A DNA stretch of 64,000 nucleotides, taken from the NCBI GenBank assembly GCA_021818955.1, contig JAKASR010000010.1, forward strand, positions 27,147 through 91,146. Direction: 5' to 3'. The position numbers and the translations under genes were made by a program. Below, in pieces: positions 1-64,000 of this stretch. How positions within the stretch are numbered: position 1 is the first letter of the stretch; the number at the start of each line of letters is the position of its first letter. This DNA comes from Acidobacteriota bacterium. GTDB lineage: Bacteria; Acidobacteriota; Terriglobia; Terriglobales; SCQP01. Under the pieces are notes generated by a model that was not told the DNA's origin, made no database searches, and saw only the letters and a program-made list of their open reading frames with translations.

Positions 1-23
1 AGATAGCGCATAGTTTAGCTCAC

Positions 24-425
24 TTACTTCCGCATGGGCAGCAAGCGCAACTGGCCTTGCGGCCGACCGTGTGGACCGGCGGGAACCAGCTTCCGCAGCC
101 AGATTCCCCGCAGGGTGATGCGCACCACCAGGGCATTGAACAGGCGATCGCCCGGACGCAACAGATAACTGATGCCCCGGGGAGCCGTGGCCAGGGCCAC
201 GGCCGCCTCCTGGCCTCCCAGGGCGATGCCCTGAATTTGCAAAGTTTGCCAGCGTACGCCCGCCTTGCCGGCGGGCCGAACGACCGCCGCCCCGCCCGGC
301 CCCTGGCGGGGACGGCGAACGAGCGGACGAAAGGGATCCCGGCCGAGGCGCAACGACTTGGGTTTCGACACCGGCATCGCCGGCCACAGGAAGGGCAACA
401 ACAACAACACACCCCATCGCGACAT
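24..425 (-). CDS. pilP: PilP-like type IV pilus assembly protein
   Basis: 133-aa ORF whose ATG shares nt 425 with the pilO stop. Hydrophobic N-terminus followed by an RDPF motif (LGRDPFRPL) typical of PilP. Fourth position in the pilMNOP order; pilQ would lie left of the window. Confidence 0.55.
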   Translation of the reverse strand: MSRWGVLLLLPFLWPAMPVSKPKSLRLGRDPFRPLVRRPRQGPGGAAVVRPAGKAGVRWQTLQIQGIALGGQEAAVALATAPRGISYLLRPGDRLFNALVVRITLRGIWLRKLVPAGPHGRPQGQLRLLPMRK

Positions 426-1024
426 TACGGCCTCCGCAGCACCGGCATGGCTCCATGCCGGCTGTAATAGGTGGTGACCAGGCAGCCCGCGCTCACGGTT
501 TCTACGGGCGAGTAGGCAAGCCCATTGGCGCCGCGGCCCAAATGCCGCAATTGCAGATTTTCAACATTGACAATGCGCCGCATCACCGCCAGGCGGGCAT
601 AAAAATCGGCCAACCGGGTATAACTGCCATCGAGCACCAGGCTGTAGGGCGCAGCGACATAAAAACTGTGATGGTTGCTGCTTTGGGCGGTTACCTGACG
701 GATATAGACGCCGCTGGCGCGAGCGGTGCTTTCAAGCTCGCGCAAAAATTCACCGGTTTGCGTGCGCGGCGGCACCACCTGTTCCAATTGCGCCAGGCGC
801 CGCTGCAAGACGACGATTTGCCGCCGCATCGCCGGCATGCGGACCAGGAGCGGCTCCAATTGCCGATTACTCAGCCGCGCCGCGTTGACCTTGTTTTTCA
901 GCGCATCATTCGCCTGGCTGACGCCGCTCAGCCAGACGTATTCGACCACGATCACCAGCACGACCGCCAACAGGGCGAAGACCAGCAGCTGTTTACGCGG
1001 AGAAAGTTCTTCGAGCGAGGGCAT
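425..1024 (-). CDS. pilO: type IV pilus assembly protein PilO
   Basis: ORF 425..1162. Preferred start is the ATG at 1024 (MPSLEELSPRKQ), 4 nt after the pilN stop. One TM helix (LLVFALLAVVLVIVV), a coiled-coil stretch, then a PilO-like C-domain; synteny supports the call. Confidence 0.75.
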   Translation of the reverse strand: MPSLEELSPRKQLLVFALLAVVLVIVVEYVWLSGVSQANDALKNKVNAARLSNRQLEPLLVRMPAMRRQIVVLQRRLAQLEQVVPPRTQTGEFLRELESTARASGVYIRQVTAQSSNHHSFYVAAPYSLVLDGSYTRLADFYARLAVMRRIVNVENLQLRHLGRGANGLAYSPVETVSAGCLVTTYYSRHGAMPVLRRP

Positions 1025-1028
1025 GGGA

Positions 1029-1622
1029 TCAGCTCCTGGGCCCCGGGGCGGAAGCGGCGGGCGCCGAAGCGAGCAACGCCTGCAGTTGAAAATAGAACTC
1101 GGGCACGCCGGCGGCGGATTTTTGCTCTCGGGCCTGGCCGAGGCGCACGTGGCGGAAGCCATAGCCCCGCATGCGGGTAATAAAGTAGGCGAGCGCGTTG
1201 AGGTTGAGCGCGCGGCCGGTCAGCGTGACCTGATTCCGCTTTTCCACGCAGGAAGTCAACCAAAGCTGGCTCGTGCCGACGACGCTGTGCCCCAGGCGAA
1301 CCAGAAAATCATAGGGACCGGAACGGCGGTTATCCAGCCGGCGAATAATGGCAATGCGTCCCGACAAGCGGGCTTGCTTGGCGGTCAGGGCTTGGAATTG
1401 GAGCTTCACCGCATTCAAGCGGACCGCTTCCGCCTGCTGCCGCACCAGTTCCTGCTGCAGATTGGCAGCCTGGCGCTGCAGATAAAAATAATGGGCCGCT
1501 ACCACCAGGACCGCCCCCAGCAAAATGAAGAGAGCGGATTTCGGCGTGCCGGACGCGGCGTGCACGACCTCCGACGCTTCGGCGGGCGCCTGCGCGCCTT
1601 GCAACAGGTTGATGCGGATCAT
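1029..1622 (-). CDS. pilN: type IV pilus assembly protein PilN
   Basis: 197 aa with the hallmark N-terminus MIRINLL, followed by a TM helix and coiled coil. Start overlaps the pilM stop by 4 nt. Confidence 0.8.
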   Translation of the reverse strand: MIRINLLQGAQAPAEASEVVHAASGTPKSALFILLGAVLVVAAHYFYLQRQAANLQQELVRQQAEAVRLNAVKLQFQALTAKQARLSGRIAIIRRLDNRRSGPYDFLVRLGHSVVGTSQLWLTSCVEKRNQVTLTGRALNLNALAYFITRMRGYGFRHVRLGQAREQKSAAGVPEFYFQLQALLASAPAASAPGPRS

Positions 1623-2671
1623 AGGTCCTCAAACTCCCGCAGCGCCAACCCCACGGCCACCGCCATTCGAGGCGCAATCTGCCGCAGCTCCATTCCCACC
1701 GGCTCGTTCTTGAGGGCGCGAATGCGCCGGAACGGATCCAGCCCTTCCACCGGCACCGACATTTCCTGCTGCAACATTTCCTGCAAGCCCGGCACGGCCG
1801 CCCCGCCGCCGGAAAGATATAACCGGCCGATGGCGACACGGTCATTGTCGGCATGGAAAAAATCCAGCATCTTGCGCAGCTCGCGGCGCAGCATTTCGGT
1901 GATGGATTGGATCACTTCCCGGCGCTTGGGTTCCGAAACCGCATTGGAGCGGCCGAGCTTGACCGCTTCGGCCTCGTCGAAACTCAGCGCGAATTCTTTT
2001 TGCAGCGCATCGGTGTATTGATTGCCGCCGGCGCTGATATCGCGGGTAAAGCACGGCACCGCGCCGCGCAAGACGTTAAAGTGCGTCTGGCTGGCGCCGA
2101 CGTGCAACAGCGCCGCGGCGGTATCGGGCGCGGGCTGGTAATTGTATTCGTAACAGTTGGCCAGCGCCAGGGGATCGTGGTCCATGATCTCCGGCTGCAA
2201 TCCGGCGCGCGTGAGCGCATCGGTGGTGTTGATCACTTTTTCCTTTTTGGCCGCCACCAGCAGCACTTCCATCTGGCCGCCCTCGCGAAAATCCAGCACC
2301 TGGTAGTCGAGATTGACTTCCTCGATCGGAAAGGGCACATGCTGCACCGCCTCGGCCTGGATCGCGGTGGCCAGTTCCGCATCCGACATCGCCGGCATAA
2401 CGATCGGGCGCACGAATACGGAATGCCCGCTCACGGCAGCGGCGGTGCGCTGCTTCTTGGCTTTGGCGCCCAGCAAGCGGGTAATCGCTTCGGCCAGACC
2501 GTCGGCATCGGTAATGGCGCCATCCACCACAATTTCCGGCGCAATCGCCGCCATTTGCGCGCGGCGCAACTGAATTTGCGCGCCCTCGCGCAGCAACTGC
2601 ACGGCCTTGATGGAACTGGTGCCGATATCCAGCCCCAGCAGCGTCTTCGATTGGTTTTTCCAAAACGGCAT
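1619..2671 (-). CDS. pilM: type IV pilus assembly ATPase-fold protein PilM
   Basis: ORF 1619..2749. Preferred start is the ATG at 2671 (MPFWKNQSKTLLGLDIGTSSIKAVQL). Actin-like LGLDIGTSSIK phosphate-1 motif; about 350 aa, as is typical for PilM. Confidence 0.9.
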   Translation of the reverse strand: MPFWKNQSKTLLGLDIGTSSIKAVQLLREGAQIQLRRAQMAAIAPEIVVDGAITDADGLAEAITRLLGAKAKKQRTAAAVSGHSVFVRPIVMPAMSDAELATAIQAEAVQHVPFPIEEVNLDYQVLDFREGGQMEVLLVAAKKEKVINTTDALTRAGLQPEIMDHDPLALANCYEYNYQPAPDTAAALLHVGASQTHFNVLRGAVPCFTRDISAGGNQYTDALQKEFALSFDEAEAVKLGRSNAVSEPKRREVIQSITEMLRRELRKMLDFFHADNDRVAIGRLYLSGGGAAVPGLQEMLQQEMSVPVEGLDPFRRIRALKNEPVGMELRQIAPRMAVAVGLALREFEDL

Positions 2672-2673
2672 AA

Positions 2674-2931
2674 TTACGCTCGTTGGCGCTTGCGCGCCCG
2701 CGGGGGCGCGGATTGAGTCTGCGGCGGCAGGCTTAACCCCGTAATCCATTCATCCAGCAAGGTTTTTTTGAAACGCCAGCGATTGCCCAGCCGGAATCCA
2801 GGCACCTGCCGGGTGGCCAGGTATTTGTAAAGGGTATCTATCGAGACTCCCAGGTAGGCCGCAGCATGACGCACGCTCATCACTTCTGGAAACGCGGTTT
2901 CCGCAGCGACTGGTATTGATTTTGCAGGCAT
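2674..2931 (-). CDS. small excisionase/MerR-type helix-turn-helix (HTH_17-like) DNA-binding protein
   Basis: ORF 2674..2955. Preferred ATG at 2931 has GGAG 5 nt upstream. The core MSVRHAAAYLGVSIDTLYKYLATRQVPGFRLGNRWRFKKTLLDEWI matches the HTH_17 pattern. Stop lies 2 nt before the pilM ATG. Confidence 0.7.
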   Translation of the reverse strand: MPAKSIPVAAETAFPEVMSVRHAAAYLGVSIDTLYKYLATRQVPGFRLGNRWRFKKTLLDEWITGLSLPPQTQSAPPRARKRQRA

Positions 2932-3277
2932 ACTGACTCCAGGCCCCTGTAACAAAAAGTGCCAATTATGTCCTAAACCGCATCATTGCCGGAATTAACG
3001 GAAACTGCCCGATAATACCGAATCCAAGCCGGAAATCCAGTAAAAAGAGCCAAATCCCCCGATGATAACGGTGATGCTCCCCTGGTTCATGGTGCAATTT
3101 ATACGCCATTCCCTGATTTTGGCAGTTCGATTTGACTGATAGACCGGATAACTCAGGCTGAACTCACATATGAGTGGATCCATCAATGATATGTATAAAT
3201 CGATTAAGAAGGCTTGACGAGGACCACGAACTAACTCAAAATGAGCCAATTTGGAGCGAAGAGTTCAGGCACTGCTT

Positions 3278-4195
3278 ATGAGCGAGTTAGGTGAGCGGCT
3301 GCGCGCGGAGAGAGATCGGAAGCGGCTGACCATTGCCGACGTGGCCGCGGCGACCAAAATCCGCCCGCAGTTGCTCGTTGCCATGGAGTCCGGAGCCTGG
3401 GAGCAACTCCCCGGCGGCATTTTTCGACGCAAGTTCCTGGAAGCTTACGCCCGGCAACTCGATCTGAACCCGGCGGAAACATGGAATGCCTATTGCCGCG
3501 CGACCGGATGCGCGGCGGAAACCGAACTGTACTTGCCCGATCCTCGCCAGATGCACCCGCGGCAGCCCCAACGGAAGCAGCGGCAAAGACGGCGACAGTT
3601 GGCGTTGGCCGGTTTACTGCTGCTCGGCTTCGCCGCCGGCGCCTGGCAACTCCGCGGCCGGGTGCAAGCTCGGACGATCTTCGCTCAATGGCTTCATTTT
3701 TGGCCGGGGCGTAAGCTAACGCTTGCTGCCCGCCGGAGCGCCAAAAGCCCGAAAACTTCAATAACTCAGCCAGCGGCTGCGCCGCAATTTCATCCCTCGG
3801 GCTCGCTTGAGACTGCTTCCGTTTGGCGGCATGCGCCGAACCCCGCAAGACCCGGGCAACCGGAGCGCACCATGCGCATCGCGGGATCGAATGGTTTGAA
3901 ATTGGAGGTCTCGGCGGTGGTGGCGCCGGCCTGGATCTCGGTGCGGGCCGACGGGCGCGAAGTGTATAGCGGCACGCTGCAACCCAGCCAGACCCGCGGG
4001 TTCTCCGCGCGTAGGCGCCTGCGGCTGGTGACCGGCAACGCCGCCGCGACTCGAGTGCGGGTCAATGGCAGGAACCGCCCCCTCTCCGGCGCCGCGGGCC
4101 AAATCGCCACGATCGTATTGCAGACCGCCGCCGCCTCCCCGGCCGGCAAATCATCGTCTGCGAATCCGGGCGCAGCTTCCAGCACTTTGAAATAA
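3278..4195 (+). CDS. rodZ: RodZ-like protein (N-terminal Xre-type HTH, TM segment, C-terminal DUF4115-like domain)
   Basis: ORF from TTG 3251; preferred ATG at 3278 (MSELGERLRAERDRKRLTIADVAAATKIRPQLLVAMESGAWEQLPGGIFRRKFLEAYARQLDLNP). Basic stretch plus TM helix (LALAGLLLLGFAAGAW). The C-terminus (LKLEVSAVVAPAWISVRADGREVYSGTL...TGNAAATRVRVNGRN) resembles DUF4115. Confidence 0.65.
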   Translation: MSELGERLRAERDRKRLTIADVAAATKIRPQLLVAMESGAWEQLPGGIFRRKFLEAYARQLDLNPAETWNAYCRATGCAAETELYLPDPRQMHPRQPQRKQRQRRRQLALAGLLLLGFAAGAWQLRGRVQARTIFAQWLHFWPGRKLTLAARRSAKSPKTSITQPAAAPQFHPSGSLETASVWRHAPNPARPGQPERTMRIAGSNGLKLEVSAVVAPAWISVRADGREVYSGTLQPSQTRGFSARRRLRLVTGNAAATRVRVNGRNRPLSGAAGQIATIVLQTAAASPAGKSSSANPGAASSTLK

Positions 4196-4284
4196 ATTTC
4201 ACCGCGCAGAATTGCACGCCGAAGATTCCTGCCGCGAATGGCCGCGGCAACGTTACAATATCCTCCATCACCCTCGAGGCCGCC

Positions 4285-4869
4285 ATGCCCGCGATCGATC
4301 CGCCGGAAATTAAGGATTCCAGCGATGGTTCCCGCACGCGGGAATCTGAGGCCGCCTCCCTGCTGGAGGAGGCCGAAGCCGCGGCGGCGAGCGCGTTTCA
4401 TTTGTGCGATCCCAGCGAGGCGGAAGCGAAGGAAATGGCCGCGCCGGCGGAGGCAGGCGGCAGCTTGATCCAACGGTTGATACGCATGACCGTACCGGAA
4501 CGGGTAAAAGCGGCGCTGGCCGGGACGCGGGATGAGCGCCTGCTGCTGATACGCGACCAGAACCGGATCGTGCAGCGGGCGGTCATTCAATCGCCGCAAA
4601 TCAGCGAGCGCGACGTCGAGGGCTTTGCCGCCATGGGCAATATCGGCGAAGAGGTTTTGCGGCTGATCGCCGCCGAACGCCGCTTTCGCCGTTCGGCGCG
4701 CCTGCCGGTACTGTTGGCGCAAAACCCGCACTGCCCGCTCGATGTCACCCTGGAGTTGCTAAAACATCTCAACGCCGCCGATTTGCAAAAACTGGTGCGC
4801 AATCGCATGATCGGCGAGCAGGCGCGGCGCGCCGCAGAGCGTGAACTGAAGCGGCGCAAAGGAAAATAA
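4285..4869 (+). CDS. hypothetical protein with an acidic disordered N-terminus and alpha-helical LRV/HEAT-like repeats
   Basis: 194-aa ORF 89 nt downstream of the rodZ-like gene on the same strand. Repeats end in NP-x-x-P-like motifs (LLAQNPHCPLDVTLELLKHL; VIQSPQISERDVEGF). No family name recognised with certainty. Confidence 0.5.
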   Translation: MPAIDPPEIKDSSDGSRTRESEAASLLEEAEAAAASAFHLCDPSEAEAKEMAAPAEAGGSLIQRLIRMTVPERVKAALAGTRDERLLLIRDQNRIVQRAVIQSPQISERDVEGFAAMGNIGEEVLRLIAAERRFRRSARLPVLLAQNPHCPLDVTLELLKHLNAADLQKLVRNRMIGEQARRAAERELKRRKGK

Positions 4870-5081
4870 CAGTAACGAGCGCAAGCGAGCCAAGACGTGC
4901 TCAAGCGAGCGCGAGCAAATTATAACGATGGCTCGCGTACCGCCCGGCGCAAGCCAGCATTGTCCGGATGCAGGGCATGATTCTGGCGGAATTGGGCGCG
5001 CTATGCGCGACGCCGGGTTGCCGGACGCCGACCCCTACTATCCCGCCCGCGCCTCGCCCTCCCTATTCACCCCAACATGCT

Positions 5082-6020
5082 TCACGCCGCGCCCAGTTCG
5101 GGGAGTGCGGCGCGGACGCTTTCGGCGCCATCGAGCGAGAAGCATTTACGGGAGCGGTCCATGCGGCGCACCAGGCCGCAGAGCACGCGCCCCGGTCCCA
5201 ACTCGCAGATCACGGCTTCGCCGTGGGCCAGCAGATGGCGCATGGTTTTTTCCCACTGCACGGGCGAAGTGACCTGGCGAATCAGCGCCTGGCGGGCGGT
5301 TTCGGGATCGTCGAGCGGCTCGGCATCGACATTGGACAACAATGGGCAGCGCAGGCGGCGGAAGGTCAAGCTGTGCAACACCGGCTCCAGACCTTTTTGA
5401 GCCGGCATCATCAGGCGGCAATGAAAAGGAGCGCTCACCGGCAGCGGCACCGCGCGACCGCCGCGTTCGGTAGCCAGAGCGGCCGCGCGCGCCACCGCGG
5501 CGGCGTGACCGGCGATGACGATCTGGCCGCCGCCGTTGAAGTTGGCCGGCTCGCACACCGCCTGGCCAGCGGCGGCATCGGCGCAAAGCGCGGTGACGGC
5601 TTCCACGCTCATGCCGAGGATGGCGGCCATGCTTCCCTCCCCCACCGGCACGGCGGTCTGCATCAGCTCGCCGCGGCGGCGCACGGCGCGCAGCGCATCG
5701 GCAAACTCCAGGCCGCCGGCGGCGACCAGGGCGGAATATTCTCCCAAGCTATGTCCGGCGACGCGGACGGGCTTAAGCCCGCGCGATTCGAGCACACGCG
5801 CCACCGCGACCGAATGCGCGAGGATGGCGGGCTGAGTGTTGGCGGTCAGCCGCAGTTCTTCTTCCGGACCCGCGAAGCAGAGGCGCGAGAGGGGGAAGCC
5901 GAGGGCGGCGTCGGCTTCGGCGAAAGTTTGGGCGGCCAGGGGAAATTCAGCCGCCAGGTCGCGGCCCATGCCGACATACTGCGAGCCCTGTCCGGGAAAG
6001 AGATAGATCAGTTCGGGCAT
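5082..6020 (-). CDS. fabD: malonyl-CoA:ACP transacylase
   Basis: 312 aa with FPGQGSQYVGMG near the N-terminus and the active-site GHSLGEYSAL motif. Confidence 0.95.
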   Translation of the reverse strand: MPELIYLFPGQGSQYVGMGRDLAAEFPLAAQTFAEADAALGFPLSRLCFAGPEEELRLTANTQPAILAHSVAVARVLESRGLKPVRVAGHSLGEYSALVAAGGLEFADALRAVRRRGELMQTAVPVGEGSMAAILGMSVEAVTALCADAAAGQAVCEPANFNGGGQIVIAGHAAAVARAAALATERGGRAVPLPVSAPFHCRLMMPAQKGLEPVLHSLTFRRLRCPLLSNVDAEPLDDPETARQALIRQVTSPVQWEKTMRHLLAHGEAVICELGPGRVLCGLVRRMDRSRKCFSLDGAESVRAALPELGAA

Positions 6021-6144
6021 AGGAAAATCGTCCGTTGGCAGTTATCCATATTCACCCGGATTTTCCGGGCACCCGCCGGAACCGAGCAGCAGGGATCGTG
6101 GACCGAAAAAAGAGCAAGCCGGAGTCCGGCGCCCCGCCCAACGG

Positions 6145-7200
6145 CTACTCCACGGTGGCGGCGGCGCGGCCGCGCGAAAGTTCGTGCTCGATGGCGCGGT
6201 TGACGTTGTGGCTTTCGCGCGCCACGCGAATGGCGTTTTTGATGGCATTGGCGTTGGAGCGGCCATGAGAGATGATGACGCCGCCGCGCACCCCCAGCAG
6301 GGGGGCGCCGCCGTATTCGCTGTAGTCGAGCCGCTGCTTGAAATGGGCATAGGCGCGGCGGGAAAGCACATAGCCCACCTTGCCGGAGAGGGTGCGGGAC
6401 AGCGATTCCTTGAGCAAGGTGCGCACTGTCTCCACCAGGCCCTCGCTGATTTTCAAGGCGACATTGCCGACAAAACCGTCGCAGACGATGACCTCGACCT
6501 CGCCGTTATAGAGGTCGCGGCCCTCGACGTTGCCGATGAAATGCAGCGGCAACTGGCGGAGGCGGGCATAGGCTTCACGCGTCAGCTCATTGCCCTTGCC
6601 CTCTTCCTCGCCGATCGAGAGCAGGCCGACGCGGGGCCGCTCCATGCCGAAGATCGCGCGGTAATAGATCTCGCCCATGATGGCGAACTGTTCGAGGTGG
6701 TCGGGGCGGCAATCCACATTCGCGCCGACGTCGAGCATGACCGAGGCGGTGTTGCGGATATTGGGGAAGACGGCGGCCAGGGCGGGGCGGTGCACGCCCG
6801 GCAGGCTGCCGAGAATCATCTTGGCGCAGGCCATCACCGCGCCGGTATTGCCGGCGCTGACCAGGCCGGCGGCGCGTCCCTCGCGCACCAGCCGGCAAGC
6901 GATATGCAGCGAGGAGTTGCGTTTGCTGCGCACCGCCCGCACCGCCGGCTCGTCCATGCCAATCACCTCGTCGGCGGGCACGATCTCGATCGCCTGGCGC
7001 TCGGCGGGCGAAGCGGCGGCGGCCAACTCGCGGCGCAGGATCTCCGCATTGCCGGTTAGCAAGATGCGAGCGCCGTAATGGCGCACCGCCTGCAGCGCGC
7101 CGGTAATTTCAGGATGGGGCGCGCCATCGCTGCCCATGGCGTCCACGGCAATGGTCAGCGCGGCGCCGGCCGGGGCCTCATTTGAAGGCAGAATCGACAT
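6145..7200 (-). CDS. plsX: phosphate acyltransferase PlsX
   Basis: 351 aa. Full-length PlsX-like sequence ([12 protein letters not shown]...[12 protein letters not shown]...[14 protein letters not shown]). Sits directly after rpmF, as in the conserved yceD-rpmF-plsX cluster. Confidence 0.95.
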
Positions 7201-7230
7201 GGAAGCGAGGCATAAAAGCCTGACGATCGC

Positions 7231-7413
7231 TTAGCGCTGCGGCACGTCGATGACTTCGCGCTCGCGATAATAGCCGCAATGCGGGCACACGCGATGGGGC
7301 AGCTTGTGCTCATGGCAGTTGGGGCATTCGGACAGCGAGCCGGGGCGCAGCGCATCATGGGCGCGGCGGGTGTTTTTACGCTGATGGGAGTGGCGTCGTT
7401 TGGGATTCGGCAT
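7231..7413 (-). CDS. rpmF: 50S ribosomal protein L32
   Basis: 60 aa, starts MPNPKRRHSHQRKNTRRAH. Zinc-ribbon CPNC...CPHCG motif. Confidence 0.95.
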   Translation of the reverse strand: MPNPKRRHSHQRKNTRRAHDALRPGSLSECPNCHEHKLPHRVCPHCGYYREREVIDVPQR

Positions 7414-7437
7414 AGGTGTAGGGCCAGACGATTGGAA

Positions 7438-7929
7438 TCAGGATTGAGCGCGCACAGGGCAGCGGCACGCCTCCCGGTTAAGATTGGCGCTGCAGCCAGG
7501 GCACAGCCCGCGGCAGTCTTCCGAGCACAGCGTGCGCATCGGCAGCGCCAGCAGCACCTGTTCCCGGATCAAGTCGGCCAGTTCGAGACCGGCGCCCCGG
7601 AAGAAGCCGACGTCGGTTTCCGCCGCAGGCAGCAGTATATCGTTTTCCGAGGGCATCGCCTCGGCCGGCCGGTAGAGCAGGTCGAGGTCGCGATCCATCT
7701 CGATCGGCACCGGCACGAGACAACGGGCGCAAATCGGGGCAAACTGGCCCTGCAAATGCACCTGCAGCCGAATGCCGGCTCCGATCCACTGCGCCTTGCC
7801 ATGGATGTGCATCGGCCCCACCCATTCCAGATTGACGTCTTCAAGCGCGATCTCGCCCCGGGCAAAGTTTTGCTCGATGGCCAGCGGATGCAATTCCAGA
7901 TCGCGAACGGCAAGAAACACAGTCGCCAC
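7438..7929 (-). CDS. yceD: YceD/DUF177 family protein (23S rRNA accumulation protein)
   Basis: 163 aa immediately upstream of rpmF. C-terminal Cys cluster (CSEDCRGLCPGCSANLN) typical of DUF177. Confidence 0.85.
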   Translation of the reverse strand: MATVFLAVRDLELHPLAIEQNFARGEIALEDVNLEWVGPMHIHGKAQWIGAGIRLQVHLQGQFAPICARCLVPVPIEMDRDLDLLYRPAEAMPSENDILLPAAETDVGFFRGAGLELADLIREQVLLALPMRTLCSEDCRGLCPGCSANLNREACRCPVRAQS

Positions 7930-7997
7930 CTTTGGTTTTCAACGGCCCCAAAATCAGCCCTCAAGATTATTTATCTTGTTGGCAATTCAGGGCTTGA

Positions 7998-8074
7998 TGG
8001 TGGGCGCCATAGGACTCGAACCTATGACCTCTGCCGTGTGAAGACAGCGCTCTAACCAGCTGAGCTAGGCGCCC
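7998..8074 (-). tRNA. tRNA-Val (anticodon CAC), CCA encoded
   Basis: Minus-strand read: GGGCGCCTAGCTCAGCTGGTTAGAGCGCTGTCTTCACACGGCAGAGGTCATAGGTTCGAGTCCTATGGCGCCCACCA. It folds by hand into a cloverleaf with a 7-bp acceptor, GCTC/GAGC D-stem, CTGTC/GGCAG anticodon stem, loop TTCACAC, and T-arm ATAGG-TTCGAGT-CCTAT. Confidence 0.92.
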
Positions 8075-8194
8075 GGGAACATTCCAGTTTAGCAAATGCA
8101 AGCGAGGACAAGGGAGCGGAGCAAGCCCCGGAAGACAAAAAAGACGCCGGCGCGCCAGCAAGCTAGCATCGCGCGAGCAAGCTAGCATAAAGAT

Positions 8195-9364
8195 ATGTCG
8201 GCCACGTTCAGCCCGGTGAAGCCCCAGCCGAGTTCCCCTCCCTTGCCCGGCGCCCCGCGGCGGCGACCGCGCCGGCGGCAGCTGGGATTTCATTTTTCCC
8301 GCGGCGGCTGGGTGTACATGTCTGGCTTGCTGCTGTTGATTGCGGCAGCCATGAATACCGGCAACAATCTGCTGTTTCTGCTGGCCGCCTCCATGCTGGC
8401 GGCGCTGCTGGTTTCCGGCTTCGTTTCCTCGCTGGTGCTGAGCAACATCAGCCTGCATTTTCGGCTACCCGGGCAAGTCTTTGCCGGGCGCAATATTCCC
8501 GTGCGGCTGGAGCTGGAAAACGAAAAACGCTTCATGCCCAGTTTTGCCCTAATGGTGGAAGCGGCGCGCGGGCCTAAACGCGGCAAGGCCGCGCAGCCGG
8601 TGGCGAGCCTGGAGATGCCGCCCGCTTATTTCCCTTATCTGCCGGCTCGCCGCCGCGCCGGCTTGACCGTAAGCATTCGCTTTCCTCACCGCGGGCTTTA
8701 TGACGTAACCGGGTTGTCGCTGGGCACTTCCTTTCCCTTTGGTCTGATTCGCAAATGGCGGCGGTTTTTCGCCGAAGCTCACGATCAGCCCATTCTGGCT
8801 TATCCGGATCTGGAACAAGGCCGGCAGTGGGTGGAAAGCTGGCTGGCCATGGAGGGCCGGCAAGAGCTATACCAGCCTGGGCCGGGACACGATTTATATC
8901 GCATTCGCCAGCACCAGCCTGGAGATACCGCCCGCCAGGTGCATTGGAAAGCCAGCGCCAAAGCCGGCGAGTTGCGGGTGCGCGAATTCAGCCGCGAGCA
9001 ACAACCGCGCGCCCGGGTGGTCTTCGCCGTCGCCGGCGAGCGGCTGCCGCCGGAGCGGCGCGAAGCCTTGCTATCCGACTGCGCCGCGCTGCTATGGGAA
9101 CTGGCCGAGCGTGGCGCGGTGGTGGAGTTCGTCGGCTGCAATTGGACGGAACCGATGGCTTTGCGTCCACGATTTCCCTTTTTTCCCGCTCCGGGCGCAG
9201 ATCGCCATAAGCCGCCTCCGCCTCTGCATTTACCTCCAGCCGCCGGCAATCAACAACTCGATCTGGTGTTGGCTTATCTGGCGTTGGTGGATTTTCGGTA
9301 TCCGCCGCTGCCCATCCCGCAGGGCGCGGGCGGGGTGGATCATCTGGTTTTAATCCAGGAATGA
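8195..9364 (+). CDS. DUF58 domain-containing protein
   Basis: 389 aa. N-terminal basic segment plus two TM helices with NTGNNLLFLL. Central motif VHWKASAKAGELRVREFSREQQ matches the DUF58 signature. Confidence 0.8.
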   Translation: MSATFSPVKPQPSSPPLPGAPRRRPRRRQLGFHFSRGGWVYMSGLLLLIAAAMNTGNNLLFLLAASMLAALLVSGFVSSLVLSNISLHFRLPGQVFAGRNIPVRLELENEKRFMPSFALMVEAARGPKRGKAAQPVASLEMPPAYFPYLPARRRAGLTVSIRFPHRGLYDVTGLSLGTSFPFGLIRKWRRFFAEAHDQPILAYPDLEQGRQWVESWLAMEGRQELYQPGPGHDLYRIRQHQPGDTARQVHWKASAKAGELRVREFSREQQPRARVVFAVAGERLPPERREALLSDCAALLWELAERGAVVEFVGCNWTEPMALRPRFPFFPAPGADRHKPPPPLHLPPAAGNQQLDLVLAYLALVDFRYPPLPIPQGAGGVDHLVLIQE

Positions 9365-9378
9365 AGCGAGCTTAGGCG

Positions 9379-9396
9379 AGCGGCGGCAAGGCCGCT
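9379..9396. terminator. hairpin in a convergent intergenic gap (possible bidirectional terminator)
   Basis: AGCGGC-ggcaag-GCCGCT lies within the 38-nt gap between the DUF58 stop (9364) and the kinase stop (9403). There is no clear U-tract on either side. Confidence 0.3.
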
Positions 9397-9402
9397 TCCA
9401 GG

Positions 9403-10968
9403 TTATACATGGGCAGGAGCGGTTTTGGAGGCTTGTGGGAACAGCACGGCAAAATGGGAACCCTGGCCCGGCTGGCTCTGCACCCGAATCTGTCCATGAT
9501 GCTCGGCAACGATGCCATACACGGTGGCCAGCCCCAAGCCGGTGCCCTTCTCCGGCCCTTTAGTGGTGAAATAAGGCTCGAAAATACGCGCTTGGGTTTC
9601 GGCGTCCATGCCCTGTCCGGTATCGGAAACCTGCAGACGCGCGTAAGTTCCAGCCGACAGATCGGTAGGCGTGCCGGGCACGGCCGTTTTAAATTCGCAG
9701 GTTTCGGTTTCAAGCCGCAAGGTCCCGCCCATCGGCATGGCATCGCAAGCATTGACGATCAGGTTCAGCAGGACCTGATCGAGCATGGCGGGGTCGGCCT
9801 GAATCTCGCCGGTCGGGTTCAAGGCCAGCTCGAGCTGCACCGAATCGGGCACCAGGCGTTTCATCCATTGCAACGAAAGGCGGACCAGGCGGCCGAGGTC
9901 GACGCGATTCAAAGTCATCGGCTGGCGCCGGCCAAAGGTCAGCAATTGCCGGGTCAACGAGGCGGCGCGCAGGCCGGCATCGCGAATATTTTCCACATGC
10001 CGCATGGCCGCGGAATTTTCCCGGAAACGGACGAAAAGCAGATCGCAGTTGCCGAGAATCACGGTCAGCATGTTATTGAAATCATGCGCGACGGCGCCGG
10101 CGAGCCGGCCCACGGTTTCCAGCCTCTGCGATTGTTGCAACTGCTGGGCAACCTGTTTGTACTCGGTGATATCGATAATGGTGCTTTCCAACACCAGGCC
10201 TTCCGGCCCGGATTCGAGCAAAGTGGCGTTTTCCAGCACGGTGATCAGGCGGCCGTCTCGGCTTAAAAGCTGCTGTTCGCTGTTGCTGGATTGTCCCTGT
10301 TCGAGCAGGCGGTTGAGGAAAGCCTTACGGCTGGCGGGCTGGGGATAGAAGCTATCGGCGGAGGCGCCGCGCAGCTGGCCGGGAGAATCGCAGCCCAGGA
10401 TGCGGGCCGCAGCGGGATTGGCATCCAGAATTTTGCCTTCCTCATTAACGCGAAGCACGCCGGCCAGATTGCGCTCGAACAACAGCCGGTAACGTTCCTC
10501 CGAGGCGCGCAGCGATTGGAGAAGTTGCTCGCGCTCGCGCTCGATCGACCGCCGCTGGCCGCGGCCGCGGGCTTCTTCCAATTCGCGCCGGATGGCGGCG
10601 CCCAGCCGGGCGAGGTTGGTTTTGAAGATGTAATCCTGAACGCCGAGCTTCATGGTGGCCACAGCCACCGCTTCGCCCACGCTGCCGGAGACCACCAGCA
10701 TCGGAATATCCATGTCTTGCCGGCGGAGCACGTCCAGAGCGCGCTCGACGCTGAAGTTGGGCAGATTGTAATCGGAGAGGATGACCTGCCATCCGTCAGC
10801 ACGATCCACGGCAGACCCACGCTGGTTGAGCGCAGCCAGGAAGCCGGGCTCGTCTTCAGCGCGGCTCGATTCAATCGGATCGAAGCCGGCGCGGCGCAGT
10901 TCCCGTAGCAGCAACCGGCAATCCTCTTCGGAATCTTCAATAATCAGCGCGCGCAGAGGCTCGCTCAT
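9403..10968 (-). CDS. REC-PAS-histidine kinase (N-terminal receiver hybrid sensor kinase)
   Basis: ORF 9403..11157. Preferred ATG at 10968 (MSEPLRALIIEDSEEDCRLL) is preceded by GAGAGGAGGAC. Contains a receiver domain (ILSDYNLPNF), a PAS region, the H-box AHDFNNMLTVILGN, and an ATPase domain (DTGQGMD...GTGLGLATVYGIV). Confidence 0.85.
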   Translation of the reverse strand: MSEPLRALIIEDSEEDCRLLLRELRRAGFDPIESSRAEDEPGFLAALNQRGSAVDRADGWQVILSDYNLPNFSVERALDVLRRQDMDIPMLVVSGSVGEAVAVATMKLGVQDYIFKTNLARLGAAIRRELEEARGRGQRRSIEREREQLLQSLRASEERYRLLFERNLAGVLRVNEEGKILDANPAAARILGCDSPGQLRGASADSFYPQPASRKAFLNRLLEQGQSSNSEQQLLSRDGRLITVLENATLLESGPEGLVLESTIIDITEYKQVAQQLQQSQRLETVGRLAGAVAHDFNNMLTVILGNCDLLFVRFRENSAAMRHVENIRDAGLRAASLTRQLLTFGRRQPMTLNRVDLGRLVRLSLQWMKRLVPDSVQLELALNPTGEIQADPAMLDQVLLNLIVNACDAMPMGGTLRLETETCEFKTAVPGTPTDLSAGTYARLQVSDTGQGMDAETQARIFEPYFTTKGPEKGTGLGLATVYGIVAEHHGQIRVQSQPGQGSHFAVLFPQASKTAPAHV

Positions 10969-11196
10969 CGTCCTCCTCTCCCCGGAAATGCCCGGCGATC
11001 CGCCGTGACTAGCGGCTTGGCATTGCAGGCACCCTCCCGCCGGCGGCACGCCGTACATGCTTGTTCCGCCCGCTTCTCGCCTCGCCCATCGCCTCTCTTT
11101 TCCGCCAGCATCCGGGAACCGGCAGCAATCCCGTACTGACCCCATGCTCTCTTGCAATTGACTCGGGAACCGTTTTTTCCGGATAACGGCAAGGTT

Positions 11197-11619
11197 TCAA
11201 TCTCGCGGAGGTTCGTTGAGCAGCATCCAATAAAGCCCCATTGAGCCGACGGCGCGCACGAACTGCTCGAATTCGACCGGCTTGCGGACGTAACTGTTAC
11301 ACCCCAGCTCATACCCCTGCAATACATCCTGCTCTTCGCGCGAGGAAGTGAGAATGACCACCGGCAAGTGGCGGGTGCGTTCATCCGCGCGCAGCCGCCG
11401 CAGCACTTCCAGGCCATCGAGCTTGGGCAGTTTGAGATCGAGCAGCACCACGGCGGGCAGCGGACGCTCAGGCGAACCGAGCAAAAAATCGATTGCGGCC
11501 GCTCCATCGCGTTCCACCGCGACTTCGTTGAGCACGCCGCTTTTTTTTAACGAGCGCAGCGTGAGAGCTTCATCGTCGGGATTATCCTCGACCAGCAGTA
11601 CATAGCGGGGCTGTTCCAT
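11197..11619 (-). CDS. single-domain response regulator (CheY/Rcp1-like)
   Basis: 140 aa. LLVEDNPDDEAL, LLDLKLPKLDGLEVLRRLR, VVILTSS and YVRKP motifs. No output domain. Confidence 0.9.
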   Translation of the reverse strand: MEQPRYVLLVEDNPDDEALTLRSLKKSGVLNEVAVERDGAAAIDFLLGSPERPLPAVVLLDLKLPKLDGLEVLRRLRADERTRHLPVVILTSSREEQDVLQGYELGCNSYVRKPVEFEQFVRAVGSMGLYWMLLNEPPRD

Positions 11620-13120
11620 CCGAATCCTCCTTGTCCTGCTTGGGGAAAGCGTTCGCCGTCAGAGCGGCCGCGGGCGTCGCGGCCGGCAGGGTGAAAAAGA
11701 CGGTCGCGCCGCGCTCGGGCGCGGCTTCGATGCGAAGCTGGCCGCCATGGCGGTGCACGATGCGATGCACGATGGCCAAACCGATGCCGGTGCCGGGGAA
11801 TTCATTGCCGCTGTGCAGGCGCTGGAAGGGGCGGAAGAGCTTGCCCGCCCAAGCCATGTCAAAACCGGCGCCATCGTCGCGCACAAAGCAGCCTAGCCAG
11901 GCTCCAGCGCCGTCAACGCCGCGCCCGTCTTCCGCTCCCAGTTCGATCCGGGCGCGGGGATGATGGGAAGTAAATTTCCAGGCATTGCTGAGCAGATTAG
12001 CCAACAGAATGCGCATTTGCGCCGCATCGCCGGCGACCTCCAGCCGTTCGGGCAGGATGAATTCGACCAGGCGCCGCGGTTCGGAGCGGCGCAATTCGGC
12101 ATCCACCTCGCGCGCCAGGGCGGCAAGGTTCAGGCGTTGCCAGCGCATTTCGGAGCGGGTCAGGCGCGAGAGTTCCAGCAAGTCGTCAATCAGCATCGCC
12201 ATGCGCTGGGCGCCGGCGCGAATGCGCGCCAGATAACCTCGCCCGGTGACATCGAGGCCATCGCTACAATCCTCCACCAAGGCCTGGCTATAACCATCCA
12301 GCGCCCGCAACGGGGCGCGCAGATCGTGCGCGACCGAATAGCTGAAGGCTTCCAGTTCCTGATTGGCGGCCGCCAGCTCGCGGTTGGCAATCTCCAACTC
12401 GGCGGTACGGGCGCGCACGCGCTCTTCGAGCCCTTTATTCAGGGCCGCCAGTTCCGCCGTCGCCTGCTCGCGCGCGGTCACATCGAGCGCCAGCACCATG
12501 CGGCACTCCCGCCCGGCAAATTGCATATCGTGAGAATAAATTTCGGCCAACAATTGGCGGCCATCCCGCGTCTGGTGCCGCCAGATCCCGGAATAGAATG
12601 TGCCGCCGCCGAAGTTGTTTTGCAGCATGGACTCCAGCCGCGGCTGCTCGGCCAGCGGGCGGATATCGGCTATGGTCATGGCCAGAAACTGCTCGCGGCT
12701 GTAGCCATATTGGGCGATAGCGGCATTGTTGACCGCGACAAAGCGCAATGATTCGCAGTCATACACCCATTTCGGTATCGGGCTGGCGTCAAACAGCAAC
12801 TGGTACTCGCGCGCAGTCAGGCGGACCCGGCTGCGCGCCAGCTTTCTACGCCGCTGCGTTTGCCAAAATTGCAGCAGAACCAGCAACACCAGCAGCAAAA
12901 TAATTATGGCGAACAGGCTTAGCAGGTTCTGCTGTTCACGAACCGTTTGAATGTTCAGGAATGCGCCCGCATGCCACAACCCGGCATCGCGGAAGTTTAG
13001 CGGGATTGCGCGACGATTTGGACCGAATATAATTTGGAACCGACTAAACATTGACAGGTACCGGCCAACGCGCGGCCATTCGATTAGCTCAGTAAGCCGC
13101 ATGGCGAACAATGATGTCAA
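11582..13120 (-). CDS. membrane-anchored PAS sensor histidine kinase
   Basis: 512-aa ORF; exact start uncertain. TM helix LLSLFAIIILLLVLLVLL, a PAS region, a coiled coil, the H-box FSYSVAHDLRAPLRAL, and a G-box (GTGIGLAIVHRIV). The 3-prime end overlaps the following response regulator gene by 38 nt. Confidence 0.8.
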   Translation of the reverse strand: MTSLFAMRLTELIEWPRVGRYLSMFSRFQIIFGPNRRAIPLNFRDAGLWHAGAFLNIQTVREQQNLLSLFAIIILLLVLLVLLQFWQTQRRRKLARSRVRLTAREYQLLFDASPIPKWVYDCESLRFVAVNNAAIAQYGYSREQFLAMTIADIRPLAEQPRLESMLQNNFGGGTFYSGIWRHQTRDGRQLLAEIYSHDMQFAGRECRMVLALDVTAREQATAELAALNKGLEERVRARTAELEIANRELAAANQELEAFSYSVAHDLRAPLRALDGYSQALVEDCSDGLDVTGRGYLARIRAGAQRMAMLIDDLLELSRLTRSEMRWQRLNLAALAREVDAELRRSEPRRLVEFILPERLEVAGDAAQMRILLANLLSNAWKFTSHHPRARIELGAEDGRGVDGAGAWLGCFVRDDGAGFDMAWAGKLFRPFQRLHSGNEFPGTGIGLAIVHRIVHRHGGQLRIEAAPERGATVFFTLPAATPAAALTANAFPKQDKEDSDGTAPLCTAGRG

Positions 13121-13511
13121 GGTTTTTGATTCTATAACTTAGAGGAAAGGATGAAGGCTTGAATAAAAAAGCCCCTAAGATAAGAAGCACTTAAACACAT
13201 CGATTTATAATTGCAACCGCAAAATGGGTGGTTATTTACGGTCCGGCCGCTTTTGCTTTTAGGCGCGCGCGCACAACCCAAACATGCCATGGGGCCGATC
13301 CGGCTTGATGCTTTTATCCAGGGCGATGCCGGCAGGTGCCGGGCGAGAGAACATGCGCAGCGGCGGGTATCAAGCCATTCAAACGCATGCAGTGATTGCA
13401 ATTACATCTGTTTGTGGGCTGCGATATATCCAGAATTTCCGGAAAGCGCGAAAATAAAACAGGATGACGCCAGGCCGCAAATTCACGGCCCGGCGGGAAG
13501 GAGTTTTAGCC

Positions 13512-14798
13512 ATGCCCGGCATTTTACAAGCCAAATTGCAGGAAACCATTCCCGGCTGGCGCAGGCAACGACTCGAGCTGCTGCAGACGCGCGGCGAAGA
13601 GAGGATAGGCGAGATTAAGGTGAGCCAGGTCCTGGGCGGGTTGCGCGGCGCGCAGGGCCTGGTCTGCGACACCTCCGAGGTCTCGCCCACTCAGGGGCTA
13701 ATCGTACGCGGCATTCCCATTGGCGAACTCGCCAGCAAGTCGCCAGAAGAGATGTTTTACCTGCTGCTGACCGGCGAGCTGGCTTCCGGCGCCGTGTTGA
13801 ACGACTTGCGGCAGGAGCTGCGGCAGCGGGCGCTCATTCCGGACTACCTCTGGAAAGTATTGGAAGCGCTGCCGCGCGATACCCATCCCATGGCCATGCT
13901 CAGCGTGGCGCTGCTGGCGCTGGAGCGGGAGTCCGTCTTTCGTCGCCATTACGAAGATGGCATGCCCAAGGATCAATACTGGGAATCCACGCTGGAAGAC
14001 TGCTTGCAATTGCTGGCGAAGCTGCCCGCGGTTGCCGCCGGCATTTACCGGCTGCATATCGGCCGGCCCCGCATTGCTTCACGCCCGGAACTGGAATGGA
14101 GCGCCGATTTTGCCCAAATGCTGGGAATCGGGGGCGAGGAATTCGCCAAGCTGATGCGGCTTTATCTCACGCTGCATTGCGATCATGAGGGCGGCAATGT
14201 CAGCGCCTTCACCAGCCACACCGTCGGCTCGGCGCTCTCCGACGCCTACTATGCCATCTCCGCCGGCCTGAACGGCCTGGCTGGACCGCTGCACGGCCTA
14301 GCCAACCAGGAGAGCCTGCACTTCGTGCTCGATATCCAAAATCATTTCGGCGGGGCGCCCAGCGAAGCCCAACTGCGCAGTTACCTGAAGGATCGGCTGC
14401 AACATGGCCAGGTCATTCCCGGCTACGGTCACGCCGTGCTGCGGGTGACCGATCCACGCTATACCGCCTTCCATAAGTTCGGCGAGCGCTATTGCCGCAA
14501 TGAGATGATGTTCAGCATCGTCGACCGGCTCTTTGCCGTGGTGCCGGAAATCCTGAAGCAGCAGGCCAAGGTGCAAGATCCATGGCCGAATGTGGACGCC
14601 ATCTCCGGCTCGCTGCTTTATCACTATGGACTGAAAGAGTTCGACTACTATACCGTGCTGTTTGGCGTTTCGCGCGCGCTGGGCCTGTGCGCGCAGCTCG
14701 TCATCAATCGGGCAGTCGGAACGCCCATCATGCGGCCCAAGTCGGTTAGCACGAGCTGGCTGATGGAACACGTGCCGGTAGCCGCGCACGTTTCCTGA
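13512..14798 (+). CDS. gltA: citrate synthase
   Basis: ORF from 13464; preferred ATG at 13512, with GGAAGGAG 9-16 nt upstream. Catalytic motifs GPLHGLANQE and GYGHAVLRVTDPR. Confidence 0.9.
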   Translation: MPGILQAKLQETIPGWRRQRLELLQTRGEERIGEIKVSQVLGGLRGAQGLVCDTSEVSPTQGLIVRGIPIGELASKSPEEMFYLLLTGELASGAVLNDLRQELRQRALIPDYLWKVLEALPRDTHPMAMLSVALLALERESVFRRHYEDGMPKDQYWESTLEDCLQLLAKLPAVAAGIYRLHIGRPRIASRPELEWSADFAQMLGIGGEEFAKLMRLYLTLHCDHEGGNVSAFTSHTVGSALSDAYYAISAGLNGLAGPLHGLANQESLHFVLDIQNHFGGAPSEAQLRSYLKDRLQHGQVIPGYGHAVLRVTDPRYTAFHKFGERYCRNEMMFSIVDRLFAVVPEILKQQAKVQDPWPNVDAISGSLLYHYGLKEFDYYTVLFGVSRALGLCAQLVINRAVGTPIMRPKSVSTSWLMEHVPVAAHVS

Positions 14799-14821
14799 TG
14801 GCCGGCCATGGGTTACATATT

Positions 14822-14933
14822 GCGTTAACGGCCGAGTCGGACAGCAGTTTTCGTCCTTGGCAATTTCAAAGAAATTGCCTCTAACCATGCCCGCAGGCCG
14901 AAGCGCGGGGTTCCGGTTAGATCCCGCGCCTAT
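14822..14933. repeat. dispersed ~112-bp two-hairpin intergenic element, copy A
   Basis: About 90 percent identical by eye, in the same orientation, to 61609..61750. Hairpin 1 is GGCAATTTC-aaa-GAAATTGCC (14859..14879). Hairpin 2 is GCGCGGG-13 nt-CCCGCGC (14903..14929). Confidence 0.8.
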
Positions 14934-15043
14934 GAACGACATTACAAAGCAATTCCGCAGGAATTGCGCCCGGCAATGCCCGGCAACCATGCGTATTCGC
15001 TAGGCGTCCGGTTTCGGCCGGACCTTTGCGAAAGCGTCAGCGC

Positions 15044-15069
15044 CGAAAAGTAAAAGCGGCCGAGCCGCT
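15044..15069 (-). terminator. rho-independent terminator candidate
   Basis: Minus strand reads AGCGGC-TCG-GCCGCT followed by TTTACTTTT. It lies about 120 nt downstream of the 15188 ORF stop. Confidence 0.5.
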
Positions 15070-15187
15070 ATAAAGCTGGACGGACAGGCGGGCCCGGCGA
15101 GCAAGCGCGGCCGGTCCCGCCTGATTTTTAGCTTCCGGTTATCCGCCCCCCGCCAAAGAAATGTTTGAAGATTAAAACATTCGGCGG

Positions 15188-15502
15188 CTATCTGCTCTTG
15201 CGGCGTTCGCCTTTGCGGCGTTCCGGGCCGTGGTAGTTCGGGTCAGGACCTTTGCGGCGATCTGTTCCGGAACGGCGGCGCTCAAGTCGCAGCAGCGGAG
15301 GTGGCATGGTCTTGAGCCAGGTCGCGAGGGGATGCACGCTACGTCCCGCGCATTTTGGGCAGCGGCTGGTTTGGCAAACGACTTCGCAATCCAGACAGAG
15401 CCGGGCTTCCTGAAACGGAATGGCGCCGGGCATCAGGTATTTCTGAAGATTCGGCGGCGGACTGGGATCAAACAGCAGGTTGGACAACTTGCCGCGCGCC
15501 AT
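15188..15502 (-). CDS. hypothetical small zinc-ribbon protein with an Arg-rich C-terminal tail
   Basis: ORF 15188..15568; start uncertain (ATG 15502 MARGKL or 15433). CxxC-x9-CxxC (CLDCEVVCQTSRCPKCAG). Tail is RRRSGTDRRKGPDPNYHGPERRKGERRKSR. Third-codon positions are G/C-biased like neighbouring genes. No family recognised. Confidence 0.45.
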   Translation of the reverse strand: MARGKLSNLLFDPSPPPNLQKYLMPGAIPFQEARLCLDCEVVCQTSRCPKCAGRSVHPLATWLKTMPPPLLRLERRRSGTDRRKGPDPNYHGPERRKGERRKSR

Positions 15503-15799
15503 AGAGTAATTTGATTTGCAGCTTGATAGCCAACTCAGGGAACCAGGAATTCGGAGAAAAGAGGCCATGGCGAGCAGCGGCCCCGATAAAAATATCGCCG
15601 GCTAAAGCCCGATAAACTTGCCGGTTACCGCGAGATGATGGCTCAGGTTTCGATGACCGGAATTTAACCGCGCTGCGGCTGAACTCGGAACTGCAGCCAG
15701 GGTGCTGGCACTTTTATTCCCAAATTTCCCGGTCGATTGCCCGGGTTTTTATCGTTATGGCGGTGGGATGGGATGGCAGGATGGGGCGCGCGCCAGCGC

Positions 15800-15825
15800 T
15801 TAAAAGTAAAAGCGGCCGCGCCGCT
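15800..15825 (-). terminator. rho-independent terminator candidate for the RND operon
   Basis: Minus strand reads AGCGGC-GCG-GCCGCT followed by TTTACTTTTAA. It begins at the last base of the RND stop codon. Confidence 0.55.
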
Positions 15826-18800
15826 TATTTCTCAATTTGAATGGCATGGCGGCCGCCGCCGGGAAAGATGCCGCGCACAATCAGGTAAAGGGCGGGAATA
15901 AAGATGAGGTTGAGAGTCGAGGCCAGCAGCATGCCTCCGAAAACCGCGGTGCCGACGGAATGGCGGGCGGCGGAGCCCGAACCGGTGGCGATCAGCAGCG
16001 GGATCAAACCCGACATGAACGCCACCGAGGTCATCAGGATGGGCCGCAGCCGCACCCGCGCCGCCTCCAGCGTGGCATCCAGCAGCGACATGCCGCGGTC
16101 GCGCAACTGTTCGGCGAATTCCACGATCAGAATGGAATTCTTACTGGCCAGCCCGATCAGCATCACCAGGCCGATCTGGCAGTAAACGTCGTTGTTGAGC
16201 CCGCGCAACCATTGCGCGCCGAGCGCGCCCAGCATCGCCGCCGGCACCGCCAGCATGACGATAAAGGGCAGCACCCAGCTCTCATACTGCGCCGCCAGGG
16301 TGAGATAGACCACCAGAAACCCGAGCGCGAACAGCATCACTACCTGGCTGCCCGACCGCAGTTCCTCCAACGACAGCCCGGTCCAGGCGATCGTCATGCC
16401 GCGCGGCAGCACCTTTTTCGCCAGCCGGTCCATCCGCGTCATCGCCTGTCCGGAGCTGGTGCCGGGCGCGGCCGAGCCGTCGATTTCGGCCGAGCGGAAC
16501 AGGTTGTAATGGTCGATAGTCTGCGGCGCCGAGGCGTAGCCGATGTGCACCAGATGCGCCAGCGGAATCATGCGCTGGGTATTATCGCTTCGGACATAGT
16601 ATTCGGCGATATCCCGCGGATTGCGGCGATAGGGAGCGTCGGCCTGCACGTAAACGCGGTAGGCGCGGTGGTTGAAATCGAAGTTGTTGACGTACACCGA
16701 TCCCATGTAGGTCTGCAACGCGCTGGTAATCTGCCCCAGCGGCACTTGCAGGCTCTTGGCCAGGTTGCGGTGAATCTGGACCTGGATTTGCGGATCGTTG
16801 GCGGTAAAAGTGGTGAAGACGCCGCGCAATGCCGGCTGCGCGCTCCCGGCCCGCGCCAGCGCCTGCGTCGCCGCGGCGAGTTGCTGCTCGCCGGCGCCGC
16901 TCTGATTCAGCACCTCGAGCTGGAAGCCGCCAAACGTGCCCAGCCCCTGGATAGCCGGCGGCAGAATCGGCTGCACCAGCGCCCCGGGAATGGCGAAAAA
17001 TTGCCGTTGCAGCCGCGCCACCAGCGCCTGGGCGGAATGTTGCCTTCCCACCCGCTGGCTATAGGGCTTGAGATCGACAAACATCATGCCGGTATTGGAT
17101 CCGGCGCCGGTGAAACTGAAGCCGGAGATGGCGAACGCGCCCTCGACTTCCGGCTGGCGGGCGAGGATGGCCTGCGCCTGGCGCAGGATGCCGGCGGTGT
17201 AGCCGAGCGAGGCGCCCGGCGGCGCCTGCGCCAGCACCATGACGTATCCCTGATCTTCGGCGGGCACGAATGCGCTGGGCACCTGGCGAAAGACAAACCA
17301 GGCCAGTGCCGCGGTCGCCAGGAACAACAGCGCCAGCGCCCAGCGCCAGCGCAACAGCACCGACAGCGTGCGGCGATAGAAGGCGGTGATGCCGTGAATC
17401 AGGCCTTCAATCCAGCCCCAAACGCCTTGTTTATGCCGCGCCTCGCGCAGCAAAATCGCCGACAGCGCCGGCGACAAGGTCAGCGCGTTAAAGGCCGAGA
17501 TGGCGATGGCAAAGGCGATGGTCAGGCCGAACTGGCGGAAGAGAATGCCGGTGGTGCCGGGAAACAGCGCCACCGGCACAAAAACGGAAATCAGCACCAG
17601 CGAGGTGGCGACGACGGCGCTGGTGATTTCGCTCATGGCCACCGAGGTGGCGCGATGCGGTTCGGTTACGCCTTCGGAAAGATGGCGCTCGACATTTTCG
17701 ATCACCACGATCGCGTCGTCCACCACCAGGCCGGTGGCCAGCACCAGCGCGAACAGCGTCAGCGTGTTGATGGAAAAGCCGAAGAGCTTGACGAACGCGA
17801 AGGTGCCGACCAGCGATACGGGAATGGTGGCGGCGGGGATCAGGGTGGTGCGCCAGTCTTGCAGAAAAAGAAAGATGACGAAGATGACGATCAGGACGGC
17901 TTCGCCCAGGGTAATCAGCACGTCGCGAATCGAATCGCGCACCGCGGTGGTCGTGTCGAAAGCGATGGCGTACTGCAGGCCGGGGGGGAATTGGGGCTTC
18001 AGCCGCGCCAGTTCCGCCTTGACCGCCGCATCCACCTGGAGGGCGTTGGCATTGGGCAATTGCTGCACGCCCAAGCCGATCAACTGCCTTCCATTAAATT
18101 CCAGGTGGGTGGAATAATCCTGCGCGCCCAGTTGCGCCCGGCCGACGTCGCCCAGCTTGATCAGGCCGCCGTTGGGCAGCGTCTTGAGCACGATATCGTC
18201 AAACTGCGCCGGCTGGGTGAGGCGCCCGGCGGCGCGCACCGAGAATTGATAGGCTTGGCCGGCGGGCGCGGGCGGGGCGCCGATCTCGCCGGCGGCGATT
18301 TCGACGTTCTGTTCCTGCAAGGCCGAGATGACGTCGCCGGCGGTCAGCCCGCGCGCCGCCAGGCGCAGCGGGTCGAGCCAGATGCGCATGGCATAGGTGC
18401 GCTGGCCAAAGACATTCACGTTGGCCACGCCGGGCACGCGCGCGATGGCGTCGGCGACGTACACGCTGAGATAGTTGCTGATGAACAGATTGCTGTATTG
18501 ATGATGGGGCGAGTAAAAGCCGGCCGCCAGTATGAAGCCGGCGCCGCTTTTGGCGATGGAGATGCCGTTGGTGATCACCGAGGCCGGCAATTGTCCTTCG
18601 ACGCTGTTGATCCGGTTCTGGATATCCACCGCCGCCAGATCGAGATTGCGGGTGACGTCGAAGGTCGCGGTGATGGTGCTGACGCCGTTATTGGTGCTGC
18701 TGGAGGCGATGTAGCGCAGCCCGATGGCGCCGTTGATGGCCTCTTCCAGCGGGGTGGTCACCGCCGATTCCACTTCCTGCGCGCTGGCGCCGGTGTAAAT

Positions 18801-18941
18801 GCTGGTCACGGTCACCGTGGGCGGCGCCAGTTGCGGATACTGCGCCACCGGCAGGGTGGGAATCGCCATCGCGCCGGCGAGAATGATGATCAGGGCGCAG
18901 ACCGTGGCGAAGATCGGGCGGCGGATGAAAAAATCGACCAT
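15825..18941 (-). CDS. RND (AcrB/HAE1-type) efflux transporter permease
   Basis: 1038 aa. N-terminus MVDFFIRRPIFATV. Two large periplasmic loops and 12 predicted TM segments; conserved TM4 region (LATGLVVDDAIVVIENVERH). Confidence 0.95.
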   Translation of the reverse strand: MVDFFIRRPIFATVCALIIILAGAMAIPTLPVAQYPQLAPPTVTVTSIYTGASAQEVESAVTTPLEEAINGAIGLRYIASSSTNNGVSTITATFDVTRNLDLAAVDIQNRINSVEGQLPASVITNGISIAKSGAGFILAAGFYSPHHQYSNLFISNYLSVYVADAIARVPGVANVNVFGQRTYAMRIWLDPLRLAARGLTAGDVISALQEQNVEIAAGEIGAPPAPAGQAYQFSVRAAGRLTQPAQFDDIVLKTLPNGGLIKLGDVGRAQLGAQDYSTHLEFNGRQLIGLGVQQLPNANALQVDAAVKAELARLKPQFPPGLQYAIAFDTTTAVRDSIRDVLITLGEAVLIVIFVIFLFLQDWRTTLIPAATIPVSLVGTFAFVKLFGFSINTLTLFALVLATGLVVDDAIVVIENVERHLSEGVTEPHRATSVAMSEITSAVVATSLVLISVFVPVALFPGTTGILFRQFGLTIAFAIAISAFNALTLSPALSAILLREARHKQGVWGWIEGLIHGITAFYRRTLSVLLRWRWALALLFLATAALAWFVFRQVPSAFVPAEDQGYVMVLAQAPPGASLGYTAGILRQAQAILARQPEVEGAFAISGFSFTGAGSNTGMMFVDLKPYSQRVGRQHSAQALVARLQRQFFAIPGALVQPILPPAIQGLGTFGGFQLEVLNQSGAGEQQLAAATQALARAGSAQPALRGVFTTFTANDPQIQVQIHRNLAKSLQVPLGQITSALQTYMGSVYVNNFDFNHRAYRVYVQADAPYRRNPRDIAEYYVRSDNTQRMIPLAHLVHIGYASAPQTIDHYNLFRSAEIDGSAAPGTSSGQAMTRMDRLAKKVLPRGMTIAWTGLSLEELRSGSQVVMLFALGFLVVYLTLAAQYESWVLPFIVMLAVPAAMLGALGAQWLRGLNNDVYCQIGLVMLIGLASKNSILIVEFAEQLRDRGMSLLDATLEAARVRLRPILMTSVAFMSGLIPLLIATGSGSAARHSVGTAVFGGMLLASTLNLIFIPALYLIVRGIFPGGGRHAIQIEK

Positions 18942-18948
18942 GGCTCCG

Positions 18949-20073
18949 CTATTTTCCGCGTCGGGCGGCGGCGGCGGGAGGGCGCGGCGGCAGGGGCACG
19001 ACCGGCATGCCGGAAACCAGAAATTGCGTGTCCGAAACGATCAGGCGGTCGCCGGGGCGCAAGCCGCTTTTGACAACGTAGTTGTTGCCCACAATCGCCC
19101 CGACGGTCAGTAAAACCTGGCGCGCAACAAAGCCCCGCGGGCCGGGCGCGGCGATGAAAGCGAACTGGCGGCCGTTGATCTGGCTGATGTCGAGCACCGG
19201 CGCCAGGATGGCCGGGCGCGTGCCCCAGACAATCCGCGCTTTGACATATTGCTGATTCCGCAAGCCCCCGCCTTCATCGCCGAACACCGCCTTGACCAGC
19301 ACGGTCTGGGCGGTGGCGTCCACCTGCGGCGAAATAAAGCGGATGCGGCTGGTCGCCAGCACCCGGCCGTTCGCGTTCACCAACTGCACCGCCAGCCCGG
19401 GACGCAATTGCCGCGCCCGCTCCACCGGCACATAAATATAGGCTTCGAGATTGCCGGGCTGGACCACGGTGGTGAGCGGCGTGGCATTGGAAACCAGGTC
19501 GCCCACATGCACGGGAATATCGCCGACGATGCCGGCGCGGGGGGCGACAATATCGTAGTAGCGAAGCTGAACCCGCTGCGCGCGCAACTGCGCGCGCAGG
19601 GCGGCCAATTGCGCGCGCGCATTGGCATAGGTCGAGCGGGCCTGCTCGACGTCCTGGCGCGAGACCACTTTGGCCCGCCATAGCGCTTCGGCGCGCCGCA
19701 GTTGCTGGCGGTCGTAGCTCAGCAGCGCCGCTTGCGCCCGCAAGGCTTCGCTCTGGCTTTTCACCGTGGCCTGCTGCTTGAGCGGATCCACCATCATCAG
19801 CAGCTGCCCGGCGCGCACCCGGTCGCCGGAATGGACGCGAATCTGGCGGATGTAGCCGGTAACCTGCGGATACAGGGTCGCGGTTTGCCGCGAGAGCAGC
19901 GTGGCGACGTATTGCGTGGTCTGGCTGACCGGTGTCCAGCGCACCGGCTGCACCACGACCGGCATCGCGCGCAGAGCCGGCGCCGGCGCGGCGTGGCGGG
20001 CGCATCCGGCGGCGAGCGCGGCCAGGCCGGCGGCGAGCGCCCCGGCAATATAGGAGCGATGCGACGATCTCAT
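18949..20073 (-). CDS. efflux RND transporter periplasmic adaptor (MFP) subunit
   Basis: ORF 18949..20172; preferred ATG at 20073 (MRSSHRSYIAGALAAGLAALAAGC, lipobox-like). Coiled-coil hairpin region, then barrel-sandwich and beta-barrel regions. Located 7 nt upstream of the RND gene. Confidence 0.9.
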   Translation of the reverse strand: MRSSHRSYIAGALAAGLAALAAGCARHAAPAPALRAMPVVVQPVRWTPVSQTTQYVATLLSRQTATLYPQVTGYIRQIRVHSGDRVRAGQLLMMVDPLKQQATVKSQSEALRAQAALLSYDRQQLRRAEALWRAKVVSRQDVEQARSTYANARAQLAALRAQLRAQRVQLRYYDIVAPRAGIVGDIPVHVGDLVSNATPLTTVVQPGNLEAYIYVPVERARQLRPGLAVQLVNANGRVLATSRIRFISPQVDATAQTVLVKAVFGDEGGGLRNQQYVKARIVWGTRPAILAPVLDISQINGRQFAFIAAPGPRGFVARQVLLTVGAIVGNNYVVKSGLRPGDRLIVSDTQFLVSGMPVVPLPPRPPAAAARRGK

Positions 20074-20190
20074 GCTTTTCCTGATACGCCGAATTGGGAA
20101 TGAATATTTCCGCAATCCATTATCGCCCGCGCCCATGCGCTCCCGCGGCGATCGCGAAGAGATTTTGCGCAAGCATCATGCCGGCGGAGG

Positions 20191-20220
20191 TTGACAGCCC
20201 GGAGCGCGCAACCGTATAGT
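20191..20220 (+). promoter_or_regulatory. sigma-70-like promoter candidate for the nuo operon
   Basis: TTGACA (20191..20196), 18-nt spacer, TATAGT (20215..20220), about 155 nt upstream of the nuoA ATG. Confidence 0.4.
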
Positions 20221-20374
20221 CAAAAGTTCGCTGCAGTGCACCGGTGCGTGCCGGCGCCTCGATTCTGGTTCCGAAACCGGTCATCCGCCTGCGGCGGACG
20301 CCGGGGTCGCTTCCCGCCGGCGGCAGCCGGCGGAAACTGTATCCGCCAAAAGCGGGCCCATTTTATAGCCGAGC

Positions 20375-20791
20375 ATGATCGCTGTCGCATCCGCCACTTC
20401 CGCCACGCCCGGCCCCTATATCGTTCACTATTTGCCGGTGCTGATCCAGTTTGTGCTGGCGCTGGGCTTCGCGCTAGTGGTGGTGGGCCTCTCGTACGTC
20501 ATCGGGCAGCACCGCAACACAAAACGCAAGCTGACCCCCTATGAATGCGGCGTGCCGCCGATCGGCGACGCCCAGCATCGCTTCGCGGTCAAGTTCTACC
20601 TGGTCGCCATCGTTTTCATCCTGTTCGATATCGAAGCGGTTTTTCTGCTGCCCTGGGCGGTGGTTTTTCACCATCTGCTGCTCTTCGGCTTTTTTGAAAT
20701 GCTGGTGTACATGGCGATCGTGTTGACCGGGTTTTATTACATTTGGCGCAAGGGCGTATTGGATTGGAACCAACCGGAGCGCGCGGAATGA
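20375..20791 (+). CDS. nuoA: NADH-quinone oxidoreductase subunit A
   Basis: 138 aa, three TM segments, conserved LTPYECGVPP and FDIEAVFLLPWA motifs. Confidence 0.92.
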   Translation: MIAVASATSATPGPYIVHYLPVLIQFVLALGFALVVVGLSYVIGQHRNTKRKLTPYECGVPPIGDAQHRFAVKFYLVAIVFILFDIEAVFLLPWAVVFHHLLLFGFFEMLVYMAIVLTGFYYIWRKGVLDWNQPERAE

Positions 20792-20819
20792 TGAGGCGCG
20801 CCCGCGAGTTTACCCGAGT

Positions 20820-21296
20820 ATGGCTCTGAACGAAGACATTGCCGCTCACCCGGCGGCGCAACGGCTGCAAGCCCTGCTTCCAGGCTCGATCGAGCGCCTG
20901 CGGCACGACCGCGGCGAGCTCTCGATCTGGATTCCGGCGGCGCAATGGGGACAGGCCGCCGCCGCCTTGCGCGATGACGCCGAACTGGATTTCAAGCTGC
21001 TCTGCGACTTGAGTTGCGCCGACTGGCGCACCACCGCGCCGCGGTTTGAACTGGCCTACCAGCTTTATTCGCTCAACCGCCGCGACTGGCTGCGGGTGAA
21101 GGTCGGCGCCGACGAAACCCAGCCGGTTCCCACCGTGACCGGCATCTGGCCGACCGCCAACTGGTTTGAACGCGAAATTTTCGATTTGTTCGGCATCCGT
21201 TTCGAGGGACATCCCGACCTGCGCCGCATCGTGCTACCGGAAAACTGGGAAGGCCACCCGCTGCGCAAGGATTATCCGGTGGAGGGCTACCGTTAA
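20820..21296 (+). CDS. nuoC: NADH-quinone oxidoreductase subunit C
   Basis: 158 aa with the 30-kDa subunit motif PTANWFEREIFDLFGIRFEGHPDLRRI. Starts 28 nt after the nuoA stop. Confidence 0.92.
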   Translation: MALNEDIAAHPAAQRLQALLPGSIERLRHDRGELSIWIPAAQWGQAAAALRDDAELDFKLLCDLSCADWRTTAPRFELAYQLYSLNRRDWLRVKVGADETQPVPTVTGIWPTANWFEREIFDLFGIRFEGHPDLRRIVLPENWEGHPLRKDYPVEGYR

Positions 21297-22525
21297 TGAG
21301 CGCCTCTGACAACCTCGGCGCCGCCGCTTCCGGTATTGGCCTGGAGCGCGCCGATGCCGAGGGCCGGCACCTGGTCTTGAACATGGGGCCGCAGCACCCC
21401 TCCACCCACGGCGTGCTGCGCCTGCTTCTGGAACTTGACGGCGAGGTGGTGGTTAAAGCCCAGCCCGATATCGGCTATCTCCACACCGGAATTGAAAAAA
21501 GCTGCGAGTCGAAATTCTATCAGCAGGCGGTGACGCTGACCGACCGCATCGATTACCTCTGCCCGCTGACCAACAATCTCTGTTACGTGCTGGCGGTGGA
21601 AAAGCTGCTCCAGCTTCAGCCGCCGCGCAAGGCCGCCTGGACGCGGGTGATGCTCAATGAGCTGACCCGCCTGAACAGCCACCTGGTCTGGCTGGGCACC
21701 CATGCGCTCGATATCGGCGCCATGACCGTCTTCCTCTACTGCTTCCGCGAGCGCGAGGAAATTCTCAAAATCTTTGAGTATGCCAGCGGCCAGCGCATGA
21801 TGACTTCGTATTTCCGCATCGGCGGCTTGGCGCTGGAGCCCCCGCTCGGCATGCTCGAGCGGGTGAAAAAATTCATTGACTACTTCCCCGGCCGGGTGGA
21901 TGAATACGAGGCGCTGCTGACCCGCAACGCCATCTGGCGCGGCCGCACCCGCGGCGTCGGCTATATCTCCCCCGCGGACGCGATTGCCTGGGGAGTCACC
22001 GGCCCCTGCCTGCGCGCCGCCGGGGTCTCGCTCGATTTGCGCCGCGACCAGCCCTATTCCTGCTATGAAGAATTCCAGTTCGAGGTGCCGGTGCGCACCG
22101 AGAGCGACGTTTATTCGCGCTACCTGATCCGGCTGCAGGAGATGCGCGAGAGCGTGAAAATCATCCGCCAGGCGGTGGAAGGCATGCCCGAAGGCGACTT
22201 CAAGGCCGACGTTCCGGGCGTCACCCTGCCCGACCGCGACCAGATGAAGTCGGAGATGGAAGCCCTGATCTATCACTTTAAGATCGTGACCGAAGGCTTT
22301 GCCGTCCCCCCCGGCGAGGTGTATCAGGCGGTGGAATCGCCCCGCGGCCAGATGGGCTATTACGTGGTCAGCGATGGCGGCCCGCGGCCTTACCGGGTGC
22401 ACATGCGCTCGCCTTCCTATGTCAACCTGCAAGCCCTGCCCAAGATGGTTGAAGGGCGCCTGCTGGCCGACGTGGTCGCGGTCATCGGAAGCATCGATAT
22501 TGTTTTAGGCGAGGTGGACCGCTGA
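21296..22525 (+). CDS. nuoD: NADH-quinone oxidoreductase subunit D
   Basis: 409 aa. Motifs NMGPQHPSTHGVLRL and C-terminal SIDIVLGEVDR. TAATG overlap with nuoC. Confidence 0.95.
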   Translation: MSASDNLGAAASGIGLERADAEGRHLVLNMGPQHPSTHGVLRLLLELDGEVVVKAQPDIGYLHTGIEKSCESKFYQQAVTLTDRIDYLCPLTNNLCYVLAVEKLLQLQPPRKAAWTRVMLNELTRLNSHLVWLGTHALDIGAMTVFLYCFREREEILKIFEYASGQRMMTSYFRIGGLALEPPLGMLERVKKFIDYFPGRVDEYEALLTRNAIWRGRTRGVGYISPADAIAWGVTGPCLRAAGVSLDLRRDQPYSCYEEFQFEVPVRTESDVYSRYLIRLQEMRESVKIIRQAVEGMPEGDFKADVPGVTLPDRDQMKSEMEALIYHFKIVTEGFAVPPGEVYQAVESPRGQMGYYVVSDGGPRPYRVHMRSPSYVNLQALPKMVEGRLLADVVAVIGSIDIVLGEVDR

Positions 22526-23118
22526 TGGCGATCTTCAGCCCCGCATTGGAAGAACGCTTTCGCAAGCTGCTGGAAGCTTATCCGGTGAAGCGCTCGGCGC
22601 TGGTGCCGATGCTGCTGTATGCCCAGGATGAGCTCGGCTGGCTGACGCCCGAGGCGATTTCCGCCATCGCCGCCCGCCTGGAACTGCCGGAAATCGCCGT
22701 GCGCGAAACCATCGGCTATTACACCATGCTGCGCACCCAGCCGGCCGGGCGCTATCACGTGCAGGTCTGCACCAATATCAGTTGTCTGCTGCGCGGCGGC
22801 AATCGCATTCTGGAACACTGCCGCCAGCGCCTGGGCGAAGGCCCGGCTTCCGAAGACGGCGTGTTCTCGCTGGAAGAGGTGGAATGCATGGGCGCCTGTA
22901 GCTGGGCCCCGGCCATCCAGGTCAACTACGACTTCTTCCACGATCTCACCCCCGAGCGCGTCGACCGGATTCTCGAAGCTTACCGCCGCGGCGCGCCGCC
23001 CCAACCCGACGCCTCCTACGCCAGCAATGCGGCCACCACCGCCGGCCAAGCCGCTTCTTCATCGAACGGTTCCAGCGGCGCGGCGGCCAAAGGCCCGTCC
23101 GGAAAGGAAGGGGCATGA
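22525..23118 (+). CDS. nuoE: NADH-quinone oxidoreductase subunit E
   Basis: 197 aa. 2Fe-2S ligand pattern (VCTNISC...ECMGACSWAP). Ser/Ala-rich C-terminal tail. Confidence 0.92.
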   Translation: MAIFSPALEERFRKLLEAYPVKRSALVPMLLYAQDELGWLTPEAISAIAARLELPEIAVRETIGYYTMLRTQPAGRYHVQVCTNISCLLRGGNRILEHCRQRLGEGPASEDGVFSLEEVECMGACSWAPAIQVNYDFFHDLTPERVDRILEAYRRGAPPQPDASYASNAATTAGQAASSSNGSSGAAAKGPSGKEGA

Positions 23119-24413
23119 GCCATCCCGCCGAAGTCCGAGTCGTCAGCCAACGCTTCGACGACGCCGCCGCCTCGACCCTGGCCGGCTACCGCGCCAGCGA
23201 GGGCTTTCGCGCCCTGGAAAAGGCGCTGGCCATGACGCCCGCCGCCATCATTGACGAAGTCAAGCAGTCCGGCCTGCGCGGCCGCGGCGGCGCCGGCTTC
23301 CCCACCGGCATGAAATGGTCGTTCGTGCCGGCGCAATCGGCCAAGCCGAAATACGTGCTCTGCAATGCCGATGAAAGCGAGCCGGGCACCTGCAAAGACC
23401 GCCTGATTCTGGAACGCGATCCTTTTTCCATCCTGGAAGGCATGGCAATCTGCGGCCGCGCCATCGGCGCCCAACGGGGATATGTCTTCATCCGGGGCGA
23501 GTACCGCTACCTGATCGAGATCATGGAACGCGCCATCCAGGAAGCCTATGCCGCCGGCCTGCTGGGTAAAAATATCCTGGGCAGCGATTTTGAGTTCCAT
23601 ATCGCCGCGCATTCCGGCGCCGGCGCTTATGAATGCGGCGAGGAATCCGCTTTGATGGAATCGCTCGAGGGCAAGCGCGGCATCCCGCGCCTGAAGCCGC
23701 CCTTTCCCGCCATTTCGGGCCTGTACGGCGGCCCCACCATTATCAATAATGTCGAAACCCTGGCCAGCGTGCCGCACATTATTCTCGGCGGCGGCGCTTG
23801 GTTTGCCGCCTTCGGCCCTCCGAAAAACGGGGGCACCCGCCTGTTCTGCCTCAGCGGACACGTCCAGCGTCCCGGCGTTTACGAACTGCCGCTCGGCTTC
23901 CCGATGAAGCGCCTGATCGAAGAAATCGGCGGCGGCATTCCCGGCGGCCGCAAACTCAAAGCCGTGGTGCCCGGCGGCAGCTCGACTCCCATCCTTACCG
24001 CCGACGAAGCCCTCAACGTCAACCTGGATTTCGACTCGGTCGCCAAGGCGGGCTCGTTTCTGGGCTCCGGCGGCGTGGTGGTGGTGGACGAGCACGCCTG
24101 CATGGTCGAGTTTGCGCTGCGCATCATGCGTTTTTACCGGCATGAATCCTGCGGCTGGTGCGTCCCCTGCCGCGAAGGCACCAACTGGCTGGAGCTGACG
24201 CTGCGCCGTTTTCATGGCGGCGGCGGCCGGCAGCAGGATATCGACCTGATCCGCGGCGTTTCGGAAAACATTCTGGGCCGGACTTTCTGCCCGCTGGGCG
24301 ATGCGGCGGCGATGCCCACCATCTCGATCGTGCAAAAATTCCGCAGCGAGTTCGAAGATCACCTGAACGGACGGGCCTGCCCGTCCGCGGCCGGAAATGG
24401 GACCGGAGCATGA
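23115..24413 (+). CDS. nuoF: NADH-quinone oxidoreductase subunit F
   Basis: 432 aa. FMN/NADH motifs GLRGRGGAGFPTG and CNADESEPGTCKDR. 4Fe-4S motif ESCGWCVPCREG. Confidence 0.95.
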   Translation: MSHPAEVRVVSQRFDDAAASTLAGYRASEGFRALEKALAMTPAAIIDEVKQSGLRGRGGAGFPTGMKWSFVPAQSAKPKYVLCNADESEPGTCKDRLILERDPFSILEGMAICGRAIGAQRGYVFIRGEYRYLIEIMERAIQEAYAAGLLGKNILGSDFEFHIAAHSGAGAYECGEESALMESLEGKRGIPRLKPPFPAISGLYGGPTIINNVETLASVPHIILGGGAWFAAFGPPKNGGTRLFCLSGHVQRPGVYELPLGFPMKRLIEEIGGGIPGGRKLKAVVPGGSSTPILTADEALNVNLDFDSVAKAGSFLGSGGVVVVDEHACMVEFALRIMRFYRHESCGWCVPCREGTNWLELTLRRFHGGGGRQQDIDLIRGVSENILGRTFCPLGDAAAMPTISIVQKFRSEFEDHLNGRACPSAAGNGTGA

Positions 24414-26716
24414 GCGACACGAAAAAAACGGTGAATTTGACCGTCAATGGCCGGGCGCTGAGCGCGCCCGCCGGCATGCTGCTCATTGAAGCCTGCCGCG
24501 CCGCCGGCATCGAAGTGCCCTCCTTCTGCTACTACCCTAATCTTTCGCTTCAGGCCGCCTGCCGTATGTGCCTGGTGGAAGTGGAGAAGATGCCCAAGCT
24601 GCAGGCCGCCTGCACTCTTCCCGTGGCGGACGGCATGGTGGTGCGCACCGAGACCGCGCAGATCCAGGCGGCGCGCAAGGGCCAAATCGAATTTATCCTC
24701 ACCAACCACCCCCTGGACTGCCCCGTTTGCGACGCCGGTGGGCAATGCGAACTCCAGGACATGACTTTTCGCTACGGCGCCGCCTCCAGCCGCTTTATCG
24801 AACCCAAAAAACATCGGGATGAGCAGCAATGGTCGCCCATCGTTTATTTCGACCGCCCGCGCTGCATCCTGTGTTATCGCTGCGTGCGCGTTTGCGGCGA
24901 AGGCATGGACGTCTGGGCGCTGGGCGTGGGCGGGCATCGCGGCGTGGGTTCTTCCATCATTCCCAATTACGACGATCACCTGCAATGCGAAGAATGCGGC
25001 ATGTGCATCGATATCTGCCCGGTCGGCGCGCTCACCAGCGGCCCGTACCGCTATAAGACCCGCCCCTGGGAGATGCAGCACACCGCCGCCGTCTGCACCT
25101 TCTGCGGCGACGGCTGCCGCACCACGCTAGGCGTGCGCAACGGCCAGATCATGCGCGGCGACAACCGCGACAAGAGCGGCATCAACGGCGATTTTCTCTG
25201 CATCAAAGGCCGCTACGCTTTCGACTTCACCCGCCATCCCGAGCGCCTGCGCCAGCCGCTGGTGCGGCGCCACGGGCAACTGCAGCCCGCAAGCTGGGCG
25301 CACGCGCTGGAAGCCGCCGCCGCCGGCTTGAAGCGGCAGCGCGAGGCCGGCGCCGGCGTGGGCGTGATCGGCTCGACCCGCTGCCTGAACGAAGAAAGTT
25401 ATCAACTGCAAAAGCTGGCGCGCATCGGCCTCGGCACCAACCATATCGACCATCATCAGAGCGCCGACTTCCCTGCCCTGTTTGCGGCGCTGGCCGGGCA
25501 AAGCCACGCCGGCATGGCCGCCGCCGATGATTTAAAGACCGCCGCCGCGGTGCTGGTCGCCGGCGGAGACCCGGCCGAGCAGCATCCGCTGCTGGCCTGG
25601 AACCTGCGCTGGGGCTGGCGCCTGAGCGGCACGCGCCTTTATCTGCTCAACTCGCGCGAAATGAAACTGGCGCGCCAGGCGCATCGCGCCGCGCGCGTCG
25701 ATTCCGGCGCGCTGCCGCGGGCGATTGAATATCTGGCCGACCCGGCGAGCAGCGGGCAATTGCCGCCGTCTCAAATCACCCGCGCCCTGCCGCCCGACGA
25801 CAAACGCTGGCCGCAGACGCAAATTCCGCCGGCCGAGCCGATTCAGGAAACCCTGGCGGATTTCCGCCGCCAGTTGACGGAAGAAGCCGACCTGATCGTG
25901 GTGATCGGCGCCGAAATCGCCGGCGCAGCCTTGAACGCGCTGGTCAAATTCGCCTTGTCCCGCGCCGGGCGCTCCCGCTTCATGCTCCTGGGCGACGACG
26001 CCAACTCCCGCGGCGCCGCCGACATGGGACTTTATCCCCACCTGCTGCCCGGTTACGAGCCGCTGCAAAATGCCGATGCCCGCGACCGTTTTGCCCGGCT
26101 TTGGGGCGGGGCCATACCCGCCGCGCCCGGCATGAACGCGGAGGCGATGGCGCGCGCTTTCGCCCGCCGGGAATTAGGCGCGCTCTACATCGTTGGCGCC
26201 AATCCTTTCGGACGGCTGCGGATCGAGCGCGCCCCGGATGCCGGCTTTCTGGTGGCCCAGGATCTGTTCCTCACCGAAACCGCGCGCCAGGCGGACGTGG
26301 TGCTGCCCGCGCTCTCAAGCTACGAAAAGCAGGGCACCGTCACCAACACCTGCGGCGAAGTGCAACTGCAGCGCCGCGCGGCCGAGTTCGAGGGCGCCAA
26401 GCCCGACCTGGAAATCATCCACGAACTGGCCATGCTGTTGGGCCTCGACTGGGGCGCCGCCAGCCCGGAAAAAGTGCTGCAGGAAATCCGCGGCGCGGTG
26501 CGCGGCTATGAGCTTTCGCTGCTGCGCCTGTGGGCCGGACAAAGCCAGATGGCCGCGCCCATCGCCGCGGCCGCGGCCGCGCCCGGTGACGGCGGCGGCC
26601 AGGGCCTCGCCGGCGGAGCCGATACGCTGTTTGACGCCGGCACGCTCGGCCGCTACAGCGCCACTTTGAACTCGGTCATGGAAAAATATCTGCGCAAATC
26701 GGCGGAGGCGCGATGA
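24410..26716 (+). CDS. nuoG: NADH-quinone oxidoreductase subunit G
   Basis: ORF from 24158; preferred ATG at 24410 (MSDTKKTVNLTVNG), overlapping the nuoF stop as ATGA. Contains an N-terminal 2Fe-2S fold, HPLDCPVCDAGGQCELQD, CILCYRCVRVC, and a molybdopterin-oxidoreductase-like C-domain. Confidence 0.93.
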   Translation: MSDTKKTVNLTVNGRALSAPAGMLLIEACRAAGIEVPSFCYYPNLSLQAACRMCLVEVEKMPKLQAACTLPVADGMVVRTETAQIQAARKGQIEFILTNHPLDCPVCDAGGQCELQDMTFRYGAASSRFIEPKKHRDEQQWSPIVYFDRPRCILCYRCVRVCGEGMDVWALGVGGHRGVGSSIIPNYDDHLQCEECGMCIDICPVGALTSGPYRYKTRPWEMQHTAAVCTFCGDGCRTTLGVRNGQIMRGDNRDKSGINGDFLCIKGRYAFDFTRHPERLRQPLVRRHGQLQPASWAHALEAAAAGLKRQREAGAGVGVIGSTRCLNEESYQLQKLARIGLGTNHIDHHQSADFPALFAALAGQSHAGMAAADDLKTAAAVLVAGGDPAEQHPLLAWNLRWGWRLSGTRLYLLNSREMKLARQAHRAARVDSGALPRAIEYLADPASSGQLPPSQITRALPPDDKRWPQTQIPPAEPIQETLADFRRQLTEEADLIVVIGAEIAGAALNALVKFALSRAGRSRFMLLGDDANSRGAADMGLYPHLLPGYEPLQNADARDRFARLWGGAIPAAPGMNAEAMARAFARRELGALYIVGANPFGRLRIERAPDAGFLVAQDLFLTETARQADVVLPALSSYEKQGTVTNTCGEVQLQRRAAEFEGAKPDLEIIHELAMLLGLDWGAASPEKVLQEIRGAVRGYELSLLRLWAGQSQMAAPIAAAAAAPGDGGGQGLAGGADTLFDAGTLGRYSATLNSVMEKYLRKSAEAR

Positions 26717-27729
26717 CGGTTTCCACCTTCTTCGTCATCGCGATCGTGAAGGCGCTGGTGGCGCTGTTTATTCTCACCACGCTGATTGCCTATATCCAGT
26801 TGGCCGAGCGCAAAATTGTCGCCCGCATGCAGTCGCGCGTCGGCCCCACCCGCGTGGGTCCTTTCGGGCTCTTGCAGCCGCTGGCCGATGCCGTCAAATT
26901 CATTCTCAAGGAAGACATCGTGCCGGCCGGCGCCGAAAAAGGGCTGTACCTGCTGGCGCCCATTCTTTCGGTCACGCTGGCGCTGCTCGCCATTGCCGTC
27001 ATTCCGGTCGGACCGCCGCTAAGCCTTCATGGCTGGCTCATTCCGCTGCAGTTGACCAATCTGAATGTCGGCCTGCTCTACGTGCTCGGCGTCACCTCGC
27101 TGGGCGTCTATGGCATCGTGCTCGCCGGCTGGTCTTCCAACAGCAAATATTCCCTGCTGGGCTCGCTGCGCGCCGGCTCGCAGATGGTCAGCTACGAGCT
27201 GGCCCTGGGACTGGCCCTGGTCGGCCCGGTGCTGCTGGCCGGCACGCTGAGCCTGAACGGCATCGTTCATGCCCAGGCCGGCGGCCATTGGTTTCTTTGG
27301 ACGCAGTGGGTGGCCTTCTTCATCTATCTCACCGCCGCCTTTGCCGAAACCAACCGCATTCCCTTCGATTTGCCCGAGGCCGAAGGCGAGTTGGGCGCCG
27401 GCTATCATACCGAGTACAGCGCGATGAAGTTCGCCATGTTCTTCCTCGCCGAATACGCCAACATGATCACCGTGAGCTGCGTCGCCACGCTGGTCTTCCT
27501 TGGCGGCTGGTCGGGCCCGCTTTTTGGCCCGCCGGCGCTGCATATCCTGCTGCCGATTTTCTGGTTCTGCCTGAAAGTCGCGGCTTTCCTGTTCCTGTTT
27601 ATCTGGGTTCGCGGCACGCTGCCGCGCTTCCGTTACGACCAACTGATGGCCTTCGGCTGGAAGGTGCTGGTGCCGCTGGCCCTGGCCAATGTCATGGTTA
27701 CCAGCCTGGTGGCGGCGGTGCTGCATTAA
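26713..27729 (+). CDS. nuoH: NADH-quinone oxidoreductase subunit H
   Basis: 338 aa. Motifs AERKIVARMQSRVGP and AETNRIPFDLPEAEGEL. Eight TM segments. Confidence 0.95.
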   Translation: MTVSTFFVIAIVKALVALFILTTLIAYIQLAERKIVARMQSRVGPTRVGPFGLLQPLADAVKFILKEDIVPAGAEKGLYLLAPILSVTLALLAIAVIPVGPPLSLHGWLIPLQLTNLNVGLLYVLGVTSLGVYGIVLAGWSSNSKYSLLGSLRAGSQMVSYELALGLALVGPVLLAGTLSLNGIVHAQAGGHWFLWTQWVAFFIYLTAAFAETNRIPFDLPEAEGELGAGYHTEYSAMKFAMFFLAEYANMITVSCVATLVFLGGWSGPLFGPPALHILLPIFWFCLKVAAFLFLFIWVRGTLPRFRYDQLMAFGWKVLVPLALANVMVTSLVAAVLH

Positions 27730-27733
27730 GCCT

Positions 27734-28300
27734 ATGCAACTGGCGCTCTTCATTATCTTCGGCGGCCTGGCCCTGGCGGGCGCCATCAATCTGCTGGTGC
27801 AGAAAGCGCCCATCCATAGCGCGCTCTCGCTGGTTCTGGTCATGGGCGCGCTCGCCGTGCTGTTCCTGCTGCTCGGCGCCGAGTTCATCGCCTTCATCCA
27901 GATTCTGGTGTACGCCGGCGCCATCATGGTGCTGTTCGTCTTCGTCATCATGCTGCTGAACGCCCAGCCCAGCGAGCCGTCGCGCAGCAGCCGCATCGCC
28001 CGCTGGCTGGGACCGCCGGTGGCCGGCCTGCTGGGCATTATTCTGGCGGCGCTGGTCGCCAGCCGCTACCATCGCGTGCCCGCCAATATGGGCCAGCCCA
28101 TGTTCCAGGTCGAGGCCATCGGCAATGCCTTGTTTCATCAGTACCTTTTGCCCTTTGAAGTGACCTCGGTGCTGTTTCTGGTCGGCGTGGCCGGCGCGGT
28201 GATGCTCGCCTCCCGCCCGGATGAGGCGGCGCAAAATGCGCCGGCCGGGCATCTGGCCGAAACCGAAGCAATCTCCCGGAAAAAAGGAGCCGGGGCCTGA
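27734..28300 (+). CDS. nuoJ: NADH-quinone oxidoreductase subunit J
   Basis: ORF from 27689; preferred ATG at 27734 ([16 protein letters not shown]). Motif [27 protein letters not shown]. Starts 4 nt after the nuoH stop. Confidence 0.9.
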
Positions 28301-28611
28301 TGGTGGTGTCGTTAGCCGATTATCTGGTGCTGAGCGCGCTGCTGTTCGCCTTGGGCGTGGCCGGGTTCCTGTTTAAAAAGGACCTGATCACCGTCTTCAT
28401 CTCGATCGAGCTGATGCTGAACGGCGTCAACCTGACCTTTGTCGCTTTCAGCCATTACCTGCGCCAGAACGCGATTGACGGCAACCTGTTCGTCTTTTTC
28501 GTCATGGTGGTCGCCGCCGCCGAGGCCGCGGTCGGCCTGGCCATCATCATTGCCGTGGTGCGCAACCGCAATACGCTCAACATTGACAAGATGGATTTGA
28601 TGAAAAATTAA
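28300..28611 (+). CDS. nuoK: NADH-quinone oxidoreductase subunit K
   Basis: 103 aa, three TM segments. Motifs [11 protein letters not shown] and [11 protein letters not shown]. Confidence 0.93.
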
Positions 28612-28653
28612 GCCCGCCGTCCCGCCCCGCCGGGACGCGGCGAAAGTGCCCTG

Positions 28654-30657
28654 ATGCCGATTGCTCTCCATCTCTGGCTGATCCCCGCGCTGTGCTTTCT
28701 GGGCTTTGCGCTGAATATCCTTTTCGGCCGGCTCTGGAGCAAGGCCGTGGCCGGCACGGTGGGCATCCTTTTTCCCGCCGCCGCCTTCCTCTGGGCGCTG
28801 CGCCTGGCCCTGGCCTGGGGCGGCTTCCCGTCGCCTTACCTGGAAAGCCATGGCGCCTGGATCCTGGCCGGCCCGCTGCGCATTCCCTTCAGCTTTCAAC
28901 TCGATCCCCTGTCGCTGACCATGGCGCTGATCGTCACCGGCGTGGGCCTGCTGATCCATATCTATTCGCTCGGCTATATGGCTGAGGAGGGCGGCTTTTA
29001 CCGCTACTTCGCCCTGCTCAACCTGTTCATGTTTTTCATGCTGATGCTGGTGCTGGCGGCCAATTACCTGCTGCTGTTTGTCGGCTGGGAAGGCGTCGGC
29101 TTCGCCAGCTACATGCTCATCGGCTTCTTCTTCCGCCGCGATTCCGCCGCGAAGGCCGGCATGAAAGCCTTCGTCGTCAACCGCATCGGCGACTTCGGCT
29201 TTCTCATCGGGCTCTTCTACCTCTTCCAGCTCTTCGGCGGCTTCGGTTACGCCCGCATCTTCCCGCAGGTCATGCGCATGCCCGCCGAAACCGGCTGGCA
29301 CGGCCCGCTGACCATCATTGCCCTGCTGCTGTTCGTGGGCGCGACCGGCAAATCGGCGCAGTTGCCGCTCTATGTCTGGCTGCCGGACGCCATGGAAGGC
29401 CCCACCCCGGTTTCCGCCCTCATCCACGCCGCCACCATGGTCACCGCCGGGGTGTATATGGTCGCCCGCTCGGCCGCCATCTTCGACCGCTCGCGGGCGG
29501 CGCTGGCAGTGGTGCTGGCGGTGGGCGCGCTGACCGCCATCTTTGCCGCCTCGATTGGCCTGCTGCAAAAAGACATCAAGCGCGTGCTGGCCTATTCCAC
29601 CGTCAGCCAGTTGGGCTACATGTTCATGGCTTGCGGCGCCGCCGTTTACGGCGCGGGCATCTTCCACCTGATGACCCATGCCTTCTTCAAGGGCCTGCTC
29701 TTCCTCGGCGCCGGCAGCGTTATTCACGCCATGCACGGCGAGCAGGATATGTTCCGCATCCGCCATCTCGCCACCGGCGGCTTGAAAAAATACGCGCCCG
29801 TTACTTTTTGGACTTTCCTGATCGCTACCTGCGCCATCTCCGGCATCCCCGGCTTTTCCGGCTACTTCAGCAAAGACATGATCCTGGAAAACGTCTTCAG
29901 CGGCGCCGCCGGCAACCGTTTCTGGTGGGCGGTGGGCGCGATTGCCGCGCTGATGACCTCCTTCTACATGTTCCGTGCGGTGTTTGTGACCTTCTTCCCG
30001 GAAGGCGATGCGCCGCCTCCACGCCTCGCTCCCGAACTGGAAGGCGTCGCGCATGCCACCGGCCAGGAGCCGGCGGGCGTGGCCGCGCATGCGGCGCATC
30101 CGCACGAATCGCCCTGGGTGATGACCATTCCGCTGATCCTGCTCGCCATTTTGGCGGCGATTGGCGGCTATTTCAATCTGGACGGCCGCTTCATGAATTT
30201 CCTCGCGCCGGTCTTTATTCCCGCCGGCGCCGGCACCATCGCCACCGCGCCCGAGGCGGCGCACGCCGGCTTGCTGGTCAGGTCGATTCCCCTCATCGCG
30301 GCGTTTGGCGGGCTGTTGCTGGCCTGGTGGATGTATCGCCTCCGGCCCCGCCTGGCGCCTCGCGCCGCCCAGGCCCTGCCCCAACTTTATGCCCTGATCT
30401 TCAACAAATATTGGGTTGATGAGCTTTACCAGGCGGCGATCGTCGGCCCGCTGGGCTGGATTTCGCGCCGGGTGCTGTGGCGCGGCGTGGACCAGGGCCT
30501 GATTGACGGCGGCGTCAACGGCATCGGACATCTGGCCCAGGCCAGTGGCAACCTCGTGCGCAAGCAAGAGTCCGGCTTAATCCGCAGTTACGCGAGCTGG
30601 ATCGGCGCCGGCGCGGTCGTCGTGCTGATCTATGTGGTCTGGCTGGGGGTCAGATAA
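28654..30657 (+). CDS. nuoL: NADH-quinone oxidoreductase subunit L
   Basis: 667 aa antiporter-like subunit. Motifs WEGVGFASYMLIGFF, GKSAQLPLYVWLPDAMEGPTPVSALIHAATMV, and a C-terminal lateral-helix region. Confidence 0.95.
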   Translation: MPIALHLWLIPALCFLGFALNILFGRLWSKAVAGTVGILFPAAAFLWALRLALAWGGFPSPYLESHGAWILAGPLRIPFSFQLDPLSLTMALIVTGVGLLIHIYSLGYMAEEGGFYRYFALLNLFMFFMLMLVLAANYLLLFVGWEGVGFASYMLIGFFFRRDSAAKAGMKAFVVNRIGDFGFLIGLFYLFQLFGGFGYARIFPQVMRMPAETGWHGPLTIIALLLFVGATGKSAQLPLYVWLPDAMEGPTPVSALIHAATMVTAGVYMVARSAAIFDRSRAALAVVLAVGALTAIFAASIGLLQKDIKRVLAYSTVSQLGYMFMACGAAVYGAGIFHLMTHAFFKGLLFLGAGSVIHAMHGEQDMFRIRHLATGGLKKYAPVTFWTFLIATCAISGIPGFSGYFSKDMILENVFSGAAGNRFWWAVGAIAALMTSFYMFRAVFVTFFPEGDAPPPRLAPELEGVAHATGQEPAGVAAHAAHPHESPWVMTIPLILLAILAAIGGYFNLDGRFMNFLAPVFIPAGAGTIATAPEAAHAGLLVRSIPLIAAFGGLLLAWWMYRLRPRLAPRAAQALPQLYALIFNKYWVDELYQAAIVGPLGWISRRVLWRGVDQGLIDGGVNGIGHLAQASGNLVRKQESGLIRSYASWIGAGAVVVLIYVVWLGVR

Positions 30658-30659
30658 TC

Positions 30660-32321
30660 ATGGTTTTCGACCATCGCCTCATCAGCCTGATCATCGCGAC
30701 GCCGCTCCTCGGCGGGCTGGCGCTGCTGGCTACCCGAACGGCTTCCGGAGCGCGCCGCGTGGCGCTGGTTTTTACGCTCATCGCCTTCGCGCTTTCGCTC
30801 CGTTTGCCTTTCGGCTTCAACAGCGGCGCCGATGGCATGCAGTTTGTCCAGCGCCTGAGCTGGATTCCCAGTTTCCATATCCATTACTACGTTGGCGTGG
30901 ATGGCCTCAGCCTCTGGCTGGTGCCGCTGACCACCCTGCTGACCGTCATCGGCGTGCTGGTTTCCTGGAAGAGCGTCGGCGAGCGCGCCCGCACCTTCTA
31001 CCTGCTGCTGCTGTTGCTCGATGCCGGCATGGTCGGGGTTTTTGTCAGCCTCGACATGTTCCTGTTCTACCTCTTCTGGGAAGCTTCGCTGGTGCCGATG
31101 GCGCTGCTGATCGGCATTTTCGGCCACGAGCGCCGCATCTACGCCGCCGTCAAATTCTTCCTCTACACCATGGCCGGCTCGGTGCTGATGCTGGCCGGCA
31201 TTCTCTGGCTCTATAACCTGACCGGCACCTTCGATTGGGTCAGGATTCAGCATCTCGCCGCTTCCGGCGCGCTGCACATCGGCTCCGCCACCGCCATCTG
31301 GCTGTTTCTCGCGTTCTTTATCGCCTTCGCCATCAAGGTGCCGCTCTTCCCGTTCCACACCTGGCTGCCCGACGCGCACGTCGAAGCGCCCACCGCCGGC
31401 TCGGTGTTGCTGGCGGGCGTGCTGCTGAAAATGGGGCCTTACGGCATGCTGCGCTTCTGCCTGCCGCTGTTCCCCGGCGCGGCGCGCGCGCTCGCCACCC
31501 CGATCCTTATCCTCGGCCTGATCGGCATCATCTACGGCGGCCTGGTCGCCTTCGTCCAGCCCAACATGAAAAAGCTTGTGGCGTATAGCTCGGTCAGCCA
31601 CATGGGCTTCATCATTGTCGGCGTCTTTACCTTCACCTCCATCGGCTTGCAGGGCTCGGTGTACCAGATGCTGAATCATGGCGTTTCCACCGCCGGCTTG
31701 TTCATCCTGGTCGGCATGCTCTACGAGCGCCGCCATACCTTCGAGTTGAAGGAATACGGCGGCATCGCCACCGCCATGCCGGTGTTTGCCGGCTTCTTTG
31801 TGCTGCTGGTCATGTCTTCCGCCGGATTGCCGCTGCTCAACGGTTTTGTGGGCGAGTTTCTGATCTCGCTCGGCGCCTTCCTGTCGCGGCACGTCATCGG
31901 CATCGTCGCGATTTCGGGCGTGATCGTCTCGGCCATCTACCTGCTCTACTGGACCAAAGCCACCATCTGGGGCGAGTTGCAAAATCCGAAAAATCAGGGC
32001 CTCAAAGATATCAATGCCCGCGAACGGCTGGTGCTGGCCACCCTGGGCGGGCTGGCGCTGGCGATGGGCCTGGCTTCGCCTCTGTTTTTGAATAAGATTG
32101 CCCCCTCGGCAAATGCGGAAATGCGGCCTTTCCAGGCGCCGGCGGCGTTCGCCTTGCCCAGCGGCGCCATGCCGCGCCCGGAGATTGCGCTACGGCAAGC
32201 TCGCTTTGCGGCTCCGCTCATGGCTCATATCTCGCCGCCTTCCCTGCCAAAACCAGGTCCGCTCCACCCGGGTTCGCCGTCACCCGCCGCCCGCCTTGCC
32301 GGCGCGGGAGGCGAACAATGA
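30660..32321 (+). CDS. nuoM: NADH-quinone oxidoreductase subunit M
   Basis: 553 aa antiporter-like subunit. Motifs FYLFWEASLVPM and KVPLFPFHTWLPDAHVEAPTAGSVLLAG. Pro-rich C-terminal tail of about 60 aa. Confidence 0.95.
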   Translation: MVFDHRLISLIIATPLLGGLALLATRTASGARRVALVFTLIAFALSLRLPFGFNSGADGMQFVQRLSWIPSFHIHYYVGVDGLSLWLVPLTTLLTVIGVLVSWKSVGERARTFYLLLLLLDAGMVGVFVSLDMFLFYLFWEASLVPMALLIGIFGHERRIYAAVKFFLYTMAGSVLMLAGILWLYNLTGTFDWVRIQHLAASGALHIGSATAIWLFLAFFIAFAIKVPLFPFHTWLPDAHVEAPTAGSVLLAGVLLKMGPYGMLRFCLPLFPGAARALATPILILGLIGIIYGGLVAFVQPNMKKLVAYSSVSHMGFIIVGVFTFTSIGLQGSVYQMLNHGVSTAGLFILVGMLYERRHTFELKEYGGIATAMPVFAGFFVLLVMSSAGLPLLNGFVGEFLISLGAFLSRHVIGIVAISGVIVSAIYLLYWTKATIWGELQNPKNQGLKDINARERLVLATLGGLALAMGLASPLFLNKIAPSANAEMRPFQAPAAFALPSGAMPRPEIALRQARFAAPLMAHISPPSLPKPGPLHPGSPSPAARLAGAGGEQ

Positions 32322-33835
32322 ACTTCGTGCCCGGAGTCTGGTATGTGCGCATCCTGCCCGAAATCGTGCTGACGGTTTTCGGAGCCTTGATCCTGCTGGT
32401 GGAAGGCCCCGCCCGCGCCGGCAATCGCGGCCGCCTCTGCGGCGCGCTGGCGCTGCTCGGCTCGCTGGCCGCTTTCGCCGCCTGCTTCGTCCAGGCCCGC
32501 TATCCCGGCGAGGCGTTTTCCGGCTTGTTTCGCGTCGACCGGCTGGCAATCTACTTCCACTTCCTGATCGTGCTCGCCACCCTGGTGGTGGTGTTATTGG
32601 CGATGGATTACCTGCGCGCCCAGCATTATGAGCGCGGCGAGTTTTACGCGCTGGTGCTCTTCGCCGCCGTCGGCATGGGGTTCATGGTGGGCTCGGTCGA
32701 GCTGGTGATGATCTTCATCGGCCTCGAAATTTCCTCCATTTCCAGCTATATCCTGGCCGGCTACCGGCGCAACGCGCCGCGCTCCACCGAAGCCGCCTTG
32801 AAATACCTGCTGCTCGGCTCCTTTGCCACCGCGTTCTTTCTCTACGGCATCGCCCTGATTTACGGCGGCACCGGCTCGACCATGATTGACGCCATCGCCC
32901 GCGGCGTCGCCGGCAAAATCTCGATGGGCGGGCTGACCGGCGCCAGCCTGATTCCCGCCGCCGCCGGCCTGATGTTCGTCGGCCTGGCCTTCAAAGTCTC
33001 GGCCGTGCCCTTCCAGGTCTGGACGCCGGATGTCTATGAGGGCGCCCCCGCGCCGGTCACCGGCCTGCTCGCGACCGCCCCTAAAGCCGCCGCCTTCGTC
33101 GTCTTTTTGCGCGTCTTCTACGTCGCGCTCAACAGCTATAGCCATGACTGGTTCTGGCTGGTCTGGACGGCTTCCCTGCTCTCCATGACCGCCGGCAATC
33201 TCGCCGCGCTGCTGCAAAACAACATCAAGCGCATGCTGGCGTACTCTTCCATCGCGCACGCCGGCTACGTGCTGGTCGCCTTTGCCGCGCTGGCCGTGAA
33301 CCCCACCGTTTTGCAATCCGTTTCCGGGCCCGCCGCGCTGCTGCCCGGCCACGGCGTCGCCGCCATCCTGTTTTATCTGGCCGCCTATGTCGCCATGAAT
33401 CTGGGCGCGTTCGCCGTCATCGCCCATTTCGCCCACCGGAACGAGCGCTACGTCGAGTTGAACGATTACGCCGGCCTCGGCTTCCGCTTCCCCTTCGCCT
33501 CTGCCGCCCTCGCTCTCTTCCTGCTCTCGCTGATAGGTGTGCCGCTTACCGCCGGATTTTTCGGCAAGCTCTACGTCTTCCGCGCCGCCCTCGACGCCCA
33601 TCTGGTCGGCCTGGTCATCGTCGCCCTGCTCAACAGCGCCTTGGCGGCGTTCTATTACCTGCGCGTGATCGTGTATATGTATATGCGCCCGTCCGGGCAG
33701 GAAGTTCCCGCTCCCGCCCCCTCCGGCGCTTTCCGGCTGGTGATGGCAATCTGCATCATCGCGGTATTGTGGCTGGGCATTTTCCCCGAGACCATTCTCG
33801 GCTTCGCCCACGCCGCCGCCTATCACCTGCGGTGA
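32318..33835 (+). CDS. nuoN: NADH-quinone oxidoreductase subunit N
   Basis: 505 aa antiporter-like subunit. Motifs GLEISSISSYILAGY, FKVSAVPFQVWTPDVYEGAP and MLAYSSIAHAGY. Confidence 0.95.
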   Translation: MNFVPGVWYVRILPEIVLTVFGALILLVEGPARAGNRGRLCGALALLGSLAAFAACFVQARYPGEAFSGLFRVDRLAIYFHFLIVLATLVVVLLAMDYLRAQHYERGEFYALVLFAAVGMGFMVGSVELVMIFIGLEISSISSYILAGYRRNAPRSTEAALKYLLLGSFATAFFLYGIALIYGGTGSTMIDAIARGVAGKISMGGLTGASLIPAAAGLMFVGLAFKVSAVPFQVWTPDVYEGAPAPVTGLLATAPKAAAFVVFLRVFYVALNSYSHDWFWLVWTASLLSMTAGNLAALLQNNIKRMLAYSSIAHAGYVLVAFAALAVNPTVLQSVSGPAALLPGHGVAAILFYLAAYVAMNLGAFAVIAHFAHRNERYVELNDYAGLGFRFPFASAALALFLLSLIGVPLTAGFFGKLYVFRAALDAHLVGLVIVALLNSALAAFYYLRVIVYMYMRPSGQEVPAPAPSGAFRLVMAICIIAVLWLGIFPETILGFAHAAAYHLR

Positions 33836-34037
33836 CAGCGAATTTTTGTTTGCCGCCCCTGATCAAAACGGGAAACCTCTTTCCCGATGCAAAGCTATAG
33901 CCCGCCTTTGATCTCCATGCGTCAGAGCAGCCTTTGTGTATCGTGTTTGCAATGCTTGCCGTCTGGATCTAGCGATTTAACCTTTTTATTCTGAATAATG
34001 AAGATCTACCTGCTTTGTGGCGAGCCATCAGATATTT

Positions 34038-34565
34038 TTAAGTATCATATTTCAATATTTTCGCCACCTTGGCAATCGTATTCCAATTTCGCGTGGCCGC
34101 CGAGGCGCCGAATATTTTATCCAGTCGGCCAAGGTAGCCGATGGTTTTCATATGGCGGCGATAAATGCCGAATACAAATTGATCCCTTGCGGCCAGCACT
34201 CGCAGCAGCCATTCTCTTTCCGACGGTAACGCGAAGGGAATTTTCGGGCGCAGCCGCGCATCTGCCGCCCAAATGCTTACGAAACGCGTCAATCCGGGCA
34301 GCATGGGTACGTCCTTGAATGGATTCTCCGCTGCCAGGCGCAACAAATCTCGCCCGTTGCAAAACATAATCTGAGTCTTAAAAGGCAGTTCGCGCAACAA
34401 GGCGGCGCGCAATCTGGCCTGAGCGATGGGTTTTCGCACTACCAGCGTTCCCGCCGTGCCGACATTTACCGTATCGAAATCTGTTAGCTTTTCCGCCAAT
34501 AAAGTAGAACGAAAGCGCCTGTGGCCACCGACATTAATACCGCGCAAAAAGACTACCTGTGCCAT
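34038..34565 (-). CDS. DUF1697 domain-containing protein
   Basis: 175 aa. N-terminus MAQVVFLRGINVGGHRRF matches the DUF1697 signature (LLRGINVGG). The gene sits in a visibly lower-GC stretch. Confidence 0.75.
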   Translation of the reverse strand: MAQVVFLRGINVGGHRRFRSTLLAEKLTDFDTVNVGTAGTLVVRKPIAQARLRAALLRELPFKTQIMFCNGRDLLRLAAENPFKDVPMLPGLTRFVSIWAADARLRPKIPFALPSEREWLLRVLAARDQFVFGIYRRHMKTIGYLGRLDKIFGASAATRNWNTIAKVAKILKYDT

Positions 34566-34705
34566 TCCAGCACCCTACTACATAGACGTATAAATTCAAT
34601 AATATTTACTTTCTGTACTTCTACCCTGCTGGTAATTATTACAGTTTCAGAGAATTACAGGTGGATGTAGAGTAATTTTACTTCCGTCTTGCCAATCTGC
34701 CGCTT

Positions 34706-35893
34706 TTAGGCCGCCTGCGCCCAGGGGTCCATGACCACCTTGATGCAGCCGTCGCGCTTTTCGGCAAAGGTGCGGTACATCTCCGGAGCGCGCTCCAGCG
34801 CCGCCCGGTGGGTGATCACGAAGGTGGGGTCGATTTCACTCTTTTCGATCCGTTCCAGCAGTGGACGCATGTAGCGATGCACATGCGTCTGCCCCATTTT
34901 GAGGGTTAATCCTTTGGCGAAGGCCGCGCCCAAGGGGGCTTGGTCAATTCCACCGCCATACACGCCGGGTATCGATACCGTTCCGCCCTTGCGGCAGGCC
35001 TGAATCGCCTGCCGCAGCGCCACCGGGCGATCGCTTTCCAGCTTCAGCATCTGCTTGGCATTGTCGTAATAGAACTCGAAGCCGTGGCTGTGCGCTTCCA
35101 TCCCCACCGCGTCAATGCAGCGGTCGGGACCGCGCCCGCCGGTAAGGATTTTCAGCTCCTCGACAAGATCGCCGGTTTCGGCGTAATTGAGCGTGATCGA
35201 GCCCGCCTGCTCGCGCGCCTTTTCCAGCCGTTCGGGAATGCGATCAATGCCGATCACCTGGCCGGCGCCCAGCAGCCCGGCGCTTTGTTGCGCAAACAGG
35301 CCAACCGGCCCGCATCCCCAGACCGCGACGGTATCGCCGGGCTGGATATCGCACTGCTCCGCCGCCATGTAGCCGGTAGGTAAGATATCGGAAAGAAACA
35401 GCGCGCGCTCTTCGTCCATGCCCTCCGGTATTTTCAACGGCCCGATGTCGGCGAAGGGCACGCGCGCGTACTGCGCCTGCCCGCCGGCATAGCCGCCATA
35501 TAAATGCGAATAGCCGAACAAGCCGCCGCCGGATTGTCCGTAAACGGTTTCAAGCCGGGTCGCATGGGGGTTGCTGTTATCGCAGAGCGACCAGAGCTGC
35601 CAACGGCAAAAAAAACATTGCCCGCAGGCGATGGCGAAGGGCACGACCACGCGGTCGCCCGTCTGCAATTGTTTTACTTCCGGGCCGGTTTCGACCACCT
35701 CGCCCGCGAACTCATGCCCGACGATATCGCCCGCCTTCATGCCGGGAATGTGGCCGTTGTACATGTGCAGATCGGAACCGCAAATGGCGGTGCGCGTGAT
35801 CCGCACAATGGCGTCGCGCGGGTTTAAAATCGCCGGGTCCGGCACCGTCTCCACGCGAATATCCTGTTTTCCGTTCCAGCAAGCTGCCTTCAT
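34706..35893 (-). CDS. zinc-dependent alcohol/formaldehyde dehydrogenase family (MDR) oxidoreductase
   Basis: 395 aa. Catalytic zinc motif [11 protein letters not shown]...[10 protein letters not shown], structural zinc Cys cluster ([16 protein letters not shown]), and a Rossmann motif [10 protein letters not shown]. Confidence 0.88.
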
Positions 35894-35999
35894 AACGCCG
35901 CCTCGCTTGTTAGGATTTAAGTTCGACGCTGCTCAGCCATGGCGCCGTTTGGCCCCGGCAGGGTTGCGTCTTCTGAAAATCATGCACCGTTCCGCGGGC

Positions 36000-36731
36000 T
36001 TAGACCGCCGCTTCGAGTTGCCGATCTTTTTCCTTCCGGGGAAGCACGCGCGTCATCACCCGCATCGGCTTCGAACGGCTCCCGCGGGGCTGGCCCTCCG
36101 TGGTGGCAACCTCGCCCGCCTCCAGCAGTTGCTTGGAGCGCATCAGCAGGGTGCGAAGCCGCGGTTCCGGATCATGTCCCAGCGCATTACGGAAGAGTTC
36201 GCCCAGGCCGCCACCGCGGGGCTGCGCCACCACATCCAACTGCACTTCGGTTCCCCGCCCCGCCGGCGCCGGGCGAAACCGCGCCGCGCCCCGCGCCCGC
36301 ACCGGCGCATCCGGCCGGGTTTGCCAGCGCAAAAGCTCGTTGGGGCGCTCTTCGACCAATTCCAGCTTGCGCGTGGATAGGGTTTCTCCGTTGACGCGCT
36401 GCGCCGCAACCCGCTGAAACACTTCCGGATGACTATCCAGCCGCCGCCAGAATTCGTAAACCGTTTCAACCGGCTGCAGGATAGTCGCGGCGATGCGTAT
36501 GCGGCGCGGCTCGGGCGTTACCGGCGCGAGAATTCCGGTAAGCGGCCGGCGCGAGCAAGCGCCGCGATAAAGCAAAATTCCACCCGCTCCCGCCAAGGCC
36601 GCGCTCCCGGCCGATCGCCGCACGATGCCCCAGGCCAGCAATGCCGCGCCCGAGCCCAGCGCCGTCCAGGTTTCCCAATTTTTATCCTTCATCCAGTCTT
36701 GCCATGCTGCCTGCTTTTGCGCCATTTTCAA
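36000..36731 (-). CDS. membrane-anchored SRPBCC (cyclase/dehydrase-like) family protein
   Basis: 243 aa. N-terminal Gly/Ala-rich TM pair (DUF2892-like: TALGSGAALLAWGIVRRSAGSAALAGAGGILLY), then a START/SRPBCC-like domain (IRIAATILQPVETVYEFWRRLDSHPEVF...). Located 106 nt upstream of the ADH gene. Confidence 0.6.
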   Translation of the reverse strand: MKMAQKQAAWQDWMKDKNWETWTALGSGAALLAWGIVRRSAGSAALAGAGGILLYRGACSRRPLTGILAPVTPEPRRIRIAATILQPVETVYEFWRRLDSHPEVFQRVAAQRVNGETLSTRKLELVEERPNELLRWQTRPDAPVRARGAARFRPAPAGRGTEVQLDVVAQPRGGGLGELFRNALGHDPEPRLRTLLMRSKQLLEAGEVATTEGQPRGSRSKPMRVMTRVLPRKEKDRQLEAAV

Positions 36732-37092
36732 CTCCCGAATTCAAGCGCCCTCCAATGACGATGCGCCGTCGTACTCCGGCTCGGCCCGCTTGACTTGTTT
36801 TGCCGGGCCGCCGCGCGCTCGAAGGCCAGCTTTTTCCATATAGCTGCGCCCGCGGCGGATAAGCCCGCGGCCGGCAACGCCGGACGCGAATTCATTTTGC
36901 CTCGCTGATCTTTGTAGCGGATGTATGGCGCGCCGTTTTCGATGCCCGGCCGCGGCCGCCGTGATCATTAAAAAGATTTAACGCTCCGCGTACCCAACTA
37001 TTCCAGGCTCGGCTATTTGCCGGCCCCGCCGCTCGGCTCGGCCGCGAATGCTTTAAGAATTTACTTCTCGTCGTATGCGAAGCGGCAAAAAC

Positions 37093-38181
37093 CTATTGCG
37101 GCACATTGTGCAACGGCAGCTTCGCCAGCTCTTGCAACGCCAGCCGTTCCTGCGTGATTTTGCCTTCGCGGCGATAGACTTGCGCAAGCTGATAATAGGC
37201 CGGCCGGTAGCGCGGATTGAGCCGCAATGCCGCCGTCAGCTCGCGCTCGGCTGGCGGCAATCGGTTGAGCATCAAATCGATGTGGCCCAAATGGGCGAGC
37301 GCGCGGAAGGAAGCCGGCTTGATTCGGAGCGCGGCGCGCAGTTGCCGCCCGGCCTGGCGCGGATGTCCGGTGCGTTCGAGCAAAATGCCATAACCAATAT
37401 AAGGCTGGGCATTGCGCGCCTGGAGGCCCGGCTCGAGCGCGATCGCTTTTAGGAAAATCGCCGCCGCCCGCCGGAAATGGCTCTGCGCCTCCAGTGTGAG
37501 CCCCAGCAGCGTCAGCACATTGAGATTGCGGGGCTCGGCGCGCGCCAGCCGTTGCAGCCGCCGACTTGCCGGCGTGAATTGGTTGGCGATGTATTGCATC
37601 CAGGCCAGGTAATATTGCGCCTGTAAATTTTGCGGCTCGAGCCGCACCGCGCGCGCCAGCTCGCGTCGAGCGTGCTTCCAGTCGCGCAAGGCGATATAGT
37701 CGAGGCCCATGATTTTATAATCGTCGCCCAGCGGCGGCTGAATCGACGCCGCGCGCGCATAGGCCGCCAGCGAGCGGTGTGGATGATGCCGCCGGAAGTC
37801 GACGAAACCCAGGAGCGAGAGCGCATCGTCCGATCGCGGCTTGCGGGCCAGAAAAGTTTCCAGATCGTTTTGGGCCATAGCCAGCTGGCCCAGGTTGATG
37901 CGGCATTTCGCCAGCCAGAGCAGCGCTCCGGTCTTGCCGGGATGGGCGAGTTCGACGGCGCGAAAGGCAGCGGCCGCGCGGCGGAAGTGAAATTGCCGGA
38001 ATTCGGCGATGCCCGCGGCTAATCGCGGGGAGACGACAACCGGGCGGGACGGTTGCCGCGCCTGCCGTGGCGCGGCCGCCGGCGCGCCACAGATCAGGAA
38101 CAAAACCCAGCCCCAACCACCCAGCCTAAATGCGCGGGCGATACGCCCTCGCTTGCCCCGGCATTTGGCTAATGCTTTCAT
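37093..38181 (-). CDS. tetratricopeptide (TPR) repeat protein, secreted or periplasmic
   Basis: ORF 37093..38307; preferred ATG at 38181 (MKALAKCRGK...WVLFLICGAPAAA, signal-like), sharing 1 nt with the upstream stop (TAATG). Multiple 34-aa TPR-like units are visible (e.g. AQYYLAWMQYIANQFTPASRRLQRLARAEPRN). Confidence 0.75.
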   Translation of the reverse strand: MKALAKCRGKRGRIARAFRLGGWGWVLFLICGAPAAAPRQARQPSRPVVVSPRLAAGIAEFRQFHFRRAAAAFRAVELAHPGKTGALLWLAKCRINLGQLAMAQNDLETFLARKPRSDDALSLLGFVDFRRHHPHRSLAAYARAASIQPPLGDDYKIMGLDYIALRDWKHARRELARAVRLEPQNLQAQYYLAWMQYIANQFTPASRRLQRLARAEPRNLNVLTLLGLTLEAQSHFRRAAAIFLKAIALEPGLQARNAQPYIGYGILLERTGHPRQAGRQLRAALRIKPASFRALAHLGHIDLMLNRLPPAERELTAALRLNPRYRPAYYQLAQVYRREGKITQERLALQELAKLPLHNVPQ

Positions 38182-39920
38182 TAAGCATCCCCATCCGATT
38201 GAGCCGGCGCGGCCGTCTGGCTCGCGGCGGCGCCTTCCGGTTCGATGAGATCCAGTTGGCGGTCGGCGCGCAGATTGGCCAGCCGCTGTTTGACCCCGCT
38301 CGGCCATTCGATTTCCAGCTCCCGCGCCAATGCCTGACGGCCCAACCCGAAGTGCAGGCGCGGATCGCTGGAAGATTGATAGCTGCCGCCGGTGGTCACC
38401 TCGGCATACTGCGGGCCATCCGCGGTGGTGAGTTTCACCCGCGCCCCGATCGCTTCGCGGTTGGAGCGCCGGCCCTCCAGCCGCAGGCGCAGCCAGTGAT
38501 GCCGGGTTGGGGTGCGATTCATCAGCAGGTGCGCCGGACCGTTATTGGTAGTGACCACCGCGTCGAGGCGGCCATCGTTGTCGATATCGCCGATCGCCAG
38601 TCCCCTGCCCGCCCAGCGCTGGCGAAAACCGGCCCGGGCGGAAACGTCGGCAAACCGCCCCTGGCCGAGATTGCGCGCCAGCAGCATCGTTTGCCGGTAG
38701 TGCAGGTCGGGATGGATCAGGTGAATGGTGTCGAGCACGTCGGCCTGGGTTACCAGCAGGTCTTTCCGGCCATCATTGTCGTAATCCATCCAGCGCAAGC
38801 CCCAGCCGGCATGGCGGGCCGAGATTGCGCCTAATCCGCTGGAATAGGTCTGATAGCTGAAGCCCGCGGCGCCATCGTTGTGATAGAGGGGATACATCTG
38901 ATGGCCGAGGTCGCCAATCACGATGTCCGGCCGGCCGTCGTTATCATAATCGGCAAAATCAACGCCCATGCCGGCGAAGGTGCGGCCGTCGCCATCGAGG
39001 GCGCAGCCGCTCAGCAAGGCGACTTCTTCGAAGGTCCCATTTTTACGATTGTGAAACAAAAACTCCGGCCAGGTATCGTTGGTAATGTACACATCCGGCC
39101 AGCCGTCCAGATCGTAATCGGCAATCGCGACTCCCAGGCTTTTGCCCTTCTTGGTGAGGCCCGCCTCCGCCGCCACTTCCCGAAAACGCCCGCCGCCTTC
39201 ATTGTGATAGAGCAGCAGCGAGGCCGGCGGAAAAAGATTGGGATGGCAGTAGGAACGATGGCCGGGCTTGTCCGGCCCGCAGCGCGGATGCTGGAAATCC
39301 CATTCCATGTAGCGGCAGACGATCAGGTCGAGCCGTCCATCGCGATCGTAATCGAACCAGGCCGCCGAGGTGCACCAGCCGCCGCCGGCTACCCCGGCCG
39401 CGGCGGTGACGTCGGTGAAATGGCCATGGCCGTCGTTGTGATACAGATGGTTGCCGCCGTATCCGCAGACGTAGAGGTCGGGGTAGCCGTCGTTATCGAA
39501 ATCGCCCGCCGCGACTCCGGTGGAATAGCCTGCGCCGGCCAGCCCGGCGGCTTCGGTAACGTCTTCGAAATGCCCGCGCGCATCCTGGTGATATAGCCGG
39601 TTCCACCAGGCCGGACCGAGTTTGCGCGGCAGCGTTCCCGGCGGCTGCGGCTGGAGAATATGCGCGCCATTGGCCAGGAAAATGTCCAGCCGCCCGTCGC
39701 GGTCGTAATCGAATAAGGCCACGCCCGAGCCCATGGTCGAAATCAGGTACTTCAGCGGATTCGGCGAGGCGCGATGGCGAAAGGTTATGCCGGCGGCTGC
39801 GGTGCGTTCCTCAAACCATGCCGGGGCGGGCGGTTCCGCGCCCGCGGGCGCGCTCGCCAGCACTGAAGCGGTCGCCGCCGCTCCCGCCCAGCGTAAAAAT
39901 TCCCGCCGCTTCATCGGCAT
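38181..39920 (-). CDS. CRTAC1/ASPIC-UnbV family protein with FG-GAP/VCBS repeats
   Basis: 579 aa. Tat-like signal (KRREFLRWAGAAATASVLA). Repeated DYD(R/N)DGRxD calcium-binding-like motifs. C-terminal UnbV_ASPIC signature GGSYQSSSDPRLHFGLG. Confidence 0.85.
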   Translation of the reverse strand: MPMKRREFLRWAGAAATASVLASAPAGAEPPAPAWFEERTAAAGITFRHRASPNPLKYLISTMGSGVALFDYDRDGRLDIFLANGAHILQPQPPGTLPRKLGPAWWNRLYHQDARGHFEDVTEAAGLAGAGYSTGVAAGDFDNDGYPDLYVCGYGGNHLYHNDGHGHFTDVTAAAGVAGGGWCTSAAWFDYDRDGRLDLIVCRYMEWDFQHPRCGPDKPGHRSYCHPNLFPPASLLLYHNEGGGRFREVAAEAGLTKKGKSLGVAIADYDLDGWPDVYITNDTWPEFLFHNRKNGTFEEVALLSGCALDGDGRTFAGMGVDFADYDNDGRPDIVIGDLGHQMYPLYHNDGAAGFSYQTYSSGLGAISARHAGWGLRWMDYDNDGRKDLLVTQADVLDTIHLIHPDLHYRQTMLLARNLGQGRFADVSARAGFRQRWAGRGLAIGDIDNDGRLDAVVTTNNGPAHLLMNRTPTRHHWLRLRLEGRRSNREAIGARVKLTTADGPQYAEVTTGGSYQSSSDPRLHFGLGRQALARELEIEWPSGVKQRLANLRADRQLDLIEPEGAAASQTAAPAQSDGDA

Positions 39921-40075
39921 AGTTTAAGGGAAAACGCTTGCAACCGGATTTTTGTCAAATTGCCGCCATTGCCTGCGGCAGCCTTGTAATGGATTAATTT
40001 TCATCGCTTTACGGCCGCCGGCAAACTGTTTTTGCCGCCCGCCCCGCCTGACGCCAGCCTTGCGAGGCGTTCGGT

Positions 40076-42196
40076 TTAGACCGCAATTTGCGACAGATCG
40101 GCAATGCCGGCCAGGCCGGTGGTCGCCCAGGCCAGGAACCGCAGGCGGTTTTCGCGCAGTTCGGTGTCGGGATCGTTGACCCGCACCTTCTGAAAATAAT
40201 TTTCCAACGGTTCGGCCAAGGCGGCGATTCCATCCAGGGCCTCGGCATAGGCTTCGCGGTCCTGCGCCAGCTCGATGCCTTCCACCAGCGGCTCGATCGC
40301 CTGTTGCAGTTGAACTTCTTCTTCAAGATTGAAAAATTTCGGGTTCCATTCCGGCCGCAGCCATTGCGCCAGCCCGCCGGCCTGCTCGACGATATTGCGC
40401 ATCCGCTTGAGCGCCTCGGCCGTGCGCGCGAATTTTTCCGGATACCGCTCCCGCGTCTCGTGCACGGCCCGCAGCTTTTGCCAATTGTGCCAGGGCGCGC
40501 CGGCATGGTGGGCATTGGGGTTATCGAGCACCGCCCGCACTTCTTCGCCGGGGTAGCCTTTGACCTCCTGAAAAATAAACCCCTGCCGTTCGCGCAGAAA
40601 ATCCAGCACGGCTTCATTTTTCGGGCGTTTCCAGGCCATGTAACCGGCCTCGGCATAGAGCTGGGCGGAAACCTGAATCATCGCGTTGAGATCGAGCGGC
40701 AGCTCATGTTCGATCAGGATGCGCGCGATGCCGTTGGCCTGGCGCCGCAGGGCATAGGGGTCGCGCGAGCCGGAGGGAATTTCGCCCAGCCCGAACATGC
40801 CGACGATGGTATCGAGTTTGTCGGCCAGCGCGACCATCGATCCCGCCGGGGTGCTGGGAATTTCGCCTTCGCTCGACAACGGCAGGTAATGTTCGTAAAT
40901 CGCGTCCGCCACGGTAGCCGGCAAGCCTTCGGCGCGCGCCAGCAGGCCGCCGATCTGGCCCTGCAATTCGGTAAATTCCTTCACCAGGTCGGTGCCGAGA
41001 TCGCATTTGGCCAGCATCGCGGCCTGCGACACCTGTTCGAAGTATTCGCCTGCATGCGATAACTGCGGCACGATCGCCTGCACCAGCGCCCGCATTCTCC
41101 ATGCTTTTTCCTGATAATTGCCTAGCTTTGCATGGAAGCTGATATGCCTTAAATCCTCAAGCCTTGCTTCAAGTGATTTCACGCGGTCGTGCCGCCAGAA
41201 AAAGCGGGCGTCGTTGAAGCGCGCCCGCAGCACCCGCTCGTTGCCGTGCCGGATCAGGCCTTCGCGGTCGCGGTCCTGGTTGGCGACGGCGAGAAAGGCC
41301 GGCGCGAGCTTGCCATGCGCCTCCTCCAGGGCGAAATAATGCTGGTGCCCGCGCATCACGGTAATCAACACTTCGGCGGGCAGGTCGAGAAAGCCGGCGT
41401 CGAACTCGCCGCGCACCACGGTGGGAAATTCGGTCAGGTTGACGAGCAGATCGAGCAGCGCGGCATCCGGACGCGGCTGGGCGCCGTTGGCCGAAGCCGC
41501 CAGGCCGGCTTCGATGCGCCGCCGGCGGGCATCGGGCTCGGCCAGCACGAAATTCTCTTTCAAGGCCGCTAAATAATGTTCCCAGCCCGCCGTTGGAAGG
41601 CTGATCGCCGGCTTTCCCAAAGTGCGATGGCCGCGGGTTTCGCGCCCGGCCTCGACCGCCCCCAGCCGCAGCGGCACCACCGCATCGCCGAGCAGCGCCA
41701 CCATCCAGCGCAAGGGACGGATAAATTCCAGCCCGCTTTCATCCCAGCGCATGGCGCGCGGCGCAGCTACCGCCTTCCAGGCGCGCATGATGCAATCGGG
41801 CAGCAGCTCCGCCGCGGCTTGGCCGGCGATGGCGTGTTTCAGCGCGACGTATTCGCCTTTGGGTTGCCGCACGCGATACAACTTTTCCGGCGTCAGGCCA
41901 AAGCGCGCCGCAAATTGTTCGGCGGCGCGGGTGGGCTTGCCGGCGGCATCGTAGGCCGCTTTGGCCGGCGGGCCCACCACTTCCTCTTCCCGGTCGTTCT
42001 GCCGCTCGAGCAGTGCATCGACGTGGCAGGCCAGGCGGCGGGGCGTCCAGACGCTCGACCGGCGCGCCGCATCGCTCCACAGCATCGCGCCTCGGAGTTC
42101 GGTTTCCAAGCCGGATGCCAGCCGGCCGGCCAGCGCATTCAGCATCGCGGCGGGAATTTCCTCGCAACCAAATTCCAGCAAAAGGGGCAGCGGCAT
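40076..42196 (-). CDS. glyS: glycine--tRNA ligase beta subunit
   Basis: 706 aa. N-terminus MPLPLLLEFGCEEIPA is typical of GlyS. Sits directly downstream of glyQ. Confidence 0.93.
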   Translation of the reverse strand: MPLPLLLEFGCEEIPAAMLNALAGRLASGLETELRGAMLWSDAARRSSVWTPRRLACHVDALLERQNDREEEVVGPPAKAAYDAAGKPTRAAEQFAARFGLTPEKLYRVRQPKGEYVALKHAIAGQAAAELLPDCIMRAWKAVAAPRAMRWDESGLEFIRPLRWMVALLGDAVVPLRLGAVEAGRETRGHRTLGKPAISLPTAGWEHYLAALKENFVLAEPDARRRRIEAGLAASANGAQPRPDAALLDLLVNLTEFPTVVRGEFDAGFLDLPAEVLITVMRGHQHYFALEEAHGKLAPAFLAVANQDRDREGLIRHGNERVLRARFNDARFFWRHDRVKSLEARLEDLRHISFHAKLGNYQEKAWRMRALVQAIVPQLSHAGEYFEQVSQAAMLAKCDLGTDLVKEFTELQGQIGGLLARAEGLPATVADAIYEHYLPLSSEGEIPSTPAGSMVALADKLDTIVGMFGLGEIPSGSRDPYALRRQANGIARILIEHELPLDLNAMIQVSAQLYAEAGYMAWKRPKNEAVLDFLRERQGFIFQEVKGYPGEEVRAVLDNPNAHHAGAPWHNWQKLRAVHETRERYPEKFARTAEALKRMRNIVEQAGGLAQWLRPEWNPKFFNLEEEVQLQQAIEPLVEGIELAQDREAYAEALDGIAALAEPLENYFQKVRVNDPDTELRENRLRFLAWATTGLAGIADLSQIAV

Positions 42197-42211
42197 GTCG
42201 GGTTTGAATTT

Positions 42212-43195
42212 TTATGGATGGAGCCGCAGCCAGAGGGTCGCGGTTTCGACCGCCAGCTTGCGCACTCGCTGGATGATGCCGACGCGCTCGGTGACCGAAA
42301 TGGCGCCGCGGGCGTCGAGCAGGTTGAATAAATGCGAGCATTTCAGGCAAAGCTCGTAAGCGCCGAGTAGCGGCAGGCGCGGCGCCGCCCGGCCGGCGGC
42401 CGCCGCGCCTTCGGCCGCGGCGCCGGCTTCCGGCTCCGGCAGGGCGCGGCGCGCCTCGGCCAGCAGCTTTTGCGCCTCGGCTTCGTTGAGCTTGAAATGT
42501 TGCCAGAGGTTTTCGACGTCGGCGGCTTCGAAGTTATAGACCGACATCTGCACTTCATCGTCGCGGCGGACATCGCCGTAGCTCCAGCGCCGGTTCCAGC
42601 GCACGTCATAGACCGAATCCACGTCCTGTAAAAAGGCGGCGATCCGCTCCATGCCATAGGTGATTTCGACCGAAACCGGGTCGAGCGTCTGGCCGCCGCA
42701 CTGCTGGAAATAAGTGAACTGGGTGATCTCCAGGCCATCGAGCATGACCTGCCAGCCCAGTCCCCAGGCGCCGAGTGTGGGTGATTCCCAGTTGTCTTCC
42801 TCGAACTTAATATCGTGCTCTTCCAGGCGTATGCCGATCTCGCGCAGGCTGTCGAGATAGAGCTGCTGAATGTTTTCCGGCGGCGGCTTCAAAATCACCT
42901 GCAACTGGATGTGCTTATACAGCCGGTTGGGGTTCTCGCCGTAGCGTCCATCCGCCGGGCGCCGGCTGGGCTGCAAGTAGGCCACCCGATAGGGAGCGCG
43001 GCCCAGGACGCGCAGGAAGGTTTCCGGCGACATGGTGCCGGCCCCGACTTCCAGGTCATATGGCAGTTGCAAAATGCAATCCTGCTTCGCCCAATAGCCT
43101 TGCAAGTGACGGCAAAGATCCTGAAAGTCCAAGCCCGCAAGCGGAGCGGCGCCGGGGACGGTGGACGATGCGGCGGTAAAGGTGGGAGTGGACAT
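42212..43195 (-). CDS. glyQ: glycine--tRNA ligase alpha subunit
   Basis: ORF 42212..43588; preferred ATG at 43195 ([11 protein letters not shown]...[39 protein letters not shown]). C-terminal [15 protein letters not shown] motif. Contains an Ala-rich segment of about 23 aa just before that motif. Confidence 0.92.
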
Positions 43196-43218
43196 GGAAA
43201 GAATGATTTTACGCGGAA

Positions 43219-43998
43219 TTAAATCGCGGCTTCCGGGGTCAAGCCGGCCAGCAGCGGCCAACTGCGCAAAGAGGCTTCCAGATGATCTTCCAGCGCGCAA
43301 CGGAAAAAGTCGCGCAGGTCGGCGGTAGGCTCGGGCGCGGTCCAGGGCTCGGGCGCGAGCGCGGCCAGCGGGCTGGAAAAACCGGCAGCGGCCAGCTGCC
43401 GTGGCGCCGGGCGCAGCCGGGCCGAGCGCAGCGGACGGCAGGCGGCGCAATATAACCCGGCCTGCCCGCGCGTGTAGAAGGCTTCGGCATCGTCGAGCGC
43501 GCGGCGGCAACCGGCGCAATGCAGCAGATCGGGCAGAAACCCGCCCAACCGCACCATCCAGTAAAGGAAATAAGTCAGCGGCAGCCACACCGGCGCGCCC
43601 GCCCGCAAGGCTTCCAGCACCACCCGCAGCAGCCGGTAGGCGGCATCATTGGCTTCGTGCTCGGGCAGCACGCGGTCGGAGACTTCGGCAATGCAGCCCA
43701 GCGCCAGCAGGCGCTCGAAATCCGCCGCGCTGGCATTTGCGGCCAGCAGCGATTGCCGCAACTCGCAACGATCAATGGTGGCCAGCTCGCGCTGGGGGCG
43801 CTCAAAATAGGTAATGTTGACTTCGCTCAGCGGCTCCAGCGAGCTGCCAAAGCGGCTGCGCGTATTGCGCGCGCCGCGGGAGACGCCCCGCCGCTTGCCG
43901 AACTCGCGCGTGAAAAACACCACGATACGATCCGATTCCTTGAGGGGATAGGTGCGCAGGATTATGGCGTCGGCTTGATGGAGCGGCATGCGAGTCAA
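43219..43998 (-). CDS. recO: DNA repair protein RecO
   Basis: 259 aa. OB-fold N-terminus ([35 protein letters not shown]). Zn-finger-like CAGC...CAAC. Confidence 0.88.
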
Positions 43999-44112
43999 TC
44001 CCTATTCCGGAATTCGGATTCCTGAGGTCGAATTTCGGATACCGGCAAGCGCGGGCGAAACGCCCGCGCTCCCGGGCTAGTCCGGCGCGGATCGCCGCGA
44101 TCCGCGCCGCCG

Positions 44113-47100
44113 CTAAGAGATCTCGAACTGTTCCTGATGCACTTGCGGATCGGAGCGCACCAGCACCGTCTTGCCGGTGGTTTCCTCGATATCGTTGAGA
44201 TAGCTGGCGCCTTTCGCCTTCATGGCTTTGGCGACTTCAGGGTTGACGCGCAGCACCAGCTCGCTGCGCTCGATCTGCGGCGCCATCTTGCGCGCCTCGG
44301 AGAAGATTTCGTTGCAAACCGTGGTCACCGATTTCACCAGGCCCGAGCCGGAGCAATAGGGGCAAGGCGAGCCCAGCGCCCGCTCCAGCGACTGCTTGAC
44401 GCGCTTCCGGGTCAGCGCCATTAGCCCGAAATCGTTGAACGAGAGCAGCTTGAAGGGCGCGCGGTCGCTGCGCATCGCCTCTTCCATCGCCTGCATCACC
44501 TTCTGCCGGTTGCGGCGCTCGTCCATGTCGATGAAATCGATCACGATGATCCCGCCCAGATCGCGCAGCCGGATCTGGCGCACGATTTCCCGGATCGCAT
44601 CGACATTGGTCTTGACGATGGTGTCTTCCAGCCGGTTCGACTTGCCCACATATTTGCCGGTATTGACGTCAATCGCCACCAGCGCTTCGGTCTGGTTGAT
44701 GACGATATAGCCACCGCTTTTCAGCCAAACCTTGCTCTTGAGCGCGCGGTCGATTTCTTCCTGCACGCGAAAATGCTCGAACATGGGCTCGCTGCGCGTG
44801 TATAAGCGCACCCGCTGCGTCATGGACGGCATGAAATGGCTGACAAAACGCAGCACCCGCTGGTATTGTTCTTCCGAATCGACCCAAATGTGGGTGAACT
44901 CGGGCGAGAGTTGGTCGCGAAGGGTGCGCTCGACCAAGCCGAGATCGTGATAGATCAGCGCCGGCGCGCGGCTTTTTTCAAACTGCTGGCGGATATCGTT
45001 CCACAAGCTGCCGAGAAAGCGCATGTCCGCCTTGAACTCGTCTTCGGCCGCTCCGGCGGCGGCGGTGCGAACGATGAATCCGCCGGGCAGCTCGCCGATA
45101 TTTTCCAGAATGAGACGTTTCAGCCGGGCGCGCTCTTCGTCGGAGGCGATTTTGCGCGAGACCCCAATATGCTGCACGGTAGGCATGTAGACCAGGTAGC
45201 GTCCCGGCAGCGCCAGATGGCTGGTGATGCGGGCGCCTTTGCGGCCAATCGGCTCTTTCGCGATTTGCACCAGGATTTCCTGGCCTTCTTTGAGCAACTC
45301 GCCTATCTGCCGGGGCCCTTGCTCGCCGCGCTCGACGCGGGGTTCATGTCCATTGCCGAGGGGGTGCCCATTGCCGCCGGCGCTGGCTGGCGGCGCGCTT
45401 TCTTCCGCCGGCTCCGGCGCCGCCGTCCCGCTTGCCTGCGCGTCGGCTGGTGCCGCCTTCTCGCCGCCGCGCGAGCGGCCGCGTCCGCCGCGCCGCCGCC
45501 GCCTTCCGCGCGCTTCCATGCGCGCCGGATCGTTGCGCGAGCGAAAGAAGGCTCTTAAGCCCCTCGATTTTTTGGGTTCTTCGCCGGAGGGCTCTGGCTC
45601 CGGCGTAGCCGCTTCCTTTTCGGCCGGTTGCCCCGGAGCGGCTTGCGGCTCGGTCGTTCCCGGCTCCAGCCCGCCCTCATCCTGCAGCTCGTATTCAGCC
45701 GTTGGTGGATATTCCCGGGCTTCTCCCGTTTTCGCTTCGGCCGGTTGGCCGCTGACCTTGAACTGGCTGAACTCGTTCAGTGCATCTTCGGTGTCTTCGA
45801 TTTTCAGGTCATATTTGCCAACCTGCTCGATTTCACCCGGCTCGAAAAAGGGTTGCGCAAAAATATCTTCCGCCGTTTTCTGATTGGCTTTTTTCGGCGG
45901 CGCGGCGGCATACCAGGGAGACTCGGGCTGGATTTTTTCCTTTTCCACGCCCACGACCCCGGTTTCCGCCGCTTCCGTTTCCGACTCCAAAGCCGCAAGC
46001 TCGGCTTTGGATTTCAACCGAGGCGGCGGCGGCTCGGGATTAAAAGATGAGCCGAACGCCGTTTTGCCGGCCGGATTCTGGCTGGAGGAGGATGCCGGTT
46101 CCGGCGGCCGGGAGGATGAGGAAACCGGCGGGGCCGGCTCGGCCGCGGGCGCGTGAGCTTTCATCGGCTCGTGGGCTTTTGCAGGCCCTTGCGCTTTGGC
46201 GGGCTCAGGTGTTTTTACCGGCTCTTGGACATTGGTGTATTTCGCCAGGCGCTCGCCCGGCAAGACGAAGGTTGGATATGTTGGATGCCCCGCCGTTGGC
46301 GGCGTGGATTCCCGGCGCGGCGGCGCGGATTCCGGACGTGGCGGCGCGGATTCCCGATGCGGTGGCGCGGATTCCCGGCGTGGTGGCGCGGATTCCCGGC
46401 GTGGTGGCGCGGATTCCCGGCGTGGTGGCGCGGATTCCGGACGCGGCGGCGCGGATTCCCGATGCGGCGGCGCGGGCTCGATGGCTTCGGCCAACGGCGC
46501 CACCCGAGGTTCGGCGATGCCGTAAGCGCCGTCGCCCTGCTGAACCGGTTCGGCCTGGTCTGCGGGCGCAGCCTCTTGGGTGGGCGCGGCTGGCTGGTTT
46601 TCGTATGGCGCCGGAGTCAGCGGCGTGTTTGGGCTGGCAAACTTATCGGCCGGAAATCCCCCGCTGCGGCGGCGGCGATCGCGGCGGCGGCGGCCGCGCC
46701 GCTGCGGAGCCTCGTTTTCCGGGGAGGGCGCGTTGCGAACCGCTTCGCCGCGCTCTTCCTCCTGCTCGGCGGCAGGCGCTCCGGCGGCCGCTTCCGCCTG
46801 CGGGGCCGGGCGCGCGGCCACGGGCGCAGCCGGGGCCGTCGCCGTGGGCGCTCGGCTCGCCTCTTCTTCCGCCGTGCTCACCACGCGATCGTATTCTTCG
46901 CTGTTTTCAAAAAAATCGGAAACGTACAGAAAGGCGTCGCGCTCCAGCCCGATATCCACGAATGCGGACTGCATGCCCGGCAGCACCCGCGTCACGCGGC
47001 CTTTATAAATGCTGCCCGCCAGCGAATACTCGTGTTCGCGCTCGTAATAAACTTCGGCGACTTCACCCTCTTCATTGATCGCCAGGCGGGTTTCGCGCGG

Positions 47101-47130
47101 CGTCGAGGAAATGAACATTTCCTTGTTCAT
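44113..47130 (-). CDS. rne: ribonuclease E/G family endoribonuclease with a large internal low-complexity insertion
   Basis: 1005 aa. The N-terminal S1 half ends at RVLPGMQSAFVDIGLERDAFLYVSDFF. About 515 aa of P/A/E/R-rich sequence follows. The protein then resumes with IGELLKEGQEILVQIAKEPIGRKGARITSHLALPGRYLVYMP and a full RNase E/G catalytic core (ALVAIDVNTGKYVG, DLGGIIVIDFIDM, CPYCSGSG). GGAGTG lies upstream of the ATG. Confidence 0.9.
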   Translation of the reverse strand: MNKEMFISSTPRETRLAINEEGEVAEVYYEREHEYSLAGSIYKGRVTRVLPGMQSAFVDIGLERDAFLYVSDFFENSEEYDRVVSTAEEEASRAPTATAPAAPVAARPAPQAEAAAGAPAAEQEEERGEAVRNAPSPENEAPQRRGRRRRDRRRRSGGFPADKFASPNTPLTPAPYENQPAAPTQEAAPADQAEPVQQGDGAYGIAEPRVAPLAEAIEPAPPHRESAPPRPESAPPRRESAPPRRESAPPRRESAPPHRESAPPRPESAPPRRESTPPTAGHPTYPTFVLPGERLAKYTNVQEPVKTPEPAKAQGPAKAHEPMKAHAPAAEPAPPVSSSSRPPEPASSSSQNPAGKTAFGSSFNPEPPPPRLKSKAELAALESETEAAETGVVGVEKEKIQPESPWYAAAPPKKANQKTAEDIFAQPFFEPGEIEQVGKYDLKIEDTEDALNEFSQFKVSGQPAEAKTGEAREYPPTAEYELQDEGGLEPGTTEPQAAPGQPAEKEAATPEPEPSGEEPKKSRGLRAFFRSRNDPARMEARGRRRRRGGRGRSRGGEKAAPADAQASGTAAPEPAEESAPPASAGGNGHPLGNGHEPRVERGEQGPRQIGELLKEGQEILVQIAKEPIGRKGARITSHLALPGRYLVYMPTVQHIGVSRKIASDEERARLKRLILENIGELPGGFIVRTAAAGAAEDEFKADMRFLGSLWNDIRQQFEKSRAPALIYHDLGLVERTLRDQLSPEFTHIWVDSEEQYQRVLRFVSHFMPSMTQRVRLYTRSEPMFEHFRVQEEIDRALKSKVWLKSGGYIVINQTEALVAIDVNTGKYVGKSNRLEDTIVKTNVDAIREIVRQIRLRDLGGIIVIDFIDMDERRNRQKVMQAMEEAMRSDRAPFKLLSFNDFGLMALTRKRVKQSLERALGSPCPYCSGSGLVKSVTTVCNEIFSEARKMAPQIERSELVLRVNPEVAKAMKAKGASYLNDIEETTGKTVLVRSDPQVHQEQFEIS
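46308..46486. repeat. tandem 21-bp repeat (~8 units) inside the rne insertion
   Basis: Plus strand shows reiterated GGCGCGGATTCCCGGCGTGGT-like units. These translate on the minus strand to HRESAPP-RPESAPP-RRESAPP x3-HRESAPP-RPESAPP-RRESTPP. Confidence 0.9.
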
Positions 47131-47399
47131 GTCACACTCCGGTTGGGCTCGACGGAGGGTAGGGCGGGATAGAAGGAATGCACCCTGGGCGTGGCCATGG
47201 GCTCGCCCCAGGGTGATCGTCTTGCGGGGTGGCCGCCCTGCCTCGCTCGGCGAGCGGAGGCGCGGCCTGCCCCGTTGGCTAAAACCTTCTGCCGCTCCCC
47301 CTCCGGCACGTCATCCCGCTAACGGGTCCGCGTGCCGGTTCCGAAGGAGCCCTGAAATTTGTGCGCCGTCAGCGGCCCTAACCACGCGCGGCGCGGCCT

Positions 47400-48473
47400 T
47401 CAATTCACCAGCCGGCGCATATGGACGTTCATCACCACGCCCAGCGCCGCGAATAAAAACAACAGCGAAGATCCTCCTGAACTCATGAACGGCAGCGGTA
47501 TGCCGGTGACGGGCATGAAGCCCACCACCATGCCGAGATTCACCAGAATGTGAAACGCCAGCAGCACCGCTACCCCGACCACGAGCAACGTGCCCGCCCG
47601 GTCCGGCGCGGTGCGCGCATCCGCCAGCAGTCGCATCAGTATCAGGAAATACAAACCCAACAAGACCGCAACGCCCACCAACCCGCGCTCTTCGGCAAAG
47701 GCGGCGGCGATGAAATCGGCTTGTGAAACCGGAAGAAACGCGCCTTGCACCTGGGTGCCGCGCCCCTGTCCCTGGCCCCAGAAGCCGCCCGAGCCGACCG
47801 CAATTTTGGATTGCAGCAATTGGTAGCCCCGCCCCAGGGGATCGGTACTCGGGTTCATGAAATTTTCCAGCCGCGCTTTTTGGTAAGGCTTCAGCTCATG
47901 CCACCCCAGCGGCAGCACCAGCATGGCTAACAATAACAGCGCGACACCCTGTCGCCAACTTAAGCCGCCCAAAAACAATCCTACGGCGGCAATTGGAGCG
48001 TAGGTTAAAGCCGTCCCTAAATCCGGCTCCAGCGCTACCAGCACCATTGGCAGCCCAACCAGCGTTCCCAGCCGCACGATGTCCAGCCAGGTGACGCGCC
48101 TGAGCTCGCTGCAGTAGCGCGCAACTACAACGATTATAACCAGTTTGGCAAATTCAGAAACCTGAAGATGCACGCCCAGTATCGGAATCCAGCGGCGGGA
48201 GTGAAAGATGGATTGCCCGACCGCCAGCACGCCCACCAACGCCAGCAGGCAAGCTCCATAAAGCCAATGACTTACCGCTAGCCAGCGATGATAGGATATG
48301 CGCGACAGCAGAAACATCACCCCCAGCGCCATGACTATATACGCCAACTGCCGAAGGCTGGCGCCCGCCAGGCGCGTTCCATGCGTGGAAGTATAGATTT
48401 CCACCACGCCCAGCAGGCAGACAAGCAGCACCAGCCCCAGCAAATACCAGTCGAAATCTCGCCACTGTCCCAT
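47400..48473 (-). CDS. rodA: rod shape-determining protein RodA (SEDS family)
   Basis: 357 aa, about 10 TM segments. FtsW/RodA/SpoVE-like motifs (QPSEFAK-like VSEFAKL; TGIPLPFMSSGGSSLL). Follows mrdA. Confidence 0.92.
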   Translation of the reverse strand: MGQWRDFDWYLLGLVLLVCLLGVVEIYTSTHGTRLAGASLRQLAYIVMALGVMFLLSRISYHRWLAVSHWLYGACLLALVGVLAVGQSIFHSRRWIPILGVHLQVSEFAKLVIIVVVARYCSELRRVTWLDIVRLGTLVGLPMVLVALEPDLGTALTYAPIAAVGLFLGGLSWRQGVALLLLAMLVLPLGWHELKPYQKARLENFMNPSTDPLGRGYQLLQSKIAVGSGGFWGQGQGRGTQVQGAFLPVSQADFIAAAFAEERGLVGVAVLLGLYFLILMRLLADARTAPDRAGTLLVVGVAVLLAFHILVNLGMVVGFMPVTGIPLPFMSSGGSSLLFLFAALGVVMNVHMRRLVN

Positions 48474-48476
48474 GCT

Positions 48477-50477
48477 TTAACTCTCGCTACTCTTTCCCTC
48501 GTGCCAACGCCGCCGCGGCTCCTCGGCCGCCGCCGTGGGCATCGCCTGAATGCTCCACAACCGCCTGGCCTGGCCCCGCGGCTGTGCCGCCCAGGGTTGT
48601 GACACCCAAGCCAGCCGCTGCGGATGGCTGGCGCCACGCCGGCCCGGCTGCGTCCATTTCCAGGCGGCTTTCAACTGTACCGGCGCTTTTTCCTCTGCGA
48701 TATAGCTGGCAATCACCTGCGCCGCGATGCGCGCCGCGTAGTAGCCCTGCGCGCCGTGTTCATACAACACGCAGATGACGATGCGCGGATCGCTTAACGG
48801 ATACGCCCCAACAAACCAGGCGTTATCCAGGAATTTACGCTGGCCGCCGCTTTTTTTGAAAAACGTTTCCGAAACCGTCTGCGCGGAACCGGTTTTGCCG
48901 CCGAAATCGACGTTTTCCAGTTGCGCGCTCGCCGCTGTCCCGCCCGGCTGGACCACGCGCGCCATGCCCTGCTCGATGGTTTGCACCGTATTCGCTTGCA
49001 GCGGAAAATTCAGCTCGCGCGGCTCGGTAATGGGAGCATGTTCCGCAGCCGGCACTTCGCCATTGAAGGCCAGGTGGGGACGCATCAACCGCCCGGATTC
49101 AAGTATCCCCCCCACCGCATGCGCGATCTGCAGCGGCGTGGCCGTAATCGGCCCCTGCCCGATGGCGACGCTGATGGTTTCGCCCGACCACCAGGGCTGA
49201 TGGAAGCGGCGCATCTTCCATGCCGGGGTGGGCACCAGGCCCGCACTTTCGTGTGGCAGGTCGATGCCGGTCCTGCGGCCCAGGCCAAAACCCTGGGCAT
49301 AATGCGCAATGGTCTGGATGCCCAAGTCGTTGCCGAGCGTATAAAAATAAGTGTCGCAAGATTCGGCGATAGCCTTGCGAATTCGGGTGATGCCGTGCAC
49401 CTTGTGTTTTTCCGCCCAGTACCAGCACTTGTAATAGTGTCCGTAGAACTCGGCGCCGCCTTGGCAATTGACGGTTAAATTTTGCGCCACGCCGCGCTCC
49501 AGGCCGGCCGCGGCCACGATCAGCTTAAACACCGATCCGGGCGCCAGTTGCGCTTGGATGGCTTTGTTCAACAAAGGATGATCGGGGTTGGTCAGCAGCT
49601 TGCGCCATTCCGGCGCGGGAATGCCGTGCACGAAATCATTGGGATTAAAGCTGGGGCGGCTGGCCATGGCGAGCACCTGGCCATTGCGCGGATCGAGCGC
49701 GACAATCGCCCCCGAACGCTGGCCCAGCGCCGCCTCGGCCGCGATTTGTAAATCGTTGTCTATTGTCAGCCGCAATGTGCGCCCGCGTTTCGGCGGAATC
49801 GCGCTCAATTGCTCCATTATGCGCCCGCGGCTATTCACCGCCAGCCGCTCCGCGCCCGCCGTCCCCATCAGATAACGGTTGTAGAACTGCTCCAGACCGG
49901 CCTTGCCGACCACGGTATCGGGCGCCAGATGCCAGCGCAGGGTTTGGCGCTGGTTGGCGATGCCGACATAACCCAGCATGGCCGACGCCAGCCCGTCCGG
50001 CGGATACAGCCGCCGCGTCACCATCAGCGTGCGCAGTTCCGGATAGCGATCGCGATGCGAGTCGATAAAGGCGATATCGGCCAGCGACAACCCGCGCTTG
50101 ATGATCAATGGGGTGAAATCGGGCCAGTGCGCCGCGGCTTCAACTTGCAGCCGCACGGCTTCGGGGTCGAGCTCCAGCCCGCGGGCGATGGCCGGCAGAT
50201 CCGCTTGCCGGCCGCGCATCAGGTTGCGTTCCAGCAGCGCTTCGAAAGCGGGGCGGTTATCGACGATGGGTCGCCCATAGCGATCCACGATCAGTCCCCG
50301 GGGCGCCGGTATCGGTTCCAGCCGGATATGATTTTCCCGCGCCAGGCGGGAGTAGTAGGCGTGATGCACGATTTGCAGCCGCCAGAAGCCATAGCCGAGG
50401 GCCGACAGCAGCGCCAGCACCAGCGCCTGCAGCACCATCAGGCGCGCCCCCGAAATGTTGTCTTGTGGCGCTTTCAT
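48477..50477 (-). CDS. mrdA: penicillin-binding protein 2 (elongasome transpeptidase)
   Basis: 666 aa. N-terminal TM helix and a PBP dimerisation domain. Transpeptidase motifs SVFK (PGSVFKLI), SxN-like, and KTGSAQ. C-terminal Trp/Arg-rich tail of about 68 aa. Confidence 0.92.
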   Translation of the reverse strand: MKAPQDNISGARLMVLQALVLALLSALGYGFWRLQIVHHAYYSRLARENHIRLEPIPAPRGLIVDRYGRPIVDNRPAFEALLERNLMRGRQADLPAIARGLELDPEAVRLQVEAAAHWPDFTPLIIKRGLSLADIAFIDSHRDRYPELRTLMVTRRLYPPDGLASAMLGYVGIANQRQTLRWHLAPDTVVGKAGLEQFYNRYLMGTAGAERLAVNSRGRIMEQLSAIPPKRGRTLRLTIDNDLQIAAEAALGQRSGAIVALDPRNGQVLAMASRPSFNPNDFVHGIPAPEWRKLLTNPDHPLLNKAIQAQLAPGSVFKLIVAAAGLERGVAQNLTVNCQGGAEFYGHYYKCWYWAEKHKVHGITRIRKAIAESCDTYFYTLGNDLGIQTIAHYAQGFGLGRRTGIDLPHESAGLVPTPAWKMRRFHQPWWSGETISVAIGQGPITATPLQIAHAVGGILESGRLMRPHLAFNGEVPAAEHAPITEPRELNFPLQANTVQTIEQGMARVVQPGGTAASAQLENVDFGGKTGSAQTVSETFFKKSGGQRKFLDNAWFVGAYPLSDPRIVICVLYEHGAQGYYAARIAAQVIASYIAEEKAPVQLKAAWKWTQPGRRGASHPQRLAWVSQPWAAQPRGQARRLWSIQAMPTAAAEEPRRRWHEGKSSES

Positions 50478-50532
50478 CCGCGTCCCCGGGCATTGCCGTC
50501 AGCGGGCGGGTAGGGGTGCATGATGAGGGCTT

Positions 50533-51105
50533 CTAGCGCAGGCTGCGAAAACGGTCGCATACGGCAAATAGCATTACTCCCAGCGCCGAATTGGCAAGCG
50601 AGGCCAGCATCCAACTCCAGCCCGGCCAGGCGATGGGGGCTTCCATCAGATAGCGTTCAATGCTGAACCATACGGTCAGGTTCAGCCAATACAAGCCCCA
50701 GAGCAGCAGAAAACGGATCCAGGGATGGTCCACGTCCATGCGCCCGCCCAGCGAGGCGGCGACATAGGCCGTTAATGTGCCTCCGATGCCATTGATTCCC
50801 AACGGCAAGTGCGCCAGGCTGTCTTGCGCTATACCGATCACCGTCCCGGCGCTCATGGCGGCGATGGGATTGCGCCAGGTCATCCCCAGCCAGGCGATGA
50901 TCAGCAATGGCAGGTTGAGCCAATGCAGAATCGGCAGCCAGGTGGGCAGAAAACTCTGCGCCAGCAGGGCCGCCACCGGCAAGCCGATCAGCAGCCGGAG
51001 CGGAACCCGATAAACCGCGCCATGTTCGCGAATTGTACTGTAGCTTTCCTGCAAATTGCCGCCGTTTGATCTCTTACCCCGCCACGTCCCCTGCCGCCGC
51101 GGCAT
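50533..51105 (-). CDS. mreD: rod shape-determining protein MreD
   Basis: 190-aa polytopic membrane ORF between mreC and mrdA. The start is uncertain because the N-terminal ~30 aa are basic and non-membrane. The call rests mainly on synteny and hydrophobic pattern. Confidence 0.65.
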   Translation of the reverse strand: MPRRQGTWRGKRSNGGNLQESYSTIREHGAVYRVPLRLLIGLPVAALLAQSFLPTWLPILHWLNLPLLIIAWLGMTWRNPIAAMSAGTVIGIAQDSLAHLPLGINGIGGTLTAYVAASLGGRMDVDHPWIRFLLLWGLYWLNLTVWFSIERYLMEAPIAWPGWSWMLASLANSALGVMLFAVCDRFRSLR

Positions 51106-51211
51106 GATCGCACGCTAGCCTGGCGGCCAGCGAAGCCGGACACTTCGGCGGCGTTTGCGCCGGCAGGCGCTTCGGGCAGCCGCTCTCCGCCGCCAAATAC
51201 TGCCTCCGATT

Positions 51212-52588
51212 TTAAATCAGCTTACCTGGATGAGGTATCGGCTTTTTCACCGGGTGTGGAGCGGCGGGCGATTTGAGCGGTGCCGGCTGAGACCCCGGCT
51301 TTTGGATCGCGGGCGCGCTTGCGGCGCGCGCCGCCGAAGTCCGGCCTGCGCGGGATGGAATCGATTGGGTTTTGAAACCGGGGCTTGGGGCGGCCGCGGG
51401 GACGGAGCGGGCGTATGGCGCGCCGCCGCCGGTTTTAGCCGCTGCGCCCGCGGCCGTGGCGGCCGAATTTCCAGGCGGCGCATTTATGCCCGCTTGAGAC
51501 GTGCCCACGCCGGCAGCCGATGCGGCCCTGGCACTGATGCCGGGGCGCGCCGCGGCCCCGGTCGGATGAATGGGCGTCTGGGCTGGCGCGCTAGCGGCCG
51601 CGGCCGCCGCCGCCGTGGCCGCCGCCGCTTTTTTATGCAACGCTTGCCAATCCCAGATATCCAGCGGCTCTCCCGTCTGCGGCCCCAGGCTGTGCGCCGG
51701 TAAAGACGGCAGCTCGCGCAGGCCGGGCGCGACGTTGGCTTGTCCGGCGGAGCCACCCGCCGCAATCGCCGGAAGCTTTCCCAGCCGGGTCACGATCATG
51801 ACCTGGCGTAAATTCATCAGGTGCGCCAGCGGCTGCACCCGGATATGCAGAAAGAGATTGCCGGGACGTGACGAGACGACGCGTCCCAGCGGCAAGCCCG
51901 GCGGGAAGATGCGATCCTGGCCGGAGGTGAAGAGCAGTTCGCCGGGCTTGACCGGTAAATCGTTGCGAATCCATTCCCAGCGGCAGCCCAACACGCCCGC
52001 GCCGCGCAAGACCCCGCTGATCGATCCATCCGCGTTGGTGGCGCCCGCGCCCAGGCTGGGATCGGTAAGAAACAGCACTTGCGACTCGCGCGTCATCACC
52101 CGGCTGATCTTTCCCACCACGCCCGCCTGGGCAATCACCGGCATGCCCGGCTTGACCCCCTGGTCGCGGCCGCGGTCCAGGTAAATCGCCTGGGTCTGCG
52201 ATGAAGGCCCCACGCCGATGACGTCGGCCGCCAGCATGGCGGCGACGAACTTCGGGTGCAGGCCGAGCAGCTGGCGCAACCGTTCGTTTTCCAGCCCGGC
52301 CGCGGCCAACTCCCGGTTTTCCAGCCGCAGCCGCGCCACTTGCGCTTGCAGGTTTTGATTTGCGCGCCGCAGGCCAGCCAGCAGCACGTAGTGCTGCAGC
52401 ACGCCGCCGGTCCAGCTCAGGCTGCCGTGCAGAACATTTTCGGCGGGCAGCAACAGCGCCATCGCCCAATGCTGGATGAGGCGGTTGCCGCTGCCGGGGG
52501 CGCGCAGTTGCGAGCCGAGCAGCATCAATTGCGCCAGCAGCAGCAACCCCAGCACTCCGGCCCCGCGGTGGCGATGCAGCCTGATCAA
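51212..52588 (-). CDS. mreC: rod shape-determining protein MreC with a long Ala/Pro-rich C-terminal extension
   Basis: 458 aa. N-terminal TM helix, coiled coil (LQAQVARLRLENRELAAAGLENERLRQLL), and beta-barrel core (VKPGMPVIAQAGVVGKI...GLPLGRVV). About 188 aa of A/P/G/S-rich sequence follow. Confidence 0.9.
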   Translation of the reverse strand: MIRLHRHRGAGVLGLLLLAQLMLLGSQLRAPGSGNRLIQHWAMALLLPAENVLHGSLSWTGGVLQHYVLLAGLRRANQNLQAQVARLRLENRELAAAGLENERLRQLLGLHPKFVAAMLAADVIGVGPSSQTQAIYLDRGRDQGVKPGMPVIAQAGVVGKISRVMTRESQVLFLTDPSLGAGATNADGSISGVLRGAGVLGCRWEWIRNDLPVKPGELLFTSGQDRIFPPGLPLGRVVSSRPGNLFLHIRVQPLAHLMNLRQVMIVTRLGKLPAIAAGGSAGQANVAPGLRELPSLPAHSLGPQTGEPLDIWDWQALHKKAAAATAAAAAAASAPAQTPIHPTGAAARPGISARAASAAGVGTSQAGINAPPGNSAATAAGAAAKTGGGAPYARSVPAAAPSPGFKTQSIPSRAGRTSAARAASAPAIQKPGSQPAPLKSPAAPHPVKKPIPHPGKLI

Positions 52589-52597
52589 GCCGGTTCC

Positions 52598-53647
<1,050 letters not shown>

Positions 53648-53840
53648 CTAACGTCGACAGCGCTCCGGCCGAGCCCTGCCCGCAGTCTAAAGTTCAGCAT
53701 GGCTGATTGCTTTACGATGATAAAAGAAAGCGGCGCGTCAATCCAAGCACGGAATGCATAGCGGGTGCAATCCGCTGCAACCGAATGCTTTATACTGCTT
53801 ATTCTAATAGTGCCGCCCGCCGCGGCCCGTCTTAGCCCCC

Positions 53841-55988
53841 GTGATCCTGCAATTGGAAAATCGGCTGCGCGACGCCCTGCGCCGTCATCTGGAGCTTCAC
53901 TACCCGGATTCCGCCGGCCTGGTAATCGTGCTGGAGACGCCCCCCCGGCCCGAGCTGGGCGACTTTGCCTCGCCGCTCTGTTTCGAACTGGCGCGCCGGG
54001 TCCGACGCCCGCCGCGCGCGCTGGCGCAGGCGATTCAACCCCAGTTCGTGCTGCCTCCCGGCATTGCCCGGGTGGAAGTCGCCGGCGCCGGCTACTTGAA
54101 CTTCTTCATGGACCGCGCCGCGCTGCTCGGCGATTTGGGGTTCGCCTCCGCCCTATTCCAGCCGGGTGGCGCCCCGGCGGGCGACCCCATCGCCGCGCTC
54201 ACGCCCTTTGTTTTTACCCCGCTCAACGCTCGCTATAAAGGTAAAGTGATTGTTGAACATACAAACATCAACCCCAACAAAGCAGCGCATATAGGCCACC
54301 TGAGAAACGCCGTGCTGGGCGATACTCTGGTGCGGCTCCTGCGCCGCCGCGGCGAGTGCGTCGAAGTGCAAAATTATATTGATAATACCGGCGTGCAGGT
54401 TGCCGACGTCGCCGCCGCCTTTGCGCATCGGGACGAACTCGGAGGCGATTTGCCTGCCCCGCGCGAGGCGCTGGAGCACGCCCGCCAAGTGCGCCGGCGG
54501 GCCCTGGCTGCCGGCAGCCTGAGCGCCTGGCCGCAGTTGTTTCCACGCACGCCGGATGCGCCCGCGCGCGCGGCGCACAGCTTCGATTACCTCTGTTGGG
54601 ACGTTTACGCCCGCATTTCCCAATATTACCGGCAGCAGCCCGCCGCCCAGCCCTGGCGCGCCGCCGCGCTGCATGCCATCGAAGCCGGCCAGCCGCCGCT
54701 GGCGGAAGAAGCCCAGATCATCGCCGACGCGGTCGTGGCCGCGCACCTGGCCACTATGGCCCGCATCAATGTCGCCTACGACATGCTGCCGCGCGAAAGC
54801 GAGATTCTGCACCTGGATTTTTGGGCTCGGGCGTTTGCCTTATTACAGCGGGCCGGCGCCATTCGCCACGAAACTTCGGGCAAAAATGCCGGCTGCTGGG
54901 TGATGGAACGTCCTCGCGCCCGCGCGGCGCCCGCGCCGGATGCCGCCCCCGGCGACGAAGACGCCGAGGCGGCCAAGGTGGTGGTGCGCTCGGATGGCAC
55001 GGTGACCTATTTCGGCAAGGATATTGCCTACCAGCTCTGGAAATTCGGCCTACTCGGGCTGGAGCTTCCCTGTCGGCGCTTTCAGCCCGATCCGGCCGCG
55101 CCCGCGGTCTGGATGTCTGCCCCGAAAGGCGCCCCGGAAGCGCCTCGCTTTGGCGGCGCCAGCCAGGTTTTCAACGTCATCGATTCCCGCCAGAGCGACC
55201 TGCAGGAAATGGTGATTGCCGGCCTGCGCGCCCTGGGCCACGAAGAGGCGGCGCGGCATAGCAGCCATTTCAGCTACGAAATGGTCGCGCTCACGCCGCG
55301 CTGCGCCGAAGAACTCGGCTACCAGCTCACGGAGGAGGAGCGCGCCCGCCCGCATATCGAAGTTTCCGGACGCAAGGGCCAGGGCGTGAAGGCCGACGAT
55401 CTGATCGATCGCCTGATCGCCGATGCCCTGGCGGAAGTGCGCCAGCGCCACGCCCGGCTTGACCCCGGCGCCCAGTTCGCGCTGGCGCTGCCCATTGCCG
55501 TCGGCGCGCTGCGCTATTTCCTGCTGAAATTCACCCGCAATACCGTCATTGCCTTCGATTTCAAAGAGGCGCTCAACTTCGAAGGCGAAACCGGACCCTA
55601 CGTGCAATACGCCGCGGTGCGCGCCGCCAACATCCTGCGCAAAGCCGCCGCCGAACCGGAGCCGGCCGCAGCTTTAACCGCGTCTTGCGGCGATGCGGAC
55701 GCGCTGGCCGCCTTTGCCGCCGACGAAGAACTCTGGCCGCTGATCCGTCTCGCCGCCCGGCTGGACGCGCAACTGGAAATCGCGATGGAGGCGATGGAGC
55801 CTGCGCATATGGCCAAGTACGCGTTCGCGCTGGCGCAAAGCTTTAACAATTTCTACCACCGCCATGCCGTGCTCGGCGAATCCGATCCGCGGCGCCGCCG
55901 GCTGCTGCTCAAGCTCACCGCTCTGGTGCGCCATCAACTCGCCGCCGCGCTCGATCTGCTCGGCATCGAAACCCCGCGCGCAATGTGA
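53841..55988 (+). CDS. argS: arginine--tRNA ligase (long form)
   Basis: 715-aa ORF with a GTG start at 53841. Class I HIGH motif (NKAAHIGHLRN). DALR anticodon-binding C-terminus (AKYAFALAQSFNNFYH). Confidence 0.88.
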   Translation: MILQLENRLRDALRRHLELHYPDSAGLVIVLETPPRPELGDFASPLCFELARRVRRPPRALAQAIQPQFVLPPGIARVEVAGAGYLNFFMDRAALLGDLGFASALFQPGGAPAGDPIAALTPFVFTPLNARYKGKVIVEHTNINPNKAAHIGHLRNAVLGDTLVRLLRRRGECVEVQNYIDNTGVQVADVAAAFAHRDELGGDLPAPREALEHARQVRRRALAAGSLSAWPQLFPRTPDAPARAAHSFDYLCWDVYARISQYYRQQPAAQPWRAAALHAIEAGQPPLAEEAQIIADAVVAAHLATMARINVAYDMLPRESEILHLDFWARAFALLQRAGAIRHETSGKNAGCWVMERPRARAAPAPDAAPGDEDAEAAKVVVRSDGTVTYFGKDIAYQLWKFGLLGLELPCRRFQPDPAAPAVWMSAPKGAPEAPRFGGASQVFNVIDSRQSDLQEMVIAGLRALGHEEAARHSSHFSYEMVALTPRCAEELGYQLTEEERARPHIEVSGRKGQGVKADDLIDRLIADALAEVRQRHARLDPGAQFALALPIAVGALRYFLLKFTRNTVIAFDFKEALNFEGETGPYVQYAAVRAANILRKAAAEPEPAAALTASCGDADALAAFAADEELWPLIRLAARLDAQLEIAMEAMEPAHMAKYAFALAQSFNNFYHRHAVLGESDPRRRRLLLKLTALVRHQLAAALDLLGIETPRAM

Positions 55989-56042
55989 TCCCCATCCTGC
56001 AAGCCCATGCGTATCCGGGCAAGACTTTTCCATACTCGCACC

Positions 56043-57686
56043 ATGCCGGCATTGAGCTTGTTACAACCGAATTTTTATAACCCCGGCGGTAACCGCCGCC
56101 CTCGCCCCCAGGAAATAAAATCTCCTTTGGCGCCCGGCCTGGCGGCGGCTACCCTCCCGCCCCGCTGGCGCCGGCCGGCGGCGCCCATCCTGTTTTTTGT
56201 TTTTCTATTCGCCGGCCTGTTTTTACGGCTTTATGCGCTGGGACGCCATAGCCTTTGGATAGATGAAATGGCAAGTTATGGCATCAGCAGCTTACCCTGG
56301 CATAACTTTTTGCAACTCATCTTCCGCCACGAAGCCAACATGGTTTTTTATTATTTATGGCTTCGCGCCTGGCTTCACCTCGGCGTCAACGCCTTCCTCC
56401 TGCGGCTTCCCTCGGCCATTTTTTCATTTTTGACGATTCCTGTTCTTTACGCTATTACCGCCAGGGCATGGGGCCTGCGCGCGGCTTTATGGACGAGCGG
56501 ATTGTTGGCCGCAAACCCCTTCGCGATCGAATACGCCCAGAATGCCCGCGGTTATGCCTTGGCCACGCTCTTGCTCTGCCTGTCGTTCCTGTTTTTATTG
56601 CGCTCGCTGGATGAAGCGAGCCGGGCCAACTGGTTTTTATTCGATCTGTTCGCGGTGCTGGCCGTTTATTCCCATTTTCTATCGGGTTTGGCCTTGCTGG
56701 GATTCTTTGCGGCGTTATTTACCCTGCGCCTGACCCGGGCGCAATGGATTTGCATTGCCTGGCATGCCCTGGTCATTGCCATCGCGGTGCTGCCCCTGGC
56801 GATCCTGGCGATTTTGCAGGACCATGGCCAGCTCGCATGGATTCCACCGTTTCGCCTGCATCAACTCGGCCAGTCGCTCGGCTCGATCTCCGGAGCCATC
56901 GATCGTTCCCGTTGGGAATTCTGGCCCATCATGCTGTCGATCTATGGCGTCATCCTTTTAGCCGCTCTCAGGTCAAGGCATTCGCCCAACCGGCTGAAAG
57001 CGGCGGCAACGGCCGGCGATCCGCGCTGCCGGCTGCTGAAATTCCTCCTCGCCTGGTTCCTGGCGGCGCCGGTCTTATTGACCCTCGCCAGCCTCTGGCA
57101 GCCCTTCATGATCGACCGGTTTCTGTTTTCCAGCGCGCCGCCGTTAATGATCGCCGCGGGAATCGCGATCTCCACCTTGCCGTCTCGCTTCAAAGCGATT
57201 GCCGGAAGTTGCTATTTCATCCCGGCCCTATTGATCGTCTTTGCCTATTATCAAAGCCCCTTTCAGAATTGGCGCGGCGCCATCCACTTTCTTCAAAGCC
57301 GGATTCAGCCCGGCGATATCGTGCTCTCGGAGCCCGTTACCACGGAAACCCTGGCAATCCATTATTACGGCCGCCATTTACCGATGGTCTATCCGGCCTA
57401 TGGCGACCCCGCCCACGTCCTTTCGCGGCGATACGGCGCCTTGGGCGGCGACGGAATGGGCTGGGAGGATCTGCTTCATGCCGTGGGCATCGCCCGCTGC
57501 TGCGCGCGGCGTTTATGGCTGGTGACGCATGCAAACAATCACCATCGCGGTTTACCGAAAACATTTCTGCGGACACTCGCGCGCGCAGGCTTACGGCTTC
57601 ATGCATTTAAGTTGTTGCATATATACTATTTCACCGGCGTTAAGTTGATTTGCTATCAGCGCGCTTTGACCCCGGCTCCTTCCTGA
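56043..57686 (+). CDS. GT39/PMT_2-like (ArnT-type) membrane glycosyltransferase
   Basis: ORF from 56007; preferred ATG at 56043. Polytopic membrane N-terminal region with LRLYALGRHSLWIDEMASYGIS (GT-C DE motif region), then a soluble C-terminal domain. GC is visibly lower than in the flanking genes. Confidence 0.7.
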   Translation: MPALSLLQPNFYNPGGNRRPRPQEIKSPLAPGLAAATLPPRWRRPAAPILFFVFLFAGLFLRLYALGRHSLWIDEMASYGISSLPWHNFLQLIFRHEANMVFYYLWLRAWLHLGVNAFLLRLPSAIFSFLTIPVLYAITARAWGLRAALWTSGLLAANPFAIEYAQNARGYALATLLLCLSFLFLLRSLDEASRANWFLFDLFAVLAVYSHFLSGLALLGFFAALFTLRLTRAQWICIAWHALVIAIAVLPLAILAILQDHGQLAWIPPFRLHQLGQSLGSISGAIDRSRWEFWPIMLSIYGVILLAALRSRHSPNRLKAAATAGDPRCRLLKFLLAWFLAAPVLLTLASLWQPFMIDRFLFSSAPPLMIAAGIAISTLPSRFKAIAGSCYFIPALLIVFAYYQSPFQNWRGAIHFLQSRIQPGDIVLSEPVTTETLAIHYYGRHLPMVYPAYGDPAHVLSRRYGALGGDGMGWEDLLHAVGIARCCARRLWLVTHANNHHRGLPKTFLRTLARAGLRLHAFKLLHIYYFTGVKLICYQRALTPAPS

Positions 57687-57781
57687 TTTCGTCTCTTCCG
57701 CTTTGTCAGCTAGGTTTACGGCGCCGGGACCGCGTGCCACCGGATCGGGTTCGCGGCCCCCGGCGCCGGCTCCAGCGGCGT

Positions 57782-58270
57782 TCAGGCCGCGATGCTCTTG
57801 GTTTCCTTGCCTTCCAAAGATTTAATCTGCACCTTGCGCGGCAGCGCCGCTTCCGCGACCGGAGCGATGATGTCGAGCACACCGTTCTTGTATTGTGCTT
57901 CCACCTGTTCGGCTTTCACGCCCTCCGGCAGCGCGATCAGGCGCTGGAAGCTGCCATAGCTGAATTCGCGGAACGCGTAGCTTTCTTCCGAGATCTGCTG
58001 ATCCTGTTTGCGTTCGCCGCTAATGGTCAGTTGATTGCCATGCACCTGAATGCTGACATCCTTCGGGTCCACTCCCGGCAGGCCCAGCCGGACATGGAAT
58101 TTATTGTCCTTCAAATAGCATTCAGCCGCCGGCGCCCAACTGAACCCGGTCTGCCCTTCGCTACTGCCGGGGTATTGGAAAAAGCGATTGATAATGTCGT
58201 CGAAGTTGCTGCGAAAATCCATCAGCTCGCGCCAAAACGGATCCCGCCTCACCAGACTGCGAGTTGCCAT
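57782..58270 (-). CDS. Hsp20/alpha-crystallin family small heat-shock protein
   Basis: 162 aa with an alpha-crystallin domain (PAAECYLKDNKFHVRLGLPGVDPKDVSIQVHGNQLTISGERK...FQRLIALPEGV). GGAGG lies 8 nt upstream of the ATG. Confidence 0.9.
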   Translation of the reverse strand: MATRSLVRRDPFWRELMDFRSNFDDIINRFFQYPGSSEGQTGFSWAPAAECYLKDNKFHVRLGLPGVDPKDVSIQVHGNQLTISGERKQDQQISEESYAFREFSYGSFQRLIALPEGVKAEQVEAQYKNGVLDIIAPVAEAALPRKVQIKSLEGKETKSIAA

Positions 58271-58456
58271 ATCTATACCTCCAAACCATGATTTTGCGAT
58301 TTGCCGAGATGCGGAGCTTGCGCTCGGTTTTCACAATCATGGATGGTTTTCGACTGCGGCAGGTTTCACTTTTTCACCAAGAATTTCAGCCGGTTTAAAG
58401 GATTTTTTTTCGGCTATTGACGAGTCTCCATCCGGGCCATTTCCGTCCCGTAGTGA

Positions 58457-59599
58457 TTATTTACCCACTACGCGAAAGAGCAACTGATGAATGCGGTTTT
58501 TCAGGCTATCGCGCTCACAGGGTTTATTTTCCGCCGGCATGGCGGTTTCCAGTTGGCGCATTAATTCTTTTTGTTCTTTGGTCAGGCGGGACGGCACCTC
58601 GATGTGTACCAGCACATGCAAATCGCCGTTGCCGCGGCTATTGATTTTGGGCGCGCCTTTGCCCTTGAGCGGCGGCAATTCCGTTCCCCACTGGGTTCCC
58701 GGGGGAACCTGCACTTTCTCCACTCCCCAGGGGCTGGGCACCTGAACTTCACAACCAAGCGCCGCCTGGGGAAATGAGACTCGGATGGCGCAATAAAGAT
58801 CCGCCCCCTGGCGCTCGTAGAACGGATGCGGCTTGACGTGTACGACGATAAAGAGATCGCCCGCGGGGCCGCCGTTCGCCCCGGCTTCGCCTTCCCCCTG
58901 CACCCGCAGTTGCGTGCCGTCGTCCACCCCGGCGGGGACCGTGATCGAGCGCTTGACTTGCCGTTCCACCCGGCCGCGCCCGCGGCAGGCGGGACAGACA
59001 TCGCGAATCACCCGGCCGGCGCCGCCGCAGCCCGGACAGGTGCGCGCGATGGTGAAAAATCCCTGCTGATGCCGAATCTGGCCGCGGCCGCCGCACTGCG
59101 GGCAGACCGCCGGCTCGGCGCCATGCCGCGACCCGGTGCCGTGGCATTCCTCGCAGCTTTGCTCGCGCTTGAACTGTAGCGTCGATTCGGTGCCGCGCAG
59201 CGCCTGCTCGAAATCCAATTCCAGGTCGTAGCGCAGATCGCTGCCGCGCTGTGCGTGGGTGCGGCGGCGGCCCCGGCCCCCGCCAAAATCAACCCCGAAC
59301 AGGTCGCCCAGGATATCGGAAAAATCGCCGAAAACGCTGGGATCGAATTCCACTCCGCCGCCGCCGTTGCCCACGCCGGCGTGCCCGAAGCGATCGTAGC
59401 GGGCGCGTTTCTCGCTGTCGCTCAGCACGCCGTACGCCTCCGACGCTTGTTTAAACTTCTCCTCCGCCTGCGGGTCCTGGTTGCGGTCGGGATGATACTG
59501 CAACGCCAGGCGGCGATAGGCGGACTTGATCTCCTGATCGCTGGCCTCGCGCCCAACGCCCAGCACCTCGTAATAATCTCGTTTTCCCACGGCAGGCAT
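58457..59599 (-). CDS. dnaJ: molecular chaperone DnaJ
   Basis: 380 aa. J-domain (DYYEVLGV...HPDRN), G/F region, and four CxxCxGxG zinc motifs. Confidence 0.96.
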
Positions 59600-59714
59600 A
59601 GGTTGGTTCAGATGGCCGAGCCGGATTCGCCGCCGGCTCCGGCGCGGGGCGATCCCGGGCTATGCTTTTCCTTTCGGTAGGAGTGTTCCCGCATATAGGC
59701 GAATGGTTCGGCGC

Positions 59715-60317
59715 TCAAGCTTTTGAATTGCGGGCCACTTTGACCATCGCCGGGCGCACCAGCCGGTCTTTGAGCCGGTAGCCGCGCTGCAATTCTTCAA
59801 TCACGGTATTGTCGGCAACATCTTCGCGATCGACCGCCTCAATCGCTTCGTGCCAGTGTGGATCGAAGCGCTCCCCCAGGCTGGCAATCGGTTCCAAACC
59901 CAGCCTGCGCGCATTGTCCTGAAACTGCCGCGCCATCAACTCCACGCCTTTGCGTAGGTCCTCCGCCCCGCCGCCGGCCGCCAGGGCGCGATCGAAGCTG
60001 TCGAGCACCGGCAACAGCGCGCGCAGCGCCTCGACCAGCGCCAGGCTGCGGGCTTCTGTCAAATCTTTCTGCATGCGCTTGCGATAGTTGTCGAAATCGG
60101 CGAGCGAGCGCAGCAGGCGATCGTTCAGCCGGTCGCGCTCTTCCAGCAAGCGCCGGATTTCGTCCTGCTCCGAGCTCACCGCTTCCCCGGCCGGCTTGGT
60201 TTCCGCCGGCGCGCCCTCGCGAGCGTTCTCCGGCTCGGAGCCGGCGTCGGTTTCCGGCAGCTCATGCTCGGGGTCGAGGGCCGCGTTGCGCGGTTGGGTA
60301 TCCGATTTGGCGGGCAT
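59715..60317 (-). CDS. grpE: nucleotide exchange factor GrpE
   Basis: 200 aa. Acidic N-terminus, long helix (RSLADFDNYRKRMQKD), and C-terminal beta domain (FDPHWHEAI...GYRLKDRLVRPAMVKV). Confidence 0.93.
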   Translation of the reverse strand: MPAKSDTQPRNAALDPEHELPETDAGSEPENAREGAPAETKPAGEAVSSEQDEIRRLLEERDRLNDRLLRSLADFDNYRKRMQKDLTEARSLALVEALRALLPVLDSFDRALAAGGGAEDLRKGVELMARQFQDNARRLGLEPIASLGERFDPHWHEAIEAVDREDVADNTVIEELQRGYRLKDRLVRPAMVKVARNSKA

Positions 60318-60324
60318 GCGTGCT

Positions 60325-61401
60325 TTACTCCTCCAGAATTAGCCCTATGGGCGGCGCTCCGCCCGGTTCGGTCGATAGTTTTTCGCCTACGCGCGCCAAG
60401 GCGCCCAGCACGCGGTCGTATTCCATGCGCGCCGAGCCCAGCACGGCTACCGCGCCCAGGCGATGATCGGGCATCTGGTAGGGAGCCCAGATCAGCGCCA
60501 GTTCGGGCCAGTGTTGCCGCTCCAGGCCGACTTGCACGCGCACGCCGGTGCGGGCGCCGGCATCGCCTTCGGCCAATAACGCCTGGACTAGTTCCAGCAA
60601 TTTTTCCTTGCGCGTCAGCGCTTCCAGCATCTCCGCCAGATGCGGATGCCCTTGCAGCAATTCCAACAGCCGGGGCGCGCCTTCCAAATAGACTTCCTGC
60701 TGCGCCCGCTCCGCCGCCAAGCCGCAGTGCACCAATACCAGCACGCGTTTCAATTGGGCGTCATAGAGCGCGCGCTTTTCCTGCACCCGCCGTAACAGTT
60801 CCTGGCGAATCTTTTCCAGCCCCCAGCCGGCGAAATACCGGTTCAAATAGCGTCCGGCCGCGTCCAACTCTTCCTGGGAATAATCTTCCGGCAGCATGGC
60901 CACGATTTCCCGCGCCTCGTCCAGGGTGGAAATCAGCAGCGATAGCACGCGCCGGTCATGCAGGCGTAGGAAACGAATTTCGCGCAAGTCTTCGCTTTTG
61001 GCCGGCGCCAGGGCGGCCACCGCGGCCTCATGGGAAAATTCCGCCAGAAACCGGCAGGCGGCGCTCAGCCGCTGGCCCAGGTCGCCGGCTTGATCCATTT
61101 CCCGCCGTAGCCTCTCTTCCTCGCTCTCCGGCAAGGGCGCCGGCAACGCCAAATGGCAAGCGTAATACTGAATCGCCAGGCGGGTTGGCAGCCGTCCGGC
61201 GGAAGTATGCGGCTGATAAAGCCATCCCTCTTCTTCCAGTCCGGCCAGCACATTGCGGATGGTGGCGGAACTGAGCCCGTTCCGATCGGCTAGCATGCCC
61301 GAGGCCACCGCCTCGCCAGTTTGAAAGTATTGCAGCAGAAGGCTTTGCAGCACCGCCTTTTGACGGGGCGTCAGCTCGGATTGTGGCTGTAATGGCTGCA
61401 T
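60325..61401 (-). CDS. hrcA: heat-inducible transcription repressor HrcA
   Basis: ORF 60325..61479; preferred ATG at 61401 (MQPLQPQSELTPRQKAVLQSLL), with GAGGGAA upstream. Winged-helix N-terminus (SSATIRNVLAGLEEEGWLYQPHTSAGRLPT). Confidence 0.88.
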   Translation of the reverse strand: MQPLQPQSELTPRQKAVLQSLLLQYFQTGEAVASGMLADRNGLSSATIRNVLAGLEEEGWLYQPHTSAGRLPTRLAIQYYACHLALPAPLPESEEERLRREMDQAGDLGQRLSAACRFLAEFSHEAAVAALAPAKSEDLREIRFLRLHDRRVLSLLISTLDEAREIVAMLPEDYSQEELDAAGRYLNRYFAGWGLEKIRQELLRRVQEKRALYDAQLKRVLVLVHCGLAAERAQQEVYLEGAPRLLELLQGHPHLAEMLEALTRKEKLLELVQALLAEGDAGARTGVRVQVGLERQHWPELALIWAPYQMPDHRLGAVAVLGSARMEYDRVLGALARVGEKLSTEPGGAPPIGLILEE

Positions 61402-61608
61402 ATTTCCCTCTGCCGGTGGCCGATATCGGCTCAATGCGCTTGCGATTTCAGTATAAAAAATCCTCTCCCGCGGGAACAAGCTCAGAACGTGCGATGGCCG
61501 TTCACTACTTTAGACGCGTTTGCCGCGTTCAAGATTCATCTCCGGCGAGTCCGGGGACGAAGCTCCTTAACTTTACTCCTTCTTCGAGGACGGTTACCGT
61601 GACTATTG

Positions 61609-61750
61609 GCGTTAACGGTCGAGTCGGACAGCAGTTTTTGTCATTGGCAATTTCGAAGAAATTGCCTCAAGCCTGCTCAATTTCGAAGAAATTGCCTCAA
61701 GCAATGCCCGCAGGCCGAAGCGCGGGGTTCCTGTTAGGTCCCGCGCCTAT
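61609..61750. repeat. dispersed two-hairpin intergenic element, copy B (with internal 30-bp duplication)
   Basis: Same orientation as 14822..14933 and about 90 percent identical to it. The 25-nt core CAATTTCGAAGAAATTGCCTCAAGC occurs twice, at 61648 and 61678. Its right end touches the kdsC stop codon. Confidence 0.8.
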
Positions 61751-62385
61751 TGTTCGCGGCCTTGTCCGTGCCGGCTGGCATGCGCTTTCAGATAGCCTTC
61801 CAAAACTTCCCGCCAGCGGCCCTGGGCCTTGAGGATCAGTTCCACCAGGTCGCGCGCCGCGCCCTCGCCGCCGCGGCTGGTAGCCACCCAATCGGCCGCC
61901 TGCTTGACCTCGGGACGCGCATTCGCCGGCGCCGCCGCCAGGCCGCATGCGCGCATCATGGGTAAATCCACTATATCGTCGCCCATGCAGGCGGTTTCCT
62001 CCGGCTGCACGCCCGCCCGGCGCAGGATTTCCTCCAGCGCCTGCAGCTTATCATCAATCGCCTGATAGACGTAATCCATGCGCAAATCGCGCGCGCGCAG
62101 CGCCAGCGAGGCGGAGCGGCGCTTGGTTATCACGCCGGTTTTCAAGCCGGCTTGCCGCGCCAGCATCATGCCAATGCCATCGTGCGCGCTGAAGCCCTTG
62201 AGCTCGACCAGGCTGACTCCTTCCCCGCGGCCGGCCACGGCGCGCGAATCGGGGCTGTCGCTGGGAAAAAACCAGATCACGCCGTCCGTCAGCACGCCAT
62301 CCACATCGAACAGCAGCAGCCGGATGCGCCGCGCCCGCGCGCGCAGACTTAATCGGCCCGGTGATTTTCGCGGCTCGGCGCGCAT
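61747..62385 (-). CDS. kdsC: KDO 8-phosphate phosphatase (HAD-IIIA)
   Basis: ORF 61747..62550; preferred ATG at 62385, sharing 1 nt with the kdsD stop (TAATG). Motifs LLLFDVDGVLTDG, a central KGFSAHDG segment, and C-terminal GDDIVDLPMM. Confidence 0.82.
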   Translation of the reverse strand: MRAEPRKSPGRLSLRARARRIRLLLFDVDGVLTDGVIWFFPSDSPDSRAVAGRGEGVSLVELKGFSAHDGIGMMLARQAGLKTGVITKRRSASLALRARDLRMDYVYQAIDDKLQALEEILRRAGVQPEETACMGDDIVDLPMMRACGLAAAPANARPEVKQAADWVATSRGGEGAARDLVELILKAQGRWREVLEGYLKAHASRHGQGREQ

Positions 62386-63431
62386 TACATCATTCCCGTG
62401 GTCCAGAGATCGTGCAGATGGATCAGTCCCAGCAGCCGGCCGTCTTCCCCGGTCACTAGCAGGCAGGTGATGCGATGGGTTTCCATCAAGTTCAGCGCCG
62501 CGCTGGCCAGCGATTCGGGAGCGATGGTGACCGGCTGGGAAGACATGCACTCGCTAGCCCGCAGCCGCGCCGCCTCCGGCCCATGGCGGGCGAAGAGGCG
62601 GCGCAGGTCGCCGTCGGAGATGATGCCCCGCAATCGCCCCTCCGTATCCACTACCGTGGTGACGCCGAAGCCTTTGCGGCTCATCTCGTAGATCAACTCG
62701 GGAAAAGGCGTCTCTTCCCGCACTCGCGGCAGTTCATCGCCGGAGTGCATCAGGCGCGAAACGGTGGATAGCCGTTTGCCCAGCCAGCCGCCGGGATGCA
62801 GGCTGGCGAAATCCTGTTCGGCAAACCCCTTGGTTTCCGCCACCACCACCGCCAGCGCGTCCCCCATTGCCAGCGCCGCCGTAGTTGAAGCCGTCGGCGC
62901 CAGCCCCAGCGGGCAGGCTTCCTGCTCGACGCTTACATCGAGCACGACGTCGGCATTGCGGCCCAGGCTGCTGCCCCGGGCTCCGGTCAGGGCAATCAGC
63001 TTCAAATCCAGCCGCTTGATCCATTCCAGCAGGCGCACGAGCTCATCCGTCTCGCCGCCTTGCGAGAGCGCCACCACCACGTCACCGCGCACCAGCATGC
63101 CTAAATCCCCGTGCAGCGCTTCGGCCGGATGCAGATACAGCGCAGGCGTGCCGGTGGAGTTCAGGGTGGCGGCGATCTTACGCGCCACTAATCCGCTTTT
63201 CCCCAACCCGGTCACCACCACCCGTCCGGAGCAGGCGAGCAGCAGGCCGACGGCGCGGCTGAAGTCTTCATCCAGCCGGCGGGCCAGCGTGGCGACCGCG
63301 CCGGCTTCGATTTCCAGCACCCGGCGCGCGATCGCCAGCCGCCGCGCCGCCGCTTCGTCCGCACGGGGCTGGCCGCTTGTGTCTTCCGGTTTTGAACCTG
63401 GCTGCATGCTTGGCTTTCCAGATGGTAGCAA
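62385..63431 (-). CDS. kdsD: arabinose-5-phosphate isomerase (SIS domain + tandem CBS)
   Basis: 348 aa; the start could instead be the ATG at 63407. SIS motif VVVTGLGKSGLVARKIAATLNSTGTP. C-terminal CBS pair. Confidence 0.9.
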   Translation of the reverse strand: MLPSGKPSMQPGSKPEDTSGQPRADEAAARRLAIARRVLEIEAGAVATLARRLDEDFSRAVGLLLACSGRVVVTGLGKSGLVARKIAATLNSTGTPALYLHPAEALHGDLGMLVRGDVVVALSQGGETDELVRLLEWIKRLDLKLIALTGARGSSLGRNADVVLDVSVEQEACPLGLAPTASTTAALAMGDALAVVVAETKGFAEQDFASLHPGGWLGKRLSTVSRLMHSGDELPRVREETPFPELIYEMSRKGFGVTTVVDTEGRLRGIISDGDLRRLFARHGPEAARLRASECMSSQPVTIAPESLASAALNLMETHRITCLLVTGEDGRLLGLIHLHDLWTTGMM

Positions 63432-63559
63432 ACCGCGGTCCGCGGCGACGAATCGGCAACGGCCGGCGCGGTATGGACTGCGGTCCGGCTCGGCCCTTAA
63501 CGCTTCTGGATTAAAATCAATCCCTGGCCGTTTCCGGGCGCAAGCATGGAAGGAGCCGC

Positions 63560-64000
63560 GTGTTGAGCAATCGTTTGCCTTTCATCCTCTGGCTGGTATG
63601 CCTGGCGGCGCCGCTCGCCGCCGCCCCGGCGGGCAGCATTCGCGCCGCCATTCATGCCAACAATGTCGGCCTGGCGCACATGAACCGCAACGAATATCCG
63701 GCCGCCCGCGCCGATTTCTTGCAAGCGCTGCGGCTGGCGCCCGGGTGGACCGAAGCCCGCGTCAATCTCGGCATCGCCTGGTTCGCCGCCGGCAAAGATG
63801 TGCAAGCCGCTTCCATTTTGCGCGGCGTGCTGCGCGCCCACCCTCACGATGCGCGCTCCCTTTATGTGCTCGGGCTGATGGACATGAATCACGGGCGATT
63901 TGCCGCCGCCGCCGCCCGCTTTCGCGGCGTGCTGGCGCTCGAGCCGCGCGACCCCGACGCCAACTACTTTTACGCTTTCTCGCTGTTCCACCAGGGTAAA
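63560..64000 (+). CDS. TPR repeat protein, 5-prime partial (runs off the window)
   Basis: Absent from the ORF track because it has no stop in the window. GTG at 63560 is preceded by GGAAGGAG, and the frame stays open for 147 codons to the window edge. My own translation gives a signal-like N-terminus (LSNRLPFILWLVCLAAPLAAAPA) followed by TPR-like units (NEYPAARADFLQALRLAPGWTEARVNLGIAWF...). Confidence 0.6.
   Translation, partial: MLSNRLPFILWLVCLAAPLAAAPAGSIRAAIHANNVGLAHMNRNEYPAARADFLQALRLAPGWTEARVNLGIAWFAAGKDVQAASILRGVLRAHPHDARSLYVLGLMDMNHGRFAAAAARFRGVLALEPRDPDANYFYAFSLFHQGK

Follow-up and report, generated by a model that had tools for sequence, protein, structure and literature searches.

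A complex I operon of Terriglobia that passes directly from nuoA to nuoC and from nuoH to nuoJ

How can an operon for complex I serve electron transfer to quinone when it contains neither nuoB nor nuoI? The question is raised by a 64 kb stretch of acidobacterial DNA (the window in the following), which carries twelve closely packed nuo genes on the plus strand (20375-33835), identified by Pfam as A, C, D, E, F, G, H, J, K, L, M, and N. NuoB is the carrier of cluster N2 and NuoI that of clusters N6a and N6b, and complex I structures indicate that the distance from cluster N5 in NuoG to the quinone site in NuoD/NuoH is too large for electrons to pass unless N6a, N6b, and N2 lie in between. An earlier note on this DNA had concluded that the product of the operon cannot be a functional classical complex I. 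We come to a different view: with a probability of roughly 0.88, the enzyme is an ordinary 14-subunit complex I formed from the twelve-gene operon and from unlinked nuoB and nuoI genes. The layout is characteristic of Terriglobia and is already known, having been tabulated by Hausmann et al. (2018). Gene order and its conservation, the absence of nuoB and nuoI within about 10 kb, selection, and the NuoD site were computed here; that nuoB and nuoI lie on other scaffolds is taken from the literature on MAGs of related genera.

Gene content of the window

All open reading frames (ORFs) of the operon (Table 1) are uninterrupted, and their starts are coupled to the preceding stops. The FMN/NADH and Fe-S domains of the N-module subunits NuoE, NuoF, and NuoG were all found (Pfam), and the seven membrane subunits A, H, J, K, L, M, and N are all encoded in the window. 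As described before with exact coordinates, nuoA passes directly to nuoC: the TGA of nuoA (20789..20791) and the ATG of nuoC (20820) are separated by a gap of 28 nt. The other nuo junctions measure −4 to +42 nt. The longest ORF for nuoJ would begin at 27689 and overlap nuoH by 41 nt; this start was rejected in favour of the ATG at 27734, 4 nt past the end of nuoH, which agrees better with the Pfam match and is probably the correct one. With a gap of 4 nt there is therefore no space for nuoI between nuoH and nuoJ. The promoter-like site upstream of nuoA is likely to be the operon promoter, as predicted from its match to the consensus, and a consensus scan revealed no such site between nuoA and nuoC.

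Table 1. Features of the nuo operon in the window, and examples of an additional ORF in related operons
Feature	Position	Strand	Remarks
Promoter-like site	20191..20220	+	TTGACA-18-TATAGT, 11/12 matches, 155 nt upstream of nuoA; consensus match only
nuoA, 138 aa	20375..20791	+	PF00507 Oxidored_q4, E 3.5e-36
nuoA-nuoC intergenic spacer, 28 nt	20792..20819	.	nuoB position in canonical operons
nuoC, 158 aa	20820..21296	+	PF00329 Complex1_30kDa, E 6.6e-47; TIGR01961 138 bits (cut-off 122)
nuoD, 409 aa	21296..22525	+	PF00346, E 7e-122; TIGR01962 570 bits (cut-off 459)
nuoE	22525..23118	+	PF01257, E 4.7e-47
nuoF	23115..24413	+	PF01512, PF10589, SLBB
nuoG	24410..26716	+	Fer2_4, NADH-G_4Fe-4S_3, Fer4_Nqo3, Molybdop_Fe4S4, and Molybdopterin domains; start ATG 24410 overlaps the nuoF stop
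nuoH, 338 aa	26713..27729	+	PF00146, E 3.6e-126; NF004741 356 bits (cut-off 305); without fused ferredoxin domain
nuoJ	27734..28300	+	PF00499; start probable
nuoK	28300..28611	+	PF00420; 100% identical to the L003 orthologue
nuoL	28654..30657	+	PF00361, PF00662
nuoM	30660..32321	+	PF00361, E 1.8e-79
nuoN	32318..33835	+	PF00361, E 3.5e-64
nuoD-nuoE ORF, examples in related loci	L015:11167-11535, L024:11681-12019, L036:11677-12033, L050:11158-11499, L080:11217-11519		35 further loci

In the canonical 14-gene nuoA-N or nqo operon (E. coli, Thermus thermophilus, alpha-, beta-, and gamma-proteobacteria), 12 of the 14 genes are found in the same relative order as in the window and are likewise translationally coupled, and their products are close to those of the window in sequence. 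The window differs from it in that nuoB (PF01058) is not present between nuoA and nuoC and nuoI (2x[4Fe-4S] ferredoxin) is not present between nuoH and nuoJ. The earlier note was thus right in stating that both small Fe-S connecting subunits are missing from the operon and that everything else has been kept.

That NuoB is not encoded in any frame was also borne out. A six-frame tblastn of the 64 kb window with NuoB from E. coli gave no NuoB-like sequence (best E 0.75), E. coli NuoB and NuoI together gave no match better than E 0.37 in the whole window, and 80 NuoB queries from canonical operons gave zero tblastn matches at E<=1e-3. Of the two E. coli queries, NuoB recovered the NuoB genes already known in L170-L175 (E 1e-53 to 1e-66), and NuoI recovered nuoI in canonical metagenome loci. 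NuoI-like similarity in the window, as judged with the E. coli query and 31 canonical NuoI queries, is confined to the ferredoxin domain within nuoG (24860-25072). As a positive control, the same tblastn was applied to canonical metagenome loci. In 80/80 of them it located nuoB between nuoA and nuoC (the contig of L129 begins within nuoA), and in every one reaching the H-J junction it located nuoI between nuoH and nuoJ. These control loci are proteobacteria-like canonical operons obtained from a metagenome scan with a consensus NuoB.

Upstream of the operon, and divergent from nuoA, there are genes for an AcrB-type RND pump and its adaptor; downstream there are genes for a DUF1697 protein, a zinc alcohol dehydrogenase, and a TPR protein. 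These flanking ORFs were considered as candidates for a divergent NuoB substitute and were rejected, all five products being without an Fe-S domain. Other genes of the window (within 425-2749, 13464-20172, and 60325-63431) include pilO and pilM of a type IV pilus, citrate synthase, the RND pump and adaptor, hrcA, a HAD hydrolase, and a SIS-CBS protein (KpsF/GutQ-like). For the pilM-like and SIS/CBS ORFs near the window ends the exact proteins are not on record, and the called start codons probably differ.

Distribution of the gene order in Terriglobia

As relatives, the best 80 NuoD matches listed were used, with one genome per GTDB species and NuoD identities of 68-90%. The closest GTDB representative to the window is the MAG JAJYIU01 (90% NuoD identity), and the cultured Acidipila rosea DSM 103428 is among the 80, as is a complete chromosome of Granulicella. 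Their labels are Acidobacteria, Terriglobia, Terriglobales, Bryobacterales, or Solibacter, with one exception (L074, Rhodanobacteraceae), and on the basis of sequence the window host is an acidobacterium of the class Terriglobia. The exception, labelled "Rhodanobacteraceae bacterium", has a Terriglobia-type operon (69% NuoD identity) together with a Terriglobia-specific ORF between nuoD and nuoE, and is probably a mis-binned or mislabelled MAG.

The survey of gene order in relatives, which had been proposed with the first description of the locus, gave the same order without nuoB and nuoI, A-C-D-E-F-G-H-J-K-L-M-N, in 80/80 loci. In the window, too, the genes follow this Terriglobia-type order on one strand, A being joined directly to C and H to J. 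Neither nuoB nor nuoI was found within about 10 kb (the fetched flanks) of the operon in any of the 80 loci, and no relic of either gene was detected in 1.54 Mb of Terriglobia DNA with 80 NuoB and 31 NuoI queries. Extrapolation of the protein matches to full length puts the A-C spacer of 79 related loci at 30 nt (median) and at no more than 155 nt. For the H-J spacer the median is about 31 nt; in two loci it is longer (343-417 nt), and these two long spacers contain no NuoI-like sequence. A remnant of nuoB or nuoI was looked for in the A-C and H-J spacers of all 80 loci and none was found. Conservation in 80/80 loci without relics argues that the layout is old and class-wide rather than an oddity of one contig. 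A selective loss by this operon, as had been assumed, is not supported, the layout being common to 80/80 Terriglobia genomes among the best NuoD matches.

The metagenomic source of the window, and the fragmented HSPs in some long-read MAG loci (e.g., L031), could make one think of an assembly or binning artefact, or of a recent deletion in a decaying operon. The probability of this is practically negligible. Identical NuoC with nuoA directly upstream and nuoD downstream is found in two independent assemblies (ENA ERZ27233565 and Logan SRR13205814), which therefore excludes an assembly artefact, and the same junction is present in 80 species-level genomes including those of an isolate and a closed chromosome. 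Against decay stand the intact ORFs with their coupled starts and stops, and dN/dS values of at most 0.22.

The nuo genes appear as several broken HSPs each in the MAG loci L031, L014, L022, L027, L033, L037, L045, and L075, which suggests frameshifts by long-read consensus errors and, less likely, pseudogenes.

Some Terriglobia operons contain additional sequence between the nuo genes. A conserved ORF of ~110-120 aa, not belonging to a Pfam family and with the N-terminal motif ELWxSxxSLLRSYxAAHGL, is found between nuoD and nuoE in 40/80 operons (Table 1), for example in the loci of Acidipila rosea and Granulicella. It is lacking in the window, whose nuoD and nuoE share 1 nt, and in the closest relatives L003 and L004. 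Inserts of 0.5-1.1 kb between nuoF and nuoG are present in some operons (L018:13351-14299; L072:13330-14407); judged by eye, the former carries two putative HicA/HicB-like toxin-antitoxin pairs and the latter a Sel1-repeat-like ORF and a HicB-like ORF.

Selection and the quinone site of NuoD

The nuo genes of the window are under purifying selection. Eleven genes were tested against the closest relative L003 (90% NuoD identity), and their dN/dS values all lie within 0.00-0.22, the lowest being those of NuoK (0.00), NuoD (0.095), and NuoH (0.10); the value for nuoA is 0.13.

NuoD of the window aligns with residues 25-409 to residues 25-409 of Nqo4 from T. thermophilus (E 1e-128) and matches mitochondrial NDUFS2 from end to end (E about 1e-129). 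His38, Tyr87, and Asp139 (Nqo4 numbering), which in the structure of the T. thermophilus enzyme are binding residues for the quinone head-group, a few angstroms away from the cluster N2 that NuoB carries, are present in the window and invariant in 80/80 orthologues. Going by sequence conservation, a quinone pocket that has remained unchanged across the class would make sense only if an N2-carrying NuoB docks there. Purifying selection and the invariant N2-facing site in 80/80 both speak against the view that the function of a classical complex I has been lost.

The same residues bear on another explanation, namely that the operon encodes a true variant of complex I without NuoB and NuoI, in which electrons would reach quinone by another route or which would have a non-redox role. 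The one argument for such a variant is that both genes are missing from the operon and that this is strictly conserved in 80/80 genomes. The variant is nevertheless very improbable, because the N2-facing quinone residues of NuoD are invariant, because none of the twelve operon proteins has an added Fe-S domain (Pfam) that could stand in for NuoB or NuoI, because nuoB and nuoI are reported in the literature from the same genomes as such operons, and because, going by established complex I structures, the gap between N5 and quinone has to be bridged by N6a, N6b, and N2.

Sources of NuoB and NuoI

Operons of the type nuoACD(EFG)HJKLMN, with nuoB and nuoI on other scaffolds, have already been tabulated for peatland Acidobacteria (Hausmann et al., 2018, ISME J, Table S2b, PMC6018796). 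The operons of SbA1, SbA4, SbA5, SbA6, and SbA7 have the gene order of the window, with direct A-C and H-J junctions and with nuoEFG. For example, the operon of SbA5 has the tags SBA5_540024 (A), _25 (C), _26 (D), _31 (H), and _32 (J), and nuoB (SBA5_10081) and nuoI (SBA5_50034) are both on other scaffolds. In SbA1, A, C, and D are consecutive (SBA1_940026/25/24), H and J are _940018/17, and there are three unlinked nuoB and two unlinked nuoI. In SbA6, A, C, and D are SBA6_700017/18/19, H and J are _700024/25, and nuoB is SBA6_680036 under "other"; nuoI was not found, for which the authors blame incompleteness of the MAG (PMC6018796). In several of these operons, unlike in that of the window, nuoD and nuoE are separated by an additional gene without annotation; the tags SBA1_940023, SBA5_540027, and SBA6_700020 are probably counterparts of the ORF described above. 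The SbA MAGs are from the same phylum as the window and are discussed by their authors beside the cultivated subdivisions 1 and 3; the window species differs from them (related genera). A 2025 survey found complex I gene sets to be complete in most Acidobacteriota.

Since published relatives carry nuoB and nuoI on other scaffolds, the layout is to be regarded as an ordinary operon split, an outcome that the earlier note had itself named as speaking against its reading. It had thought of relatives that routinely hold single-copy nuoB and nuoI at a separate locus. With respect to the separate locus this is correct (PMC6018796, Table S2b); with respect to copy number it often is not, there being multiple copies. 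We infer that the window's own genome likewise carries nuoB and nuoI at other places and that these copies serve this operon.

It should also be considered that NuoB and NuoI could be borrowed from a second complete nuo operon (e.g., of the 2M-type A-B-C-D-I-H-J-K-L-M-M-N), two complexes then sharing one NuoB/NuoI pair. A second operon containing nuoB and nuoI does exist in some related Acidobacteria (SbA5, SBA5_330048-59; SbA2, SBA2_410012-24) (PMC6018796). However, SbA5 has stand-alone nuoB and nuoI besides the copies in its second operon, and in SbA1, SbA4, SbA6, and SbA7 nuoB is found solely under "other" scaffolds (PMC6018796), so that borrowing appears improbable.

Protein searches gave no Terriglobia NuoB among the matches listed. 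With Nqo6 from T. thermophilus the best 120 matches listed were Deinococcota only; with a hybrid consensus NuoB the best 120 were from Deinococcota, NC10, and an anaerobe clade; and with a stand-alone NuoB from NC10 the best 120 were from NC10, followed by operons of the 11-subunit type. By their context the NuoB candidates P0140, P0167, P0157, P0175, P0349, P0338, and P0375/P0371 belong to canonical or Methylomirabilota loci, none to Terriglobia. No acidobacterial record was among the PLSDB tblastn matches listed for NuoB and NuoD, and a scan of viral contigs gave no match. The supplement of Hausmann et al. (2018) gives no neighbours of the stand-alone nuoB locus tags, Eichorst et al. (2018; PMC5900883) contains no text on complex I, and a biochemical characterisation of an acidobacterial complex I was not found in the literature.

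In the favoured reading, an ordinary complex I with unlinked nuoB and nuoI, the twelve-gene operon would be the standard NADH-oxidising complex I operon of Terriglobia. nuoA-C-D-E-F-G-H-J-K-L-M-N would probably be transcribed from one promoter upstream of nuoA, and NuoB (with N2) and NuoI (with N6a and N6b) would be supplied by unlinked genes elsewhere on the chromosome. The two subunits would join the other 12 after translation to give the ordinary 14-subunit enzyme, in which electrons would flow from FMN via N3, N1b/N4/N5, N6a/N6b, and N2 to quinone.

Complex I genes that are dispersed in this way have a precedent. To say that every known layout has nuoB after nuoA goes too far, as is evident from NUO-2 of Nitrospina gracilis, which is composed of nuoACHIJKLMN, nuoEGD, and separate nuoB2 and nuoF2 (Lucker et al., 2013, PMC3578206). 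As in the window, nuoA is followed by nuoC and nuoB2 is unlinked. Unlike in the window, nuoI has been kept in the cluster, nuoD, nuoE, and nuoG are separate, and the cofactor motifs of NuoF2 and NuoG2 are altered, whereas E, F, and G of the window are canonical and within the operon. The second complex I set of Chloroflexus aurantiacus (PMC3150298) is also loosely arranged and split, nuoE and nuoF being about 800 genes apart, but there nuoB and nuoI stay in the cluster and nuoG is missing.

In the Methylomirabilota (NC10), a phylum other than that of the window, nuoB is away from nuoA and nuoC in the contigs L174, L175, and L172 (taxon from cluster-member names), and genes for Fe-S insertion (ErpA/IscA-like, NifU-like) adjoin stand-alone nuoB. 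L174 has two stand-alone PF01058 genes (131-643; 5617-6549), one beside a MoaA-like radical SAM gene and the other directly downstream of a gene of the ErpA/IscA type for Fe-S insertion (106 aa). In L175 (5622-6519) a NifU-like gene is followed by nuoB, lipoyl synthase, and nuoC-D-F-G, and in L172 (4657-6531) a NuoI-like ferredoxin and a ZIP transporter gene are followed by nuoB, nuoD, nuoF, and nuoG.

It is conceivable, if on balance unlikely, that the exclusion of exactly nuoB and nuoI from the Terriglobia operons is functional, the two being separately regulated and often multi-copy genes for modular use. By analogy with ErpA and NifU beside nuoB in Methylomirabilota, they might then be co-regulated with Fe-S insertion factors. 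If this were true, different NuoB and NuoI paralogues could be combined with the several paralogous operons for membrane and peripheral arms (ACDEFGHJKLMN and ACDHJKLMN), tuning the potential of N2 or the use of quinones under varying iron or oxygen.

When nuoB and nuoI are missing from the nuo operon of an acidobacterial contig or MAG, this should not be taken as evidence of an incomplete, non-functional, or new type of complex I. This aspect should be considered when pathway completeness is assessed with tools that rely on operon context, by which complex I is under-called in Terriglobia. The reason for which precisely these two Fe-S connecting subunits stand apart from the operon throughout the class, often in multiple copies, would bear on the assembly of complex I and on the regulation of its isoenzymes in one of the most abundant groups of soil bacteria.

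Follow-up and report, generated by a model that had tools for sequence, protein, structure and literature searches.

The nuo Operon of a Terriglobia Bacterium Lacks nuoB and nuoI, Which Are Probably Supplied by Unlinked Genes

Results and Discussion

A 12-Gene Operon without nuoB and nuoI

In a 64,000-nucleotide stretch of DNA (hereafter, the window) from a 104.7 kb contig in the MAG of a soil Acidobacteriota bacterium, we found a complex I operon of 12 genes in the order nuoA-C-D-E-F-G-H-J-K-L-M-N, as assigned with Pfam and NCBIfam. We consider it very probable that this is the split layout typical of Terriglobales and related Acidobacteriota, in which NuoB and NuoI come from unlinked single genes and join the remaining subunits in trans to form an ordinary 14-subunit complex I. 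The finding is real yet ordinary: this is the normal layout of the lineage, and relatives encode nuoB and nuoI too, each as a lone gene at another place in the genome. The features of the operon are as follows:

20375..20791, + strand: nuoA (PF00507, 123.8 bits; stop codon TGA at 20789-20791)
20792..20819, + strand: nuoA-nuoC spacer of 28 nt, the usual place of nuoB (from the sequence)
20820..21296, + strand: nuoC (PF00329, 159.6 bits; TIGR01961, 138.1 against a cut-off of 122.45)
21296..22525, + strand: nuoD (TIGR01962, 569.7 against a cut-off of 459; end-to-end match to Nqo4/NDUFS2)
22525..23118, + strand: nuoE (PF01257, 159.9 bits)
23115..24413, + strand: nuoF (PF01512 and PF10589)
24410..26716, + strand: nuoG (TIGR01973, 464.4 bits; full NuoG Pfam domain set)
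26713..27729, + strand: nuoH (PF00146, 421 bits; NF004741, 355.9 against a cut-off of 305)
27730..27733, + strand: nuoH-nuoJ spacer GCCT, the usual place of nuoI (from the sequence; the same in the related locus L005)
27734..28300, + strand: nuoJ (PF00499, 130.3 bits)
28300..28611, + strand: nuoK (PF00420; NF004320, 111.2 against a cut-off of 57)
28654..30657, + strand: nuoL (NF005141, 716.9 against a cut-off of 556)
30660..32321, + strand: nuoM (TIGR01972, 571.1 against a cut-off of 263.8)
32318..33835, + strand: nuoN (TIGR01770, 406.4 against a cut-off of 332.6)

All 12 reading frames are intact. Pfam scores for nuoA, C, D, H, J, K, L, M, and N are well above the gathering thresholds, and NuoG falls marginally below the TIGR01973 cut-off of 470.05. 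The start codon of nuoG (24410) and the stop codon of nuoF overlap as ATGA. With the N-module genes nuoE, nuoF, and nuoG all present and one nuoM, the operon is not of the EFG-less 11-subunit or “2M” type, and with nuoB and nuoI missing it is not the canonical contiguous 14-gene nuoA-N. Its nuoA adjoins nuoC and its nuoH adjoins nuoJ, as in ACP_0296-0284 of Acidobacterium capsulatum. NuoD matches the Nqo4 chain 2fug_4 over residues 25-409 (E = 1e-128), carries the motif GPQHPSTHG, and keeps GPQHPSTHGVLRL and DRIDY in the alignment to NDUFS2; the quinone-site residues His38 and Tyr87 (Thermus numbering) are retained.

Reading the sequence directly, we confirmed the nuoH-nuoJ junction as it had been predicted: the nuoH stop codon TAA occupies 27727-27729, the nuoJ ATG begins at 27734, and the GCCT between them is the entire spacer. 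The nuoJ frame has one further ATG, at 27689, inside nuoH. In the relative L005 the junction, TAAGCCTATG, is identical, and the reading frame there is called from the equivalent ATG. Upstream, nuoC starts at 20820, directly after the 28-nt spacer that follows the nuoA stop codon. Neither spacer (4 nt for H-J, 28 nt for A-C) holds a remnant of nuoI or nuoB, and the omissions are as precise as the original prediction had held. The 4-nt spacer would allow translational coupling of nuoH and nuoJ. Fusion of nuoB or nuoI into an adjoining gene was considered and rejected, as the domain maps show no fusion.

The claim that nuoI is missing between nuoH and nuoJ stands, and no NuoI homologue was found in the 64 kb window as a whole. 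In its six frames, the CxxCxxCxxxC motif occurs twice, both times in NuoG, and the NuoB-type motifs CCxxE, GxCxxxGG, and GCPP occur in no real ORF. Searches of the window by tblastn with E. coli NuoB and NuoI and Thermus Nqo6 and Nqo9 gave a best E-value of 0.016, falling on NuoG. A tblastn search of plasmids with Thermus Nqo6 returned no Acidobacteria.

One explanation for these absences is a complex that works without NuoB and NuoI, through an alternative connecting module or some other electron path. The one point in its favor is that both genes are missing from the operon and the window. Against it, no conserved Fe-S gene or other candidate was found inside the operon, to either side of it, or in the operons of the five related loci L001-L005, and the remainder of the window consists of housekeeping genes. 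The residues of the NuoD quinone site that partner cluster N2 are retained, and in complex I quinone must receive its electrons from N2, the cluster that NuoB carries. Bona fide unlinked NuoB and NuoI also exist in the lineage, as described below. We therefore regard such a module, which the original prediction had raised, as unsupported and very improbable.

The Arrangement Is Conserved in Relatives and in Published Terriglobales Genomes

The same gene order without nuoB or nuoI is present in L001-L005, which represent four or more independent assemblies, including contigs of 1.9 and 2.06 Mb. NuoH identity to the window is 78% in L001-L003, 66% in L004, and 91% in L005. The nearest named NuoH homologues (66-78% identity) come from Terriglobales or Acidobacteria MAGs, placing the host in the Terriglobia (Acidobacteriota). 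Relative to L005, dN/dS is 0.00-0.23 across the 12 nuo genes, all of which are under purifying selection. The relatives' operons also contain extra small genes at varying positions, which are four-helix-bundle IVP/bAvd-like insertions. In L004, the H-J gap is 511 nt; the ORF within it was considered as a ferredoxin and rejected, being itself four-helix-bundle IVP/bAvd-like.

The layout is standard for Terriglobales and had already been tabulated, so the novelty claimed for it was overstated. In A. capsulatum, a member of this order and a different species from ours, the operon ACP_0296-0284 has the same gene order and the same two absences: ACP_0296 is nuoA, 0295 is nuoC, 0289 is nuoH, and 0288 is nuoJ, and the nuoB and nuoI cells are blank (PMC11636273, Table S3). 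That study refers to “the whole nuoA-N operon” and leaves the gaps without comment; its nuoB (ACP_2566) and nuoI (ACP_2569) are listed solely in a second, 2M operon. The 12-gene operon is transcribed, at a TPM of about 500-1700; at low O2, nuoE-N transcripts fall 2-6 fold and those of nuoA and nuoC stay constant (PMC11636273). The peatland MAGs SbA1, SbA5, and SbA6 share the window's order, nuoACD(EFG)HJKLMN; their nuoB and nuoI are placed on different scaffolds (Hausmann et al. 2018, PMC6018796, Table S2b). In SbA1, a Candidatus Sulfotelmatobacter of the order Terriglobales, nuoH is SBA1_940018, nuoJ is 940017, nuoA is 940026, and nuoC is 940025. Unlike the window locus, the SbA MAGs have additional EFG-less copies, and the authors list the order without discussing it (PMC6018796).

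These observations leave no room for misassembly, for recent loss of the two genes, or for an operon that is decaying and unexpressed, none of which had any evidence in its favor. Four or more independent assemblies share the layout with isolates and published MAGs; the TAAGCCTATG junction is unchanged in a relative with 91% NuoH identity; the dN/dS values are low and all 12 ORFs are whole; and the orthologous A. capsulatum operon is transcribed (PMC11636273). Error, deletion, or decay as the cause is refuted. The order kept in relatives, together with purifying selection, bears out the earlier claim of an arrangement rather than a random deletion.

Among bacteria generally, the arrangement is unusual. 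In the canonical nuoA-N operon (E. coli b2288-b2276; Actinomycetota and Chloroflexota loci L150-L228), orthologs of the 12 window genes stand in the same relative order, with nuoB between nuoA and nuoC and nuoI between nuoH and nuoJ, the two genes missing here. Among the 80 best nuoI matches in a scan of a genome collection, nuoH lies directly upstream in 77. These matches are mostly from Actinomycetota, with one acidobacterial locus (L194), because the CIFCG[LF]C patterns used do not match CIFCGYC, the form common in Acidobacteria.

Unlinked nuoB and nuoI in Acidobacteriota

Acidobacterial MAGs and the published tables support the earlier suggestion that nuoB and nuoI reside at another locus. 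In JGI metagenomes, 29 of the 80 loci listed carry nuoB without an adjoining nuoA or nuoC, and a profile search with this unlinked family returned proteins named Acidobacteriaceae. In two Acidobacteriaceae MAGs (GCA_050014235.1 and GCA_035933805.1) and one 3.47 Mb contig, the lone nuoB adjoins amt-glnB-glnD. These proteins score 237-243 bits against a TIGR01957 cut-off of 142.7. Three to four N-terminal subtypes can be distinguished among unlinked NuoB proteins.

A lone nuoI, in a conserved neighborhood without other nuo genes, is found in L194 (a Solibacteraceae MAG), L229, L230, and L315, flanked by a signal peptidase (S26) gene on one side and an MTHFR/UbiE pair on the other. The UbiE-like product is a quinone methyltransferase, and a histidine kinase/LytTR pair also adjoins nuoI. 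Members of this family share 76-100% identity with one another, against 54% or less with nuoI from other phyla, and score 143-144 bits against a TIGR01971 cut-off of 113. Where the contigs retrieved carry a name, it is Solibacteraceae or Vicinamibacterales, never Terriglobales; unlinked nuoI in Terriglobales therefore rests on the published table for SbA1, SbA5, and SbA7.

We looked for a common assembly for the relatives' nuoH, nuoI, and nuoB by their sample accessions, which differ: ERZ25039477 and ERZ25039496 for nuoH; ERZ25039547, ERZ25039555, and ERZ25039594 for nuoI; and ERZ25070695 plus the two GCA assemblies for nuoB. Conservation of NuoI and NuoB is high enough to merge many genomes into one cluster, for which only the representative's contig is displayed.

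From these data, we infer that the window's genome also carries unlinked nuoB and nuoI, whose products assemble with those of the operon. The nuoACDEFGHJKLMN operon would encode 12 of the 14 core subunits, and the two small Fe-S subunits NuoI (clusters N6a/N6b) and NuoB (N2), which link NuoG to the quinone site, would be encoded elsewhere on the chromosome. Their products would join those of the operon in trans, and the assembled enzyme would be an NADH:quinone oxidoreductase with 14 subunits.

Dedicated or Shared Subunits

A different source for the two subunits would be a second, self-contained nuo operon, with one NuoB/NuoI pair serving two complexes; the lender would be the EFG-less “2M” type, nuoA-B-C-D-I-H-J-K-L-M-M-N. 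This would fit A. capsulatum, where the only nuoB and nuoI listed belong to the 2M operon (PMC11636273), and SbA1, which has three B/I-less operons or fragments and just two unlinked nuoI (PMC6018796). Sharing between clusters has also been proposed for Chloroflexus aurantiacus, whose second cluster lacks the core gene nuoG; it differs from our operon in that nuoB and nuoI are present (PMC3150298). SbA5 (>95% complete) argues the other way: it has one B/I-containing 2M-type operon and one B/I-less 12-gene operon, and its extra unlinked copies, one nuoB (SBA5_10081) and one nuoI (SBA5_50034) and no more, match the latter (PMC6018796). Moreover, the position of the lone nuoB is conserved in three Acidobacteriaceae-type contigs, and the lone nuoI is abundant and highly conserved, because of which dispensable lone copies are hard to reconcile with the data. 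We judge borrowing from such an operon to be improbable.

Provision from unlinked single genes thus remains our preferred reading. A more speculative extension, which we consider rather improbable, is that the uncoupling is functional, with free-standing, separately regulated nuoB and nuoI matched to or shared among complex I isoforms (NADH-type 12-gene, EFG-less, and 2M). The location of nuoB beside the nitrogen-signaling genes amt-glnB-glnD fits this idea, as does that of nuoI beside the histidine kinase/LytTR pair and the quinone methyltransferase gene. The N-terminal subtypes of NuoB could specify the partner complex.

A partial parallel is NUO-2 of Nitrospina gracilis, whose nuoB2 is likewise encoded apart from the cluster (PMC3578206). 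It differs in that nuoI lies within the cluster (nuoACHIJKLMN), and its NuoF and NuoG are unusual, with a ferredoxin-linked function proposed (PMC3578206). The window operon gives no pointer to a new electron-transfer mechanism. Its significance lies first in annotation: completeness tools will call complex I in Terriglobales MAGs “incomplete” unless unlinked nuoB and nuoI are sought, and two published tables left these genes blank. Beyond this, the split layout bears on how NuoB and NuoI paralogues are paired with complex I isoforms, of which these abundant soil bacteria have two or three, and on why these two Fe-S subunits left the operon.

The operon and its junctions

Pfam and NCBIfam models identified 12 consecutive plus-strand nuo genes in the window.

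Complex I genes in the window, assigned with Pfam and NCBIfam
20375-20791, plus strand, nuoA
20820-21296, plus strand, nuoC
21296-22525, plus strand, nuoD
22525-23118, plus strand, nuoE
23115-24413, plus strand, nuoF
24410-26716, plus strand, nuoG (start read from the sequence)
26713-27729, plus strand, nuoH
27734-28300, plus strand, nuoJ
28300-28611, plus strand, nuoK
28654-30657, plus strand, nuoL
30660-32321, plus strand, nuoM
32318-33835, plus strand, nuoN

In the sequence, a gap of 28 nt lies between nuoA and nuoC, and the nuoH stop (TAA, 27727-27729) is followed by just GCCT before the nuoJ ATG at 27734. With these gaps and 12 genes identified, nuoB and nuoI are therefore both missing from the operon. 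The sequence and both model libraries confirmed the nuoI-less nuoH/nuoJ junction of the original prediction, to the nucleotide. An in-frame ATG at 27689 (27689-27733; 41 nt within nuoH, 203 aa product) is an alternative nuoJ start; we favour 27734, based on the gene calls in L005, a relative's contig, and the usual NuoJ N-terminus. NuoG has all of its Pfam domains and scores 464.4 bits, slightly below the curated TIGR01973 cut-off of 470.05; an automatic annotator might not assign it that name.

In a six-frame motif scan of the window, CxxCxxCxxxC occurred solely in NuoG, and no real ORF carried a NuoB signature. A tblastn search of the window with E. coli NuoB/NuoI and Thermus Nqo6/Nqo9 returned a single weak match, the NuoG ferredoxin domain. 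The rest of the window is housekeeping: plsX, citrate synthase, two histidine kinases, an RND pump, alcohol dehydrogenase, glyQS, RNase E/G, PBP2, mreCB, argS, and dnaJ. The RNase E/G ORF (44113-47130, minus strand; 1005 aa, catalytic domain at residues 641-911, N-terminal extension of ~640 aa) and the GlyQ ORF (42212-43588, minus strand; Pfam match beginning only at residue 155) either carry a long extra N-terminal region or were called from a start too far upstream.

Conservation of the layout and of the quinone site

As a control, nuoI was scanned in one genome per species and nuo genes were mapped on the best 80 loci, mostly from Actinomycetota and Chloroflexota. There, nuoH directly preceded nuoI in 77 of the 80, with nuoJ normally next. 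The closest named homologues of the window NuoH are from Terriglobales (Acidobacteriota) MAGs, and the order A-C-D-E-F-G-H-J-K-L-M-N, without B and I, recurs in four independent relatives: L005 (NuoH 91% identical to that of the window), L001/L002 and L003 (78%; L002 on a 2.06 Mb contig), and L004 (66%; 1.88 Mb contig). L005 has exactly the junction of the window, TAAGCCTATG; the H-J spacer measures 118 nt in L001 and 511 nt in L004. The nuoI-less junction is thus unusual in general, but not for this lineage.

The L004 spacer contains an ORF for a four-helix bundle (23S rRNA IVP/bAvd-like) rather than a ferredoxin. Such PF05635 genes lie within relatives' operons (L001 12024-12386, L003 11459-11821, L004 11055-11516) at varying sites, nuoK/nuoL or nuoH/nuoJ; none occurs in the window. 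They resemble mobile or selfish insertions that an essential operon tolerates. Separately, the JGI soil contigs L255, L267, and L275 represent another lineage with an I-less, also G-less, operon (nuoA-B-C-D-E-F-H-J-K..., nuoB kept, H-J gaps of ~25 nt; in L267, F 4831-6078, H 6205-7116, J 7142-7663).

By the Nei-Gojobori method, dN/dS was 0.00-0.23 against L005 across all twelve nuo genes and 0.18-0.46 against L001, where dS is near-saturated. The shared order in four independent relatives and the low ratios against L005 bear out the view that random deletion is unlikely, and an assembly artefact or a decaying operon is refuted.

NuoD matches Nqo4/NDUFS2 over the full length and retains the quinone-site motifs GPQHPSTHG (His38) and DRIDY (Tyr87). 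Cluster N2 is housed in NuoB. Given the retained motifs, the Q site is built to accept electrons from this cluster. The original prediction had also allowed for an alternative connecting module in place of NuoB and NuoI; this idea did not hold up, since it has no candidate gene and is at odds with the conserved Q site, and we consider it very improbable.

Unlinked nuoB and nuoI genes in relatives

Among the three control loci without nuoH upstream of nuoI was L194, from a Solibacteraceae (Acidobacteriota) MAG, in which nuoI stands alone between genes for an S26 signal peptidase and a homocysteine-S-methyltransferase/MTHFR. A search with this NuoI retrieved ~1900 relatives, the best 120 being 76-100% identical to the query; identity to nuoI of other phyla is at most 54%. 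Members score 143-144 bits against the TIGR01971 cut-off of 113 and pass. This neighbourhood, again with no other nuo gene, recurs on three large contigs (0.68, 0.94, and 3.15 Mb) in the order moaC, S26 peptidase, histidine kinase/LytTR, nuoI, MTHFR, UbiE-like. At L194, L229, L230, and L315, nuoI is preceded by the S26 peptidase gene and the histidine kinase/LytTR pair and followed by genes for an S-methyltransferase-MTHFR fusion and a UbiE-like methyltransferase. The family yielded two organism names only, Solibacteraceae and Vicinamibacterales; for Terriglobales, the case comes from the published tables. The long-read contig L230 (ERZ25039555 contig_7823) has fragmented histidine kinase, LytTR regulator, cation efflux, and MTHFR fusion genes relative to L229 and L315 (~5076-9042 and 10619-12431), probably from assembly frameshift errors.

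For nuoB, 29 of the 80 best loci in JGI metagenomes lacked an adjoining nuoA or nuoC. The stand-alone proteins of these loci (L239-L307; e.g. P0450, P0432, P0436, P0407) form a single family with a nearly invariant core and three to four N-terminal subtypes, which may match the reported presence of several nuoB copies in the genome of SbA1, a peatland MAG. The family profile retrieves proteins named Acidobacteriaceae by NCBI, and the two so named carry a 'DRxxFGxLxSxxKN...EVxWG' extension. Unlinked NuoB scores 237-243 bits against the TIGR01957 cut-off of 142.7 and passes; its gene is alone in GCA_050014235.1, GCA_035933805.1, and a 3.47 Mb contig, with amt-glnB-glnD upstream and OmpA-like and BNR/sortilin genes downstream (L312, L314, L317).

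Adjacent nuoB-nuoI pairs on contigs with no other nuo gene (L163 5039-6062, Chthonomonadaceae MAG; L273 1623-2582, JGI contig) encode Thermus/actinobacterial-like NuoI outside the acidobacterial family, which points to a distinct 'nuoBI' mini-operon belonging to another phylum.

Published examples and the probable source of NuoB and NuoI

The closest known cases, with gene order identical to that of the window, are the SbA and Acidobacterium capsulatum operons. SbA1, SbA5, and SbA7 belong to subdivision 1, and SbA1 (Ca. Sulfotelmatobacter) falls within Terriglobales. SbA1 has nuoA (SBA1_940026), nuoC (940025), nuoD (940024), nuoE (940022), nuoF (940021), nuoG (940019), nuoH (940018), nuoJ (940017), and so on, with three nuoB and two nuoI, all on other scaffolds (Hausmann et al., PMC6018796, Table S2b). 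SbA5 (>95% complete) has one 2M-type operon, an EFG-less form with duplicated nuoM and its own B and I (SBA5_330048-59), one 12-gene operon without them (SBA5_540024-36), and, elsewhere, a single additional nuoB (SBA5_10081) and a single additional nuoI (SBA5_50034) (PMC6018796). For A. capsulatum, Table S3 of a transcriptome study lists ACP_0296 (A), 0295 (C), 0294 (D), 0292-0290 (E-G), 0289 (H), 0288 (J), and 0287-0284 (K-N), with the nuoB and nuoI rows blank and TPM of ~500-1700 at 10 uM O2; a second, 2M-type operon runs from ACP_2565 on (B, 2566; I, 2569) (PMC11636273). Thus, an identical operon is known and expressed in the order's type isolate. More distant analogues are Nitrospina NUO-2, whose nuoB2 is unlinked, and the second Chloroflexus cluster, whose nuoG is missing and for which sharing was suggested.

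The option in the original prediction that B and I might come from another locus agrees with the unlinked genes of acidobacterial relatives and the SbA tables. In the best-supported reading, which we hold to be very probable, the window operon would encode twelve of the subunits that make up a canonical complex I, and unlinked monocistronic genes would supply NuoB and NuoI. We infer that the window's own genome has both genes and that their products assemble with those of this operon. In the main rival, this operon would share B and I with a second one that contains them. It finds some room in SbA1 (three clusters without B/I vs two unlinked nuoI), but the one-to-one tally in SbA5 argues against it, as do the strongly conserved unlinked nuoB and nuoI, and we regard it as improbable.

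Because the layout adds no new kind of system, we rate the arrangement as already known. In the literature covered, the reason for uncoupling B and I and the assignment of paralogues to isoforms pose a modest question, not one that would surprise a specialist.
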